Shown here piece by piece: positions 1 to 24,000 of a DNA stretch of 24,000 bases. Source of the stretch: Flavobacteriales bacterium 34_180_T64 (GTDB taxonomy: Bacteria > Bacteroidota > Bacteroidia > Flavobacteriales > Flavobacteriaceae). The stretch is taken from positions 155,199 to 179,198 of the forward strand of contig MAAR01000012.1 in assembly GCA_002162765.1 (NCBI GenBank), read 5' to 3'. Positions within the stretch are counted from its first letter, which is position 1. Every line of letters begins with the position of its first letter. The notes below the pieces were generated by a model. That model saw only the letters and a list, made by a program, of their open reading frames with translations, was not told the DNA's origin and made no database searches. The position numbers were made by a program, and so were the translations under genes.

Positions 1-1176
1 CCTATAAAGCTATCGATCTATGAGAACAATTATTTCTTAAGAGATTTTGATCCAAATTCTGAATTCGACTCTCCTCAACAGTATTACTCTAATGCCTCTA
101 CTTCTGATGCAGATTTCATTAGCCCATCACAATTAGAAGGAACACCTATAGCTGTTATTTCCACTGTTGATATAAATGAATTTACGCCAAACCCTAACCC
201 AATTGGGTTAAAAGACTTAGACGGTGAAATAACTCAAGTCTTGACGCCTTCATTAAGACTTAAATTAGATAAAGACTTTTGGCAACAAAAAATTCTTGAT
301 AAAGAAGGTGAACCTGAATTAAGTAATCAGAATAATTTCGCAGATTATTTTAGAGGCATCTATTTCAAAGCCGAAGCTCTTGAAGATAATGGAAATATGA
401 TGTTGTTGAATTTCTTAGCGGCAAATGCTCACATTACATTATACTACACTAAGGATCCATTTACATCTGGCGATGATCGTGATGAAAGTTCTTTTCAATT
501 AAAATTTTCTGGAAATAGAGTTAATTTCATAAATAATGAATTCGAATTCCCTCTTCAAGATGGGGATGCTGTTAATGGGGATGAAAAATTATTCCTAAAA
601 GGAGGTGAAGGTGCTGTGGCTGTAGTAAATCTTTTTAATGGAGATGACGAAGGAAATTCGCCAGAATTGGATCAATTAAAAGCGAATAATTGGCTTATTA
701 ATGAAGCTAACCTTGTGTTTTATGTAGATCAGAGTATAGTTCAGGATGAAGAACCTGAACGTATTTATTTATATGATTTAGAAAACAACACCCCTTTAAT
801 TGATTATTATCTCGATTTAGGTAGCACTACATTTCCAGTTAATTCTAGAACAAATCATCTAGGTCGTTTAGAGCGCGTTGATGAAGATGATCCCGAAAGT
901 GAAGGTGTTCGATATAAAGTTAGAATTACTCAGCATATCAATAATATTATTTTAAACGATTCAACAAATGTCAAACTTGGTTTAGCTATTTCTGGTAATA
1001 TAAATATAGAAAGCAATACTTCACAGTATGGCTTACTTACTGAAGCTGATGAGTTTGACAAAGTTCCAGGAAGCTCAATTATTTCGCCTCGAGGTACAGT
1101 TCTTTTCGGAAATAACACGCTAAATGAAGAGAAAAAAGTATATTTAGAAATATTTTATACTGACCCTAATAATTAA
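1..1176 (+). CDS. Hypothetical protein, 3' portion (DUF4270-like); 5' end lies outside the window
   Basis: Frame 1 has no stop from nt 1 to the TAA at 1174-1176. The track start at 241 is a TTG inside an already open frame, so the gene is truncated by the window edge. Only 5 nt separate it from glmS. The DUF4270 label is my recollection of the gene usually found upstream of glmS in Flavobacteriia, not a search result. Confidence 0.6.
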   Translation, partial: PIKLSIYENNYFLRDFDPNSEFDSPQQYYSNASTSDADFISPSQLEGTPIAVISTVDINEFTPNPNPIGLKDLDGEITQVLTPSLRLKLDKDFWQQKILDKEGEPELSNQNNFADYFRGIYFKAEALEDNGNMMLLNFLAANAHITLYYTKDPFTSGDDRDESSFQLKFSGNRVNFINNEFEFPLQDGDAVNGDEKLFLKGGEGAVAVVNLFNGDDEGNSPELDQLKANNWLINEANLVFYVDQSIVQDEEPERIYLYDLENNTPLIDYYLDLGSTTFPVNSRTNHLGRLERVDEDDPESEGVRYKVRITQHINNIILNDSTNVKLGLAISGNINIESNTSQYGLLTEADEFDKVPGSSIISPRGTVLFGNNTLNEEKKVYLEIFYTDPNN

Positions 1177-1181
1177 ATTTT

Positions 1182-3029
1182 ATGTGTGGCATAGTTGGAT
1201 ACATTGGACATCGAGAAGCTTACCCAATAATTCTTAAAGGATTAAAACGCCTAGAATATCGTGGATATGATAGTGCTGGAATAGCTTTATATGATGGTAA
1301 TGATATCAAATTGTCAAAAACAAAAGGAAAAGTTGCGGATCTTGAAGAGCGCTTGGAAAAAGAAATTTCAACAAAAGGCTCTCTAGGTATTGGACATACA
1401 CGTTGGGCAACACATGGCGTTCCTAACGATGTGAATTCTCATCCACATTTTTCAAATTCAGGTAATTTAGTAATCATTCATAACGGAATTATTGAAAATT
1501 ATGATTCACTAAAAAAAGAACTTCTTAAGAGAGGGTACATCTTTAATTCAGATACGGATACAGAAGTATTAATTAATCTGATTGAAGATGTTATGAAACA
1601 AGATGGTATTAAACTTGGAAAAGCTGTGCAAGTCGCTCTTAACCAAGTTGTAGGTGCTTATGCTATTGCCGTATTTGATAAAAACAAACCTAATGAAATT
1701 GTTGTTGCTCGATTAGGAAGCCCTTTAGCCATTGGAATTGGAGATGATGAGTTTTTCATAGCAAGTGATGCTTCTCCATTCATTGAGTATACTAAAAATG
1801 CTATTTATTTGGAAGATGAAGAAATGGCTATTATTAGAAGAGATAAAGAGGTGAATATTAGAAAGATTAAAGATGATTCTTTAGTTGATCCATATATGCA
1901 AGAACTCCAAATCAACCTTGAACAGATTGAAAAAGGGGGTTACGATCATTTTATGCTTAAGGAAATATTTGAACAACCAAGAGCAATACTCGATACGTTT
2001 AGAGGACGATTGCTTATTGATAAAGCCATTATAAAAATGGCTGGCATTGAGGATAATATGAAAAAATTCCTCAATGCAGATCGTATAATAATTGTTGCTT
2101 GTGGAACCTCATGGCATGCTGGCTTGGTTGCTGAATACATTTTTGAAGACCTGGCTAGAATCCCTGTAGAAGTTGAATACGCTTCTGAATTTAGATATAG
2201 AAATCCTGTAATTAAAGAAAACGATGTAGTGATTGCAATTTCACAATCTGGTGAAACTGCAGATACTTTAGCAGCAATTAAACTGGCTAAATCTAAAGGG
2301 GCTTTTGTATTTGGTGTTTGTAATGTGGTTGGTTCATCAATTGCCAGAGAAACAGATGCTGGAGCTTATACACATGCTGGTCCAGAAATTGGAGTTGCAT
2401 CTACTAAAGCATTTACAACTCAAATTACCGTTCTAACACTTATTGCTTTGCGTCTTGCGAGAGCAAAAGGAACTATTTCTAGCTCCGATTATAGACATCA
2501 TTTAATTGAATTAGAGCTTATTCCTGAAAAAGTTGAAAAAGCATTAAAATCTGATGCTTACGTCAAAACCATTGCAGCTATATATAAAGATGTGAAAAAT
2601 TTCTTGTATTTGGGAAGAGGTTATAATTTCCCAGTAGCATTAGAAGGTGCTTTAAAATTGAAAGAGATTTCATATATCCATGCAGAAGGGTATCCTGCAG
2701 CAGAAATGAAACATGGACCGATTGCACTCATCGATGAGAATATGCCAATTGTGGTTATCGCTACTAAAAAAGGACACTACGAAAAAGTGGTTAGCAATAT
2801 TCAAGAAATAAAGTCCAGAAAAGGAAAAATTATAGGTATTGTTACAGAAGGAGATTACAGTGTAAGGGAATTAGCTGACCATGTTATCGAAGTTCCTGAC
2901 ACATTAGAATCTTTATCTCCTTTACTCACTACTATTCCCCTTCAGTTGCTGTCTTACCATATTGCAGTAATGCTAGAAAAAAATGTAGATCAGCCTCGAA
3001 ATCTTGCTAAATCAGTAACAGTAGAGTAA
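1182..3029 (+). CDS. glmS: Glutamine--fructose-6-phosphate aminotransferase (isomerizing)
   Basis: 615 aa. N-terminal MCGIVGY places the Ntn-glutaminase Cys at position 2. Two SIS-type sugar isomerase halves (ACGTSWHAG, SQSGETADT). Canonical C-terminal PRNLAKSVTVE. Confidence 0.97.
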   Translation: MCGIVGYIGHREAYPIILKGLKRLEYRGYDSAGIALYDGNDIKLSKTKGKVADLEERLEKEISTKGSLGIGHTRWATHGVPNDVNSHPHFSNSGNLVIIHNGIIENYDSLKKELLKRGYIFNSDTDTEVLINLIEDVMKQDGIKLGKAVQVALNQVVGAYAIAVFDKNKPNEIVVARLGSPLAIGIGDDEFFIASDASPFIEYTKNAIYLEDEEMAIIRRDKEVNIRKIKDDSLVDPYMQELQINLEQIEKGGYDHFMLKEIFEQPRAILDTFRGRLLIDKAIIKMAGIEDNMKKFLNADRIIIVACGTSWHAGLVAEYIFEDLARIPVEVEYASEFRYRNPVIKENDVVIAISQSGETADTLAAIKLAKSKGAFVFGVCNVVGSSIARETDAGAYTHAGPEIGVASTKAFTTQITVLTLIALRLARAKGTISSSDYRHHLIELELIPEKVEKALKSDAYVKTIAAIYKDVKNFLYLGRGYNFPVALEGALKLKEISYIHAEGYPAAEMKHGPIALIDENMPIVVIATKKGHYEKVVSNIQEIKSRKGKIIGIVTEGDYSVRELADHVIEVPDTLESLSPLLTTIPLQLLSYHIAVMLEKNVDQPRNLAKSVTVE

Positions 3030-3243
3030 TTTCAATCCTCAATTCTCTTATTTAATGTTATTCAGAATTAGAGATACATTTTTACATTAATCTTGTTTTT
3101 TTATCTATATTATGCGATATTATTAAATTAATCCATGAGTTTTTGTTAAATAATACTATGCGTGCATAATTTTCAAAACTAATCTTATTGTGTTAGCATA
3201 TAATTATTTATATTGCTCTACTAAATTTAACTAATTCCCTAGA

Positions 3244-6069
3244 ATGAAAACAATACTTAAAATTTCAATGCTGTTTTGTTGTGTCTTTACTTTTGGACAA
3301 ACTACAGTAAAAGGTAAAGTATCCGACAATAACGGGCAACCTTTACCAGGTGCAAATATTATTGTCGTTGGTACTACAACAGGAACTATTTCAGATTTTG
3401 ATGGTAACTATACGTTAACTGTAGATCAAGACCCTCCATTTTCAATTACTGTAAGTAGTGTCGGTTTTGACTCAGTAACTCAAGAAGTTACTATGAATAC
3501 CCAAACACTAGATTTTGTTTTAGTGGAAGGAACCTCATTAGATGAGGTAGTAATCTCAGCGTCTCGTACTCCTGAACGTATTTTTGAATCTCCAGTAACT
3601 GTTGAACGATTTGGACTTAAGGAAATAAAAAATACGGCTTCTGCTGATTTTTATGATGGACTTGAAAACTTGAAAGGGGTAGATATTAATGTAAATAGTT
3701 TAACATTTAAATCTATTAATACTAGAGGTTTCGCAACGTTTGCTAATACACGTTTCATGCAGCTAGTTGATGGAATGGATAACTCTGCTCCTGCACTTAA
3801 CTTTCCATTAGGAAATTTATTAGGTATGACAGAAACAGACATTCTAAGTGTGGAGTTATTACCTGGTGCTGCATCTGCCTTATATGGTGCAAATGCATTT
3901 AATGGTATCTTGTTTATGAGAAGTAAAAGTCCATTTGATCATACTGGAGTTAGCGGTTATGTGAAACAAGGATTGACCTCCCAAGAGGCAGCTGGTGATA
4001 ATAATTATACTGATGTAGGTATAAGAATGGCCTATAAATTTAGCGATAAGTTTGCTGCTAAAGTAAATTTCGGATATTTAAAAGGTACCGATTGGGTTGC
4101 TGAAAATACCATGGACAAAAGAAACAATGGTTTTACAAGAGCAAATCTAGATTACGATGGTGTTAACGTTTATGGAGATGAAGTATTTGCAAATATTAAA
4201 GGGGTAGCTGAAATTCTAGAGGAAACTTTAGATGCTACTGGTAATCCAATATTGCCAGCTGGAGCAAATGCCTTAGTGCCTTCTGTTGACGTTAGTAGAA
4301 CAGGTTATAATGAGGCTGACTTAACAGACTATAACGCCGAGAGTATTAAAGCAGATTGGGGCTTATATTTCCGTCCTTGGGCTGATGATTTTGAAATCCA
4401 GTATGTTGGGAAAATTGGTTCTGGATCTACTATCTATCAAGGCGCGAATAGATACGCAATCGACGATTTCTTTCTGCAACAACATAAAATAGAAATCAAA
4501 AACGATAATTTCTTCCTAAGAGGATATGTTACTGAAGATAAAGCTGGTGATTCATACGATATGGTATTTACAGGTGTGAATATTAATAGAGCGTGGAAAG
4601 ACGACAATACTTGGTTTGGCGAATATGTAGGAAACTATGTTGCAGCAACATTAGGTGGTGCTACAAATGATCAGGCACACGCTGTAGGTAGAGCAGTTGC
4701 GGAAACCGGCCGTTTTGAACCAGGATCTCCTGAGTTTGAAGCTGCATTTAATAGAAGTATTAATGACCCTAGTTTATTAACAGGGTCAAAATTTCAAGAT
4801 AATTCGAAAATTTATCATGGTGATGGAAATTATAATTTAAGTCATCTTATTGATTTTGCTGAAATCCAAGTTGGTGGATCGTATAGACAATACCAATTGA
4901 ACTCTTTTGGAACAATCTATACAGATAATGATGGACCAATTAAATATTCAGAAGTTGGTTTTTATACGCAAATTCAAAAATCGCTGGAATTATCAGAAAG
5001 TGTGGATTTAAAATTGACTGGTTCTGTACGTTATGATAAATCTGAATTATTTGATGGTTTCTTTTCACCGAGACTATCTGCTGGATTTACTGTAAATAAT
5101 AATCATAACATTAGAGCTTCTTTTCAAACAGGTTTTAGAAATCCAACGACTCAAGATTTATATATAGGACTTGATGTAGGTAGAGCCATCTTAGTTGGTG
5201 GTGCTCCAGATAATCCAGCACGTGATATTAGAAATTATGGTTTAAGTGCAACCGGACAAGCGTTGTTAGGTAGTCCTTCAATTAATTTCTCTGGTGAAGG
5301 TGCTTATAATAATTCATTCACGGCGAGTTCTGTTGCTGATGGTTTTGCTAATACTGGTAATCCAGCAGATTTGGAAATTGCAAACTCGAGTTTAGCTCAA
5401 CCAGAACAAGTAACTTCAATTGAAGTTGGATATCGTGGAAAATTAAATAAAGTTATCGTAGATGCGTCTGCTTATTACAACTCTTATAAAGATTTCTTAT
5501 CTAACGAAACCGTAATTGCTCCTTTTTATGGAGATGTACAACTGGAGCAAAATGTTCCTGGTACTTCAACGCCTCTTGCTATTGCAGCAATTGCGAATAA
5601 TGATTACCAAGTGTATCAAACTTATACCAATACAGATGCCGATGTGAGCTCCTATGGGGCTGCAATAGGAATATCTGCAAAAGTTATGAATGGTTTTGAT
5701 CTAGGATTTAATTATACCTATTCAAAATTAGATTTTGATCAGGAGGCTAATCCAGATTTTCAAACCAACTTTAATACGCCAGAACATAAAGTGAAAGCTT
5801 CGTTTGGAAAAACAGAATTATTTAAAAATTTTGGTTTCAATGTGGCCTGGAGATGGTCTGACACGTATGAGTGGGAAGCTTCATTCGCTAATGGAGATGT
5901 ACCAGCTTACCACGTTATGGATGCACAAATTAATCTTAGAGTTCCTAGTTTAAAATCGCAGTTTAAAGTTGGTGCTACCAACTTATTACAAGATGAATAT
6001 TTTACAGCTGTAGGAACAGGACTAATAGGTTCGATGTATTATGTATCATGGACTATCAATAACTTATAA
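3244..6069 (+). CDS. TonB-dependent outer-membrane receptor with N-terminal carboxypeptidase-regulatory-like domain
   Basis: 941 aa. Signal peptide MKTILKISMLFCCVFTFGQ. CarboxypepD_reg-like segment (TVKGKVSDNNGQPLPGANIIVVGTTTGTISDFDGNYTL). Plug-like segment (LDEVVISASRTPERIFESPVTVERF). Long Gly/Tyr/Asn-rich barrel with an aromatic-rich C-terminus (MYYVSWTINNL). Preceded by a 214-nt AT-rich intergenic region. Confidence 0.85.
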   Translation: MKTILKISMLFCCVFTFGQTTVKGKVSDNNGQPLPGANIIVVGTTTGTISDFDGNYTLTVDQDPPFSITVSSVGFDSVTQEVTMNTQTLDFVLVEGTSLDEVVISASRTPERIFESPVTVERFGLKEIKNTASADFYDGLENLKGVDINVNSLTFKSINTRGFATFANTRFMQLVDGMDNSAPALNFPLGNLLGMTETDILSVELLPGAASALYGANAFNGILFMRSKSPFDHTGVSGYVKQGLTSQEAAGDNNYTDVGIRMAYKFSDKFAAKVNFGYLKGTDWVAENTMDKRNNGFTRANLDYDGVNVYGDEVFANIKGVAEILEETLDATGNPILPAGANALVPSVDVSRTGYNEADLTDYNAESIKADWGLYFRPWADDFEIQYVGKIGSGSTIYQGANRYAIDDFFLQQHKIEIKNDNFFLRGYVTEDKAGDSYDMVFTGVNINRAWKDDNTWFGEYVGNYVAATLGGATNDQAHAVGRAVAETGRFEPGSPEFEAAFNRSINDPSLLTGSKFQDNSKIYHGDGNYNLSHLIDFAEIQVGGSYRQYQLNSFGTIYTDNDGPIKYSEVGFYTQIQKSLELSESVDLKLTGSVRYDKSELFDGFFSPRLSAGFTVNNNHNIRASFQTGFRNPTTQDLYIGLDVGRAILVGGAPDNPARDIRNYGLSATGQALLGSPSINFSGEGAYNNSFTASSVADGFANTGNPADLEIANSSLAQPEQVTSIEVGYRGKLNKVIVDASAYYNSYKDFLSNETVIAPFYGDVQLEQNVPGTSTPLAIAAIANNDYQVYQTYTNTDADVSSYGAAIGISAKVMNGFDLGFNYTYSKLDFDQEANPDFQTNFNTPEHKVKASFGKTELFKNFGFNVAWRWSDTYEWEASFANGDVPAYHVMDAQINLRVPSLKSQFKVGATNLLQDEYFTAVGTGLIGSMYYVSWTINNL

Positions 6070-6080
6070 AAATTACAACA

Positions 6081-7706
6081 ATGAAAACTTTAAAATATAT
6101 ATTCTTTTCAGCAGTTCTTTTAGGTTTTACAGCCTGTGATAGCGATGATGATTCATCAACAGACGTAGAACCATTACCCGAACTTTCTGCAGGAACAGCT
6201 AATTTTTCAACTTATGTTTCCTTAGGAAACTCTTTAACTGCTGGATTTACAGACAGTGCTTTATTTATTGCTGGTCAAGAAAATTCATTTCCAAATATTT
6301 TATCCAGTAAATTTGCGATGCTCGGAGGGGGTGCTTTTACGCAACCTCTAATGAATGATAATTTAGGAGGTATCGCCTTAGGTGGAACTCAACTTCCTGG
6401 AGCTTCTTTAGGTCCGAGATTAATTTTTAATGGGGCTGTTCCTGCTCCAATTACAAGCATTATTGGCCCAGCAGTTTCGTCTACAGATTTATTAGTAAAT
6501 AATCCAACTGGTCCTTTCAATAATATGGGTGTTCCTGGTGCAGCAAGTTTTCATTTAATAGCATCTGGATATGGTAATATTGGTAATTTACCTGCGGCAG
6601 CAAACCCTTATTTTGTGAGAATGACTGGGGCAACACCAGATGCTACTATTATGGAAATGGCAATGGCCCAATCGCCTTCATTTGTGACTTTATGGGTAGG
6701 TGCCAATGATGTATTAGGTTATGCACTTGGCGGTGCTTCTTCTGGTGCACCAACACCGCAACCAACGTTTGATTTCGCAATGTCGCAAATTATGACGAGC
6801 CTTGGAGGCGTTCAAGGCGTTATGGCAAACATTCCTAATATTACAGATGTTCCGTATTTTACAACAATTAATCATGACGGATTAGAGCCATCAAACCCAG
6901 ATTTCGGGCCTCAAATACCAACACTTAATGGGATTTTTGGTCAACTAAATCTAGTCTATGCCTTTTTAGAAAGTCAAGGAATTCCAAATGCCACTGAACG
7001 TGCAATTGTATTCTCTGAAACTGAAAATAGTTCTTTTGTGATTAAAGATGAAAGTTTAATAGATTTGTCTGCTCAAATTGCTGGTGTATTAAATGCGAGT
7101 CCAACATTCCCTGCCTTTGTAGAATCTTTTGGATTACCAGCTGCAGCGGCTCCATTAGTTGCAAATTTATTGGGTGTGACTTATGGACAATCTAGACAGG
7201 CTAATGAAAATGATTTAATAGTGCTGGCAAGTTCTCCAATACTTGGGACAGTTAATGAGGCTTCTGTAGCAGCGTTAATGGGTCAAGGGTTACCACTCGC
7301 ATTAGCAGGACAATTCTCTGTAGAAGGTATTACGTTACCATTGGAAGATAAATGGATTATAATCCCTAGTGAAAATGATGAAATCAATATGGCTATTAAT
7401 GGTTATAATGGAACCATTCAAGCTTCTGCTTCTGCTGCAGGATTTGGTTTTGTTGATGCCAATTCAGTTTATCAACAAATGGCTTCAATTGGATATACTG
7501 ATGGCGATTTTACACTAACAGGGAATCTCGTTATGGGAGGTGCTGTCTCATTAGATGGTTTTCATCCAACATCTAGAGGTTATGCTTTGGTTGCAAATGA
7601 ATTTATGAAAGCTATTGATGCCGCATATGGTTCAAATTTTGAAGCTTCCGGTAACTTAGTTGACATAGGAAACTATCCAACAAATTACTCGCCTGCACTT
7701 CAATAA
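6081..7706 (+). CDS. SGNH/GDSL-family hydrolase lipoprotein
   Basis: 541 aa. Lipoprotein-type signal (LLGFTAC, then a D/S-rich linker). SGNH block I-like SLGNSLTAGF and block V-like DGFHPTSRGY near the C-terminus. Starts 11 nt after the TonB receptor stop. Followed by a strong terminator. Confidence 0.7.
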   Translation: MKTLKYIFFSAVLLGFTACDSDDDSSTDVEPLPELSAGTANFSTYVSLGNSLTAGFTDSALFIAGQENSFPNILSSKFAMLGGGAFTQPLMNDNLGGIALGGTQLPGASLGPRLIFNGAVPAPITSIIGPAVSSTDLLVNNPTGPFNNMGVPGAASFHLIASGYGNIGNLPAAANPYFVRMTGATPDATIMEMAMAQSPSFVTLWVGANDVLGYALGGASSGAPTPQPTFDFAMSQIMTSLGGVQGVMANIPNITDVPYFTTINHDGLEPSNPDFGPQIPTLNGIFGQLNLVYAFLESQGIPNATERAIVFSETENSSFVIKDESLIDLSAQIAGVLNASPTFPAFVESFGLPAAAAPLVANLLGVTYGQSRQANENDLIVLASSPILGTVNEASVAALMGQGLPLALAGQFSVEGITLPLEDKWIIIPSENDEINMAINGYNGTIQASASAAGFGFVDANSVYQQMASIGYTDGDFTLTGNLVMGGAVSLDGFHPTSRGYALVANEFMKAIDAAYGSNFEASGNLVDIGNYPTNYSPALQ

Positions 7707-7728
7707 AATACCAAAACATATATATATG

Positions 7729-7760
7729 AAAACGCCTTCTTTTTGAAGGCGTTTTTTTAT
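7729..7760 (+). terminator. Rho-independent terminator after the SGNH lipoprotein gene
   Basis: AAAACGCCTTC (7729-7739) pairs perfectly with GAAGGCGTTTT (7745-7755) across a TTTTT loop, and T residues continue downstream. Confidence 0.85.
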
Positions 7761-7805
7761 ATACAAAAAAGCGTAAAAAGGACTTTAATTTTAAATTAAA
7801 AAATA

Positions 7806-7813
7806 TATCTTTG
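7806..7813 (+). promoter_or_regulatory. Candidate Bacteroidota sigma-A -7 box (TAnnTTTG) for atpDC
   Basis: TATCTTTG matches TAnnTTTG, 60 nt upstream of the atpD ATG and downstream of the preceding terminator. No clear -33 TTTG element seen. Confidence 0.4.
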
Positions 7814-7870
7814 CAGCGCGAAAAAAGTATGTTTTTCGCTAATAAAATTATCTAAACATAAAACACATAA

Positions 7871-9382
<1,512 letters not shown>

Positions 9383-9400
9383 TATAAAACAACCTAAATT

Positions 9401-9679
9401 ATGTTTTTAGAAATTGTAACACCTGAAGCAACTTTATTTAGCGGAGAAGTAGAATCTATTTCTATTCCTGGAGTTAATGGTGAGTTCGAAATGTTAAATA
9501 ATCACGCACCAATTGTCTCTCTTTTAAAAGAAGGACATGTGAAAATTTTTGGTAGCATTGAACTCGATGAAGAGGTAGAAGACAAATTTGTAAAAGGGAA
9601 AGACAGAGGAACTTGGTTAGCAATTAATTCTGGTACTATTGAACTTAAAGACAATAAAGTTATTGTATTAGCTGATTAA
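9401..9679 (+). CDS. atpC: F0F1 ATP synthase subunit epsilon (short form)
   Basis: 92 aa, 18 nt after atpD. N-terminal beta-sandwich pattern (LEIVTPE...FSGEV..I.IPG..GEF..L.NHAP). Confidence 0.85.
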   Translation: MFLEIVTPEATLFSGEVESISIPGVNGEFEMLNNHAPIVSLLKEGHVKIFGSIELDEEVEDKFVKGKDRGTWLAINSGTIELKDNKVIVLAD

Positions 9680-9710
9680 ATTAGCATACATTTTATTACA
9701 TATAAAAGAG

Positions 9711-9737
9711 AGCCAAACTTAGTGTTTGGCTTTTTTT
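9711..9737 (+). terminator. Rho-independent terminator after atpC (shared convergently with the GNAT gene)
   Basis: AGCCAAAC (9711-9718) pairs with GTTTGGCT (9724-9731) across a TTAGT loop. The paired arm runs into a T run (9731-9737) whose end overlaps the stop codon of the minus-strand gene. Confidence 0.8.
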
Positions 9738-10293
9738 ATGCCCAATTCCAAATGATCAGCTCCCAATTACGATCATTAGACGTATAGGTTTTTAATACTT
9801 CAAATCCAATGGCTTTGTGAGCATCTATTGATCTTATATTTTCCCCATCAACCTCAGTTATTATCATATTAAACGTTGCGTTTAATTCCGCTCTCATAAA
9901 CTCATACAAACCTCTAAATATGCCTAACTTTCTATAGGATTTATCAATACATATTTGTCCCATTGTTAGGTAACTTAGCTTCTCTTTATTCTGAATTCGT
10001 AATTCTTTATCTATTTCATTAAACATTGATACCAATACTGGAATCTCTTTTTGGAATTCTTGAAGCATACACAATGCATATCCCACAACTTTTGAATTAT
10101 GCTTCGCAATGACATGCGCACATTTGTCATTCATCGATTTTAATAATTCAAACGAATGGTGAACAGTTACAAAACCTTCCTTATCTTTTTCAGAATTCGA
10201 AAGTCCTTGAGGCAAATTTATACGTTGAAGTTCTAGAATTTGATGCAATTCTTCGTTGGTAAAAGCTCTTTTATAGCTGATATTGGTATTCAT
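9736..10293 (-). CDS. GNAT-family N-acetyltransferase
   Basis: 185 aa. Acetyl-CoA binding motif A-like segment (QICIDKSYRKLGIFRGLY, i.e. the Q/RxxGxG/A region) and an overall GNAT-like beta-alpha pattern. Confidence 0.65.
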   Translation of the reverse strand: MNTNISYKRAFTNEELHQILELQRINLPQGLSNSEKDKEGFVTVHHSFELLKSMNDKCAHVIAKHNSKVVGYALCMLQEFQKEIPVLVSMFNEIDKELRIQNKEKLSYLTMGQICIDKSYRKLGIFRGLYEFMRAELNATFNMIITEVDGENIRSIDAHKAIGFEVLKTYTSNDRNWELIIWNWA

Positions 10294-10346
10294 ATTTTAA
10301 ATTTACAATATTTAATATATCTCTATTAAATAGATCGTTCATTATT

Positions 10347-10354
10347 TATATTTG
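10347..10354 (+). promoter_or_regulatory. Candidate -7 box (TAnnTTTG) at the head of the first bio sub-operon
   Basis: TATATTTG lies only 5 nt before the ATG at 10359. This would imply a leaderless or near-leaderless transcript, or a chance match. Confidence 0.25.
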
Positions 10355-10358
10355 TGAT

Positions 10359-10904
10359 ATGTATGACAATATAATTGTATCTGAAAGTGACAGACCAATT
10401 TGGCAAATTCCAGTTGCGGCATTTCTATTTACTCTTGCTTTAGCTTTAATTCTGAGAGCTTTTTATCTTAATGATTGGTCTTATCATGATGTAATCCTTT
10501 TAACAGAAGATTTCAAGCATTCTTCTTTGTTAGCAGCAGTTGGTGTTGGGTTTTGTTCTCAAAAACGAATTTATATTGATTTAATCAATTCCAAAATTAA
10601 ATCAGCATTTGAAATAGGCCCTCTTAAGTTTGGAAAATGGCAAACGATGAAGAATCTAGAATACGTATCCGTTTTTCATAGACCTAAAGAAAATGGTAGT
10701 TATGCTTTCGAAGTAAATCTTTGGTATGAAAAGGTTAAACGCATTGAACTTTATGAAAGAGACAACTATTTCGAGGCCTTTAAAATTGGGTTTAATGTAT
10801 CAGAAGGATTAAATATAGACTTATTAGACGCAACTGTTGCACACCAAAGTACGTGGGTAGATAAAGACAAGTGGAAACGAAAAATGAATGATGAAAATTC
10901 CTAA
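10359..10904 (+). CDS. Hypothetical 2-TM membrane protein, bio-locus paralog A
   Basis: 181 aa. Two hydrophobic segments (IPVAAFLFTLALALILRAF; SSLLAAVGVGF), then a soluble domain. Clear paralog of 16413..16892, sharing IDL..K, GKW, EY[VI]SVF, NL[WF]Y, K.IE.Y, AF, SE.LNID[LI]LDAT. Its stop overlaps the bioF start by 14-17 nt. Confidence 0.7.
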   Translation: MYDNIIVSESDRPIWQIPVAAFLFTLALALILRAFYLNDWSYHDVILLTEDFKHSSLLAAVGVGFCSQKRIYIDLINSKIKSAFEIGPLKFGKWQTMKNLEYVSVFHRPKENGSYAFEVNLWYEKVKRIELYERDNYFEAFKIGFNVSEGLNIDLLDATVAHQSTWVDKDKWKRKMNDENS

Positions 10905-12033
10905 AAAGCTACAAACCAAAATTGACCAACGTGTTAAAGAAGATGCACTACGCCAACTTGGTGAACACAGTAATATCGTGGATTTTGCTTCTAACGACTA
11001 TTTAGGATTTTCAAAATCAAGAACCATTTTTAATAAAACTCATGATTATCTTGTTGGACATGATTGTTTGCAGAATGGATCAACCGGTTCTCGCTTATTA
11101 TCCGGAAACCATCCTTTATATACAACTTTAGAAAGCATCCTTTGTGAATTCCATAATAGTGATTCAGCTTTGGTTTTTAATTCTGGTTATGATGCCAATT
11201 TAGGATTCTTTTCTTCGGTACCTCAACGCAGTGATCTCATTTTATATGACGAGTATATTCACGCTTCCATAAGAGATGGGATTCAACTTTCAAATGCAAA
11301 AGCTTATAAGTTTAAGCACAATGATATTGAGCATTTAATCTTACGTCATTCTGAACTTGTTTCAGAATCTCATCAACATATTTATATCGTGACAGAATCC
11401 GTGTTTTCTATGGATGGTGATTCACCTGATTTAAAAGGGTTCGTCGAATTCTGCAATCAAAATGACTGTTTTTTGATTACTGATGAAGCACATTCCGTTG
11501 GAGTTCACGGTAAAAACGGCATCGGTTTACTGCAAGATTTAAATCTAGAAAAAGATGTATTTGCTAGAATTATAACCTTTGGAAAAGCTTTGGGCTCGCA
11601 TGGTGCTGCAATTCTATGTCATGAAGATTTGAAGTCCTACTTAGTCAATTTTGCCCGCTCGTTTATTTATACCACAGCCTTAACTCCTCATACATTAGCA
11701 ACAATTTCGACTGCCTATAATGAAATGTTGATGACCTCTGCATTAGAAAAACTGCAGCAAAACATCAAGTTTTTCAATACTGAAATTAAACGACTCAACC
11801 TAAAACAGTTCTTTATTCAAAGTACTTCGTCTATACAATCATGTGTGTTGTCAGGAAATGAAACTGTGAAAACTATTGCTGAAAAATTACAGGTTCTAAA
11901 TTACAATGTGAAGCCTATTTTATCCCCTACAGTTCCCAAAGGAGAAGAACGCTTACGATTTTGTTTACATTCTTATAATTCTGAGAAAGAAATGACTGAA
12001 GTTTTAACCATGTTAGCTACTTTTGTGTTATAA
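10888..12033 (+). CDS. bioF: 8-amino-7-oxononanoate synthase
   Basis: 381 aa class-II aminotransferase-like. GSTGSRLLSGN, IVTESVFSMDGD, ITDEAHSVG and the PLP-lysine context TFGKALGSHGAAI. Start could be the second ATG at 10891. Carries an in-frame copy of the 31-nt hairpin element at 11344-11374. Confidence 0.9.
   Translation: MMKIPKKLQTKIDQRVKEDALRQLGEHSNIVDFASNDYLGFSKSRTIFNKTHDYLVGHDCLQNGSTGSRLLSGNHPLYTTLESILCEFHNSDSALVFNSGYDANLGFFSSVPQRSDLILYDEYIHASIRDGIQLSNAKAYKFKHNDIEHLILRHSELVSESHQHIYIVTESVFSMDGDSPDLKGFVEFCNQNDCFLITDEAHSVGVHGKNGIGLLQDLNLEKDVFARIITFGKALGSHGAAILCHEDLKSYLVNFARSFIYTTALTPHTLATISTAYNEMLMTSALEKLQQNIKFFNTEIKRLNLKQFFIQSTSSIQSCVLSGNETVKTIAEKLQVLNYNVKPILSPTVPKGEERLRFCLHSYNSEKEMTEVLTMLATFVL
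11344..11374 (+). repeat. 31-nt hairpin repeat, copy 1 (inside bioF, in frame)
   Basis: CGTCATTCTGAACTTGTTTCAGAATCTCATC. Stem ATTCTGAA/TTCAGAAT (11348-11355 / 11361-11368), loop CTTGT. Translated in the bioF frame as RHSELVSESH. Confidence 0.85.
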
Positions 12034-12042
12034 TCTTTTTAA

Positions 12043-12420
12043 ATGAAAGACAGCCATACCGTTTTAGCCGTATTTGAATATTCAACTGAAGCTCAAATCA
12101 CTAAAACTAAATTAGAATCTGAAGATATAAGAGCAATTTTGGCTGACGAAAAAACAATCGATACAGATCCATTATTAAGTCAAGCAATTGGTGGTGTCAA
12201 ATTATTGGTTCATAACGATGATTTCGATAAAGCTGTAAAAATCTATAACGATATAAGAGCCTATAGAAAAGATGTAAATGGAAATGAGGTACATTGTGTA
12301 AATTGTAATTCTACTCGGGTTTTAATGGCGCCGCCTAACCGTAAAAAATTCTTATATATGTTATTCCCTTTTTTCGAAAAAAGTAAAAATATGTGTAACG
12401 ATTGTAAAACTATATTCTAA
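12043..12420 (+). CDS. Hypothetical protein: DUF2007-like N-terminal domain plus C-terminal CxxC...CxxC zinc ribbon
   Basis: 125 aa. The N-terminal ~70 aa resemble the small 'putative signal transducing' DUF2007 fold pattern (my recollection). The C-terminus has CVNC (x30) CNDC. Starts 9 nt after the bioF stop, and its TAA abuts the bioD ATG. Confidence 0.55.
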   Translation: MKDSHTVLAVFEYSTEAQITKTKLESEDIRAILADEKTIDTDPLLSQAIGGVKLLVHNDDFDKAVKIYNDIRAYRKDVNGNEVHCVNCNSTRVLMAPPNRKKFLYMLFPFFEKSKNMCNDCKTIF

Positions 12421-13029
12421 ATGAAGCGCATATTTGTAACTGGTATTTCTACAGATGTTGGTAAAACTATTGCTTGTGCAATACTTACAGAAGCCCTTAA
12501 AGCGGATTACTGGAAGCCTATACAAGCTGGAGAATTAGAATCTTGTGACACAAAAAGAGTTCAGCAATTAGTGGCAAACAAAATTTCAAAATTTCATCAA
12601 AATTCATATGCATTACATACTCCTATGAGTCCTCATGCGGCGGCAGATATTGATGGTATTTCGATTGATTTAAAATCTATTAAACCGCCAAAAACTAAAA
12701 ACCACTTGATTATTGAAGGTGCAGGCGGATTATTGGTACCAATAAATGACACTCAAACAGTTTTGGATATAATGGAACCTAATTCAAAAGTGATTGTCGT
12801 TTCAAGACACTATTTAGGTAGTATAAACCATACCCTTTTAACGGTTAACCTTCTTAAAGAAAAAGGTTTTGACGTGTCAATTATTTTTAGTGGTGATGAA
12901 CACGAAACAACAGAAGATATAATTACAAAAATGACCAACGTGCCAATTATTGGCCGTATAAATGAAGAGCCTTACTTCGATAAAAATGTTGTTAAGGAAT
13001 ATGCAGAATTATTCAAAGAAATGTTATAA
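12421..13029 (+). CDS. bioD: Dethiobiotin synthetase
   Basis: 202 aa. P-loop VTGISTDVGKT, EGAGGLLVP motif, size and context. Confidence 0.9.
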   Translation: MKRIFVTGISTDVGKTIACAILTEALKADYWKPIQAGELESCDTKRVQQLVANKISKFHQNSYALHTPMSPHAAADIDGISIDLKSIKPPKTKNHLIIEGAGGLLVPINDTQTVLDIMEPNSKVIVVSRHYLGSINHTLLTVNLLKEKGFDVSIIFSGDEHETTEDIITKMTNVPIIGRINEEPYFDKNVVKEYAELFKEML

Positions 13030-13030
13030 T

Positions 13031-13061
13031 CGTCACACTGAACTTGTTTCAGTGTCGCATC
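13031..13061 (+). repeat. 31-nt hairpin repeat, copy 2
   Basis: CGTCACACTGAACTTGTTTCAGTGTCGCATC. Stem ACACTGAA/TTCAGTGT (13035-13042 / 13048-13055), loop CTTGT. Begins 1 nt after the bioD stop. Confidence 0.85.
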
Positions 13062-13068
13062 ATAATTT

Positions 13069-13347
13069 ATGAAATCTAGTTATGTTTACATATTAACCAA
13101 TCCATATAGAACTACATTTTATATTGGAGTAACAGACAATTTACATAAAAGATTAGAAGAACATTACGATGAAACTGCTTCAAAATTTACTAAAAAATAC
13201 AACATTAAAGATTTGATTTATTTTGAAAATTTTACTGAAATAGAACAGGCGATTGCAAGAGAAAAACAATTGAAAAATTGGCATAAAGCATGGAAATTGA
13301 ATTTAATTAAAACATTAAATCCAACTTTAAAAACTTTAGATTATTAA
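13069..13347 (+). CDS. GIY-YIG nuclease-family small protein (COG2827/UPF0213-like)
   Basis: 92 aa. YVYILTN...FYIGVTDNLHKRLEEH...FTKKY...LIYFE...AIAREKQLKNW matches the GIY / YIG / R / E signature order of the small stand-alone GIY-YIG proteins. Confidence 0.9.
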   Translation: MKSSYVYILTNPYRTTFYIGVTDNLHKRLEEHYDETASKFTKKYNIKDLIYFENFTEIEQAIAREKQLKNWHKAWKLNLIKTLNPTLKTLDY

Positions 13348-13362
13348 ATTTACAATACAAAT

Positions 13363-13393
13363 AATGAGATGCTGAAACAAGTTCAGCATGACG
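13363..13393 (-). repeat. 31-nt hairpin repeat, copy 3 (inverted)
   Basis: Reverse complement reads CGTCATGCTGAACTTGTTTCAGCATCTCATT. Stem ATGCTGAA/TTCAGCAT (13369-13376 / 13382-13389). It supplies the ATG used by the ORF track as the bioA start. Confidence 0.85.
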
Positions 13394-13404
13394 AACGACC
13401 AACA

Positions 13405-14670
13405 ATGACATTACAAGAGAGAGATAAAAAACACCTCTGGCATCCCTTGACGCAACATAAATTGCATCCAGATCATATTGCAATCACAAAAGCTAAAGGA
13501 TGCATGTTGACTGATGAAAACGGGAGATCCTATATTGATGCTATCGCTTCTTGGTACACTTCAATGTATGGGCATTGCAATTCGTATATCACTTCTCAGG
13601 TTACTGAACAAATGCAATCTCTGGATCAAATTGTTTTCAGTGGATTTACACATGAGCCCGCCATTCAATTGAGTGAAGCGCTTATTAAAATACTCCCTGA
13701 AAATCAAAATAAAATTTTCTTTAGTGATAATGGTTCAACTAGTGTTGAGATTGGAATAAAAATGGCATTGCAATTTCATTTCAACAATCATGAAAAGAGA
13801 AATACTTTAATTGCTTTTGAAGATGGGTTTCATGGGGACACATTCGGAGCCATGAGTGTTTCCGGATTGTCCGTTTATAATGGCCCTTTTGAAGACTATT
13901 TTTTAGATGTTAAACGGATTCCTACACCTAATGGAAAGAATCATGATTTTATTTTAGATGCGTTAAAATCCATAACTGAATCTCACAAAGTGGCAGGTTT
14001 CATTTATGAGCCTTTAGTTCAAGGTGCGGCGGCAATGAAAATGCATAATACCGAAGGATTAGATTTAATATTGAAATTTTGTAAAGACCATAAAATCATT
14101 ACTGTTGCTGATGAAGTTATGACAGGATTTGGTAAAACTGGCCGTAATTTTGCATCGGATTATATGTCGAATAAACCTGATATTATATGCTTGAGTAAGT
14201 CGTTAACAGCTGGATTATTACCAATGGCAATTACGTCCTGTTCTCAAGAAATTTACGAAGCTTTTTATAGTGATGATATAAGTAAAGGATTGTTTCATGG
14301 GCACACCTACTCTGCTAATCCATTGGCTTGTAGAGCAGCAATAGCAGGCATTGAATTATTACAATCTGAAGAAATTCAAGAAAACATCAAACGTATTATA
14401 GCATCTCATCGCAGGTTCGATGAACGCATAAAAAACCATTCGAAAGTAAAATCAACACGTCAAACAGGAATTATTTTCGCATTAGATTTAAACATTGAAA
14501 TGGAGCGCTATGGAAATTTACGAGACAAACTCTTCAATTTCTTTATGAACAATGGCGTGTTTTTAAGGCCACTTGGAAATACAATCTATATTCTAGCGCC
14601 TTATGTGATTAGTGAAACTGAATTGAAAAAAGTGTATGCGGTTATTGAAGAGGCTTTAAATACCTTCTAA
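13405..14670 (+). CDS. bioA: Adenosylmethionine-8-amino-7-oxononanoate aminotransferase
   Basis: Class-III aminotransferase. LWHPLTQH near the N-terminus, DEVMTGFGKTG, and the PLP-lysine context ICLSKSLTAG. I place the start at ATG 13405 (MTLQERDKKHLWHP). The track start at 13369 adds MLKQVQHDERPT, which is simply the translated hairpin repeat. Confidence 0.9.
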   Translation: MTLQERDKKHLWHPLTQHKLHPDHIAITKAKGCMLTDENGRSYIDAIASWYTSMYGHCNSYITSQVTEQMQSLDQIVFSGFTHEPAIQLSEALIKILPENQNKIFFSDNGSTSVEIGIKMALQFHFNNHEKRNTLIAFEDGFHGDTFGAMSVSGLSVYNGPFEDYFLDVKRIPTPNGKNHDFILDALKSITESHKVAGFIYEPLVQGAAAMKMHNTEGLDLILKFCKDHKIITVADEVMTGFGKTGRNFASDYMSNKPDIICLSKSLTAGLLPMAITSCSQEIYEAFYSDDISKGLFHGHTYSANPLACRAAIAGIELLQSEEIQENIKRIIASHRRFDERIKNHSKVKSTRQTGIIFALDLNIEMERYGNLRDKLFNFFMNNGVFLRPLGNTIYILAPYVISETELKKVYAVIEEALNTF

Positions 14671-15090
14671 ATTCTTATCTATTAAGTTTATTTCCTCTTG
14701 AGTCTCTTTTATTCTTACATATAATTCTTCATAGACCCATTCGCCATCAATTTTCTCTCCAACTACATAAATAGTCCCTTGACCATCAGATCCTTTAATA
14801 GGAATTCTAATATCTACATGCCCAGAATCTCCATTTTTTAAAGAAATATTTCCCTGCATGATCCCATTGGTCTCAATTGGGTCTCCTAAATGATAGGCAA
14901 CAATATCACTGAGTTTAGCTTCTTGAAGAGCATATTCATATGGTCCCGAATTTTTAATGGCATTTGTAACACCGAAAATTATTGCGCCAATTCCGAATAC
15001 AAATAATAAAATAACGGTAAGGCAACCACCTACAGGTAATAACCACAACCAATTTCTACCAAACCAACTTTTTTGTTTTACCTCTTCCAT
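14656..15090 (-). CDS. Small N-terminally anchored membrane protein (Coa1-like family, by recollection)
   Basis: 144 aa. One TM (WLWLLPVGGCLTVILLFVFGIGAIIFGV) followed by a ~100-aa soluble domain. Convergent with bioA, with 3' ends overlapping by 15 nt. The family label is from memory of similar Flavobacteriia annotations. Confidence 0.55.
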   Translation of the reverse strand: MEEVKQKSWFGRNWLWLLPVGGCLTVILLFVFGIGAIIFGVTNAIKNSGPYEYALQEAKLSDIVAYHLGDPIETNGIMQGNISLKNGDSGHVDIRIPIKGSDGQGTIYVVGEKIDGEWVYEELYVRIKETQEEINLIDKNLEGI

Positions 15091-15201
15091 AGATTCAATT
15101 ATATCTAAAGATAGGTATCTCTCATATAGTACTTGTTACAGAAATTGAAAATTATTTCCACAACAAGTTTCAAATTTCTGTGAAATGAATTCAGGATGGC
15201 T

Positions 15202-15209
15202 TATTTTTG
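15202..15209 (+). promoter_or_regulatory. Candidate -7 box (TAnnTTTG) for the second bio sub-operon
   Basis: TATTTTTG. Its terminal TTG is the very codon the ORF track uses as the KAS start (15207), so either the box or that start is wrong. Confidence 0.3.
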
Positions 15210-16376
15210 TCAAAAGAAAAAACCTTGCTTAAACCCATATCGATTACCGCCATAGCTGCTATTTCTCCCTTGGGAAATTCTTTAGATGAGGCTTGGGAAA
15301 ATTATAAAAACAACGCCCATTTTATTTCTGAAAAACAATTTTCAACTCAGCGTGTATTAATTTCGGAATTGTCTAATGAAGTACAGGCTGAAATAGAAAT
15401 TTTGAGACAATCTGAATCAAAATATAAAGCACTTGATAATTCAGTACTTTATGCCATATACACCTCTAGAAAAGCCGTAAAACAGGCAAATTGGAATTCT
15501 GAAGATCAATTTGGAATTAATATTGGATCTTCAAGAGGCGCAACACAGCTTTTCGAAACATATCATGAAGCATATCTCAAAAATAAAACCTCACACCCAT
15601 TAAGTTCCCCGACTACAACACTAGGTAATATTTCATCTTGGGTGGCCCATGATTTAAATTCTAAAGGACCTGAAATCAGTCACTCAATTACATGTTCCAC
15701 TGCCTTACATGCTATGCTTAATGGTATTGCCTGGATTAATGCTGGCATGTCTGACAAGTTTTTAGTTGGAGGAAGTGAAGCACCATTGACTGGCTTCACA
15801 ATTGCACAAATGCAGGCCTTAAAAATTTATGCAAAACACACTACAGATTATCCATGTCGAGCGTTAGATTTTTCAAAAAATGAAAATGAGATGGTTTTAG
15901 GTGAAGCCGCTGCTTCAGTTTGCCTAGAACAGGGTGAAACAAAAAATGCTTTGGCTGTAATTAAAAGCTTTGGATATGCTACCGAATTATTGGAACATAA
16001 CGCATCTTTATCAACTAATGCTATCTGTTTTCAGCGTTCCATGACAATGGCTTTAGGAGACATGGATCCCGCTTCAATTGATGTTATTGTTACACACACT
16101 CCAGGAACAATAAAAGGAGATATTTCTGAACATAATGCTATTAAAACTGTGTTCAAAAATAAAATTCCATCACTTACAAATAACAAATGGAAAATTGGTC
16201 ATAGTCTTGGAGCATCCGGTTTGACGAGTATTGAAATGGCCATTCTCATGTTGAAACATCAAGAATTTATAGGGGTTCCTTTTTGCAATGAACCGAAACC
16301 AAAAAAACTTCAAAACATTCTAATAAATGCAGTTGGTTTTGGTGGAAATGCGGTGAGTATTCTAATATCTAAATAA
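15207..16376 (+). CDS. Beta-ketoacyl synthase, KAS I/II (FabB/FabF)-like, embedded in the biotin locus
   Basis: 389 aa. Cys-His-His set in FabF-like contexts: GPEISHSITCSTALHA (Cys), VTHTPGTIKGD (His), NNKWKIGHSLGASG (Lys/His). C-terminal NAVGFGGNAVSILISK. No in-frame ATG near the 5' end; candidate starts are TTG 15207 or TTG 15225. Confidence 0.8.
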   Translation: MSKEKTLLKPISITAIAAISPLGNSLDEAWENYKNNAHFISEKQFSTQRVLISELSNEVQAEIEILRQSESKYKALDNSVLYAIYTSRKAVKQANWNSEDQFGINIGSSRGATQLFETYHEAYLKNKTSHPLSSPTTTLGNISSWVAHDLNSKGPEISHSITCSTALHAMLNGIAWINAGMSDKFLVGGSEAPLTGFTIAQMQALKIYAKHTTDYPCRALDFSKNENEMVLGEAAASVCLEQGETKNALAVIKSFGYATELLEHNASLSTNAICFQRSMTMALGDMDPASIDVIVTHTPGTIKGDISEHNAIKTVFKNKIPSLTNNKWKIGHSLGASGLTSIEMAILMLKHQEFIGVPFCNEPKPKKLQNILINAVGFGGNAVSILISK

Positions 16377-16412
16377 TCAAATTTATCTAAAACCATAATT
16401 AAATTAAAACCA

Positions 16413-16892
16413 ATGAACACAAAAATTAGATACATAAAGAAAGTACCAATAATGAAACTCATTTTTGGTTTTGTTTTATTTTGTTTTGGGATACATGGTG
16501 CTATATTCAACAATGTTTTTAATTTAGTTTTATCTGGAATTGGTGTGTTCTTAATGTTGGCCCAAGGATCAGAAATAGATTTAAAAACAAAAAGATATAG
16601 AGAATTATATACTGTATTAGGAATTGACCTCGGTAAATGGAAAAATTTACCCGTAATTGAATATATTTCAGTATTCGCTACTTCAGAAAGCAGCAAAGTC
16701 CAGGCAATGGGAGCGTCAGCTAACTTTAAAAATAAAATTATAAAACTAAATTTATTTTATAATACGAATAAAAAAATAGAAGCTTATAGAACTGAAGATG
16801 TTTCTGATGCATTTAATGTTGCAAAACATTTTTCTGAAGTATTAAATATTGATATTTTAGATGCTACAGAACAAGAATCTAAATGGTTATAA
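16413..16892 (+). CDS. Hypothetical 2-TM membrane protein, bio-locus paralog B
   Basis: 159 aa. Two hydrophobic segments (MKLIFGFVLFCFGIHGAIF; LVLSGIGVFLMLA). The C-terminal domain is homologous to 10359..10904. Ends 27 nt before bioB. Confidence 0.7.
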   Translation: MNTKIRYIKKVPIMKLIFGFVLFCFGIHGAIFNNVFNLVLSGIGVFLMLAQGSEIDLKTKRYRELYTVLGIDLGKWKNLPVIEYISVFATSESSKVQAMGASANFKNKIIKLNLFYNTNKKIEAYRTEDVSDAFNVAKHFSEVLNIDILDATEQESKWL

Positions 16893-16919
16893 TTACTTTT
16901 ACAAAAAAATCCGCTTTAC

Positions 16920-18014
16920 ATGATTACGGCAAGACACAACTGGACCAAAGAAGAAATTTTAGAGATATACAATAAGCCATTGATGGAATTGCTTTATGAA
17001 GCGGCTACCATTCATCGTATGCATCATGATCCAAACACGGTTCAAGTATCAACACTACTATCAATAAAAACAGGAGGCTGTTCAGAAGATTGTGGATATT
17101 GTCCCCAAGCGGCACGCTATCATACAGATATTGAAGGCAGTGATTTAATGAGTGTTCAACACGTTAAAGCACAAGCATTACGCGCTAAAGAATCAGGAAG
17201 TTCTAGGGTGTGTATGGGAGCTGCATGGCGAAATGTTAAGGATGGGCAAGAATTTGATGATGTGTTAGAAATGGTGCGTACAATTAACAAACTCGATATG
17301 GAGGTTTGCTGTACACTAGGTATGATTACAGAAAATCAAGCACAGCGATTGGCTGAAGCTGGATTATATGCATACAACCATAATTTAGATTCTTCCGAAG
17401 AATATTATAAAGAAGTAATCTCAACGCGAGGATATAAAGATCGTTTGGATACCATTGATAATGTTCGAAAAACAAATGTAACTGTATGTTCAGGAGGAAT
17501 AATTGGAATGGGCGAAAAAATAGAAGACCGAGCAGGAATGCTTGTTGCTTTATCTACGCTTAATCCGCAACCTGAATCTACGCCTATAAATGCATTGGTT
17601 GCTGTGGAAGGGACTCCAATGGAGGATGAAAAACCAGTTGAAATTTGGGACATGATTAGAATGGTGGCAACAACGAGAATCGTGATGCCTGAAACACAAG
17701 TTAGATTAAGTGCTGGTAGAACTCAAATGAGTCGCGAAGGTCAAGCCATGTGTTTCTTTGCTGGAGCAAATTCAATTTTTGCAGGAGATAAATTACTTAC
17801 GACTCCAAATCCTGATGTTAATGAAGACATGAAAATGTTTGATTTATTAGGATTAAATCCTCAAAAACCATTTACTAAAAAAACCCAACCGCAAACTGTA
17901 GAGGCAGGAGATTCTCAATATGAAGCATTGGGAGAAAAACCAAAATGGACGCGTCCAGAACACACTATTGAACGTAATGAAGACGCGAAAGTAAAAGCGA
18001 AATTATTGAGATAA
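16920..18014 (+). CDS. bioB: Biotin synthase (radical SAM)
   Basis: 364 aa. CSEDCGYCPQ radical-SAM cluster motif and an overall BioB pattern (NHNLDSS, GGIIGMGE). Charged C-terminal extension of ~45 aa. Confidence 0.95.
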   Translation: MITARHNWTKEEILEIYNKPLMELLYEAATIHRMHHDPNTVQVSTLLSIKTGGCSEDCGYCPQAARYHTDIEGSDLMSVQHVKAQALRAKESGSSRVCMGAAWRNVKDGQEFDDVLEMVRTINKLDMEVCCTLGMITENQAQRLAEAGLYAYNHNLDSSEEYYKEVISTRGYKDRLDTIDNVRKTNVTVCSGGIIGMGEKIEDRAGMLVALSTLNPQPESTPINALVAVEGTPMEDEKPVEIWDMIRMVATTRIVMPETQVRLSAGRTQMSREGQAMCFFAGANSIFAGDKLLTTPNPDVNEDMKMFDLLGLNPQKPFTKKTQPQTVEAGDSQYEALGEKPKWTRPEHTIERNEDAKVKAKLLR

Positions 18015-18087
18015 GGTCGCTTACTTTTTAATCTAAATCATACTAAATAATAATTGGTAACGTTTTATTAACTTTGAAGCACTAAAA

Positions 18088-18948
18088 TTGGCTGCCTTGA
18101 AATTAAATCTTCAACAAATTCCTCGTGTTAAAACAATAACAAAAGAGGATTTCATAACGCACTATTTTAAACCACAAAAACCCGTGGTAATCGAACACTT
18201 CATTGAAGAATGGCCCGCATATGCTAAATGGAATCTTGATTACATCAAAGAAATAGCTGGTAATAAAATTGTGCCTTTATATGATGACAGACCTGTAGAT
18301 TATAATGATGGATTCAATGAACCACATGCTTCAATGAAAATGAAGGATTATATAGACCTTCTTCAAAATGAACCAACCAAATATCGGATCTTCCTTTGGA
18401 ATATTCTAAAAGAAATTCCTCAACTTCAAGAGGACTTTAAATTTCCTGATTTTGGTTTAAAGCTTATGAAAAGGATGCCTTTGTTGTTTTTTGGAGGCGA
18501 GGGTTCTCATACATTTATGCATTATGATATTGATTTAGCTAATATTTTTCACTTCCATTTTGAAGGTAAAAAACTATGCATATTATATGACCAAAAGCAG
18601 AATCCGTTTCTATATAAAATCCCCCATTCATTGATCACAAGAGAAGATATTGATTTTGCAGATCCAGATTTAGATAAATGGCCAGACCTTAAAAACGCTA
18701 CAGGATGGACTTCAGAATTATCCCATGGCGAAGTTTTATATATGCCTGAAGGGTATTGGCACTATATGAAATATTTAACTCCGGGATTTTCAATGAGTCT
18801 TCGAGCAATTGCCAGAAATCCAAAAAATCTAGTAAAAGCCATATATAATGTAATCATTATGCGAAATTTTGACAGCATCATGCGAAAACTTAAAGGTCAA
18901 AAATGGATTGATTGGAAAAACCAACAGGCTACTTCTAAATCAAATTAA
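18088..18948 (+). CDS. Cupin-like / JmjC-domain protein (putative Fe(II)/2-oxoglutarate-dependent oxygenase)
   Basis: 286 aa. HxD in GSHTFMHYDID, a distal His in EGYWHYMKY, and EGKKLCILY between them, in the JmjC/Cupin_8 order. Start is TTG 18088 or TTG 18097 (MKLNLQQIP). Confidence 0.7.
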   Translation: MAALKLNLQQIPRVKTITKEDFITHYFKPQKPVVIEHFIEEWPAYAKWNLDYIKEIAGNKIVPLYDDRPVDYNDGFNEPHASMKMKDYIDLLQNEPTKYRIFLWNILKEIPQLQEDFKFPDFGLKLMKRMPLLFFGGEGSHTFMHYDIDLANIFHFHFEGKKLCILYDQKQNPFLYKIPHSLITREDIDFADPDLDKWPDLKNATGWTSELSHGEVLYMPEGYWHYMKYLTPGFSMSLRAIARNPKNLVKAIYNVIIMRNFDSIMRKLKGQKWIDWKNQQATSKSN

Positions 18949-18988
18949 TGTTTTAATCAAAAAAAACTGATTCTCAAAAACTTAATAA

Positions 18989-18996
18989 TATATTTG
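18989..18996 (+). promoter_or_regulatory. Candidate -7 box (TAnnTTTG) for the OM beta-barrel gene
   Basis: TATATTTG, 20 nt upstream of the ATG at 19016. Confidence 0.35.
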
Positions 18997-19015
18997 CCAA
19001 CTTAAAATCAAAATC

Positions 19016-19507
19016 ATGAAAAATTTAACTGTTGTTCTTATGCTATTTTCTGTAGCATTTGTTAATGCTCAAGCTTATAAGGGCAAAGGAGATACTAAAT
19101 TTCAAATTGGAGTGAATTTTCAAAATGGCGCATCAGGAATAAATGCGAGTTATGATATTGGAGTTGGTGAAAACATATCATTTGGACTCTCTTCTACTTA
19201 TCTCTTAGGTGTTGATGATAAGCTCAACGCAAGTTTTGGTGATCGTTTTGATATAAAAGCCCGATTTAATGCAAATATTGGAAACGTTGTGAACATAGAT
19301 GACAATTTTGATATGTATCCTGGTTTGAATTTTAGTTTAAAGAACTTTGGTGGTCATTTAGGACTTAGATATTTTTTTACCACTGGTTTTGGTGTGTTCA
19401 CTGAAATGAATGCTCCAATTTCTAAATATAATTCTGGAGCACTTACTCCAGCCGAAAAATTACACAATCAATTCTCTGTAAATTTAGGCGCAATATTTAA
19501 TCTATAA
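19016..19507 (+). CDS. Small outer-membrane beta-barrel protein (DUF6646-like, by recollection)
   Basis: 163 aa. Signal peptide MKNLTVVLMLFSVAFVNAQA. Alternating-hydrophobicity strands and a C-terminal ...NLGAIFNL typical of OM barrels. Confidence 0.6.
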   Translation: MKNLTVVLMLFSVAFVNAQAYKGKGDTKFQIGVNFQNGASGINASYDIGVGENISFGLSSTYLLGVDDKLNASFGDRFDIKARFNANIGNVVNIDDNFDMYPGLNFSLKNFGGHLGLRYFFTTGFGVFTEMNAPISKYNSGALTPAEKLHNQFSVNLGAIFNL

Positions 19508-19518
19508 AGTAAATCTCT

Positions 19519-19542
19519 AAAAAAGGCCCCAATGGGGAAGCC
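19519..19542 (-). terminator. Putative terminator downstream of recX, in the convergent gap
   Basis: On the minus strand, AGGCTTCCCC-ATT-GGGGCC (imperfect, AA/TT bulge) is followed by TTTTTT (plus-strand A run 19519-19524). Confidence 0.45.
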
Positions 19543-19544
19543 TA

Positions 19545-20018
19545 TTATTTGATTAACGTATTTACTTTTTCATAGACCAGATGGCTTTCCCATCCCCTGT
19601 AAAGCAAATAATCCACTAGTTTTTTCTTTCTTTTGAACACATTGGATTCCTTAATTTGATGAAATCTCTTTAGGGCCAATTCGTCCAGAGAATTTATATA
19701 TTCGTCTTCAGGGATTTCCTTCATTGCTAACTTAATATTATACTCGGAGATGTCTCTATATTTTAATTCTCTCGTAATTCTAACGCGTCCCCATTTCTTA
19801 ATTTTAAATTTACCTTGTGTGAAAATTCTTGCGAAACGTGACTCGTTTAAATAATCCTGTCTAATCAATGAGACTACAATTAAATCGATAGCTTCAGGTA
19901 TCATTCGCATAGATTTAAGTTTTTGATGAACTTCTTTATGACAACGCTCCTGATAAGCACAATAAAATTCTAATTTTTTTTGTGCTTCATCGAAAGTATA
20001 TGTTTTTTGTGGAATCAA
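19545..20018 (-). CDS. recX: Regulatory protein RecX
   Basis: 157 aa. N-terminal A..K...YCAYQERCHKEV..KL pattern and helical-repeat organisation typical of Bacteroidota RecX. Start is a TTG (20016-20018) that is also the end of a TAnnTTTG match, so the start is uncertain. Confidence 0.7.
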   Translation of the reverse strand: MIPQKTYTFDEAQKKLEFYCAYQERCHKEVHQKLKSMRMIPEAIDLIVVSLIRQDYLNESRFARIFTQGKFKIKKWGRVRITRELKYRDISEYNIKLAMKEIPEDEYINSLDELALKRFHQIKESNVFKRKKKLVDYLLYRGWESHLVYEKVNTLIK

Positions 20019-20093
20019 AAGTAATTAGTAACAATTTGTTAATAAATTAGATGCTGCAACACCCTGATTTTTAATGAATTTAGACTATATTCG

Positions 20094-20101
20094 TATGTTT
20101 G
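20094..20101 (+). promoter_or_regulatory. Candidate -7 box (TAnnTTTG) for the giant surface-protein gene
   Basis: TATGTTTG, 28 nt upstream of the ATG at 20129. Confidence 0.4.
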
Positions 20102-20128
20102 CTTAATAGCAAAAATAAGTTTTTCCCG

Positions 20129-23100
20129 ATGATAAAAAAATATGCCCTCGTATTAATAGTTGTTTTATGTTTTGGTGTGTCTGGTTTTGGACAAACAACC
20201 ATATTTAATATTCCAGGTGGAGGTGCATATCCCAATGCTGGATGGAGTGATACCAATAATATAATTAGTGAACCAATAGACAAATCTAGTTATTTCATGA
20301 TTCAACCTGGAAATCCTGGCGATTTAATTGTAACATCTTCTTACGATTTAAGTGCTCACACTTCGGCAACATTAGACATTGATATTGGATCTTTTGGTTC
20401 AGGAACTCATAATAGTTTATTAGTAGAAGTTTCATTAAATGGTGGTTCTAATTACACTCAAAGTTATACTACTACTGCGACTACATCTTCAACAGAAACC
20501 CTTAGAACAGTGAATATAACTTCCGTTTCATCGAATATGGTTATTCGTTTTACAGTTAATAGCACAACTGGTAGAGGTATTAGAATGCAAAACATACACT
20601 TACAAGGTATTGGTTCAGCTTCTACAAATACTGAAGTGAATTTTTCATCTGCAACGTATTCTACTTCTGAAATTGGTGTTTCTATAAATCTATGTGTGGA
20701 TATAACGAATCCGAGCGGAAGTGTAGCAACTACTGCAAATGTGGTTTTAACATCTTCAAATATTCCGCATTTAACATCTCCAATTAGTCTACCCATAACA
20801 TTTCCTGCAGGAGTTTCTACTCAACAATGTGTGAGTATAGCAATTACAGATAATAGTACGTGTTCAGATGATACTAGTTATACTTTTAATCTACAAAGTA
20901 TTGGTGGTGGTACTTCTGCAATAGCAGGTTCTATAAGTTCTACCTCTTTAACAGTTAACGATAATGATGGCTCGGTTGGCGTATTTAGAACTTTATCTTT
21001 TGAAGGTGCCGATGATTGGACTTATACTGGTGGTGGAGCGACTAATTCTACATTTAATAAATATTTTGGCACTACATCATATAGACTAGGCAATTCTAAC
21101 AATTTAACCACAGCAAATGAAGACATATCAACATTTTCAAATGTAACTTTGATCGTGGCTTTTGCCTCTGTGGGTGCTGACTCAAATGAAGATTTATATT
21201 TGGACATTTCATATGATAATGGTGCTACGTGGAATGGAACAGGATCCGTTAAGCTTGTAGATGGTTACAGTAATGCAAATATTAATATGGGTAATACGAA
21301 TGGCTCTAACCCTACAACAGTAGGCACAAACCCTTGGGTAGTTAGCATTCCCGCTATTGAAACCCAAATAAGAGTAAGGCTTAGGGCTGTTAATTTAGAT
21401 GGTGGTGAATATTATTTTGTAGACGATATTATTTTAAGTGGCGATTCCTGTTTAACATCTCCTTTAATTACTTTATCTTCTAATTCACTAACTGGATTAG
21501 ATTATGTTGTAGGAGCTGGACCTTCGCCTGTGATACCTTCTAATAGTTTTGATATTACAGGTGCCAATTTAACAGCAGATATAATTCTAAACGGGCTTAC
21601 TGATTTTGAAATCTCAGCTAATATCGGTGGCCCGTATAGCACTTCATATACTATTCCGTTAGCAAGCGCAAATGGTACGAATACAATTTTTGTGCGATTA
21701 AGTAGCGCATTGGCGGTTAACACGTATAGCGAAACCGTAACGGTGAGTAGTACAAGTGCAACAAACAAAACAATAAGTTTAGATGGAGAAGTCATTCCAA
21801 CTTTAGCAGATGTGGTTATTACTGAAATTATGTATAATACTTTTGGAACTGACGATGATTGGATTGAAATCTGTAATGTTTCTGGATCTACCCAGTATCT
21901 AAATAATTATATAATTGATGTTGGAGGATCAAGTGTTTTTACTTTCCCTTCAAGTGTTACGCTATTAGACGGAGATTGTATTATTATTGATCTAGGAGAT
22001 GGTGGTGGTAGTGAATATAATGTTGATTGTCCGATTCTTCCAATTGATATCGACTACTCTAGTGGTTTAGGATCAGGAACTCTAAATAATACAACTGATA
22101 CCATCACATTGTATGCATCAAATGGATCTACTGTTTCAGATGTTGTTACTTATTCCAGTGCTGATGGTGGAAATACTACCTCTCTTCATGTCGTAAATAC
22201 GGCATTAGATAATTCAACTACAAGTACGAACTGGCAGGATGTCCCTGACGGAGGATCCGCAGGTACAAATTCTCTAACATCACCTTGCTCGCCAATTGAA
22301 CCCGATATCAATGTTGAAGGAAACATTGGAACCTTCCCAGATATAGCAGGAGATGGAAGTAATATTCCTGTAGGATTTAATAATACACTATTTGCTGCTA
22401 CTCCAATTGGTGGAGGGTCTCAAATGAAGTCATATAGAATTCAAAATACAGGTATTGTTGTATTAAACATAGCATCGATAACTTTGTCAGGAACAAATCC
22501 AGGTGACTTTAGTGTTTCTAGTGTGCCTGCAACTGTTAACCCAAGTGGAGTTGAAACATTTAATATTACCTTCACACCTACTGCAACTGGGCCTAGAACG
22601 GCTATTGTAACTATTGATTCTGATGATCCAGATGCTTGGGAAGATCCTTATGTATTTAATATAAAAGGTGAAGGGATCTGTGCGAGTTCAACCATTTCTG
22701 TTTCCAGTTTTGCGCCTTTAGAAGGTCCTGTGGGAACAGAAGTTACTATTACAGGTAATGGTTTTTCAGCTACTTCTACAGTTACTATAAACGGCACTAC
22801 AGCCACAGTGATTTCTGGATCGGCAACCGAACTTGTTGTAGAAATTCCTAGTATAACGAATTCAGGACCATTTGTAATTACAGAAGGTTCATGCTACACA
22901 ATATCTTCTTCAAATTACATATTGACAACAGATAATAGTGGTTGTGGTCTCACCGATTTAATTATGTCTGAAATATATGATCAAAATGGTGGAAGTTTAG
23001 GATACATAGAAGTTTATAATGGTACAGGAAATACTATAGACTTATCTATCTATTATATTAGACGCTATGGAGATGCAGGAGATTTTGTAGATGATAATTA

Positions 23101-24000
23101 TACAGATTACTATTTTACACCTTCTCAAGACTTAATTCTTGATGGAGAAGTATTATATGGTAAAATAAGTACAGATGCAGATACTGCTACTCCGGACTTT
23201 GATTATGCAAATGTCAGTGGATTTGCAGGTATCAATGGTGAAGATATTTTCCATTTATACAATGCCACAACACTGATTGATGTTTATATCGTTCCAAATA
23301 CAAATATTGGCTATACGGCAACACGAAATACAAATACTGCTGGACCAAATACAACGAGCACCCCATCAGATTGGACACACTCAACTACGGAAAGCACCAC
23401 AAACTTAGGTACGTTTAATTACGTATCTGCAATTGATAAACCAAATGTTGGTAATCCCGCAGATGTTTCTGGATGCGCTACAATGGCTCAGTTTGATGCC
23501 ACATCAACTGCTGGTGGAGGTGGTGCCTTATCTTACCAATGGTATTTCAATGAAGGAAATGCCTCAGATACGGATTGGGAAATTGTAACTCCTGGAGATT
23601 TCCCACTAGTTACTGTTACAGGAATTACGGGTCCTATCTTAACACTTACCGGTTCTTTTTATTCCTATGAAGGTTATCAATTTTATTGTTTGGTAACTGA
23701 AGATGGTGCCTGTGGATTGGCCTCTAATGCCGCTCAAATTAATTCTAATAGTACAACATGGACGAATACTGGTTGGAGTAATGGTGTCCCAACTTTAAAT
23801 TCGTTGGTAATAATAAATTTTGCCTATGATACTTCTGTTGGAACTAATAACGAAACCAGTTTCCAAGCCTGTAGTTTAACGGTCAATAATGGATTCACAT
23901 TAACTATTTCTAACAACACTTTTGTAGAAGTTGAAAATGACGTTACCGTAGATGGAGCAATTTTAGTGAGAACACAAGGTGCTTTTGTTCAAAATAATGA
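20129..24000 (+). CDS. Very large secreted multidomain surface protein (two lamin-tail domains, choice-of-anchor-D-like, IPT/TIG, Ig-like modules); 3' end beyond the window
   Basis: Not in the supplied track. I translated the frame starting at ATG 20129 by hand and found it open to nt 24000 (>1290 codons). In-frame TAG upstream at 20081-20083. Signal peptide MIKKYALVLIVVLCFGVSGFGQ. LTD-like ADVVITEIMYN...DDDWIEICNVSG (~21800-22280) and LTDLIMSEIYDQNGGSLGYIEVYNGTGNTIDL (~22950-23410). Choice-of-anchor-D-like EPDINVEGN...YRIQNTG...LSGTNPGDFSV...FNITFTPTATGPRTAIVTIDSDD (~22298-22675). IPT/TIG-like ISVSSFAPLEGPVGTEVTITGNGF (~22687-22890). Cys-bounded Ig-like module with YQWY (~23470-23740). The four minus-strand track ORFs in this region are antisense shadows. 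Confidence 0.88.
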   Translation, partial: MIKKYALVLIVVLCFGVSGFGQTTIFNIPGGGAYPNAGWSDTNNIISEPIDKSSYFMIQPGNPGDLIVTSSYDLSAHTSATLDIDIGSFGSGTHNSLLVEVSLNGGSNYTQSYTTTATTSSTETLRTVNITSVSSNMVIRFTVNSTTGRGIRMQNIHLQGIGSASTNTEVNFSSATYSTSEIGVSINLCVDITNPSGSVATTANVVLTSSNIPHLTSPISLPITFPAGVSTQQCVSIAITDNSTCSDDTSYTFNLQSIGGGTSAIAGSISSTSLTVNDNDGSVGVFRTLSFEGADDWTYTGGGATNSTFNKYFGTTSYRLGNSNNLTTANEDISTFSNVTLIVAFASVGADSNEDLYLDISYDNGATWNGTGSVKLVDGYSNANINMGNTNGSNPTTVGTNPWVVSIPAIETQIRVRLRAVNLDGGEYYFVDDIILSGDSCLTSPLITLSSNSLTGLDYVVGAGPSPVIPSNSFDITGANLTADIILNGLTDFEISANIGGPYSTSYTIPLASANGTNTIFVRLSSALAVNTYSETVTVSSTSATNKTISLDGEVIPTLADVVITEIMYNTFGTDDDWIEICNVSGSTQYLNNYIIDVGGSSVFTFPSSVTLLDGDCIIIDLGDGGGSEYNVDCPILPIDIDYSSGLGSGTLNNTTDTITLYASNGSTVSDVVTYSSADGGNTTSLHVVNTALDNSTTSTNWQDVPDGGSAGTNSLTSPCSPIEPDINVEGNIGTFPDIAGDGSNIPVGFNNTLFAATPIGGGSQMKSYRIQNTGIVVLNIASITLSGTNPGDFSVSSVPATVNPSGVETFNITFTPTATGPRTAIVTIDSDDPDAWEDPYVFNIKGEGICASSTISVSSFAPLEGPVGTEVTITGNGFSATSTVTINGTTATVISGSATELVVEIPSITNSGPFVITEGSCYTISSSNYILTTDNSGCGLTDLIMSEIYDQNGGSLGYIEVYNGTGNTIDLSIYYIRRYGDAGDFVDDNYTDYYFTPSQDLILDGEVLYGKISTDADTATPDFDYANVSGFAGINGEDIFHLYNATTLIDVYIVPNTNIGYTATRNTNTAGPNTTSTPSDWTHSTTESTTNLGTFNYVSAIDKPNVGNPADVSGCATMAQFDATSTAGGGGALSYQWYFNEGNASDTDWEIVTPGDFPLVTVTGITGPILTLTGSFYSYEGYQFYCLVTEDGACGLASNAAQINSNSTTWTNTGWSNGVPTLNSLVIINFAYDTSVGTNNETSFQACSLTVNNGFTLTISNNTFVEVENDVTVDGAILVRTQGAFVQNN

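Follow-up and report, generated by a model that had tools for sequence, protein, structure and literature searches.

Why does a 31-nt hairpin recur three times in the bio operon of a Flavobacteriales bacterium, each time with its stem altered on both sides at once? The initial annotation of this locus, a 24-kb stretch of DNA that we call the window, described three such copies, and their sequences, coordinates and strands (11344+, 13031+ and 13393−) were confirmed. It is quite probable that all three are CGTC-tagged REP hairpins of the class to which the Neisseria NTS/dRS3 and the Ssn-related motifs (SRMs) belong, and that copies 2 and 3 bracket an Ssn-family gene whose product cuts them as ssDNA. 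The finding is correct but largely explained already by published work; the new points are modest, namely a hairpin subtype that the published SRM search string misses, stable residence in operons, and an intragenic copy conserved at the nucleotide level.

Each copy consists of an 8-bp stem (A + NN + CTGAA) and a 5-nt loop (CTTGT), and MFE folding reproduces the hairpin in all three (−6.8 to −11.3 kcal/mol). The variable dinucleotides TT/AA, CA/TG and TG/CA of copies 1–3 are exactly complementary, as had been noted, and so the full stem is kept in every copy. Of the accompanying claim that flanks and loop are constant, the part on the CTTGT loop stands, but the 3′ tail is near-constant rather than strictly so (TC[T/G]CAT[C/T]). 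The pattern CGTCANNCTGAACTTGTTTCAGNNT, with up to three mismatches allowed, has three matches versus 0.00 expected from 100 dinucleotide-preserving shuffles, and a generic finder (GTC, a stem of 8–9 bp and a loop of 4–6 nt) returns only these three hairpins in the window, with a mean of 0.05 perfect matches in shuffles. Copy 2 begins 1 nt past the bioD stop codon and finishes 7 nt ahead of the ssn start, and copy 3 begins 15 nt downstream of the ssn gene and finishes 11 nt ahead of the bioA start codon (Table 1). Because the ~28 kb of the source genome that were viewed hold only three copies, all in the bio operon, the element may not be a high-copy REP in this organism. An independent assembly contig (L438) terminates at window position 13365, within copy 3, which hints at repetition in the source genome.

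Table 1. Hairpins, genes and the composite module of the bio operon, in window coordinates
Feature	Coordinates	Strand	Description	Context
Hairpin copy 1	11344..11374	+	CGTCA-TT-CTGAA-CTTGT-TTCAG-AA-TC-TCATC	in-frame within bioF
Hairpin copy 2	13031..13061	+	CGTCA-CA-CTGAA-CTTGT-TTCAG-TG-TC-GCATC	left arm of inverted pair (inverted repeat I2)
Hairpin copy 3	13363..13393	−	CGTCA-TG-CTGAA-CTTGT-TTCAG-CA-TC-TCATT	right arm of inverted pair
bioF	10888..12033	+	8-amino-7-oxononanoate synthase-like aminotransferase; Pfam Aminotran_1_2, E=1e-39	host of copy 1
bioD	12421..13029	+	dethiobiotin synthetase-like, AAA_26	left neighbour of module
ssn-like gene	13069..13347	+	92-aa single-domain GIY-YIG nuclease; Pfam PF01541, E=1e-14
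bioA	13405..14670	+	class III aminotransferase; true start ATG 13405	right neighbour of module
Hairpin(+)–ssn–hairpin(−) module	13031..13393		363 nt, edges CGTCA...TGACG	between bioD and bioA

A CGTC-tagged hairpin family with covarying stems

First, is the covariation real? The three window copies by themselves are weak evidence of it, and the case is strong only with copies from outside. Scans of genomes and of viral contigs yielded at least 164 and at least 100 copies, respectively, and the four stem positions left free by the search pattern are fully Watson–Crick in 151 of the 164 genome copies listed and 91 of the 100 viral-contig copies listed, with T-A/C-G/A-T and C-G/G-C/T-A as alternative pairs; the covariation is therefore real. 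Among 144 distinct sequences, six of the eight stem pairs show changes on both sides, and the 147 double-change cells observed compare with 39 ± 5 in shuffles, none of 500 reaching 147; the register is sharp. The motif occurs in at least 10 bacterial phyla. The initial annotation had named a want of further copies, or of covariation among them, as what would count against it; clearly, further copies exist and their stems pair.

The same annotation read the covariation as selection on the fold rather than on the primary sequence. The wider sampling bears out the first half of that statement, but the primary sequence is strongly constrained as well: the CGTCA tag, inner stem and CTTGT loop are near-identical across genomes of 31% to 72% GC, a pattern that fits sequence-specific protein recognition and not structure alone. 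Bases G2, T3 and C4 never vary in the wider set, where base 1 is C or T. All three window copies open the stem with A, which is followed by T in copies 1 and 3 and by C in copy 2; across the family, this second base counts T 115, C 43 and A 6. After the stem, the family continues with C, Y (information content 0.82), A (0.46) and T (0.26), or C-CAT in high-GC copies.

These features match the architecture of the published superfamily of CGTC-tagged REPs, so that the suggestion of a REP/MITE-like element proves apt. CGTC REPs are dispersed repeats with a CGTC tag (or "TGTC" in variants), a stem of 8–9 bp beginning with A and then T, a loop of 4–5 nt and a short unpaired 3′ tail, mostly CCA; they frequently form inverted dimers with spacers of 20–100 nt and occasionally lie inside genes (Di Nocera 2013, PMC3733652). 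The window tails (C-TCA, C-GCA and C-TCA) resemble the published CCA without being identical to it. In the other genomes scanned, close pairs are nearly all +/− inverted dimers with spacers of 10–87 nt; gene-less convergent dimers are common, and their modal spacer is 39 nt. The type with 8-bp stem and 5-nt loop is common among Sphingomonadales (N. aromaticivorans CGTC-2) and also occurs in Bacteroidetes (G. forsetii), Spirochaetes and Sulfurovum (PMC3733652), and our genome scan recovers the same taxa as this CGTC-2-type listing. The window copies agree with CGTC-2 in tag and in the lengths of stem and loop, and copies 2 and 3 form an inverted pair; it is these lengths, and no matching sequence, on which the assignment to CGTC-2 is based. 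They differ from the published CGTC REPs in being tied to a GIY-YIG gene.

A GIY-YIG gene between inverted hairpins

Second, what protein might read these hairpins? The only GIY-YIG ORF of its kind in the window lies between copies 2 and 3. The record annotates its product as "endonuclease [Flavobacteriales bacterium 34_180_T64]" (100% identical to P0001); the Pfam GIY-YIG domain spans residues 4–78, with no second domain in the protein. Homologs are 85–116 aa long, mostly 92 (best 120 of 3361 homologs). The residues Y7, Y18, G20, R28, H32, E65 and N84 are invariant in a cross-phylum alignment of 13 sequences (A1), and the catalytic GIY-YIG residues (two Tyr, Arg, His, Glu and Asn) are intact in the window protein. 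Against two proteins flanked by exact NTS copies (L364 and L387), it shows 39–43% identity at 92–97% coverage, with E 1e-25 to 5e-28.

This description is that of the Ssn proteins, ~92-aa single-domain GIY-YIG nucleases with the published architecture NTS–ssnA–NTS (Chenal 2025, PMC11893778). Homologs were defined there by blastp to N. meningitidis SsnA (CAX49033.1) at E<1e-10 and at least 75% coverage, by cd10448 as top CDD family, and by a single GIY-YIG domain of about 94 and at most 150 aa (PMC11893778). With the L364 and L387 proteins standing in for SsnA, the window protein would fall within the E and coverage limits, and on that comparison it is clearly homologous to NTS-flanked proteins and probably a member of the Ssn family. 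SsnA binds and cuts NTS only as ssDNA, on one strand only and upstream of the motif, and does not bind RNA (PMC11893778). The initial annotation had also proposed a nuclease recognition hairpin, and the gene found here is of the kind shown by experiment to bind such ssDNA hairpins and cut them, which supports that proposal.

The expected arrangement is likewise present. SRMs are hairpin-forming inverted repeats of 20–50 nt that have a conserved, oriented sequence upstream and flank the gene for an Ssn homolog on either side at a distance of up to 500 bp (PMC11893778), and the window has inverted hairpins within that distance on either side of ssn. The suggested check for proximity to GIY-YIG genes turned out positive well beyond copies 2 and 3: hairpins lie on both sides of the gene at 13 other homolog loci, and the gene sits between inverted hairpins at every homolog locus sampled independently, a set made up of five bio loci from metagenomes, eight loci from named genomes (two in a his operon) and one viral contig. 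In two alphaproteobacteria the same core hairpin surrounds a protein of 45–49% identity. Among bio regions of relatives that lack the gene, 407 kb in all, only five family-type matches were found, two of them the bioF intragenic copy and three weak.

The published Neisseria NTS, CGTCATTCCCGCGMAVGCGGGAATCYRG, and the window hairpin, CGTCATTCTGAACTTGTTTCAGAATCTCA, are alike in that CGTCA stays unpaired as a tag at the 5′ end, the stem opens with T, the loop is short and the hairpin exits with "TC", and in both systems the gene for a 92–94-aa single-domain GIY-YIG nuclease lies between inverted copies. They differ in that the window hairpin has an AT-rich CTGAA/TTCAG stem and a 5-nt CTTGT loop, versus a GC-rich CCCGCG stem and a 4-nt loop in NTS. 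The window comes from a marine Flavobacteriales that lives freely rather than as a symbiont or pathogen, the local copy number is low, and the module sits within biosynthetic operons. The published SRM search string, HGTCWYN(0-2)YYVSBRHN(0-5)WNVSBRGN(0-2)RNCYNB (PMC11893778), has no match in the window, with at least six mismatches per copy at the best gap choice, and matches 0 of 242 distinct wider contexts of this hairpin type; NTS, the positive control, matches. Hairpins with GC-rich stems and 4-nt loops had served to construct this string. The subtype with core GAACTTGTTTC, found in at least 10 phyla and flanking Ssn homologs in Flavobacteriia and Sphingomonadales, is thus missed completely, and since it is widespread, the reported association of 42% to 71% of Ssn homologs with flanking motifs (PMC11893778) is probably an underestimate. 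The window pair of nuclease and hairpin is a candidate for a new ssDNA-cutting specificity.

By analogy with experimentally characterised homologs, a mechanism can be outlined that we regard as likely. Once the DNA becomes single-stranded, as it would during replication, repair, or the entry of transforming or conjugative DNA, the CGTCA strand could fold into its 8-bp stem and 5-nt loop. Ssn would recognize both the stem-loop and the CGTC tag left unpaired on its 5′ side, would nick that strand a few nucleotides upstream, and would be inactive on the complementary strand, on dsDNA and on RNA. We propose that the protein requires the stem to pair and therefore tolerates compensatory changes in it, and that tag, inner stem and loop are near-invariant across phyla because they are read by sequence. 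Copy 1 is an old in-frame copy of the element, now translated as a linker peptide, with its recognition hairpin still intact.

In translation, copy 1 encodes RHSELVSESHQ, which forms part of a variable linker immediately before the conserved motif VTESVFSMDGD. The element occupies the same codon position in five orthologs (L238, L252, L258, L242 and L246), with 23–24 of 26 nt identical; it is decayed in two others (L239 and L257) and absent from four more (L230, L233, L234 and L243). Among orthologs across genera, copy 1 is unusually conserved at synonymous sites. It is a single 31-nt monomer in one gene, and the bioF linker is not appreciably longer. Copy 1 is an old in-frame coding insertion common to bioF orthologs, not a product of recent dispersal, and it offers a clean natural test of whether DNA-level selection maintains such hairpins. 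A precedent exists in the Rickettsia palindromic elements RPE-4 and RPE-6, stated to be CGTC REPs (PMC3733652), where an in-frame palindromic insert is likewise translated as an extra peptide in a tolerant region. The difference is that these elements are numerous in Rickettsia, and many intragenic inserts of that survey are dimers or clusters.

Residence in biosynthetic operons and possible mobility

Third, how did the module come to lie between bioD and bioA, and is it mobile? In module-free relatives the bioD stop and the bioA start either overlap or are no more than about 10 nt apart. Of 80 relatives, at least 32 have bioA within 60 nt of bioD and no module, and four, in addition to the window, carry it (metagenome loci L236, L238, L253 and L258). 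It also occurs at this junction in Algibacter, Tenacibaculum, Spongiivirga, Mangrovimonas and Jejudonia; six genera carry it there, and in Muricauda/Flagellimonas it occupies the his operon instead (DUF1572|hisF). In Flavobacteriaceae, the module is a stable passenger within bio and his operons and probably not a high-copy genome-wide repeat. A low-copy, operon-resident module of this kind is unlike the Neisseria picture and bears on the role of Ssn outside naturally competent pathogens.

It is possible, if on the unlikely side, that the module is an active or recently active mobile element akin to RAYT/REPIN systems. The hairpins would then be its terminal inverted repeats, Ssn would be the nuclease that mobilises it, and the gene-less dimers would be non-autonomous derivatives. 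This reading concerns origin and spread and is compatible with the explanation favoured above. The presence or absence of the module at orthologous bioD–bioA junctions argues for it, as do the occupation of a different operon in Muricauda/Flagellimonas and the frequency of gene-less dimers, one of which, of another CGTC type, lies at the bioD–bioA junction of L255. The spread of near-identical hairpins over phyla so different in GC content points the same way, and the Ssn authors themselves remark on an IS-like architecture (PMC11893778). However, the module boundaries show no sign of a target-site duplication, and in the only close pair of loci that differ in the module (L258 and L252) identity drops from 95.5% to 73% at a point about 35 nt ahead of the bioD stop codon, which shows allele replacement by recombination, not clean insertion or excision. 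Moreover, the constant position in six genera suggests long residence, Ssn is without known strand-transfer activity, and the survey of CGTC REPs found no transposase associated with them (PMC3733652).

The likeness to REPIN/RAYT systems (Nunvar 2010; Bertels & Rainey 2011; Ton-Hoang 2012) lies in short tagged hairpins arranged as inverted doublets, in a single-copy nuclease gene within inverted repeats, and in recognition thought to be on ssDNA hairpins. Those systems, however, have a GTAG tag and an HUH Y1 transposase (IS200/IS605-like), unrelated to the GIY-YIG nuclease and CGTC tag here; the module was therefore rejected as a REPIN/RAYT (REPtron), and the likeness is architectural only.

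A more specific, and rather doubtful, idea is that the unit is an autonomous ssDNA mobile element of a class not yet demonstrated, which favours translationally coupled biosynthetic genes, with the bioF copy as an Ssn target. Ssn would mobilise the unit, the inverted CGTC hairpins would be its ends, the gene-less dimers its non-autonomous progeny, and bioD|bioA and DUF1572|hisF its preferred sites; the bioF copy would keep its synonymous sites because it still works as an Ssn target, and might, for example, be a mark by which incoming or replicating ssDNA of the bio locus is nicked. The junction polymorphism, the two conserved operon positions and the recombination breakpoint at the element are consistent with this idea, and so are the cross-phylum spread and the nucleotide-level conservation of the coding copy; none of these observations demonstrates movement or function.

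Possible action in RNA or on double-stranded DNA

Finally, hairpins in an operon might act in its RNA, the classical proposal for REPs: they might stabilise the transcript, mark a site of processing, or tune the relative expression of bioF, bioD, ssn and bioA by attenuation or termination. We consider this improbable. Copies 1 and 2 are indeed sense-oriented in a unidirectional operon, copy 2 lies right after the bioD stop, a typical REP position, many REPs are argued to be transcribed (PMC3733652), and the RNA folds are moderately stable (z-scores −1.8 to −4.1). However, what follows the sense hairpins is CTCATCAAC for copy 1 and CGCATCATA for copy 2, with no U-tract, and a terminator scan flags only antisense copy 3, with two terminators found versus a shuffle mean of 1.7. 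An intrinsic (Rho-independent) terminator was rejected on these two grounds, the missing U-tracts and a flag count not above shuffles. Dimers always have one partner antisense to a given transcript. In the unbiased set, G-T and C-A mismatches are equally rare (four each), so that neither strand shows a specific tolerance of wobble pairs. Conservation across phyla extends to the loop and to the unpaired CGTCA tag, suggesting a protein that reads sequence. SsnA shows no binding to RNA. A search of Rfam with positions 10500–14500 (E<=10) gave nothing matching the hairpins, only a chance IS009 match elsewhere, and over the whole window no family reached its gathering score.

A free-standing homing endonuclease with the hairpins as its double-stranded homing or target site is very improbable. 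GIY-YIG is a classic homing-endonuclease fold and the module has a patchy distribution; NCBIfam has no specific model for the protein, whose best score there, 25.8 bits for "group I intron endonuclease", is weak and falls below the cut-off of 56. Against this, the protein is a single 92-aa domain without a DNA-binding extension, neither an intron nor an intein surrounds it, the hairpins lie on either side of the gene, and empty alleles hold no uninterrupted site, the empty bioD–bioA junctions being without such sequence. A local duplication or chance similarity confined to the locus, to which three copies within 2 kb and none elsewhere in ~28 kb might point, has a practically negligible probability, given that no copies are expected by chance, that unrelated genomes hold hundreds (at least 100–160 per scan), and that the differing compensatory stems rule out recent duplication of the three from one another.

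A minor consequence of the hairpin concerns gene prediction. Because the complementary strand of CGTCAN offers ATG, GTG or TTG, gene callers place spurious ORF starts inside the hairpin; the start called for bioA, at 13369, falls within copy 3.

A covarying hairpin family

The window is an ordinary stretch of low-GC (34%) Flavobacteriales chromosome, whose genes run in the order glmS, TonB-dependent receptor, GDSL lipase, atpD, atpC, GNAT, unknown ORF, bioF, DUF2007 gene, bioD, GIY-YIG gene (here called ssn), bioA, Coa1-like, ketoacyl synthase, unknown ORF, bioB, cupin, DUF6646 and recX. The 181-aa ORF, the DUF2007 gene and the ketoacyl synthase (see table) are unusual members of the bio cluster and may have a relation to pimelate supply. 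Rfam yielded no family on the locus at a permissive threshold and none on the whole window at the gathering score, and no tRNAs were found in the window.

Searching with CGTCANNCTGAACTTGTTTCAGNNT while permitting up to three mismatches recovers exactly three copies in the window, for which 100 dinucleotide-preserving shuffles give a chance expectation of none, and a generic finder (GTC plus an 8–9 bp stem and a 4–6 nt loop) detects the same three alone in the 24 kb, against a mean of 0.05 perfect matches in shuffles. The variable dinucleotides are exactly complementary to their partners (TT/AA, CA/TG, and TG/CA), and every copy therefore possesses an 8-bp stem, composed of A, the two variable bases and CTGAA, closed by the loop CTTGT; the predicted folds (−6.8 to −11.3 kcal/mol) all give this hairpin. 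Copies 2 and 3 constitute a convergent inverted pair around ssn, with outer ends CGTCA...TGACG. The three copies, their exactly complementary dinucleotides and their 8-bp stems had been described in the initial annotation, and the observation is confirmed as real, with the sequences as first written. In the source genome, these three are all that the ~28 kb examined shows. An independent Logan contig of the same organism (SRR3580189, L438, 14.4 kb) terminates inside copy 3, at window position 13365, consistent with an assembly graph broken by a repeated or palindromic k-mer.

Hairpin copies and neighboring genes in window coordinates
Feature	Position	Strand	Remarks
181-aa ORF	10359-10904		no Pfam match; overlaps the bioF start
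bioF	10888-12033
Copy 1	11344-11374	+	within bioF
DUF2007 gene	12043-12420		between bioF and bioD; conserved in many relatives
bioD	12421-13029
Copy 2	13031-13061	+	begins 1 nt past the bioD stop; ends 7 nt short of the GIY-YIG start
ssn (GIY-YIG gene)	13069-13347	+	92 aa
Copy 3	13363-13393	−	inverted; begins 15 nt past the GIY-YIG stop; ends 11 nt short of the bioA ATG
bioA	from 13405		ATG at 13405
Ketoacyl synthase	15207-16376		FabF/FabB-like; between bioA and bioB

A wider scan with CGTCANNNNGAACTTGTTTCNNNNTC, in which four stem pairs are left free, returned 100 copies on 88 IMG/VR contigs of 31–72% GC, and at least 164 copies at no fewer than 120 loci in genomes. Among the genome matches listed, Sphingomonadales predominate; the Bacteroidota comprise Pedobacter, Mucilaginibacter, Chitinophaga, Polaribacter, Tenacibaculum, Lacinutrix, Christiangramia, Salegentibacter, Muricauda, Roseivirga, Draconibacterium, Prevotellaceae, and Muribaculaceae, and the other taxa Ignavibacteriota, Treponema, Sulfurovaceae, Endomicrobium/Elusimicrobia, Patescibacteria, Dadabacteria, Melainabacteria, and Heliobacteriaceae. 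A control pattern with one T missing gave 19 chance matches (L001-L019) with no stem complementarity. The free pairs are fully Watson–Crick in 91 of the 100 viral-contig copies and in 151 of the 164 genome copies listed; in the latter, pair 1 is T-A 114 times, C-G 41 times and A-T 6 times, pair 2 is C-G (74), G-C (72), T-A (13), or A-T (2), and pair 4 is T-A (150) or C-G (11). Where the initial annotation had allowed for an absence of further copies, or of covariation among them, further copies exist in both genomes and IMG/VR and their free pairs covary.

The formal covariation count drew on 144 distinct sequences, some of them loop and stem variants recovered without the pattern; the set was filtered to at most one stem mismatch, which renders its percentage paired circular but not the pattern-free positions. 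Both-sided changes occur at six of the eight pairs, with 147 double-change cells versus 39 ± 5 in column shuffles (0 of 500 as high) and a covariation score of 0.361 versus 0.141, and sliding the register by one column collapses the pairing. The CGTCA tag, inner stem, and loop are near-invariant across phyla, the 5′ flank carries no information content, and the 3′ flank has only a short Y-A-T tail. Covariation thus bears out the earlier claim of selection on the fold, but not that this operates rather than selection on primary sequence, since the sequence of tag, inner stem, and loop is constrained as well.

The base 3′ of CGTCA among the genome copies listed is T (115), C (43), or A (6), never G, so that ATG, GTG, or TTG always precedes ACG on the complementary strand. 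We rejected a start-codon or leader-peptide reading of this strand, as the window frames stop after 1–7 codons and are unconserved. ORF callers do begin ORFs within the hairpin: in the window an ORF is opened at 13369 (codon 13369-13371) instead of at the bioA start, and spurious "MLNLFQHP..." extensions at the ssn 5′ ends of two alphaproteobacteria (L209, L226) start there too.

Published relatives and the small GIY-YIG protein

The window system belongs to kinds already described, namely the CGTC REPs (2013) and the Ssn proteins with their motifs (2025). The "CGTC-tagged" REP superfamily was defined by an unpaired CGTC (at times TGTC) tag, an 8–9 bp stem whose first two positions are A and T, a 4–5 nt loop, and a short tail (Di Nocera et al., 2013; PMC3733652). 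Its members occur mainly as inverted dimers with spacers of 20–100 nt, mostly in Alphaproteobacteria and also in Bacteroidetes (G. forsetii), Chlorobi, Spirochaetes, Thermotogae, and Sulfurovum; they include Neisseria dRS3 and Rickettsia RPE-4/-6, some copies are intragenic, and those authors found no associated transposase (PMC3733652). The window hairpin is alike in its tag, 8-bp stem, 5-nt loop, and inverted-dimer habit, and Di Nocera family 2 is its counterpart by stem and loop length alone. The longer dRS3 form is known as the NTS (CGTCATTCCCGCGMAVGCGGGAATCYRG); SsnA, a protein of 94 aa with a single GIY-YIG domain that belongs to CDD family cd10448, binds it and cleaves it upstream of the motif, provided that the DNA is single-stranded and of the NTS strand, dsDNA and RNA not being substrates (Chenal et al., 2025; PMC11893778). 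The NTS-ssnA-NTS arrangement is IS-like, and across phyla 71% of ssnA homologs have an Ssn-related motif (SRM) on one or both sides, and 42% on both (PMC11893778). The initial annotation had proposed a REP-like element or a nuclease recognition hairpin, and considering the CGTC REP architecture and the GIY-YIG association, that interpretation is supported and essentially right.

The published SRM search string matches the NTS control, but meets at least six mismatches in each window copy and matches none of 242 distinct wider contexts of the window hairpin subtype (L020-L228); it encodes GC-rich stems and 4-nt loops, unlike the window hairpin. Because of this failure to match, we assign the window hairpin to this class, whose architecture it has, as a subtype that the published operational definition does not cover, and the published Ssn-motif association and abundance figures therefore probably miss it. 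What is new here is this SRM-invisible subtype, the stable presence of the system in Flavobacteriaceae bio and his operons, and the synonymous-site conservation of a copy within a gene. The exact Neisseria NTS itself occurs in more than 120 "viral" IMG/VR contigs (L313-L431), including arrays (13 counted in L322, at least eight sites listed) and NTS-flanked GIY-YIG genes on high-GC (64–69%) contigs. For both the NTS and the window-type motif, many IMG/VR matches are probably pieces of bacterial chromosome or the flanks of prophages.

The window Ssn is a single GIY-YIG domain of 92 aa (Pfam E=1e-14), 100% identical to "endonuclease [Flavobacteriales bacterium 34_180_T64]". The PDB holds no SsnA structure, the nearest chains being the UPF0213 proteins 1ZG2 and 1YWL. 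As a surrogate for SsnA, we used GIY-YIG ORFs beside exact NTS from the NTS scan of viral contigs, one of which (L364) carries a canonical NTS(+)-gene-NTS(−) unit; the window protein is homologous to these ORFs, with 39–43% identity over 92–97% of its length (E 1e-25 to 5e-28). The catalytic residues are intact: Y7, Y18, G20, R28, H32, E65, and N84 are invariant in a cross-phylum alignment, which also has in common a C-terminal REKQLKxWxRxWKxxLI motif.

Proximity of the hairpins to GIY-YIG genes, a check suggested at the outset, depends on the direction of sampling. The informative direction runs from gene to hairpin, and the result was positive: at every GIY-YIG homolog locus sampled without regard to the hairpin, family hairpins are directly adjacent, mostly on both sides. 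These loci include metagenomic bio regions (L236, L238, L253, L258), the genomes of Algibacter mikhailovii, Tenacibaculum sp. Bg11-29, Spongiivirga citrea, Mangrovimonas aestuarii, Jejudonia soesokkakensis, Flagellimonas nanhaiensis, and Muricauda sp. CAU 1633, and one viral contig (L108). In Alteriqipengyuania abyssalis and Sphingobium terrigena, whose proteins are 45–49% identical to the window's, the same hairpin core surrounds the gene with 351-nt spacing. Related bio regions without the gene (407 kb) gave five family-type matches, two of them the bioF intragenic copy and three weak. Conversely, a GIY-YIG gene lies near the hairpin at only 1 of 88 viral and 6 of 120 genome loci listed when loci are selected by hairpin, as expected if ssn genes are far fewer than hairpins.

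By analogy with the characterised homologs, the CGTCA strand would fold when the DNA becomes single-stranded, and Ssn would bind the stem-loop and tag and then nick a few nucleotides upstream, and would spare the complementary strand, dsDNA, and RNA. For the window this predicts two plus-strand sites, one within bioF and the other directly 3′ of bioD, and a single minus-strand site 5′ of bioA. That the hairpins act at the RNA level is a weak alternative: the sense-strand copies have no following U-tract, a terminator scan flagged antisense copy 3 alone with no excess over shuffles, one partner of a hairpin dimer is always antisense to any transcript, and SsnA does not bind RNA (PMC11893778). 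Furthermore, G-T mismatches in the stems are as rare as C-A ones, and there is therefore no sign of one-strand, RNA-type wobble tolerance.

Residence at operon junctions

In the common state among 80 related bio operons, bioA comes straight after bioD, the bioD stop often overlapping the bioA start (...TTATGACA...). At least 32 of the 80 are module-less relatives with bioA within 60 nt of bioD, a count in which some adjacent-bioA loci (L242, L246) are classed as having another gene after bioD. The window, like a minority of its relatives, carries at this junction a ~360-nt hairpin-ssn-hairpin unit, a position common to six genera. A second conserved place of residence within an operon lies in the histidine operon, with hisF on one side and a DUF1572/DinB-like gene on the other, in Flagellimonas nanhaiensis and Muricauda sp. 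CAU 1633 (L312, L433), whose Ssn homologs are 70–72% identical to the window protein and again bracketed by family hairpins. Considering the six genera and the his-operon position, the unit has therefore resided at operon junctions for a long time, and its distribution is patchy.

Decayed remnants lie at the bioD-bioA junction of L257 and L252, and no target-site duplication was seen at the unit. Two related loci, L258 with and L252 without the module, are 95.5% identical until ~35 nt before the bioD stop (about 4083) and then ~73% identical through bioA. A clean excision footprint was sought in this pair and not found, the difference being an allele replacement by recombination with its breakpoint at the element; the switch in identity recalls the reported link of dRS3/NTS to divergence of adjacent genes in Neisseria. 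The junction patterns are compatible with mobility of the unit, and we consider it unlikely that the whole constitutes an ssDNA mobile element driven by the GIY-YIG protein, with functional targets inside genes. Further hairpins of CGTC type, whose stems differ and whose loops are 4–5 nt, also occupy bio-operon junctions of relatives, such as a convergent dimer without a gene in the bioD-bioA spacer of L255 (TGTCATTCCTAGAAAGTAGGAAATC, 5-nt loop) and a single copy between bioF and bioD in L235 (3463-3485; CGTCATCCTAAACAGTTTTAGGATG, 4-nt loop).

The copy inside bioF

Copy 1 is read in frame as the peptide RHSELVSESHQ, within a linker directly ahead of the conserved VTESVFSMDGD motif, for which the Rickettsia RPE-4/-6 elements, CGTC REPs lying in frame in genes, offer a precedent. 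The element sits at the same codons in L238, L252, L258, L242, and L246 (e.g., CGCCATTCTGAACTTGTTTCAAAATC, CGTTATTCTGAACTTATTTCAGAATC) and is decayed in L239 and L257, while many other bioF orthologs without it have unrelated linkers of similar length. Its 26 nt (window 11344-11369) are the same as the window copy at 23–24 of 26 positions in carriers, although bioF as a whole is only ~64% identical in DNA between window and carriers, and third-codon-position identity is 0.88–1.00 in the element versus 0.44–0.48 over the whole gene. In non-carriers the linker matches at 7–11 of 26 positions and is among the least conserved parts of bioF. Carriers are patchy inside one clade of a weak NJ tree. 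Copy 1 is thus old, with no recent transposition, and the identity at third positions suggests either nucleotide-level constraint or re-homogenisation from other copies by gene conversion.

In L255, the loop of the bioF copy is replaced by ~54 nt, and in Jejudonia (L437, about 1490-1550), the hairpin 3′ of ssn has a GC-rich palindrome of 27 nt, CCTGCCTGCCAAGGCACGACAGGCAGG, within its loop; the hairpin loop may be a preferred point of insertion or breakage.

Follow-up and report, generated by a model that had tools for sequence, protein, structure and literature searches.

The window analysed here, a stretch of 24,000 nucleotides from the Flavobacteriales bacterium 34_180_T64, contains a biotin biosynthetic operon in which bioF, a DUF2007 gene, bioD, a gene for a 92-amino-acid GIY-YIG protein and bioA follow each other (Table 1). 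The bioF reading frame encodes an intact class I/II aminotransferase of 381 amino acids (Pfam E = 1e-39) whose database twin carries the name 8-amino-7-oxononanoate synthase; its AlphaFold model has a pLDDT of 85.7 and superimposes on E. coli BioF with a TM score of about 0.8. An ORF of 181 amino acids (10359-10904, plus strand) lies between a GNAT gene and bioF, with a 17-nt overlap with the bioF start. It has no Pfam or NCBIfam match and is absent from the two closest relatives described below, in which bioF directly follows the GNAT gene.

Table 1. Coordinates of the operon genes and hairpin copies, numbered by position in the window
Feature	Position	Strand	Basis
bioF (8-amino-7-oxononanoate synthase), host of c1	10888..12033	+	Pfam, named relative, structure model
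Hairpin copy c1, inside bioF	11344..11376	+	Covariance-model match, 55.5 bits
bioD, upstream of the cassette	12421..13029	+	ORF and Pfam
Hairpin copy c2, left cassette end	13031..13063	+	54.5 bits; pattern match 13027-13063
92-aa single-domain GIY-YIG gene (Ssn-like)	13069..13347	+	Pfam GIY-YIG, E = 1e-14
Hairpin copy c3, right cassette end	13361..13393	-	55.8 bits; pattern match 13361-13397
bioA, downstream of the cassette	13405..14670	+	ORF and Pfam; start by alignment to L085

A hairpin inside bioF and a nuclease cassette between bioD and bioA

The hairpin copy within bioF (c1) is a 33-nt element with the sequence CGTCATTCTGAACTTGTTTCAGAATCTCATCAA. It comprises an unpaired CGTC tag (11344-11347), an 8-bp stem (ATTCTGAA/TTCAGAAT; arms 11348-11355 and 11361-11368), the 5-nt loop CTTGT (11356-11360) and a conserved tail (CTCATCAA), and it folds as single-stranded DNA with -5.3 kcal/mol (z = -2.8). 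Because codon 153 of bioF begins at 11344, c1 reads RHSELVSESHQ (R153-Q163), free of stop codons and frameshifts; judging from the intact frame, it would be translated within BioF.

We searched the window for further copies with a 27-nt pattern and up to three mismatches, using 100 shuffles as the control. Two further matches were found, against 0.00 expected in the shuffles, one at either end of the GIY-YIG gene. Copy c2 (stem ACACTGAA/TTCAGTGT; CGTC tag 13031-13034) begins 2 nt past the bioD stop codon, and c3 (stem ATGCTGAA/TTCAGCAT; CGTC tag 13393-13390 on the minus strand) is inverted relative to it; the two copies form inverted ends around a gene that sits 1.7 kb downstream of c1. The stems of the three copies differ from each other by compensatory paired changes. 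The bioA ORF predicted mechanically starts within c3 (13369-13404, MLKQVQHDERPT), which gives it a spurious N-terminal extension (MLKQVQHD...); bioA itself probably begins with the ATG at 13405, which lines up with the bioA start of the relative L085, and MLKQVQHD-like peptides in annotations are likely to be repeat artefacts.

Pfam profiles identify only the GIY-YIG domain in the 92-residue protein, NCBIfam profiles find nothing specific, and the best PDB match is the UPF0213 protein EF2693 (E = 0.002). A counterpart is provided by the Ssn nucleases, single-domain GIY-YIG proteins of about 94 amino acids; these recognise hairpin repeats and cleave single-stranded DNA immediately 5' of the repeat (Chenal 2025, PMC11893778). 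In N. meningitidis, this repeat (NTS; CGTCATTCCCGCGMAVGCGGGAATCYRG) is found on both sides of the gene for the 94-residue SsnA, and 42% of the Ssn homologues have such repeats on both flanks (PMC11893778).

In Algibacter and Tenacibaculum, the place between bioD and bioA is likewise taken by orthologues of the window nuclease (79-89% identity), and the arrangement hairpin, nuclease gene, inverted hairpin is also present in the related loci (designated by L numbers) L002, L004, L008, L009, L016, L021, L059, L081 and L083; inside the operon, the nuclease gene occurs in 8 of the 80 genome loci. Each end of the cassette, left and right, has its own stem variant, and these variants are kept across genera. 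L016 contains the same left and right ends with the cassette between the DUF2007 gene and bioD rather than between bioD and bioA, and since the whole cassette is thus held at another junction, it can be argued to move as a unit. A homing endonuclease aimed at the bioD-bioA junction was considered because the nuclease is both highly conserved and patchy in its presence; this possibility is not favoured, given that the protein has no DNA-binding domain and that L016 carries the cassette at a different junction.

The bioF linker in related genomes

A search yielded 8000 relatives of BioF, and we retrieved 80 bioF loci from Flavobacteriaceae genomes. The two closest relatives, L085 (BioF 80% identical) and L086 (71%), have the same synteny; all three hairpins and the GIY-YIG gene are absent there and bioD overlaps bioA, and the corresponding bioF linkers (KTVLQRINCEED and KALIDRLHVDNS, respectively) do not fold. 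Since both relatives lack the cassette as well as the bioF copy, the distribution is most simply read as a gain of the cassette and of c1 in the lineage of the window.

In the structure model, the residues specified by c1 form the end of a helix (147-156) and the loop that follows it (157-164), in front of a strand (165-170); model confidence is reduced at R153-Q163 (pLDDT about 65). The linker of 20 amino acids is inside the natural range of the enzyme family: it is two codons longer than those of L085 and L086, three codons longer than that of E. coli BioF, and needs no gap when it is aligned with E. coli KBL. An earlier note on this DNA had described c1 as an in-frame copy of the repeat flanking the GIY-YIG gene, and both points hold; as the note had also suggested, c1 lies in the variable stretch that joins the HND motif to the strand bearing the next motif, here VTESVFSMDGD. 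It had also called for an alignment of orthologues that would distinguish an insertion of ten codons from a replacement, and here the result is a replacement: about 12 linker codons are exchanged in the alignment with L085 and L086, for a net gain of only two, and there is no clean 10-codon insertion. Hence, c1 is no clean extra segment relative to the orthologues devoid of a hairpin; since the linker is just two codons longer than those of the nearest relatives, c1 takes the place of a helix end and a loop.

An identical or near-identical forward element occupies the same position of bioF, to the codon, in L001 (Algibacter), L002 (Flaviramulus), L037 (a Winogradskyella MAG), L049 (Tenacibaculum) and L070 (Asprobacillus); L016, a Bacteroidia MAG, also has it, with another hairpin nested in the loop. 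Five other Flavobacteriaceae genomes (three named genera and two MAGs) share 28-33 of the 33 nt with the window in bioF, and L001 matches it at all 33. All 11 third codon positions of the element agree between the window and L001, as they do in several pairs, while in the rest of bioF the frequency of third-position matches at conserved residues is about 0.52 (P of about 7e-4 versus the element). Because all third positions match here and only about one half do so elsewhere, conservation operates at the level of the DNA and not of the peptide; the element is conserved as nucleotides in the otherwise most variable part of BioF.

These data bear on the view that the segment is ordinary BioF coding sequence, whose likeness to the repeat arose by chance or through the shared descent of a peptide. 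The length of the linker, its gapless alignment with KBL and the invariance of R153 in an alignment of 20 sequences are all compatible with native sequence. However, shuffled sequence is expected to yield no pattern match, identity of 33/33 nt across genera stands against about 52% at synonymous sites elsewhere, the nearest relatives carry unrelated, non-folding sequence at this position, and the same element is present on at least 120 unrelated contigs. Our tests contradict this view, which we find scarcely credible. The earlier note had stated that a peptide shared by ordinary descent, with synonymous variation and no such repeats elsewhere, would argue against an inserted element; we find no synonymous variation, and further copies lie close by.

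With the exception of L070, the forward bioF copies share one stem variant (ATT/AAT) that is missing from the intergenic copies of the same genomes, a pattern that is explained better by long vertical inheritance under selection than by new insertions made again and again. The opposite orientation is found at the same site as well. In L007, a reversed element (GATAAGATGCTGAAACGAGTTCAGCATGAC) encodes DKMLKRVQHD and matches the reverse complement at 28 of 30 positions, decayed reverse versions are present in the linkers of L047, L043 and L019, and the linkers of the nearest relatives look, from their sequences, like a further decay of this reverse type. From the sequences, we infer that a forward allele is a reverse allele whose last 15 nt were swapped for a 33-nt forward copy; such an exchange would account for the six codons by which forward alleles are longer than reverse alleles (e.g., L001 versus L007). 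A plain inversion does not connect the two types, since the L007 element inverted in place would have the wrong frame and the wrong length.

Other linkers carry decayed forward copies (L010, L040, L013 and L036, among others), or a second family of dispersed palindromes with the core GAGCGCAGTCGA (L006, L054, L075, L003 and L025), of which 27 copies occur in the loci, 17 of them outside of the operon. Further variants (L041, L062, L068) are specific for Flavobacterium. Members of the GAGCGCAGTCGA-core family also lie within coding spans at a second site of bioF in L059 (around 10840) and in bioD of L056 (around 11366), and the bioF linkers of L073 and L076, both from Flavobacterium, consist of short tandem repeats (CCGCAAC about four times; CTCGAAA about three times). 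When mapped onto a BioF tree that was built without the linker, the linker types are spread over the tree without forming groups, with four cases in which sister taxa have different types. In 15 of 85 cases, the linker ranks among the most stable 5% of the 45-nt windows of its own gene, where about four are expected. The bioF linker is thus a site that has been re-used, either by repeated insertion or by long retention with renewal.

Small palindromes of a different type are nested in hairpin loops at several places: in L016 (2446-2509 and 6099-6151), in the bioF linker of L009, in L036 (14138-14195 and 12297-12348) and in L001 (4887-4938). The presence of such nested palindromes in several copies suggests that additional hairpins land preferentially in the loops of existing ones.

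Covariation, clustering and dispersal of the hairpin family

We built a covariance model from 33 copies of the related loci. In this alignment, 98.5% of the cells pair and 26 cells are changed on both sides, a level reached by none of 500 shuffles. The C that follows the stem (column 30, which is free of the selection pattern) is present in at least 90% of the 33 copies, and GTC precedes the stem ([CT]GTCA) in about 31 of 41 copies that were chosen without a flank constraint. In Ssn repeats, the three bases in front of the palindrome govern cutting and the C behind it governs binding, being the position on which binding by SsnA depends most (PMC11893778).

The compensatory stem changes also fit an RNA helix, and c1 and c2 are positioned on the transcribed sense strand; moreover, an RNA role has been suggested for REPs that lie downstream of ORFs (Di Nocera 2013, PMC3733652). 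The hairpin might accordingly be viewed mainly as an RNA structure of the operon transcript, which could for example stabilise the mRNA, provide a processing site or cause translation to pause in bioF. We consider this highly improbable. A search of the window against Rfam at gathering thresholds matched no family, and a scan of the plus strand for terminators detected no terminator-like site at c1 and no T-run 3' of the hairpin. The bioF site carries the element in either orientation, and the unpaired CGTC tag and the C behind the stem are features for DNA recognition by SsnA, a protein that does not bind RNA (PMC11893778).

Applied to the 85 loci (1.58 Mb), the covariance model yielded 61 matches, 51 of which scored at least 30 bits. 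The span from bioF to bioA, which makes up 19% of the sequence, contains 45 of these 51 matches and is about 32-fold denser in them, and hairpin copies are found at every junction of the operon. Such clustering is not predicted by a model of purely selfish passengers. It is compatible with a scenario in which the hairpins serve a function in the biotin operon of the Flavobacteriaceae, where they would have been domesticated along with the nuclease and where selection at the DNA level would maintain the bioF copy; a possible role would be to mark the locus so that recombination of single-stranded DNA is controlled there, as the NTS-gene-NTS arrangement does for Neisseria transformation. Besides the density and the occupation of every junction, the position-specific stem variants conserved across genera, the identity of the nuclease (79-89%) where that of BioF is about 60-66%, and the frozen nucleotide sequence of the bioF copy argue for domestication. 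Yet L085 and L086 run the same operon without any of these elements, most loci have no nuclease gene in it, many bioF copies have decayed freely and members of the family are widespread in places far from any bio gene. Furthermore, it is a known property of Ssn-type repeats that they cluster around the nuclease gene (PMC11893778). We therefore regard domestication as decidedly unlikely.

The dispersal is seen in a metagenome scan, which detected the family on at least 120 contigs; no bio genes lie near the hairpin on the contigs listed. Other in-frame hosts with Pfam support are genes for a class I aminoacyl-tRNA synthetase, a solute-binding protein, TatD, a type III DNA methylase and the C-terminal linker of SecA, and in-frame carriage is accordingly rare but general, as has been reported for other CGTC REPs. 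The metagenomic class I aminoacyl-tRNA synthetase gene (L135, 2-2035) has two in-frame copies, and a TatD hydrolase gene (L200, 7734-8624) has a forward-plus-reverse pair of hairpins (RHSEFISESYKEILKQVQDD). A regulatory site of the form TGAAC-N3-GTTCA, the operator of BioQ-like biotin regulators, was also considered; this candidate was rejected in view of the contigs without bio genes on which the family resides and of the nearest relatives, which lack it.

NTS-like inverted pairs (GTCATTCCTGCGAAGGCAGGAATC) are present at the bioD-bioA junction of L005, L006, L011, L019 and L060 and, in a more decayed form, of L003; they look like gene-less derivatives of the cassette. In these six spacers, about 25-40 nt separate the two hairpins and there is no nuclease gene. 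The bioD-bioA spacers of four Flavobacterium loci (L041, L056, L062 and L076) have long AT-rich inverted arms (AGAATAGAAAATAGA ... TCTATTTTCTATTCT) with a conserved CTTATCTTTGCAAAAA core.

A probable tolerated passenger and its relation to known repeat systems

We consider it probable that the bioF segment is a passenger hairpin of the Ssn type, which was seeded from the local cassette or its family, is tolerated in a helix end and loop of natural length, and is kept or renewed by a process that acts on DNA. In this proposal, c1, which is a CGTC-tagged palindromic repeat, would belong to the Ssn-related-motif (SRM) type, a class partnered with small single-domain GIY-YIG nucleases, and would have arrived, or have been renewed, by the process through which this class spreads. 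That process probably operates on hairpins in single-stranded DNA and would favour places where a hairpin already exists; we know of no transposition mechanism for the CGTC/Ssn repeat class. Rather than adding ten codons, c1 may have overwritten a decayed copy of the opposite orientation. It could persist because RHSELVSESHQ would merely re-form a helix end together with a variable loop, a change that BioF can be expected to tolerate, and any influence of c1 on the mRNA would be a side effect.

A bolder idea, which we find rather doubtful, treats the whole biotin operon of the Flavobacteriaceae, with the linker of bioF, as a long-lived "nest" of Ssn-type hairpins. Newcomers would land preferentially beside the residents or within them, also in their loops, and repeat DNA of either orientation would thereby rewrite a stretch of the enzyme over and over; the intact copies would be selected as DNA because the pair of nuclease and hairpin benefits the locus, for instance by controlling single-stranded DNA recombination.

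The novelty that the earlier note had assumed holds only in part: publications already cover the repeat class and the nuclease that partners it as well as in-frame copies within genes, while the bioF case itself appears to be new. The same appears to apply to the AT-rich variant, which the published pattern misses, to the re-use of one linker in both orientations with nesting, and to the concentration of hairpins in the biotin operon of the Flavobacteriaceae. Our literature searches on GIY-YIG together with bioF, or on Flavobacteria together with hairpins, returned nothing relevant, and we found no paper on the bioF case, the AT-rich variant, the re-use of the linker or the concentration in the operon. 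Collectively, the data probably extend the newly described system of Ssn nucleases and hairpins, with an AT-rich hairpin variant, to marine Flavobacteriaceae. Over 87 loci, a single enzyme linker is found in the intact forward, intact reverse, nested, decayed and absent states, and this series constitutes a natural data set on how hairpins spread and are absorbed by proteins. Annotators should be aware of the repeat origin of peptides like RHSELVSESH or MLKQVQHD when they meet them in proteins of Bacteroidota.

The arrangement invites comparison with several known systems. GTAG REPs are associated with RAYT, a HUH tyrosine transposase resembling those of IS200/IS605. As in the REP/RAYT system, a single enzyme gene lies here between inverted hairpin repeats, and gene-less copies and dimers are dispersed as well; in contrast, the tag is CGTC instead of GTAG, and the enzyme is a GIY-YIG nuclease instead of a HUH tyrosine transposase.

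The palindromic elements of Rickettsia (RPEs), in work by Ogata and Claverie from 2000-2003, reportedly are palindromic repeats that reside in frame in genes for functional proteins and are tolerated in loops. RPE-1, the best known of them, is far longer, and its copies add residues. The bioF copy in the window likewise stands in frame in an intact gene without a stop codon, but unlike RPE-1 it replaces native or older-repeat sequence with a net gain of only two codons; furthermore, its host is free-living and not obligately intracellular. The comparison with RPEs drawn in the earlier note turns out to be closer than an analogy, since RPE-4 and RPE-6 have been assigned to the superfamily of CGTC-tagged REPs (PMC3733652) to which the window element also conforms.

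CGTC-tagged REPs have stems of 8-9 bp and loops of 4-5 nt and are known from five phyla that include the Bacteroidetes; intragenic in-frame copies are documented, among others in tRNA synthetase genes (PMC3733652). The window element, with its unpaired CGTC tag, 8-bp stem and 5-nt loop, has every structural feature that defines the superfamily. Inverted pairs, which are common among these REPs, are seen at the bioD-bioA junction, and the family is dispersed over the metagenome contigs. Di Nocera (2013) knew of no associated enzyme gene, which distinguishes these REPs from the case described here, and noted recurrence at the same site only once, in recB of Xanthomonas; bioF is not among the decorated genes named in the main text of that paper (PMC3733652).

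The arrangement in the window and the Ssn system have the same composition of parts. The element CGTCATTCTGAACTTGTTTCAGAATCTCAT flanks the gene for a GIY-YIG protein of 92 amino acids as NTS flanks that for SsnA, both elements consist of a CGTCAT 5' flank, a palindrome and a following C, inverted hairpins stand on both sides of the gene, and the repeats cluster in its vicinity. Candidate catalytic residues of the window protein (Y7, Y18 and E65) correspond to the essential Y6, Y17 and E64 of the N. meningitidis enzyme (PMC11893778). The differences concern host, setting and stem. Here, the host is a marine Flavobacteriales bacterium with a predicted nuclease, and the main text of the report on the Ssn nucleases does not mention Bacteroidota or Flavobacteria (PMC11893778). 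The cassette resides within a biosynthetic operon and one of the three window copies lies in a coding frame, whereas only 2% of the NTS copies are intragenic (PMC11893778). Owing to their AT-rich stems (CTGAAC...TTTCAG), none of the three window copies matches the degenerate pattern that was published for SRMs, while one L006 copy at the bioD-bioA junction does match it.

Follow-up and report, generated by a model that had tools for sequence, protein, structure and literature searches.

A putative Ssn-family nuclease gene flanked by inverted AT-rich hairpins at the bioD-bioA junction of Flavobacteriales bacterium 34_180_T64

The spacer between bioD and bioA of Flavobacteriales bacterium 34_180_T64 contains a 92-codon GIY-YIG gene set between two inverted, CGTC-tagged hairpins. 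By its sequence, this locus is a member of the Ssn/SRM family with a divergent, AT-rich hairpin subtype, and comparison with related genomes suggests that such modules have been gained or lost at operon junctions over evolutionary time. The DNA analysed (a stretch of 24,000 nucleotides, hereafter the window) is the biotin locus of a low-G+C (33.5%) flavobacterium whose genome comprises 3.16 Mb in 19 contigs.

Ssn proteins are site-specific single-stranded DNA (ssDNA) nucleases associated with SRM hairpins and were described by Chenal et al. (2025, Nat Commun 16:2388; PMC11893778). The family consists of single-domain GIY-YIG proteins of about 94 amino acids (CDD cd10448, GIY-YIG_unchar_3), and ssn genes are bracketed by inverted CGTC-tagged hairpins, called NTS in Neisseria and SRM generally (PMC11893778). 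SsnA of Neisseria meningitidis binds the hairpin as ssDNA only and cuts a few nucleotides 5' of it; it acts neither on duplex DNA or RNA nor on the complementary strand (PMC11893778). Binding depends chiefly on the C that directly follows the palindrome and cleavage on the three nucleotides that precede it, while each of the substitutions Y6A, Y17A, and E64A ends cutting (PMC11893778). In Neisseria the system limits the integration of transforming ssDNA, and the mobility of the hairpin-gene-hairpin unit is a question posed explicitly in the same paper (PMC11893778). CGTC-tagged palindromic repeats had been reported from Bacteroidetes, including a flavobacterium, by Di Nocera et al. (2013, BMC Genomics 14:522; PMC3733652), where they are listed without a dedicated enzyme.

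The genes of the window run in the order bioF (10888-12033), a DUF2007-like gene (12043-12420), bioD (12421..13029, + strand), and bioA (13405..14670, + strand), with bioB beyond. BioD (dethiobiotin synthetase) matches Pfam AAA_26 at 1.9e-54 and is 52-78% identical to the BioD proteins of relatives; BioA (adenosylmethionine-8-amino-7-oxononanoate aminotransferase) matches Pfam Aminotran_3 at 1.4e-88. A preliminary description of this DNA had the neighbouring bio genes tightly packed (0-9 nt), in agreement with the measured spacings: 9 nt from bioF to the DUF2007-like gene and 0 nt from there to bioD, as against 375 nt from bioD to bioA. The same description took this spacer to be a hairpin, a 92-amino acid GIY-YIG open reading frame (ORF), and an inverted hairpin, and the coordinates, the ORF, and the Pfam match bear this out: together the three elements fill the 375 nt almost exactly.

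The left hairpin (13031..13056, + strand; CGTCACACTGAACTTGTTTCAGTGTC) reads CGTC-ACACTGAA-CTTGT-TTCAGTGT-C. Its tag faces outward, towards bioD, and is separated by 1 nt from the bioD stop codon, TAA. The ssn homologue (13069..13347, + strand) is followed by a right subterminal spacer (13348..13367, + strand; ATTTACAATACAAATAATGA) and by the right hairpin (13368..13393, - strand; CGTCATGCTGAACTTGTTTCAGCATC as the reverse complement), which reads CGTC-ATGCTGAA-CTTGT-TTCAGCAT-C with its tag again outward, towards bioA. The true start of bioA is at 13405, 11 nt past the right hairpin, where the N-terminus MTLQERDKKHLWHP aligns with the BioA starts of relatives; the start of the longest ORF, at 13369 and inside the right hairpin, is ruled out by the homologues. 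A third SRM hairpin lies in frame inside bioF (11344..11369, + strand). For annotation, this means that SRM hairpins give rise both to spurious N-terminal extensions (MLKQVQHD...) and to inserts within reading frames (RHSELVSES, the translation of the bioF copy).

The hairpins share an architecture of a CGTC tag followed by a 9-bp palindrome and a C, and all three window copies have both the tag and the trailing C. Their 15-mer core is present three times in the window where 0.10 occurrences are expected, a number reached in 0 of 100 shuffles. The left and right hairpins are an inverted pair, 82% complementary over 34 nt. Folded as ssDNA, the window copies form a stem of 8-9 bp with a 5-nt loop at -5.3 to -7.1 kcal/mol (z -2.9 to -4.1), with individual values of -6.8 kcal/mol for the left hairpin (z -3.15), -6.7 kcal/mol for the right hairpin (z -3.5), and -5.3 kcal/mol for the bioF copy. 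Two variable stem positions are compensatory across the three copies (TT/AA, AC/GT, TG/CA). A search of the window against Rfam at the gathering threshold gave no match.

The genome carries 18 copies of the hairpin in total (17 intact and one broken), most of them intergenic and two or three within coding frames. Eight of the 18 form four inverted doublets (+ then -), spaced 51-57 nt from start to start. When the ORF is removed, the remaining 103 nt of the cassette align end to end with these four gene-less doublets at 60-71% identity, inner spacer included; it is this inner spacer that the right subterminal spacer resembles. The ssn gene therefore sits in the middle of a doublet, like a RAYT gene among REPINs. 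As a multi-copy palindrome with CGTC at one end and inverted dimers, the repeat has the features of a CGTC-tagged REP.

The product of the 92-amino acid ORF matches GIY-YIG (PF01541) at 1e-14. The match spans residues 4-78, so that there is no second domain, and the protein is a small single-domain GIY-YIG protein without a DNA-binding extension, close to the length of about 94 amino acids typical of the family. In a 7.3-Gb tblastn search of PLSDB, the window protein matched two N. gonorrhoeae chromosomes that are filed there as plasmids. The GIY-YIG ORF matched in N. gonorrhoeae is 42.4% identical to the window protein over residues 6-90 (92%, E 2e-14) and shares a 1.4-kb stretch with nine canonical NTS repeats that surround it. 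This similarity falls within the published homology rule (tblastn E < 1e-10 over >75% of length), applied here in the reverse direction with the N. gonorrhoeae ORF standing in for the N. meningitidis sequence CAX49033.1. Residues Y7 (in VYIL), Y18 (in FYIG), and E65 (in REKQ) align without gaps, via the Neisseria ORF, with Y6, Y17, and E64 of SsnA. Hairpins flank the gene on both sides in inverted orientation, with their cores 12 nt upstream and 20 nt downstream of ssn. The NCBIfam models gave sub-threshold matches only for the window protein, and a search of the PDB by sequence gave weak matches only, the nearest structures being UPF0213 proteins (E 0.0024 and 0.05). The dN/dS of ssn against homologues is 0.07-0.18 (about 0.1), showing strong purifying selection.

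We were unable to find any match to the published SRM string, HGTCWYN(0-2)YYVSBRHN(0-5)WNVSBRGN(0-2)RNCYNB, in either the window or the whole 3.16-Mb genome, because this string demands a G+C-rich stem. The string is a search aid derived from 29 genomes and not a definition of the family; we used a subtype-specific pattern in its place. Its lack of matches in this genome marks the hairpin as a divergent type. A change of palindrome sequence abolishes SsnA activity (PMC11893778), so the specificity of the window protein would have had to co-evolve with the AT-rich stem. The suggestion in the preliminary description that the nuclease may act on the hairpins holds as far as can be judged from sequence and is consistent with the biochemistry shown for homologues (PMC11893778). 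We consider it likely that the module is an SRM-ssn-SRM unit whose nuclease acts on its own hairpins.

The pairing of protein and hairpin is conserved well beyond this genome. A scan of one genome per species gave 80 loci encoding homologues 52-88% identical to the window protein, and at most of these a hairpin of the same subtype lies just upstream (+) and just downstream (-) of ssn. The shared pattern is GTCA-NN-C[T/C]GAA-loop-TTC[A/G]G-NN-TC, and the hosts belong to at least eight phyla: Bacteroidota (several classes), Ignavibacteriota, Calditrichota, Chlorobiota, Melainabacteria, a CPR lineage, and others. In 250 hairpin instances from the 80 loci, the C after the palindrome is 98% conserved and the position before GTCA (-1) is C in 55% and T in 27%; in 80 distinct copies one stem position covaries (GC 22, CG 22, TA 18, AT 4). 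In most close homologues a hairpin of the left type, mostly with a CAC-type stem, precedes ssn by 7-17 nt, and the right, CATG-type hairpin follows it at about 1-16 nt. Most close flavobacterial homologues combine a left hairpin with a CAC-type stem and the tail TCGCA or TCACA with a right hairpin with a CATG stem and the tail TCTCAT, and the window is alike. Protein length is constant at 92 amino acids, with 70-89% identity across genera. The published SRM string thus overlooks a class of AT-rich hairpins that accompanies an Ssn subclade in at least eight phyla, and the reported spread of Ssn is therefore an underestimate.

These counts bear on one alternative, that hairpins accumulate in any spacer and have here come to enclose a small, unrelated ORF by accident. 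Some bioD-bioA spacers of other genomes do hold hairpins of other families without a gene (L032, L057, L035). Against this, the core has eight exact copies in the whole genome where base composition predicts about 0.007, and most of the 80 loci show this arrangement again, leaving chance adjacency a negligible probability.

The window genome has two other small GIY-YIG genes, 36-42% identical to that of the window, and neither has the window's hairpin, contrary to the idea that such paralogues might be flanked by the same inverted repeats (0 of 2). One of them (C13:202564) has inverted GTCA-tagged hairpins on either side, but these differ in sequence. The second (C3:347882), whose neighbours we take from flanking peptides to be hsdM and hsdS, is accompanied by a repeat of an unrelated type.

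Comparison of the bioD-bioA junction among relatives shows both occupied and empty sites. When relatives were sampled regardless of ssn, 16 genomes had bioA next after bioD, all of them lacking the cassette at that junction. In about six of these the two genes overlap (ATGA) or abut (L034, L036, L037, L045, L048, L050), and in the others they are spaced 16-103 nt apart; some of these unoccupied spacers contain gene-less hairpin doublets of other SRM-like families. In a collection of genome contigs, the cassette is found between bioD and bioA in nine species from about eight genera (Flavivirga, Seonamhaeicola, two Flaviramulus, Winogradskyella, Tenacibaculum, Jejudonia, Ulvibacter, and one further), a set selected by the presence of ssn, which inflates the share of occupied sites in the sample. 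The insertion at this junction is thus not private to the window genome. Lutibacter sp. NORP37 is a tenth case, in which the bioD-bioA cassette is a second copy beside one between bioF and bioD. Two further variants were each seen in a single genome: ssn between the DUF2007 gene and bioD, and ssn with bioD and then an unrelated gene.

In a tree of BioD and BioA (624 columns), occupied and unoccupied genomes are interleaved. Parsimony requires nine changes, at least six of them forced by well-supported branches, and occupancy is no more clustered than shuffled labels. One genome with the ATGA overlap (G011) has the occupied Winogradskyella as its sister (SH-aLRT 97), and a second (G022) falls together with Lutibacter and Tenacibaculum, both occupied (SH-aLRT 100). 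The 375-nt spacer had been read as an insertion into a tightly packed operon, with an empty site (bioD directly followed by bioA) to be sought in related genomes; such ATGA sites are present in several, and their position as sisters of occupied ones on this tree supports that reading. No target-site duplication was found, as in the preliminary description, and no conserved target motif was found outside the hairpin tag beyond the C or T at position -1. At the left junction TAA often abuts the tag, which may merely be the stop codon of the upstream gene.

The module also occurs at junctions of other operons. The closest homologue among the sampled relatives is 73% identical, carries the same pair of hairpins, and occupies a trpB-trpA junction in another genus. 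The well-supported flavobacterial ssn clade (26 rows) also includes genes at trpB-trpA and trpD-trpC junctions and upstream of hisF; homologues beyond this clade lie between hisC and hisB and between hisD and hisC, and more distant ones lie between genes that we presume from the start peptide only to be sucA and sucB. At all sites with two identified neighbours, ssn runs in their direction. On the ssn tree, genes from like genomic contexts cluster strongly (16 changes, versus 35 in shuffles), and the window gene falls in a group of nine that are all in bio operons (SH-aLRT 91). From the trees and contexts together it follows that one cassette lineage holds one junction in scattered hosts beside untouched sites. 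The trpB-trpA spacer of the window genome itself was considered as a clean empty site and dismissed, as it holds a degenerate copy of the hairpin and a hairpin of another family. In several pairs the dS of ssn is about half that of bioD and bioA (0.7-0.9 versus 1.6-2.0), a difference that we do not rely on as a sign of transfer because it rests on 92 codons and on saturated sites.

The scattered occupancy may reflect site-preferring insertion, precise loss, or homologous exchange of alleles, which the data do not separate; it could stem from allele exchange by homologous recombination and not from transposition. Taken on its sequence and distribution, the module is or was probably mobile, a view that we hold with some reserve, and with less confidence for any particular mechanism of movement. 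The preliminary proposal of a minimal selfish or mobile cassette therefore divides in two. Its mobile part is supported indirectly by the trpB/trpA copy, the other trp, his, and bio junctions, and the matching doublets; a purely selfish nature is not established, because ssn is under strong purifying selection.

Repeated occupation of one junction in different lineages, beside empty alleles and without target duplication, is also what a free-standing GIY-YIG homing endonuclease (I-TevI or Seg type) could produce by cutting the duplex empty bioD/bioA junction and being copied in by repair, the hairpins being incidental. The window protein does match the group I intron endonuclease model TIGR01453 weakly (E 9e-6). 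However, this match scores 25.8 bits against a cut-off of 56.05 and covers the first 41 of 215 profile positions, which are the GIY-YIG core only, and a protein of 92 amino acids leaves no space for the DNA-binding domain needed by all characterised homing GIY-YIG enzymes (PMC11893778). On this score and this length, membership of the homing group was rejected. Ssn family members do not cleave duplex DNA (PMC11893778), related cassettes lie at several different junctions, and the hairpins are not incidental because they are conserved with ssn across phyla. Homing is accordingly a most improbable origin for this module.

Somewhat less improbable, although still unlikely, is a domesticated, vertically inherited host gene whose hairpins serve as mRNA stabilisers, processing sites, or attenuators that tune bioA relative to bioD, with no relation to DNA cleavage or mobility. 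The strong purifying selection on ssn and its constant co-orientation with the host operon would fit such a role; compensatory stem changes suit RNA as much as ssDNA, CGTC repeats have been proposed as RNA elements (PMC3733652), and the right hairpin is terminator-like on the - strand only. This view is nevertheless at odds with the scattered occupancy, with the pristine empty sites that stand beside occupied ones on the flanking-gene tree, and with the presence of the same module in unrelated operons. The oriented CGTC tag and the trailing C are the features that matter for ssDNA binding and cutting by SsnA, which does not bind RNA (PMC11893778), and the in-frame copy in bioF is hard to square with a regulatory element.

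The preferred reading is that of an Ssn-family nuclease gene between two inverted cognate hairpins with their CGTC tags outward, and we propose the following mechanism for it. By analogy with SsnA, the protein would bind the hairpin in DNA exposed as a single strand in the course of replication, repair, transformation, or conjugation, using the stem and the C just after it for binding and the GTC just before the stem for cleavage. It would cut a few nucleotides to the 5' side of the CGTC tag and would be inert on duplex DNA and RNA. A role akin to the limit placed on transforming ssDNA in Neisseria is possible on the same analogy. The ssn gene is presumably co-transcribed with bioD and bioA: its ATG lies 6 nt from the conserved tail of the left hairpin and 12 nt from its core, gaps that leave no room for a promoter, and the genes are co-oriented. 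A scan for sigma-70-type sites gave nothing above chance, using a model that is poorly applicable to Bacteroidota.

The module was probably inserted at a junction where relatives have an ATGA stop/start overlap and, together with the gene-less doublets and single hairpins (18 copies), forms a REP/REPIN-like population. As the hairpins are inverted with their tags outward, the predicted cuts lie just outside the cassette and on opposite strands, and the excised bioD-bioA joint would be expected near ...AAATGTTA/TGACATTA... (the slash marking the joint). We know of no rejoining (strand-transfer) activity among GIY-YIG enzymes, which would leave completion of the process to host repair or recombination. 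A bolder proposal is that SRM-ssn-SRM and the gene-less doublets are an active autonomous ssDNA transposon, with the 92-amino acid GIY-YIG nuclease as its sole protein and with precise entry and exit at bio, trp, and his stop/start junctions without target duplication. We regard this as doubtful; if true, the nuclease would be a kind of transposase so far undescribed in prokaryotes, and the module would rank among the smallest self-contained mobile elements. In any case the locus and its relatives provide a comparative case (one cassette lineage at one junction in several genera, pristine ATGA sister sites, relocation to neighbouring or other junctions, and matching doublets) that makes mobility testable in a marine flavobacterium that is culturable and non-pathogenic.

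Among known systems, IS200/IS605 elements ("peel and paste") resemble the module in having subterminal hairpins recognised as ssDNA, no target duplication, and a very small enzyme. Both of their end hairpins are on one strand, whereas those of the window are inverted; for this reason, and as the window has no HUH motif or protein, membership of this group was rejected. REP/REPIN systems with RAYT (TnpA-REP; Nunvar 2010; Bertels and Rainey 2011, PMC3116915; Ton-Hoang 2012) are similar in that a single-copy nuclease gene is flanked by an inverted, genome-wide hairpin, in their gene-less inverted doublets, and in long persistence under purifying selection. They differ in having an HUH Y1 (IS200-like) transposase and a GTAG tag in place of GIY-YIG and CGTC, and in a copy number far above that found here; REP/RAYT membership was rejected on the type of gene (GIY-YIG) and tag (CGTC). 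The CGTC-tagged REPs of Di Nocera et al. (PMC3733652) have the same CGTC at one end, short palindrome, and short tail, with frequent inverted dimers and occasional copies within genes; the window repeat differs in flanking a GIY-YIG gene, as in Chenal et al.

The closest relationship is with Ssn and its NTS/SRM repeats, and the kind of system present here is one already published in 2025 (PMC11893778). Common to both are a single-domain GIY-YIG protein of 92-94 amino acids (with 42% identity to the NTS-embedded ORF and the catalytic Tyr, Tyr, and Glu kept), inverted CGTC-tagged hairpins around the gene with a C after the palindrome, and further copies scattered in the genome. In contrast to the published systems, the window stem is AT-rich (NNCTGAA, loop CTTGT) and unmatched by the SRM string, there are 18 copies here versus hundreds in Neisseria, and the host is a marine flavobacterium that lives free, as opposed to a symbiont or pathogen. 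In addition, the module lies in a biosynthetic operon at a stop/start overlap, a habit left undescribed in PMC11893778, whose text does not contain the word "operon". What is added here is the AT-rich hairpin subtype, the habit of occupying biosynthetic-operon junctions, and comparative evidence of gain or loss at an exact stop/start overlap.

The ssn gene, which encodes a single-domain GIY-YIG nuclease of 92 amino acids (13069-13347), and the inverted hairpins on its flanks form the cassette at the bioD|bioA junction, which relatives' genomes also carry. In Lutibacter sp. NORP37 (locus L065, about 2450-3900), a single bio operon contains two cassettes in the order bioF|ssn|bioD|ssn|bioA. The ssn copy of Winogradskyella ursingii (locus L060, 2501-2779) is probably a pseudogene, as codon 35 is an in-frame stop. 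The bioD gene at L060 no longer has a stop codon of its own; its frame runs into the left hairpin and terminates at the TGA of CCCTGAAC. Synonymous divergence of ssn was compared with that of bioD and bioA using the window and loci L055, L058, L059 and L062 from relatives. In several pairs the value for ssn (0.7-0.95) is about half that for the flanking genes (1.6-2.4), though the gene is short and the values are saturated. This lower divergence could reflect either later transfer of the cassette or codon constraint, in a gene that is this short and saturated.

Hairpin copies are also found inside or ahead of coding frames. One copy lies in frame within bioF (11344-11369) and is translated as RHSELVSES. 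The longest bioA ORF begins at an ATG within the right hairpin (13368-13393, minus strand), which adds the stretch 13369-13404 (MLKQVQHDERPT); an identical hairpin-encoded prefix, MLKQVQHD, is borne by an unrelated downstream ORF in locus L061 from a relative. The presence of this prefix on two unrelated ORFs indicates that the hairpin repeat yields false N-terminal extensions in gene calls.

Outside the window, the same genome (G000) has a hairpin copy at C15:41890-41965 whose loop is interrupted by approximately 47 nt; the far end of this insert is similar to the cassette's right subterminal spacer, 13348-13367 (AACAAATAATGA). At C13:515100-515170, two hairpins stand back to back and differ in subtype, one having a CCGAA stem and the other a CTGAA stem; both are within an ORF of 965 codons encoded on the opposite strand.

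The two further small GIY-YIG paralogues in G000 each seem to have their own repeat. The gene at C3:347882-348130 has GAGCGGAGTCGA-type repeats on its flanks, with ORFs on either side whose peptides, on our reading, resemble hsdM and hsdS of type I restriction systems. At C13:202564-202794, the repeats around the gene are inverted, GTCA-tagged hairpins whose stem is of the CTCGAG type. The trpB|trpA spacer of this genome (C13:37806-38010, approximately 200 nt) contains a degenerate hairpin copy (GTCATTCTGAAC...GCATCTCA); after it comes a GTCA-tagged hairpin from another family, in inverted orientation (TGTCATTGCGAGAAGCAAAGCGACGTGGCAATCT). The arrangement may be a remnant of a cassette resembling those at trpB|trpA in other genera.

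Several hairpin families have a common hot spot at the bioD|bioA junction. The bioD|bioA spacers of two further relatives' loci, L057 and L032, hold inverted doublets without a gene, and sister genomes of both have the ssn cassette. The hairpin of these doublets is G+C-rich and resembles NTS, the Neisseria counterpart of the repeat (GTCATTCCTGCGCAGGCGGGAATC ... GATTCCTGCCTTCGCAGGAAT).

What the first reader, a model, noticed from the sequence alone, without database searches (positions are those of the whole stretch)
15207..16376. Catalytically intact KAS I/II-like enzyme inside the biotin locus; no recognisable pimelate-arm gene nearby
The locus encodes bioF, bioD, bioA and bioB. I see no BioC-type methyltransferase, no BioH/G/K/J-type esterase, and no BioW, BioI or FabH-like BioZ in the window. 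Instead, the second sub-operon begins with a 389-aa FabB/FabF-like ketosynthase carrying the Cys-His-His set and the Lys before the second His. By analogy with BioZ, a KAS III that builds the pimeloyl moiety in alpha-proteobacteria, this KAS I/II-type enzyme could provide a dedicated condensation step toward pimeloyl-ACP. That would be a distinct route, but it remains a hypothesis. The missing genes may simply lie elsewhere in the genome.
Basis: inference. Interest (0 to 1): 0.75.

Follow-up and report, generated by a model that had tools for sequence, protein, structure and literature searches.

The report
Biotin-operon ketosynthase with arginine-capped pocket
A fatty-acid-type condensing enzyme sits inside the biotin gene cluster of many marine flavobacteria, has an invariant arginine where ordinary versions have a greasy residue, and probably builds the seven-carbon arm of biotin by a route nobody has described.

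Summary
Window 15207-16376 (+) encodes a real FabF-like ketosynthase; the true start is probably TTG 15225 (383 aa). It has Cys163, His297, Lys327, His332 and the GFGG Phe378. It lies between bioA and bioB. No BioC, BioH/G/K/J/V, BioW, BioI, BioZ or BioE-like gene is in the 24 kb.

It is not a housekeeping FabF. It scores 144 bits against the NCBIfam fabF model (cutoff 494) and is 21-24% identical to solved FabF structures, although a confident model has the FabF fold. It belongs to a distinct family found in at least 521 species genomes. Members only 36-45% identical sit in biotin operons with at least five gene orders, often with overlapping stop and start codons.

All 138 family representatives have Arg at the position of E. 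coli FabF Ile108. That residue is the hydrophobic "back gate" at C7-C8 of the bound acyl chain. Neighbouring pocket residues are also polar.

My best reading is a dedicated condensing enzyme for an omega-carboxy primer, most likely glutaryl, plus malonyl-ACP, giving 3-oxopimeloyl-ACP. That makes it a KAS II-type analogue of BioZ.

Two things are unproven: the biochemistry, and whether BioC or BioE is absent from the rest of these genomes. I found no paper describing this enzyme.

The parts
15225..16376 (+). Biotin-operon ketosynthase, KAS II fold. The first-stage ORF starts at TTG 15207; the likely true start is TTG 15225 (383 aa). Catalytic residues C163, H297, K327, H332 and F378, and pocket Arg110, are numbered from the 15207 start.
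   Evidence: Pfam and NCBIfam scans. Alignment to E. coli FabF/FabB. Family conservation. AF2 model with pLDDT 96.8, best PDB matches FabF at TM 0.88-0.90. Conserved bio-operon context.
15202..15209 (+). Bacteroidetes-type -7 promoter box TATTTTTG (consensus TAnnTTTG) for the KAS-unk159-bioB sub-operon. It overlaps the TTG that was called as the start.
   Evidence: Sequence. The same TAnnTTTG box sits at the equivalent place upstream of the KAS in related loci that have their own promoter. The consensus itself is from my own knowledge.
15131..15168 (.). 38-nt imperfect palindrome ACTTGTTACAG-N16-CCACAACAAGT between the divergent Coa1-like gene and the KAS. It is identical at 25 of 38 positions to the E. 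coli bioO BirA operator. It is a possible regulator site, but unproven.
   Evidence: sequence and inverted repeat. One search gives E. coli bioO. The full dyad is not widely conserved. A TTGTTAC(A) half-site recurs in about 14 related loci.
16413..16892 (+). 159-aa predicted membrane protein of unknown family between the KAS and bioB. It is a paralogue of the 181-aa protein at 10359-10904. It may be an accessory component.
   Evidence: No Pfam or NCBIfam hit even at E=10. Paralogy: BLASTP E=8e-17. A homologue overlaps the KAS stop codon in L091, where no other bio gene is nearby.
16920..18014 (+). bioB, biotin synthase. It is the last recognised biotin gene of the second sub-operon.
   Evidence: TIGR00433 398 bits against cutoff 225. 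Radical_SAM and BATS domains.
13369..14670 (+). bioA, DAPA aminotransferase. The first ~12 codons of the ORF come from a palindromic repeat, so the real start is probably Met13 at 13405.
   Evidence: TIGR00508 532 bits against cutoff 405, with the alignment starting at residue 23. Palindrome at 13369-13389.
12421..13029 (+). bioD, dethiobiotin synthase.
   Evidence: TIGR00347 117 bits against cutoff 83.
10888..12033 (+). bioF, 8-amino-7-oxononanoate synthase. It would consume the pimeloyl thioester.
   Evidence: Best NCBIfam hit is TIGR00858 at 332 bits, below the 426 cutoff. Aminotran_1_2 domain.
12043..12420 (+). DUF2007-like protein with a C-terminal Cys4 motif, between bioF and bioD. Role unknown.
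   Evidence: PF09413 24 bits. Present at this position in 56 of 80 flavobacterial loci.
10359..10904 (+). 181-aa membrane protein, paralogue of 16413-16892. It is the first gene of the bioF sub-operon and overlaps the bioF start.
   Evidence: Present in 22 of 80 loci.

Best explanation
The gene encodes a dedicated biotin-pathway ketosynthase of the FabF (KAS II) fold, and it supplies the pimeloyl arm. It keeps the full decarboxylative Claisen machinery. Its acyl pocket, however, is closed at about the C7-C8 position by an invariant arginine and lined with Ser, Thr and Gln.

I infer that it loads a short omega-carboxyacyl primer, most likely glutaryl (C5), from ACP or CoA onto Cys163. It then condenses that primer with malonyl-ACP to give 3-oxopimeloyl-ACP. 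The ordinary FabG, FabZ and FabI would reduce this to pimeloyl-ACP for BioF. In this reading the arginine neutralises the free carboxylate, so no BioC methyl ester or BioH esterase is needed.

**Shown:** the gene is real, the catalytic residues are intact, the family is distinct from housekeeping FabF, it is tightly linked to bio operons, and it has the Arg and polar pocket signature.

**Inferred:** the identity and source of the primer, the use of housekeeping ACP and reductases, and the absence of other pimelate routes in these genomes.
For: - **Operon linkage survives deep divergence and rearrangement.** Observed gene orders are bioF-bioD-bioA-KAS-bioB, bioB-F-D-A-KAS, KAS-bioB-F-D-A, KAS-bioB and bioD-A-KAS. 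Several have overlapping stop and start codons.
- **The family is distinct.** It scores far below every curated FabF/FabB cutoff and is 21-24% identical to solved FabF structures, despite TM 0.88-0.90.
- **Catalysis looks intact.** C163, H297, K327, H332, F378 and T301 are conserved in 134-138 of 138 representatives.
- **The pocket is charged and polar.** R110 is present in 138 of 138 representatives and aligns to FabF I108 in three independent alignments. The I108/F202 pair is the hydrophobic back gate at about C7-C8 of the acyl chain (PMC9006962). Other pocket positions are polar: L111 to T, V134 to S, I138 to T, A162 to T, G201 to Q.
- **No other pimelate gene is nearby.** None is in the window. 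About 170 related loci give no tblastn match to E. coli BioC or AcpP.
- **There are precedents.** BioZ shows that FAS II accepts 3-oxopimeloyl-ACP with a free carboxylate (PMC7645780). The KAS DVU2563 in the Desulfovibrio bio cluster is required for biotin synthesis (PMC10102598).
Against: - There is no biochemical or genetic test of any family member.
- I could not search whole genomes, so BioC plus an esterase, or BioE, may exist elsewhere. BioE is reported in some Flavobacteriaceae (PMC12915131).
- KAS I/II enzymes normally take acyl-ACP primers, and no source of glutaryl-ACP is encoded nearby.
- Four of 11 diverse family members are not next to bio genes.
- BioF of Elizabethkingia, in the related family Weeksellaceae, used only pimeloyl-CoA in vivo (PMC12915131). 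If this BioF behaves the same way, an ACP-bound product would need a further step.
- The position of the Arg side chain is inferred from alignment. I could not inspect model coordinates.
Confidence: 0.45

Rival explanations
1. The enzyme and the pathway goal are the same, but it works iteratively from malonyl-ACP without methyl esters. It would use malonyl as primer to make 3-oxoglutaryl-ACP. After FAS II reduction it would use glutaryl-ACP as primer to make 3-oxopimeloyl-ACP. This is a stripped-down version of the Desulfovibrio route that borrows the housekeeping ACP, FabG, FabZ and FabI.
For: It needs no external glutaryl source, and none is encoded in the loci. Desulfovibrio genetics support a methyl-ester-free elongation with a dedicated KAS (PMC10102598). 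The polar pocket residues close to Cys163 (T162, S164, S134) could accommodate a short carboxylated primer.
Against: The invariant Arg sits at the C7-C8 gate. That is well placed for a C5 carboxylate but far from a C3 one. Loading malonyl on the active-site Cys without decarboxylation is unusual. Desulfovibrio needs a dedicated ACP, reductase and dehydratases, and these are absent here: tblastn with E. coli AcpP found nothing and FabG matched in one locus only.
Confidence: 0.25
2. The KAS serves a canonical BioC/esterase pathway encoded elsewhere in the genome. It would elongate malonyl-ACP and glutaryl-ACP methyl esters, because the flavobacterial housekeeping ketosynthases handle them poorly.
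For: Whole genomes could not be searched. In E. coli the methyl-ester intermediates must be elongated by a KAS I/II enzyme (PMC9006962). An Arg could hydrogen-bond an ester carbonyl.
Against: No BioC-like gene lies next to the KAS in about 170 loci. The single adjacent methyltransferase, in L169, is spermidine-synthase-like and scores 17 bits against the BioC model (cutoff 185). A charged, polar pocket is the opposite of what a methyl ester needs. Weeksellaceae, in the same order, lack all known pimelate routes (PMC12704756).
Confidence: 0.12
3. The gene has nothing to do with biotin. It would be a spare fatty-acid or secondary-metabolite ketosynthase that merely shares conserved flavobacterial synteny with the bio genes.
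For: Synteny in Flavobacteriaceae is broad: atpDC, recX and DUF6646 are also conserved around the locus. Four of 11 distant family members are outside bio operons.
Against: The linkage persists where the flanks and gene order are entirely different, and includes overlapping stop and start codons with bioA. The gene lies inside the operon, not at its edge. No ACP, ketoreductase, dehydratase or other polyketide partner is adjacent.
Confidence: 0.06

Closest known systems
[quoted passage not shown]
   Same: Both are single dedicated condensing enzymes encoded in the bio operon, in clusters that lack bioC/bioH. The proposed chemistry and product are the same. BioZ holds the glutaryl carboxylate with polar side chains, Ser84 and Ser287 (PMC12625853). 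Here the pocket is also made polar.
   Different: The ketosynthase class differs: FabF-type Cys-His-His with PF00109/PF02801, not FabH-type Cys-His-Asn. The pocket carries an invariant Arg. The primer carrier, ACP or CoA, is unknown. No CaiB-like glutaryl-CoA transferase is nearby.
Desulfovibrio bio-cluster FAS module (DVU2560-DVU2563: FabF-like KAS, dedicated ACP, FabG-like reductase and FabZ-like dehydratases), genetically required for biotin synthesis
   Same: Both have a FabF-like KAS inside a bio cluster of an organism without bioC/bioH, and both imply a methyl-ester-free route (PMC10102598).
   Different: Here the KAS stands alone. No dedicated ACP, reductase or dehydratase is in the window or in about 170 related loci. 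The hosts are Bacteroidota, whereas the Desulfovibrio route is reported only from anaerobes.
Housekeeping FabF / FabB (KAS II / KAS I)
   Same: The fold is shared (TM 0.88-0.90). So are the catalytic Cys-His-His, the Lys, the GFGG gating Phe and T307. The basic ACP-docking positions are partly retained.
   Different: Identity is 21-24%. The protein scores 144 bits against the FabF cutoff of 494 and 94 against the FabB cutoff of 630. The Ile108/Phe202 back gate is replaced by Arg110/Met202, and the pocket is polar. It is encoded in bio operons, not beside acpP.
BioE (ferritin-like diiron oxygenase of Weeksellaceae, some Flavobacteriaceae and Chlamydia)
   Same: [quoted passage not shown]
   Different: The fold and chemistry are unrelated: BioE oxidatively cleaves long-chain acyl chains, whereas this enzyme would condense. 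No BioE-like ORF is in the window.

Membership tests
Elongating ketosynthase, KAS I/II class (thiolase fold, Cys-His-His) | Ketoacyl-synt N- and C-terminal domains | tested here: met
   PF00109 84 bits and PF02801 51 bits, both above their gathering scores.
Elongating ketosynthase, KAS I/II class (thiolase fold, Cys-His-His) | Catalytic Cys, two His, the Lys before the second His, and the gating Phe of the GFGG loop | tested here: met
   C163, H297, K327, H332 and F378 align to FabF C163, H303, K335, H340 and F400. They are conserved in 137-138 of 138 family representatives.
Elongating ketosynthase, KAS I/II class (thiolase fold, Cys-His-His) | FabF/FabB three-dimensional fold | tested here: met
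   AF2 model pLDDT 96.8. The top 47 PDB matches are FabF or mitochondrial KAS, with the best at TM 0.87-0.90.
Housekeeping FabF (NCBIfam TIGR03150) / FabB (NF005935) | Score above the curated equivalog cutoff | tested here: not met
   FabF 143.7 bits against cutoff 493.75. FabB 94.3 against 630. No KAS model's cutoff is reached.
Housekeeping FabF (NCBIfam TIGR03150) / FabB (NF005935) | Hydrophobic acyl pocket with the Ile108/Phe202 back gate (Gly in FabB) | tested here: not met
   Arg110 in 138 of 138 representatives and Met202. Positions 111, 134, 138, 162 and 201 are Thr, Ser, Thr, Thr and Gln. The role of the gate is from PMC9006962.
BioZ | KAS III (FabH-like) protein with a Cys-His-Asn triad | tested here: not met
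   No ACP_syn_III domains; the triad is Cys-His-His.
BioZ | Encoded in the bio operon | tested here: met
BioZ | Host genome lacks the other pimelate routes | not testable with these tools
   Only 24 kb of this genome and up to 10 kb either side of the gene in related loci could be read. None of these stretches holds BioC or BioE.
BioZ | Condenses a glutaryl thioester with malonyl-ACP and rescues E. coli bioC/bioH mutants | not testable with these tools
   This needs an enzyme assay and a complementation experiment.
Desulfovibrio-type bio-cluster FAS module | Dedicated ACP, 3-oxoacyl reductase and dehydratase genes next to the KAS | tested here: not met
   None in the window. tblastn with E. 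coli AcpP gave 0 hits, and FabG matched in 1 of about 170 loci.
Desulfovibrio-type bio-cluster FAS module | Orthology of the KAS to DVU2563 | not tested
   The DVU2563 sequence was not obtainable with the tools.
BioC-BioH pathway | BioC methyltransferase and a pimeloyl-ACP methyl esterase (BioH/G/K/J/V) in the locus | tested here: not met
   No methyltransferase or alpha/beta-hydrolase is in the window. E. coli BioC gives no tblastn hit in about 170 loci. The rest of the genome was not searched.
BioE pathway | A protein of roughly 200 aa (inferred from the reported residue numbers) with ferritin-like fold and paired ExxH diiron motifs, next to bioF | tested here: not met
   The only ORF of 120-330 codons with two ExxH motifs is the Cupin_8 gene. 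The gene upstream of bioF (10359-10904) has no ExxH.

The most novel reading that the evidence does not exclude
This family is the missing pimelate-arm enzyme of most Flavobacteriaceae, which are reported to be major marine biotin producers. A single FabF-fold ketosynthase would use a pocket arginine to accept free omega-carboxyacyl primers. That would replace both the BioC methyl-ester disguise and the BioH esterase, and would define a further independent route to pimeloyl-ACP alongside BioC/BioH, BioI/BioW, BioZ, BioE and the Desulfovibrio module.
Probability: 0.55. Interest if true: 0.8.

Novelty: new variant of a known kind. Interest (0 to 1): 0.72.

Why it matters
How bacteria make the pimelate arm is the variable and still incompletely mapped part of biotin synthesis. 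A new route, BioE, was published as recently as December 2025.

Flavobacteriia are counted as primary marine biotin producers on the strength of bioF, bioA, bioD and bioB alone (PMC9561691). The source of their pimelate has not been defined.

This family offers a concrete candidate that can be tested at once, together with a clear specificity hypothesis centred on Arg110. If the hypothesis is right, three things follow:

- It gives a second, independent example of a fatty-acid ketosynthase re-tooled for dicarboxylate primers.
- It improves the calling of biotin prototrophy from genomes and metagenomes.
- It provides a compact one-gene part for engineering pimelate and biotin production.

Tried and rejected
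- **BirA operator.** The palindrome at 15131-15168 resembles E. coli bioO at 25 of 38 positions. A dyad scan of 80 loci found it upstream of the KAS only in four Psychroserpens loci. Operon-leading regions of distant members show no shared operator. I do not use it as evidence.
- **BioC next to the KAS.** In L169 a methyltransferase overlaps the KAS stop codon. It is spermidine-synthase-like and scores 17 bits on the BioC model against a cutoff of 185.
- **Is the gene upstream of bioF a divergent BioE?** No. It has no ExxH motif, begins with a hydrophobic stretch that looks membrane-spanning, and is a paralogue of the protein at 16413-16892.
- **Cupin_8/JmjC gene as an oxidative pimelate enzyme.** It follows bioB in 54 of 80 flavobacterial loci but is absent from the distant bio operons. 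It is probably lineage-specific synteny.
- **Profile search for distant members.** It returned only Flavobacteriaceae again and added nothing.
- **First structure model.** The shallow alignment gave an unusable model, pLDDT 53. The deep alignment fixed this.
- **BioE sequence.** The supplements of the two BioE papers held no sequence, so I could not test BioE/KAS exclusivity.
- **AFDB fold library.** It was unavailable.
- **Sigma-70 promoter and terminator scan.** It was uninformative for a Bacteroidetes genome.
- **Literature.** Nine full-text searches found no description of this enzyme.
Full report
**What is there.** The window comes from Flavobacteriales bacterium 34_180_T64; the deposited protein P0001 is 100% identical. 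The plus-strand layout around the finding, is:

| Coordinates | Gene |
|---|---|
| 7874-9679 | atpD, atpC |
| 9736-10293 (-) | GNAT acetyltransferase |
| 10359-10904 | 181-aa membrane protein, unknown family |
| 10888-12033 | bioF |
| 12043-12420 | DUF2007-like protein |
| 12421-13029 | bioD |
| 13069-13347 | GIY-YIG protein |
| 13369-14670 | bioA |
| 14656-15090 (-) | Coa1-like protein |
| 15207-16376 | the ketosynthase |
| 16413-16892 | 159-aa membrane protein, paralogue of the 181-aa one |
| 16920-18014 | bioB |
| 18088-18948 | Cupin_8 protein |
| 19016-19507 | DUF6646 protein |
| 19545-20018 (-) | recX |

The rest of the window holds a DUF4270 protein, glmS, a TonB-dependent receptor, a GDSL-like protein and a large secreted protein. 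No ORF resembles BioC, a BioH-type esterase, BioW, BioI, BioZ or BioE.

One correction is needed. The TTG at 15207 lies inside a Bacteroidetes -7 box, TATTTTTG at 15202-15209. The same box sits at the same place in related loci. The start is most likely TTG 15225, giving 383 aa as in the database entry.

**The protein is an intact KAS II-fold enzyme but not a housekeeping one.** It has both ketoacyl-synthase domains. Alignment with E. coli FabF and FabB, fetched, matches C163, H297, K327, H332 and the GFGG Phe378 to the catalytic residues. A model built on a deep alignment has pLDDT 96.8. Its best PDB matches are FabF structures at TM 0.88-0.90 but only 21-24% identity.

Against curated NCBIfam models it reaches 144 bits for FabF (cutoff 494) and 94 bits for FabB (cutoff 630), and passes no family cutoff. 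The best PDB sequence match is about 105 bits, and no member of the family has been solved. An exhaustive search of cluster representatives found 150 or more clusters scoring above 220 bits, down to 36% identity. This is a broad family of its own.

**Linkage to biotin genes.** A scan of one genome per species confirmed relatives in at least 521 genomes; the best 80 are all Flavobacteriaceae. In those 80 loci, bioA lies upstream in 76, bioB downstream in 72, and bioF and bioD are present in 74. The variable gap between the KAS and bioB is usually an inserted NfeD-like plus flotillin pair.

Synteny within one bacterial family can mislead, so I looked at distant members. A metagenome scan seeded with 31-43%-identical members gave 80 more loci. 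With the six loci fetched that makes 86, of which 77 have at least one bio gene beside the KAS.

I also examined eleven diverse representatives individually:

| Representative(s) | Context |
|---|---|
| P0237, P0226 | bioB-bioF-bioD-bioA-KAS |
| P0147, P0175 | bioF-bioD-bioA-KAS-bioB |
| P0203 | KAS-bioB-bioF-bioD-bioA |
| P0139 | KAS-bioB |
| P0270 | bioD-bioA-KAS |
| P0189, P0265, P0241, P0260 | not next to bio genes |

The flanks are unrelated between these loci, and several junctions have overlapping stop and start codons (non-bio contexts). None of the roughly 170 loci gives a tblastn match to E. coli BioC or AcpP, and only one each matches FabG and FabH.

**The pocket.** Across 138 representatives clustered at 50% identity, Arg110 is invariant. 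In three independent alignments it matches Ile108 of FabF. According to a ketosynthase review, Ile108 and Phe202 form the hydrophobic back gate at about C7-C8 of the bound acyl chain. Ile108 is highly conserved in FabF, is Gly in FabB, and the I108F change restricts chain length (PMC9006962).

Other pocket positions are also polar and nearly invariant in the family: L111 to Thr, V134 to Ser, I138 to Thr, A162 to Thr and G201 to Gln. F202 becomes Met. The malonyl-decarboxylation residues are kept, and the basic ACP-docking positions are often kept.

A short pocket capped by a cation is what one would design for an omega-carboxyacyl chain of about five carbons. That is inference. I could not inspect model coordinates.

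**Mechanism proposed.** The enzyme takes a glutaryl thioester as primer and condenses it with malonyl-ACP to give 3-oxopimeloyl-ACP. The general FAS II reductases finish the job, as they do for the BioZ product (PMC7645780). Arg110 plays the charge-masking role that BioC methylation plays in E. coli.

- **Main rival.** The same enzyme works twice, starting from malonyl-ACP. This would be a minimal form of the Desulfovibrio methyl-ester-free route, where a bio-cluster KAS, ACP, reductase and dehydratases are all required for biotin synthesis (PMC10102598).
- **Less likely.** It assists a BioC/esterase pathway encoded elsewhere in the genome.
- **Least likely.** It is unrelated to biotin.

**Limits.** I could not search whole genomes, so the absence of BioC, BioH or BioE elsewhere remains untested. 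BioE occurs in some Flavobacteriaceae (PMC12915131). The BioF of Elizabethkingia, in the same order, used only pimeloyl-CoA in vivo, which would complicate an ACP-bound product. No source of the glutaryl primer is encoded nearby. A GH3-family adenylating enzyme directly precedes the KAS in one locus and lies nearby in two others, which is only a hint.

**Comparison and novelty.**
- In function it most resembles BioZ, but it fails BioZ membership because it belongs to a different KAS class.
- It resembles the Desulfovibrio KAS in class and setting, but lacks the dedicated ACP, reductase and dehydratase partners.
- It fails FabF/FabB membership on score cutoffs and on the back gate.

NCBI gives it only a generic domain name. 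Nine full-text searches found no paper on it. I rate it a new variant of a known kind: a dedicated ketosynthase for the pimelate arm. It is widespread in a group regarded as major marine biotin producers on the basis of bioFADB alone (PMC9561691).

Noticed in passing
window 10359-10904 and 16413-16892; L091 9136-9624: Two paralogous small proteins (26% identity, E=8e-17) have a hydrophobic N-terminal half and no Pfam or NCBIfam match even at E=10. One opens the bioF sub-operon and overlaps bioF; the other sits between the KAS and bioB. A homologue overlaps the KAS stop codon in L091, where no other bio gene is nearby. It could be an unrecognised partner of the KAS.
   Followed up: partly
window 12043-12420: A DUF2007-like protein with a C-terminal CxxC...CxxC motif lies between bioF and bioD. 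It is conserved at that position in 56 of 80 flavobacterial loci. Its role in biotin synthesis is unknown.
   Followed up: partly
window 13069-13389: A small GIY-YIG gene lies between bioD and bioA and is present in only 7 of 80 related loci. It is followed by the palindrome ATGCTGAAACAAGTTCAGCAT, which supplies the first codons (MLKQVQH...) of the bioA ORF. Similar GATGCTGAA... repeats occur in intergenic DNA of other loci, and the same MLKQVQHDE peptide begins an unrelated ORF in L015. This looks like a mobile insertion; the real bioA start is probably Met13, at about 13405.
   Followed up: partly
window 15131-15168: A 38-nt imperfect palindrome upstream of the KAS matches the E. coli BirA operator bioO at 25 of 38 positions, including most of the spacer. 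The full dyad is not conserved in most related loci, but a TTGTTAC(A) half-site recurs in about 14 of them.
   Followed up: partly
window 18088-18948: A Cupin_8 (JmjC-like) gene follows bioB in 54 of 80 Flavobacteriaceae loci but is absent from the distant bio operons. It is the only window ORF with two ExxH motifs. It is probably synteny rather than part of the pathway, but this is untested.
   Followed up: partly
L023 11798-13483, L066 11136-11834 and 31 other loci: An NfeD-like membrane protein plus a flotillin (SPFH-type) gene pair is inserted between the KAS and bioB in 33 of 80 flavobacterial loci. It splits the sub-operon that is contiguous in the window. Names are from reading the sequences; neither protein was scanned against a family library.
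   Followed up: no
L171 6459-8000; L108 6355-7773 (-); L115 7127-8545 (-): A GH3-family (adenylate-forming) gene ends one base before the KAS start in L171. Homologues lie a few kb from the KAS-bioB cluster in two other loci. It is a possible primer-activating enzyme, but it is seen in only 3 loci.
   Followed up: partly
window 14656-15090 (-): [quoted passage not shown] It is present in 19 of 80 related loci. Where it is present, the KAS has its own promoter region.
   Followed up: no
L175 10342-11052: In one KAS-bioB locus, a lipoate/biotin protein ligase family gene (LplA-B_cat) lies two genes downstream of bioB.
   Followed up: no
L044 6001-7056: A FabH-like gene (27% identical to E. coli FabH) lies about 1.5 kb upstream of bioA-KAS in one Bacteroidota MAG locus that shows no bioF or bioD. 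I did not examine whether it is BioZ-like.
   Followed up: no

Follow-up and report, generated by a model that had tools for sequence, protein, structure and literature searches.

The 3.9 kb left uncovered by any listed plus-strand ORF at the end of the window, the whole 24,000-nt stretch of DNA analysed here, belongs to one intact gene. We consider its full-length product, with a probability of roughly 0.8, to be a cell-surface protein of the RemA/RemZ family that is secreted by the T9SS (type IX secretion system), exported through Sec and SprA/PorV, and displays its passenger. The gene, from an uncultured marine flavobacterium, is ordinary in kind; for its product, an 1,805-aa protein previously deposited as a hypothetical protein, RemA/RemZ-family T9SS Type A cargo is now a usable annotation.

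A single intact gene continues past the window

Translation confirmed an open frame from ATG 20129 to the window end, as the preliminary description had claimed: 1,290 codons of the plus strand (20129–24000) are free of stops. From base composition, the chance of such a run is about 1.6e-44, and the five other frames of the interval contain 46–137 stops each. GC content at codon positions 1, 2 and 3 of the long frame is 0.41, 0.49 and 0.19, and a codon-usage log-likelihood trained on the window's other genes gave it 0.325 bits per codon, versus 0.062 for the best antisense frame. The gene, its flanks and the competing ORFs are as follows.

19545..20018, minus strand: recX, the divergent upstream neighbour and conserved synteny anchor for positional orthologues
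20094..20101, plus strand: TATGTTTG, tentatively matching the -7 promoter consensus of Bacteroidota
20129..24000, plus strand, continuing beyond the window: coding sequence, codons 1–1290 of 1,805 (translation, extended contig, coding statistics)
20080..20283, 20464..20796, 21022..21207 and 21502..21795 (span 20080–21795), minus strand: four antisense ORFs of 61–110 aa (ORF listing, codon usage)

The earlier observation that the ORF track lists just four short minus-strand ORFs here was reproduced, with exactly four reaching at least 60 aa. Coding statistics, named at the outset as a possible refutation, favour the long frame, which outscores each antisense ORF across the same span; the four are non-coding shadows of the long gene. 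The long frame is missing from the list because ORFs running off the source go unlisted, so its absence reflects a listing rule rather than biology, and the extended locus L001 shows this gene in one piece, as ORF 9971–15418.

Extending the contig located the stop. JGI contig Ga0239576_1000047 overlaps the window over 13,872 nt with 0 mismatches and carries a stop codon 1,546 nt past the window, so that the gene would end at 25546 with the stop included. A second assembly (Logan SRR3580189, L002) codes for the identical 1,805-aa product and, because the two agree, no frameshift or in-frame stop interrupts the gene. The long frame is thus a real, complete and intact gene, and the question of the unlisted 3.9 kb is closed for this window. 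The contrary reading, a chance ORF or decaying pseudogene with the minus-strand ORFs as the true genes, drew its sole support from the frame's absence from the ORF list. It is refuted by the length of the open frame (chance probability about 1e-44), by codon statistics that prefer the long frame, by 1,805 codons intact in two assemblies and by hundreds of homologues, two of which (P0009 and P0011) align end to end, and we give it practically no credence.

We take ATG 20129 as the likely start in preference to an upstream TTG at 20099, since it is the one chosen in both the NCBI and JGI gene calls and the alignments of several homologues begin at residue 1. TAnnTTTG is the consensus for Bacteroidota -7 promoters; the candidate TATGTTTG sits 28 nt upstream of the ATG and overlaps the alternative TTG. 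Window-wide, the motif shows no enrichment (40 matches versus 36.6 expected). Downstream, the long gene is followed by a convergent thioredoxin-like gene.

Signal peptide and passenger modules

The product was initially read as a signal peptide followed by a chain of beta-sandwich modules of the kind carried by Bacteroidota cell-surface proteins and T9SS cargo, and profile searches and structure models support that reading. The protein is about 189 kDa and highly acidic, with a passenger of pI 4.05 and 2% K+R and a basic C-terminal domain (CTD; pI 9.5). Pfam and NCBIfam profile searches detected no catalytic domain anywhere in its 1,805 aa. The N-terminus consists of MIKK, a hydrophobic helix (residues 2–19 in the structure model) and then GFG/Q; G21 and Q22 are nearly invariant across homologues. 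These features support the claimed signal peptide, and type I cleavage is predicted to leave an N-terminal Gln (Q22). The features below are all on the plus strand.

20129..20191, plus strand: predicted signal peptide, aa 1–21, MIKKYALVLIVVLCFGVSGFG followed by Q (sequence, model, homologue conservation)
20246..20614, plus strand: module 1, aa ~40–162, jelly-roll-like beta-sandwich, possibly Reelin-subrepeat-B-like (weak profile and fold)
20621..20968, plus strand: module 2, aa 165–280, Calx-beta fold (PF03160, Foldseek)
20969..21454, plus strand: module 3, aa 281–442, probable galactose-binding-domain-like jelly-roll (weak PF21471, orthologue domain order)
21455..21799, plus strand: module 4, aa 443–557, repeat-type module of ~112 aa (tandem recurrence in homologues)
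21806..22153, plus strand: lamin tail domain (LTD) 1, aa 560–675 (PF00932, 52.5 bits, cutoff 34.3)
22352..22633, plus strand: choice-of-anchor D/HYDIN-type Ig domain, aa 742–835 (NF012200, PF22544)
22700..22915, plus strand: IPT/TIG domain, aa 858–929 (PF01833, 35.2–42.3 bits, cutoff 20.9, match at aa 857–929)
22955..23287, plus strand: LTD 2, aa 943–1053 (PF00932)
23426..23713, plus strand: Ig-like module with conserved cysteines C1116, C1187 and C1195, aa ~1100–1195 (conservation, model)
23741..24000, plus strand: first part of the RemA/RemZ-type C-terminal module, with aa ~1205–1290 in the window (homology, model)

Profile scores bear out the LTD, choice-of-anchor-D and IPT/TIG assignments of the preliminary description. 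PF00932 scores 71.4 bits over the whole protein (cutoff 34.3), with LTD 2 as the second stretch of the match (29.7 bits alone, E 9e-7, profile positions 7–105 of 109). Residues 742–835 score 57.2 bits with NF012200 (cutoff 45) and 26.7 bits with PF22544 (cutoff 25.5). The cysteine-bounded Ig-like module also finds support: C1116 and C1195 are nearly invariant and the region models as a beta-sandwich, with a weak match to PKD_4 (E 0.011).

The remaining modules fared less evenly. For Calx-beta the sequence match to PF03160 is full-length but sub-threshold (18.5 bits, cutoff 27, E 0.002, profile positions 6–119 of 119), whereas the fold agrees well with 3gin_A (NCX1 CBD1; TM 0.84, rmsd 2.2 Å) and 3fso_B (TM 0.78) in Foldseek, and collinear orthologues score above threshold at 47–48 bits. 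The two jelly-rolls proposed earlier are suggested by Reelin-subrepeat-B matches and orthologue domain order. Module 1 matches PF21471 below threshold (E 7e-5 to 5e-3) and its model (pLDDT 70–90) has a fold match to Reelin R56; module 3 has a weak PF21471 match and a model of pLDDT 77–91. In the orthologues P0009 and P0011, PF23759 (GBD_T9SS_assoc, galactose-binding-like) directly follows Calx-beta, the relative position of module 3, and we infer from this domain order that module 3 is probably its equivalent. The BACON label given to aa 443–557 found no support: no Pfam model, BACON included, matches this stretch at E ≤ 1, and its model pLDDT is below 50. Modules of this type recur in tandem in homologues such as P0056.

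The paired LTDs raise the alternative of a surface protein that binds or handles extracellular DNA. LTDs fused to halotolerant DNases have been proposed as DNA binders (PMC4486849), an ExeM-type nuclease passenger occurs in 4 of 58 Rem-module family members, and LTD, endonuclease I and T9SS CTD occur together in the homologues P0071 and P0072. Deleting the LTD slowed ExeM in vitro, but the domain was dispensable for extracellular DNA degradation by ExeM (PMC6085458). Pfam and NCBIfam searches found no nuclease domain in our protein, and its extremely acidic passenger is unfavourable for DNA binding, making this alternative improbable. Under the RemA/RemZ-family reading, the most plausible ligands of the modules would be polysaccharide or others at surfaces, and the protein would act much like an adhesin.

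The RemA/RemZ-type core and the sorting domain

The C-terminus, beyond the reach of the preliminary description, probably ends in a T9SS sorting domain, judging by CTD profile matches and modelled fold. Ahead of it lies a core that we call the Rem core, extending to about aa 1725, with the putative Type A CTD (aa ~1732–1805) outside the window. This ~520-aa RemA/RemZ-type module accounts for the greater part of that third of the protein which lies past the window, and was therefore necessarily missed. By phmmer, residues 1186–1803 align with RemZ 548–1112 (E 6.8e-50) and residues 1205–1803 with RemA 893–1434 (E 1.1e-45); on this sequence evidence the protein is homologous to RemA/RemZ over the pre-CTD region and the CTD alike. 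AF2 modelled the C-terminal module confidently (pLDDT 84.8, pTM 0.79).

The Type A model TIGR04183 scores 23.0 bits with the whole protein and 25.1 bits with the module alone (cutoff 23), Pfam PF18962 scores 18.8 bits (cutoff 27), with the CTD match covering aa 1743–1804, and the Type C (ChiA) model NF033708 is below its cutoff of 40 at 34.4–35.1 bits, yet is the best-scoring CTD model. In the AF2 model this region (pLDDT 84–94) matches the translocon-bound CTDs of RemA (TM 0.79, rmsd 2.2 Å), RemZ (TM 0.80) and NucA (TM 0.72), and its final ~78 aa take the form of a Type A sorting domain. K1800-R1801 aligns with RemZ K1109-K1110, placing an Arg at the position of RemZ K1110, a conserved Lys near the C-terminus that hydrogen-bonds to PorV (PMC10994853); within the family, near-invariance is seen at K1800 and K1804.

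The higher NF033708 score raises the possibility of a soluble T9SS cargo with a ChiA-like Type C signal, released as a binding or scavenging protein instead of being displayed. The Type C model also matches 52 of 58 family members (E ≤ 1e-3), and RemA is present in spent medium of F. johnsoniae (PMC12618676). Against this, the Type A model matches 49 of the 58 too, RemA and RemZ, the nearest relatives with solved structures, both count among the Type A substrates and bind SprA/PorV (PMC10994853), RemA forms surface foci (PMC12618676) and the CTD fold here resembles Type A CTDs. We regard release as a soluble cargo as unlikely, though it deserves some weight.

Display as a RemA/RemZ-family protein would begin with the Sec signal peptide directing the product to the periplasm and cleavage before Gln22. 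The C-terminal ~80-aa Type A domain would then dock in the SprA pore against PorV loops, as in RemZ and RemA, for export across the outer membrane, and PorV would shuttle the protein away from the translocon. The protein would probably be held at the surface for a time and might be released later, following RemA, which is anchored, mobile and later released (PMC12618676). There, the ~520-aa all-beta core, common to thousands of flavobacterial proteins, would serve as a rigid base displaying a variable, elongated passenger of what may be eleven beta-sandwich modules (jelly-roll/galactose-binding-like, Calx-beta, two LTDs, choice-of-anchor D, TIG and Ig). That this protein is in fact secreted, stays on the surface, binds ligands or takes any part in gliding is our inference. 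Flavobacteriales generally have a T9SS, and we assume one in the host on taxonomic grounds; the 34 kb of genome examined holds no T9SS core genes, and at least 20 related genomes have porZ close to the orthologous locus.

The ~520-aa core itself matched no Pfam or NCBIfam model and no known structure. It has 5,051 cluster representatives (50%-identity clusters) at E ≤ 1e-30 in Flavobacteriaceae, and among homologues the Rem module is always C-terminal, preceded by diverse passengers. Tentatively, and with the odds against it, we can picture the core as an extended device of its own for sorting and retention that keeps Type A cargo on the surface, possibly coupled to the machinery of gliding as in the case of mobile RemA, with N-terminal passengers as exchangeable heads and the recX-adjacent locus as a hot-spot of head swapping on a constant base. 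The basis offered for a sorting device is a core lacking a model or matching structure and always fused directly to the CTD; head swapping draws on the conserved recX-adjacent locus, a passenger size that varies from ~200 to ~1,200 aa and mosaic identity. Against a display platform, the core could be enzymatic or have another role. If it is a sorting device, any N-terminal passenger (adhesin modules, LTDs, nucleases) becomes a displayed, exchangeable head. Among the large uncurated domains of marine Flavobacteriaceae, this passenger-to-CTD module ranks with the commonest; defining it would help to annotate thousands of proteins now labelled 'hypothetical' or 'T9SS sorting domain-containing', and could account for the retention of some Type A cargoes and the release of others.

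Comparison with orthologues, SprB, RemA and RemZ

A recX-adjacent positional orthologue is present in 44 of 80 related loci; passengers among these orthologues range from 615 to 1,825 aa. The Winogradskyella 'choice-of-anchor D domain-containing' proteins P0011 (W. ludwigii, 1,847 aa) and P0009 (1,846 aa) each give a single end-to-end BLAST alignment (1–1805 to 1–1846) and share Calx-beta, jelly-roll, choice-of-anchor D/HYDIN Ig, LTD and CTD with our protein. They differ in their low identity (37–38%), in having one detected LTD each and in an N-terminal ~360–470 aa ahead of the first detected domain without a Pfam match. Short orthologues of ~800 aa ('T9SS type A sorting domain-containing protein', such as P0093 and P0096 of Aquaticitalea lipolytica; loci L010–L017) occupy the same position, divergent from recX, and their Rem module is 49–59% identical over its whole length, but their passenger is ~200 aa, often a single LTD, compared with ~1,160 aa here.

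SprB, another giant surface protein with repeats that Flavobacteriaceae export by the T9SS, carries a Type B CTD and requires the adjacent shuttle gene sprF (PMC12618676). That our large, repetitive protein is a gliding adhesin of this type, travelling on a helical track through a dedicated PorP/SprF shuttle, might be argued from its size and repeats and from the mobility reported for the adhesin RemA (PMC11205867, citing Shrivastava 2012). Yet NCBIfam gave no match to a Type B CTD model at E ≤ 1, a porP/sprF-like gene neither adjoins this one nor recurs among the 80 related loci, and the CTD fold matches Type A, leaving a SprB-type adhesin very improbable.

The ~520-aa module is shared with the sole Type A cargoes known, as far as we are aware, to be both retained and mobile at the cell surface. 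RemA (F. johnsoniae; PDB 8gl6 chain D), a PorV-dependent Type A T9SS substrate (PMC10994853), shares the C-terminal module with our protein. It is a lectin adhesin with a rhamnose/galactose-binding domain (PMC11205867), whereas the passenger here comprises LTD, Calx-beta, choice-of-anchor D, TIG and Ig modules. No lectin (Gal_Lectin) model matched our protein in Pfam or NCBIfam, and its galactose-binding-like jelly-rolls belong to a different family; because the lectin domain is absent, the ligand specificity of RemA is not transferable. RemZ (Fjoh_0803, Flavobacterium johnsoniae; PDB 8gl8, 8glm and 8gln chain D) is homologous over its C-terminal ~565–620 aa and shares the motifs YTYWSSP, GNPYxSxI, GQGFFV, FxNSMR and WxNLT...GAT. 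It differs in its length (1,114 aa), its Gly-rich passenger and a CTD only ~29% identical, but the paucity of trypsin sites noted for its N-terminal part (PMC10994853) parallels the 2% K+R of the passenger described here.

Coding status and extent of the long reading frame

From the ATG at 20129, the plus strand reads through 1,290 codons to 24000 with zero stops. The base composition predicts one stop per ~13 codons, so an open frame of this length would arise by chance with a probability of ~1.6e-44; the remaining five frames of the same span hold 46–137 stops. With codon usage learned from nine other window genes, the log-likelihood was 0.325 bits per codon for the giant frame, 0.062 for the best antisense frame and negative for the rest, and GC by codon position (0.41/0.49/0.19) is the typical coding signature for a sequence of 33–38% GC. 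Exactly four minus-strand ORFs of at least 60 aa lie in the region, and each scores below the giant frame over its own span. The preliminary description had remarked that the giant ORF was missing from the ORF track; the listing leaves out ORFs running off either end of the source, which accounts for the omission.

Giant gene and antisense ORFs
20129–25546 (window-equivalent; 10001–15418 in L001, the extended copy of the locus), plus strand: giant gene
20080–20283, minus strand: antisense ORF
20464–20796, minus strand: antisense ORF
21022–21207, minus strand: antisense ORF
21502–21795, minus strand: antisense ORF

An exact 80-nt search of species-representative genomes returned no match, and the source MAG is evidently not among them. 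By protein search we recovered P0001, which has 1,805 aa, is 100% identical to the giant gene product and is already deposited as 'hypothetical protein A9Q87_10035 [Flavobacteriales bacterium 34_180_T64]'. Through this protein we found L001 (Ga0239576_1000047, a 334,911 bp contig of JGI metagenome 3300030037), which is identical to the window across all 13,872 overlapping bases and in which the gene is listed as one ORF that begins at an upstream TTG and spans 1,815 codons. The same product is encoded in a second assembly (Logan, SRR3580189); neither copy has an in-frame stop or frameshift, and the gene, previously followed only to the window end, terminates at window-equivalent position 25546.

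The start codon is probably ATG 20129, because it is the start in both public gene calls, alignments with several homologues begin at residue 1 and a classical signal peptide results; TTG 20099 is a less likely start. As first described, the N-terminus is that of a signal peptide, predicted as MIKKYALVLIVVLCFGVSGFG followed by Q; homologues almost always keep G21 and Q22. The Bacteroidota −7 promoter consensus is TAnnTTTG, and TATGTTTG, 28 nt 5′ of the ATG and overlapping the alternative TTG, matches it; since the motif is not statistically enriched within the window, this is weak evidence for a promoter.

Modules of the passenger

Curated models matched both lamin tail domains (LTDs; 71 bits over the whole protein, cutoff 34), the choice-of-anchor D module and the IPT/TIG module, all of which had been proposed by eye.

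Passenger modules matched by curated models
aa 560–675: LTD1, 52.5 bits
aa 742–835: choice-of-anchor D/HYDIN-type Ig, 57 bits (cutoff 45)
aa 857–929: IPT/TIG, 35–42 bits (cutoff 21)
aa 943–1053: LTD2, 29.7 bits alone (E 9e-7)

The remaining modules depend more on structure prediction. For the proposed Calx-beta module, the AlphaFold model resembles NCX1 CBD1 (3gin_A; TM 0.84, rmsd 2.2 Å) and integrin β4 Calx-β (TM 0.78), and the Winogradskyella orthologues P0009 and P0011 pass the threshold (47–48 bits), but the protein's own sequence matches the full-length profile below threshold (E 0.002). The two jelly-roll-like modules (~40–162 and 281–442) gave weak Reelin-subrepeat-B matches and a fold match to Reelin R5–6, but no above-threshold model in the giant protein. 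In P0009 and P0011, Pfam GBD_T9SS_assoc (galactose-binding-like) directly follows Calx-beta, and by domain order residues 281–442 would correspond to it. The Cys-bounded Ig-like module (~1100–1195) is a β-sandwich in the model, with C1116 and C1195 nearly invariant. By contrast, the BACON/Ig-like label had to be dropped: residues 443–557 matched no model and adopt no resolved fold in the structure model. Homologues contain tandem copies of this repeat-type module.

The model of residues 1–1195 has a pTM of 0.32 with individual domains well folded, as expected for domains along a flexible chain, and no catalytic domain was detected anywhere in the protein. The mature protein has a mass of ~189 kDa and a pI of 4.05. 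Its passenger (aa 22–1185; window 20129–23700) has the same pI and contains only 2.0% Lys+Arg, and will hardly be seen in tryptic proteomics; Lauber et al. met the same tryptic difficulty with the first part of RemZ (PMC10994853).

The C-terminal Rem module and its locus

Except for the last ~60 aa, residues 1186–1803 matched no Pfam or NCBIfam model. This Rem module is homologous to the last ~560 aa of RemZ (8gl8_D, E 6.8e-50) and RemA (8gl6_D, E 1.1e-45), with long common motifs throughout the alignment. In the structures of Lauber et al., the cargo is trapped in the SprA–PorV translocon and the sorting domain (CTD) is its only resolved part (PMC10994853). The preliminary description had left the sorting domain undefined; a T9SS CTD is present, which appears borderline by sequence models: 23.0–25.1 bits for TIGR04183 (Type A; cutoff 23), 34.4–35.1 for NF033708 (Type C, ChiA type; cutoff 40) and 18.8 for PF18962 (cutoff 27). 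The Type A and Type C models overlap in this family, as 49/58 and 52/58 members match them, respectively. We rejected a Type B/SprB-like assignment, for which there was neither a model match nor a sprF neighbour. The CTD is basic (pI 9.5), and RemZ K1110, the Lys contacting PorV (PMC10994853), aligns with R1801, next to a nearly invariant K1800.

The ~520-aa Rem core preceding the CTD had no credible match in a PDB fold search outside the CTD, and our literature search found no published description of it. Within it, a nearly invariant acidic loop, GQDDIDDxGxDW (aa 1364–1375; L001 14090–14125), resembles the DxDxDG calcium-binding motif at low model confidence (pLDDT 55–64). One BFVD entry, A0A8D9C8P8, matched the whole Rem-module fold at full length (E 7e-28). 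It is 587 aa long and annotated as 'putative hemin binding protein [uncultured marine phage]'; we take it to be another family member, uninformative for function, whose gene either is carried by a phage or belongs to a flavobacterium sampled in a viral-fraction metagenome.

With a word-indexed search we retrieved 885 proteins at E ≤ 1e-5; across the full module, the best 120 have 49–59% identity. When 1.84 billion cluster representatives were searched with a profile, 13,071 matched at E ≤ 1e-3 and 5,051 at E ≤ 1e-30. Among the matches listed, proteins are 546–2,376 aa long and carry the module at their very C-terminal end. Passengers are diverse, with ExeM-type nucleases in 4/58 members. Species-representative genomes hold at least 531 Rem-module loci, and all 80 inspected belong to Flavobacteriaceae or unclassified Bacteroidota MAGs. 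These 80 contain 106 module ORFs; in some genomes a second Rem-module gene lies in tandem, directly downstream of the recX-adjacent one, as in L022 (6250–8451), L075 (6113–8752), L030, L049 and L065.

To look for a functional partner gene, we clustered the ORFs around the module gene at these 80 loci. recX is present in 44 (median 61% identity to the giant gene's recX); in nearly all of these it is the divergent gene next upstream, as in this genome, where DUF6646, cupin and biotin-synthesis genes precede it; further upstream, cupin occurs in 26, bioB in 15 and DUF6646 in 14. By this synteny, the giant gene has positional orthologues in different genera, Flavobacterium and Kordia among them. 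On the 3′ side, a TonB-dependent receptor and recO are the usual neighbours at orthologous loci, with porZ in at least 20 (model score 318 bits, cutoff 260). Here the giant gene is instead separated by 1 nt from a convergent 436-aa thioredoxin-like gene, beyond which lies mfd, an arrangement shared by 0/80 loci, and synteny (L001 15420–20104 against L003–L082) breaks exactly at its 3′ end. We read recX, cupin, bioB, the TonB-dependent receptor, recO and porZ as general synteny rather than an operon, and propose no operon partner because no recurrent neighbour is common to the 3′ side of this genome.

Proteins at the orthologous position span 615–1,825 aa in roughly two size groups, barring one 216-aa ORF fragment. 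Long orthologues are collinear with the giant protein only from about residue 409–725 onward, and short ones have only the module from ~1206 in common. The homologue P0003 is 58% identical over residues 1–167, 54% over 161–552 and 41% over 677–1805, with the opposite trend in P0002, a mosaic that indicates, on sequence comparison, module exchange among paralogous cargo genes.

Elsewhere in the window, a small GIY-YIG ORF within the biotin-synthesis cluster may be a homing-endonuclease-like insertion. A DUF4270 ORF covers only profile positions 149–431 of 432, so the true start lies 5′ of the listed TTG and probably outside the window. A 941-aa TonB-dependent receptor with N-terminal CarboxypepD_reg may form an uptake-plus-esterase pair with the 541-aa protein encoded directly after it, whose C-terminal domain is a GDSL lipase/acylhydrolase.

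Other genes of the window
241–1176, plus strand: DUF4270 ORF
3244–7706, plus strand: TonB-dependent receptor and GDSL protein
12421–13029: bioD-like
13069–13347, plus strand: 92-aa GIY-YIG (PF01541) ORF
13369–14670: bioA-like aminotransferase

Proposed export and ligand, and relation to RemA

The original T9SS-cargo, cell-surface reading was essentially right. Best supported, at a probability of roughly 80%, is the reading that the giant protein is a Sec- and T9SS-exported, adhesin-like surface protein of the RemA/RemZ family. As inferred from RemA and RemZ, the CTD would bind in the SprA pore against PorV loops, and PorV would then shuttle the cargo away (PMC10994853, PMC12618676). RemA is reported to form static or highly mobile foci on the surface, with the possibility of later release (PMC10994853, PMC12618676). 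That the Rem core itself is a surface-retention or display platform is a speculative and rather unlikely proposal.

A polysaccharide is the most plausible guess for a ligand, because of the galactose-binding-like, Calx-β and TIG modules. DNA could be another candidate on account of the LTDs, as has been proposed for this domain (PMC4486849), although its role in bacteria is unsettled (PMC6085458) and an extremely acidic passenger counts against DNA binding.

Giant multi-domain T9SS cargo is a well-known kind of gene in Flavobacteriia; the wider interest lies in the Rem core, a large region with neither a curated model nor a characterised structure that links variable passengers to the CTD at a conserved locus. 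RemA owes its adhesin function to a rhamnose/galactose lectin domain (PMC11205867), whereas the giant protein lacks this domain and carries other binding-type β-sandwich modules instead.
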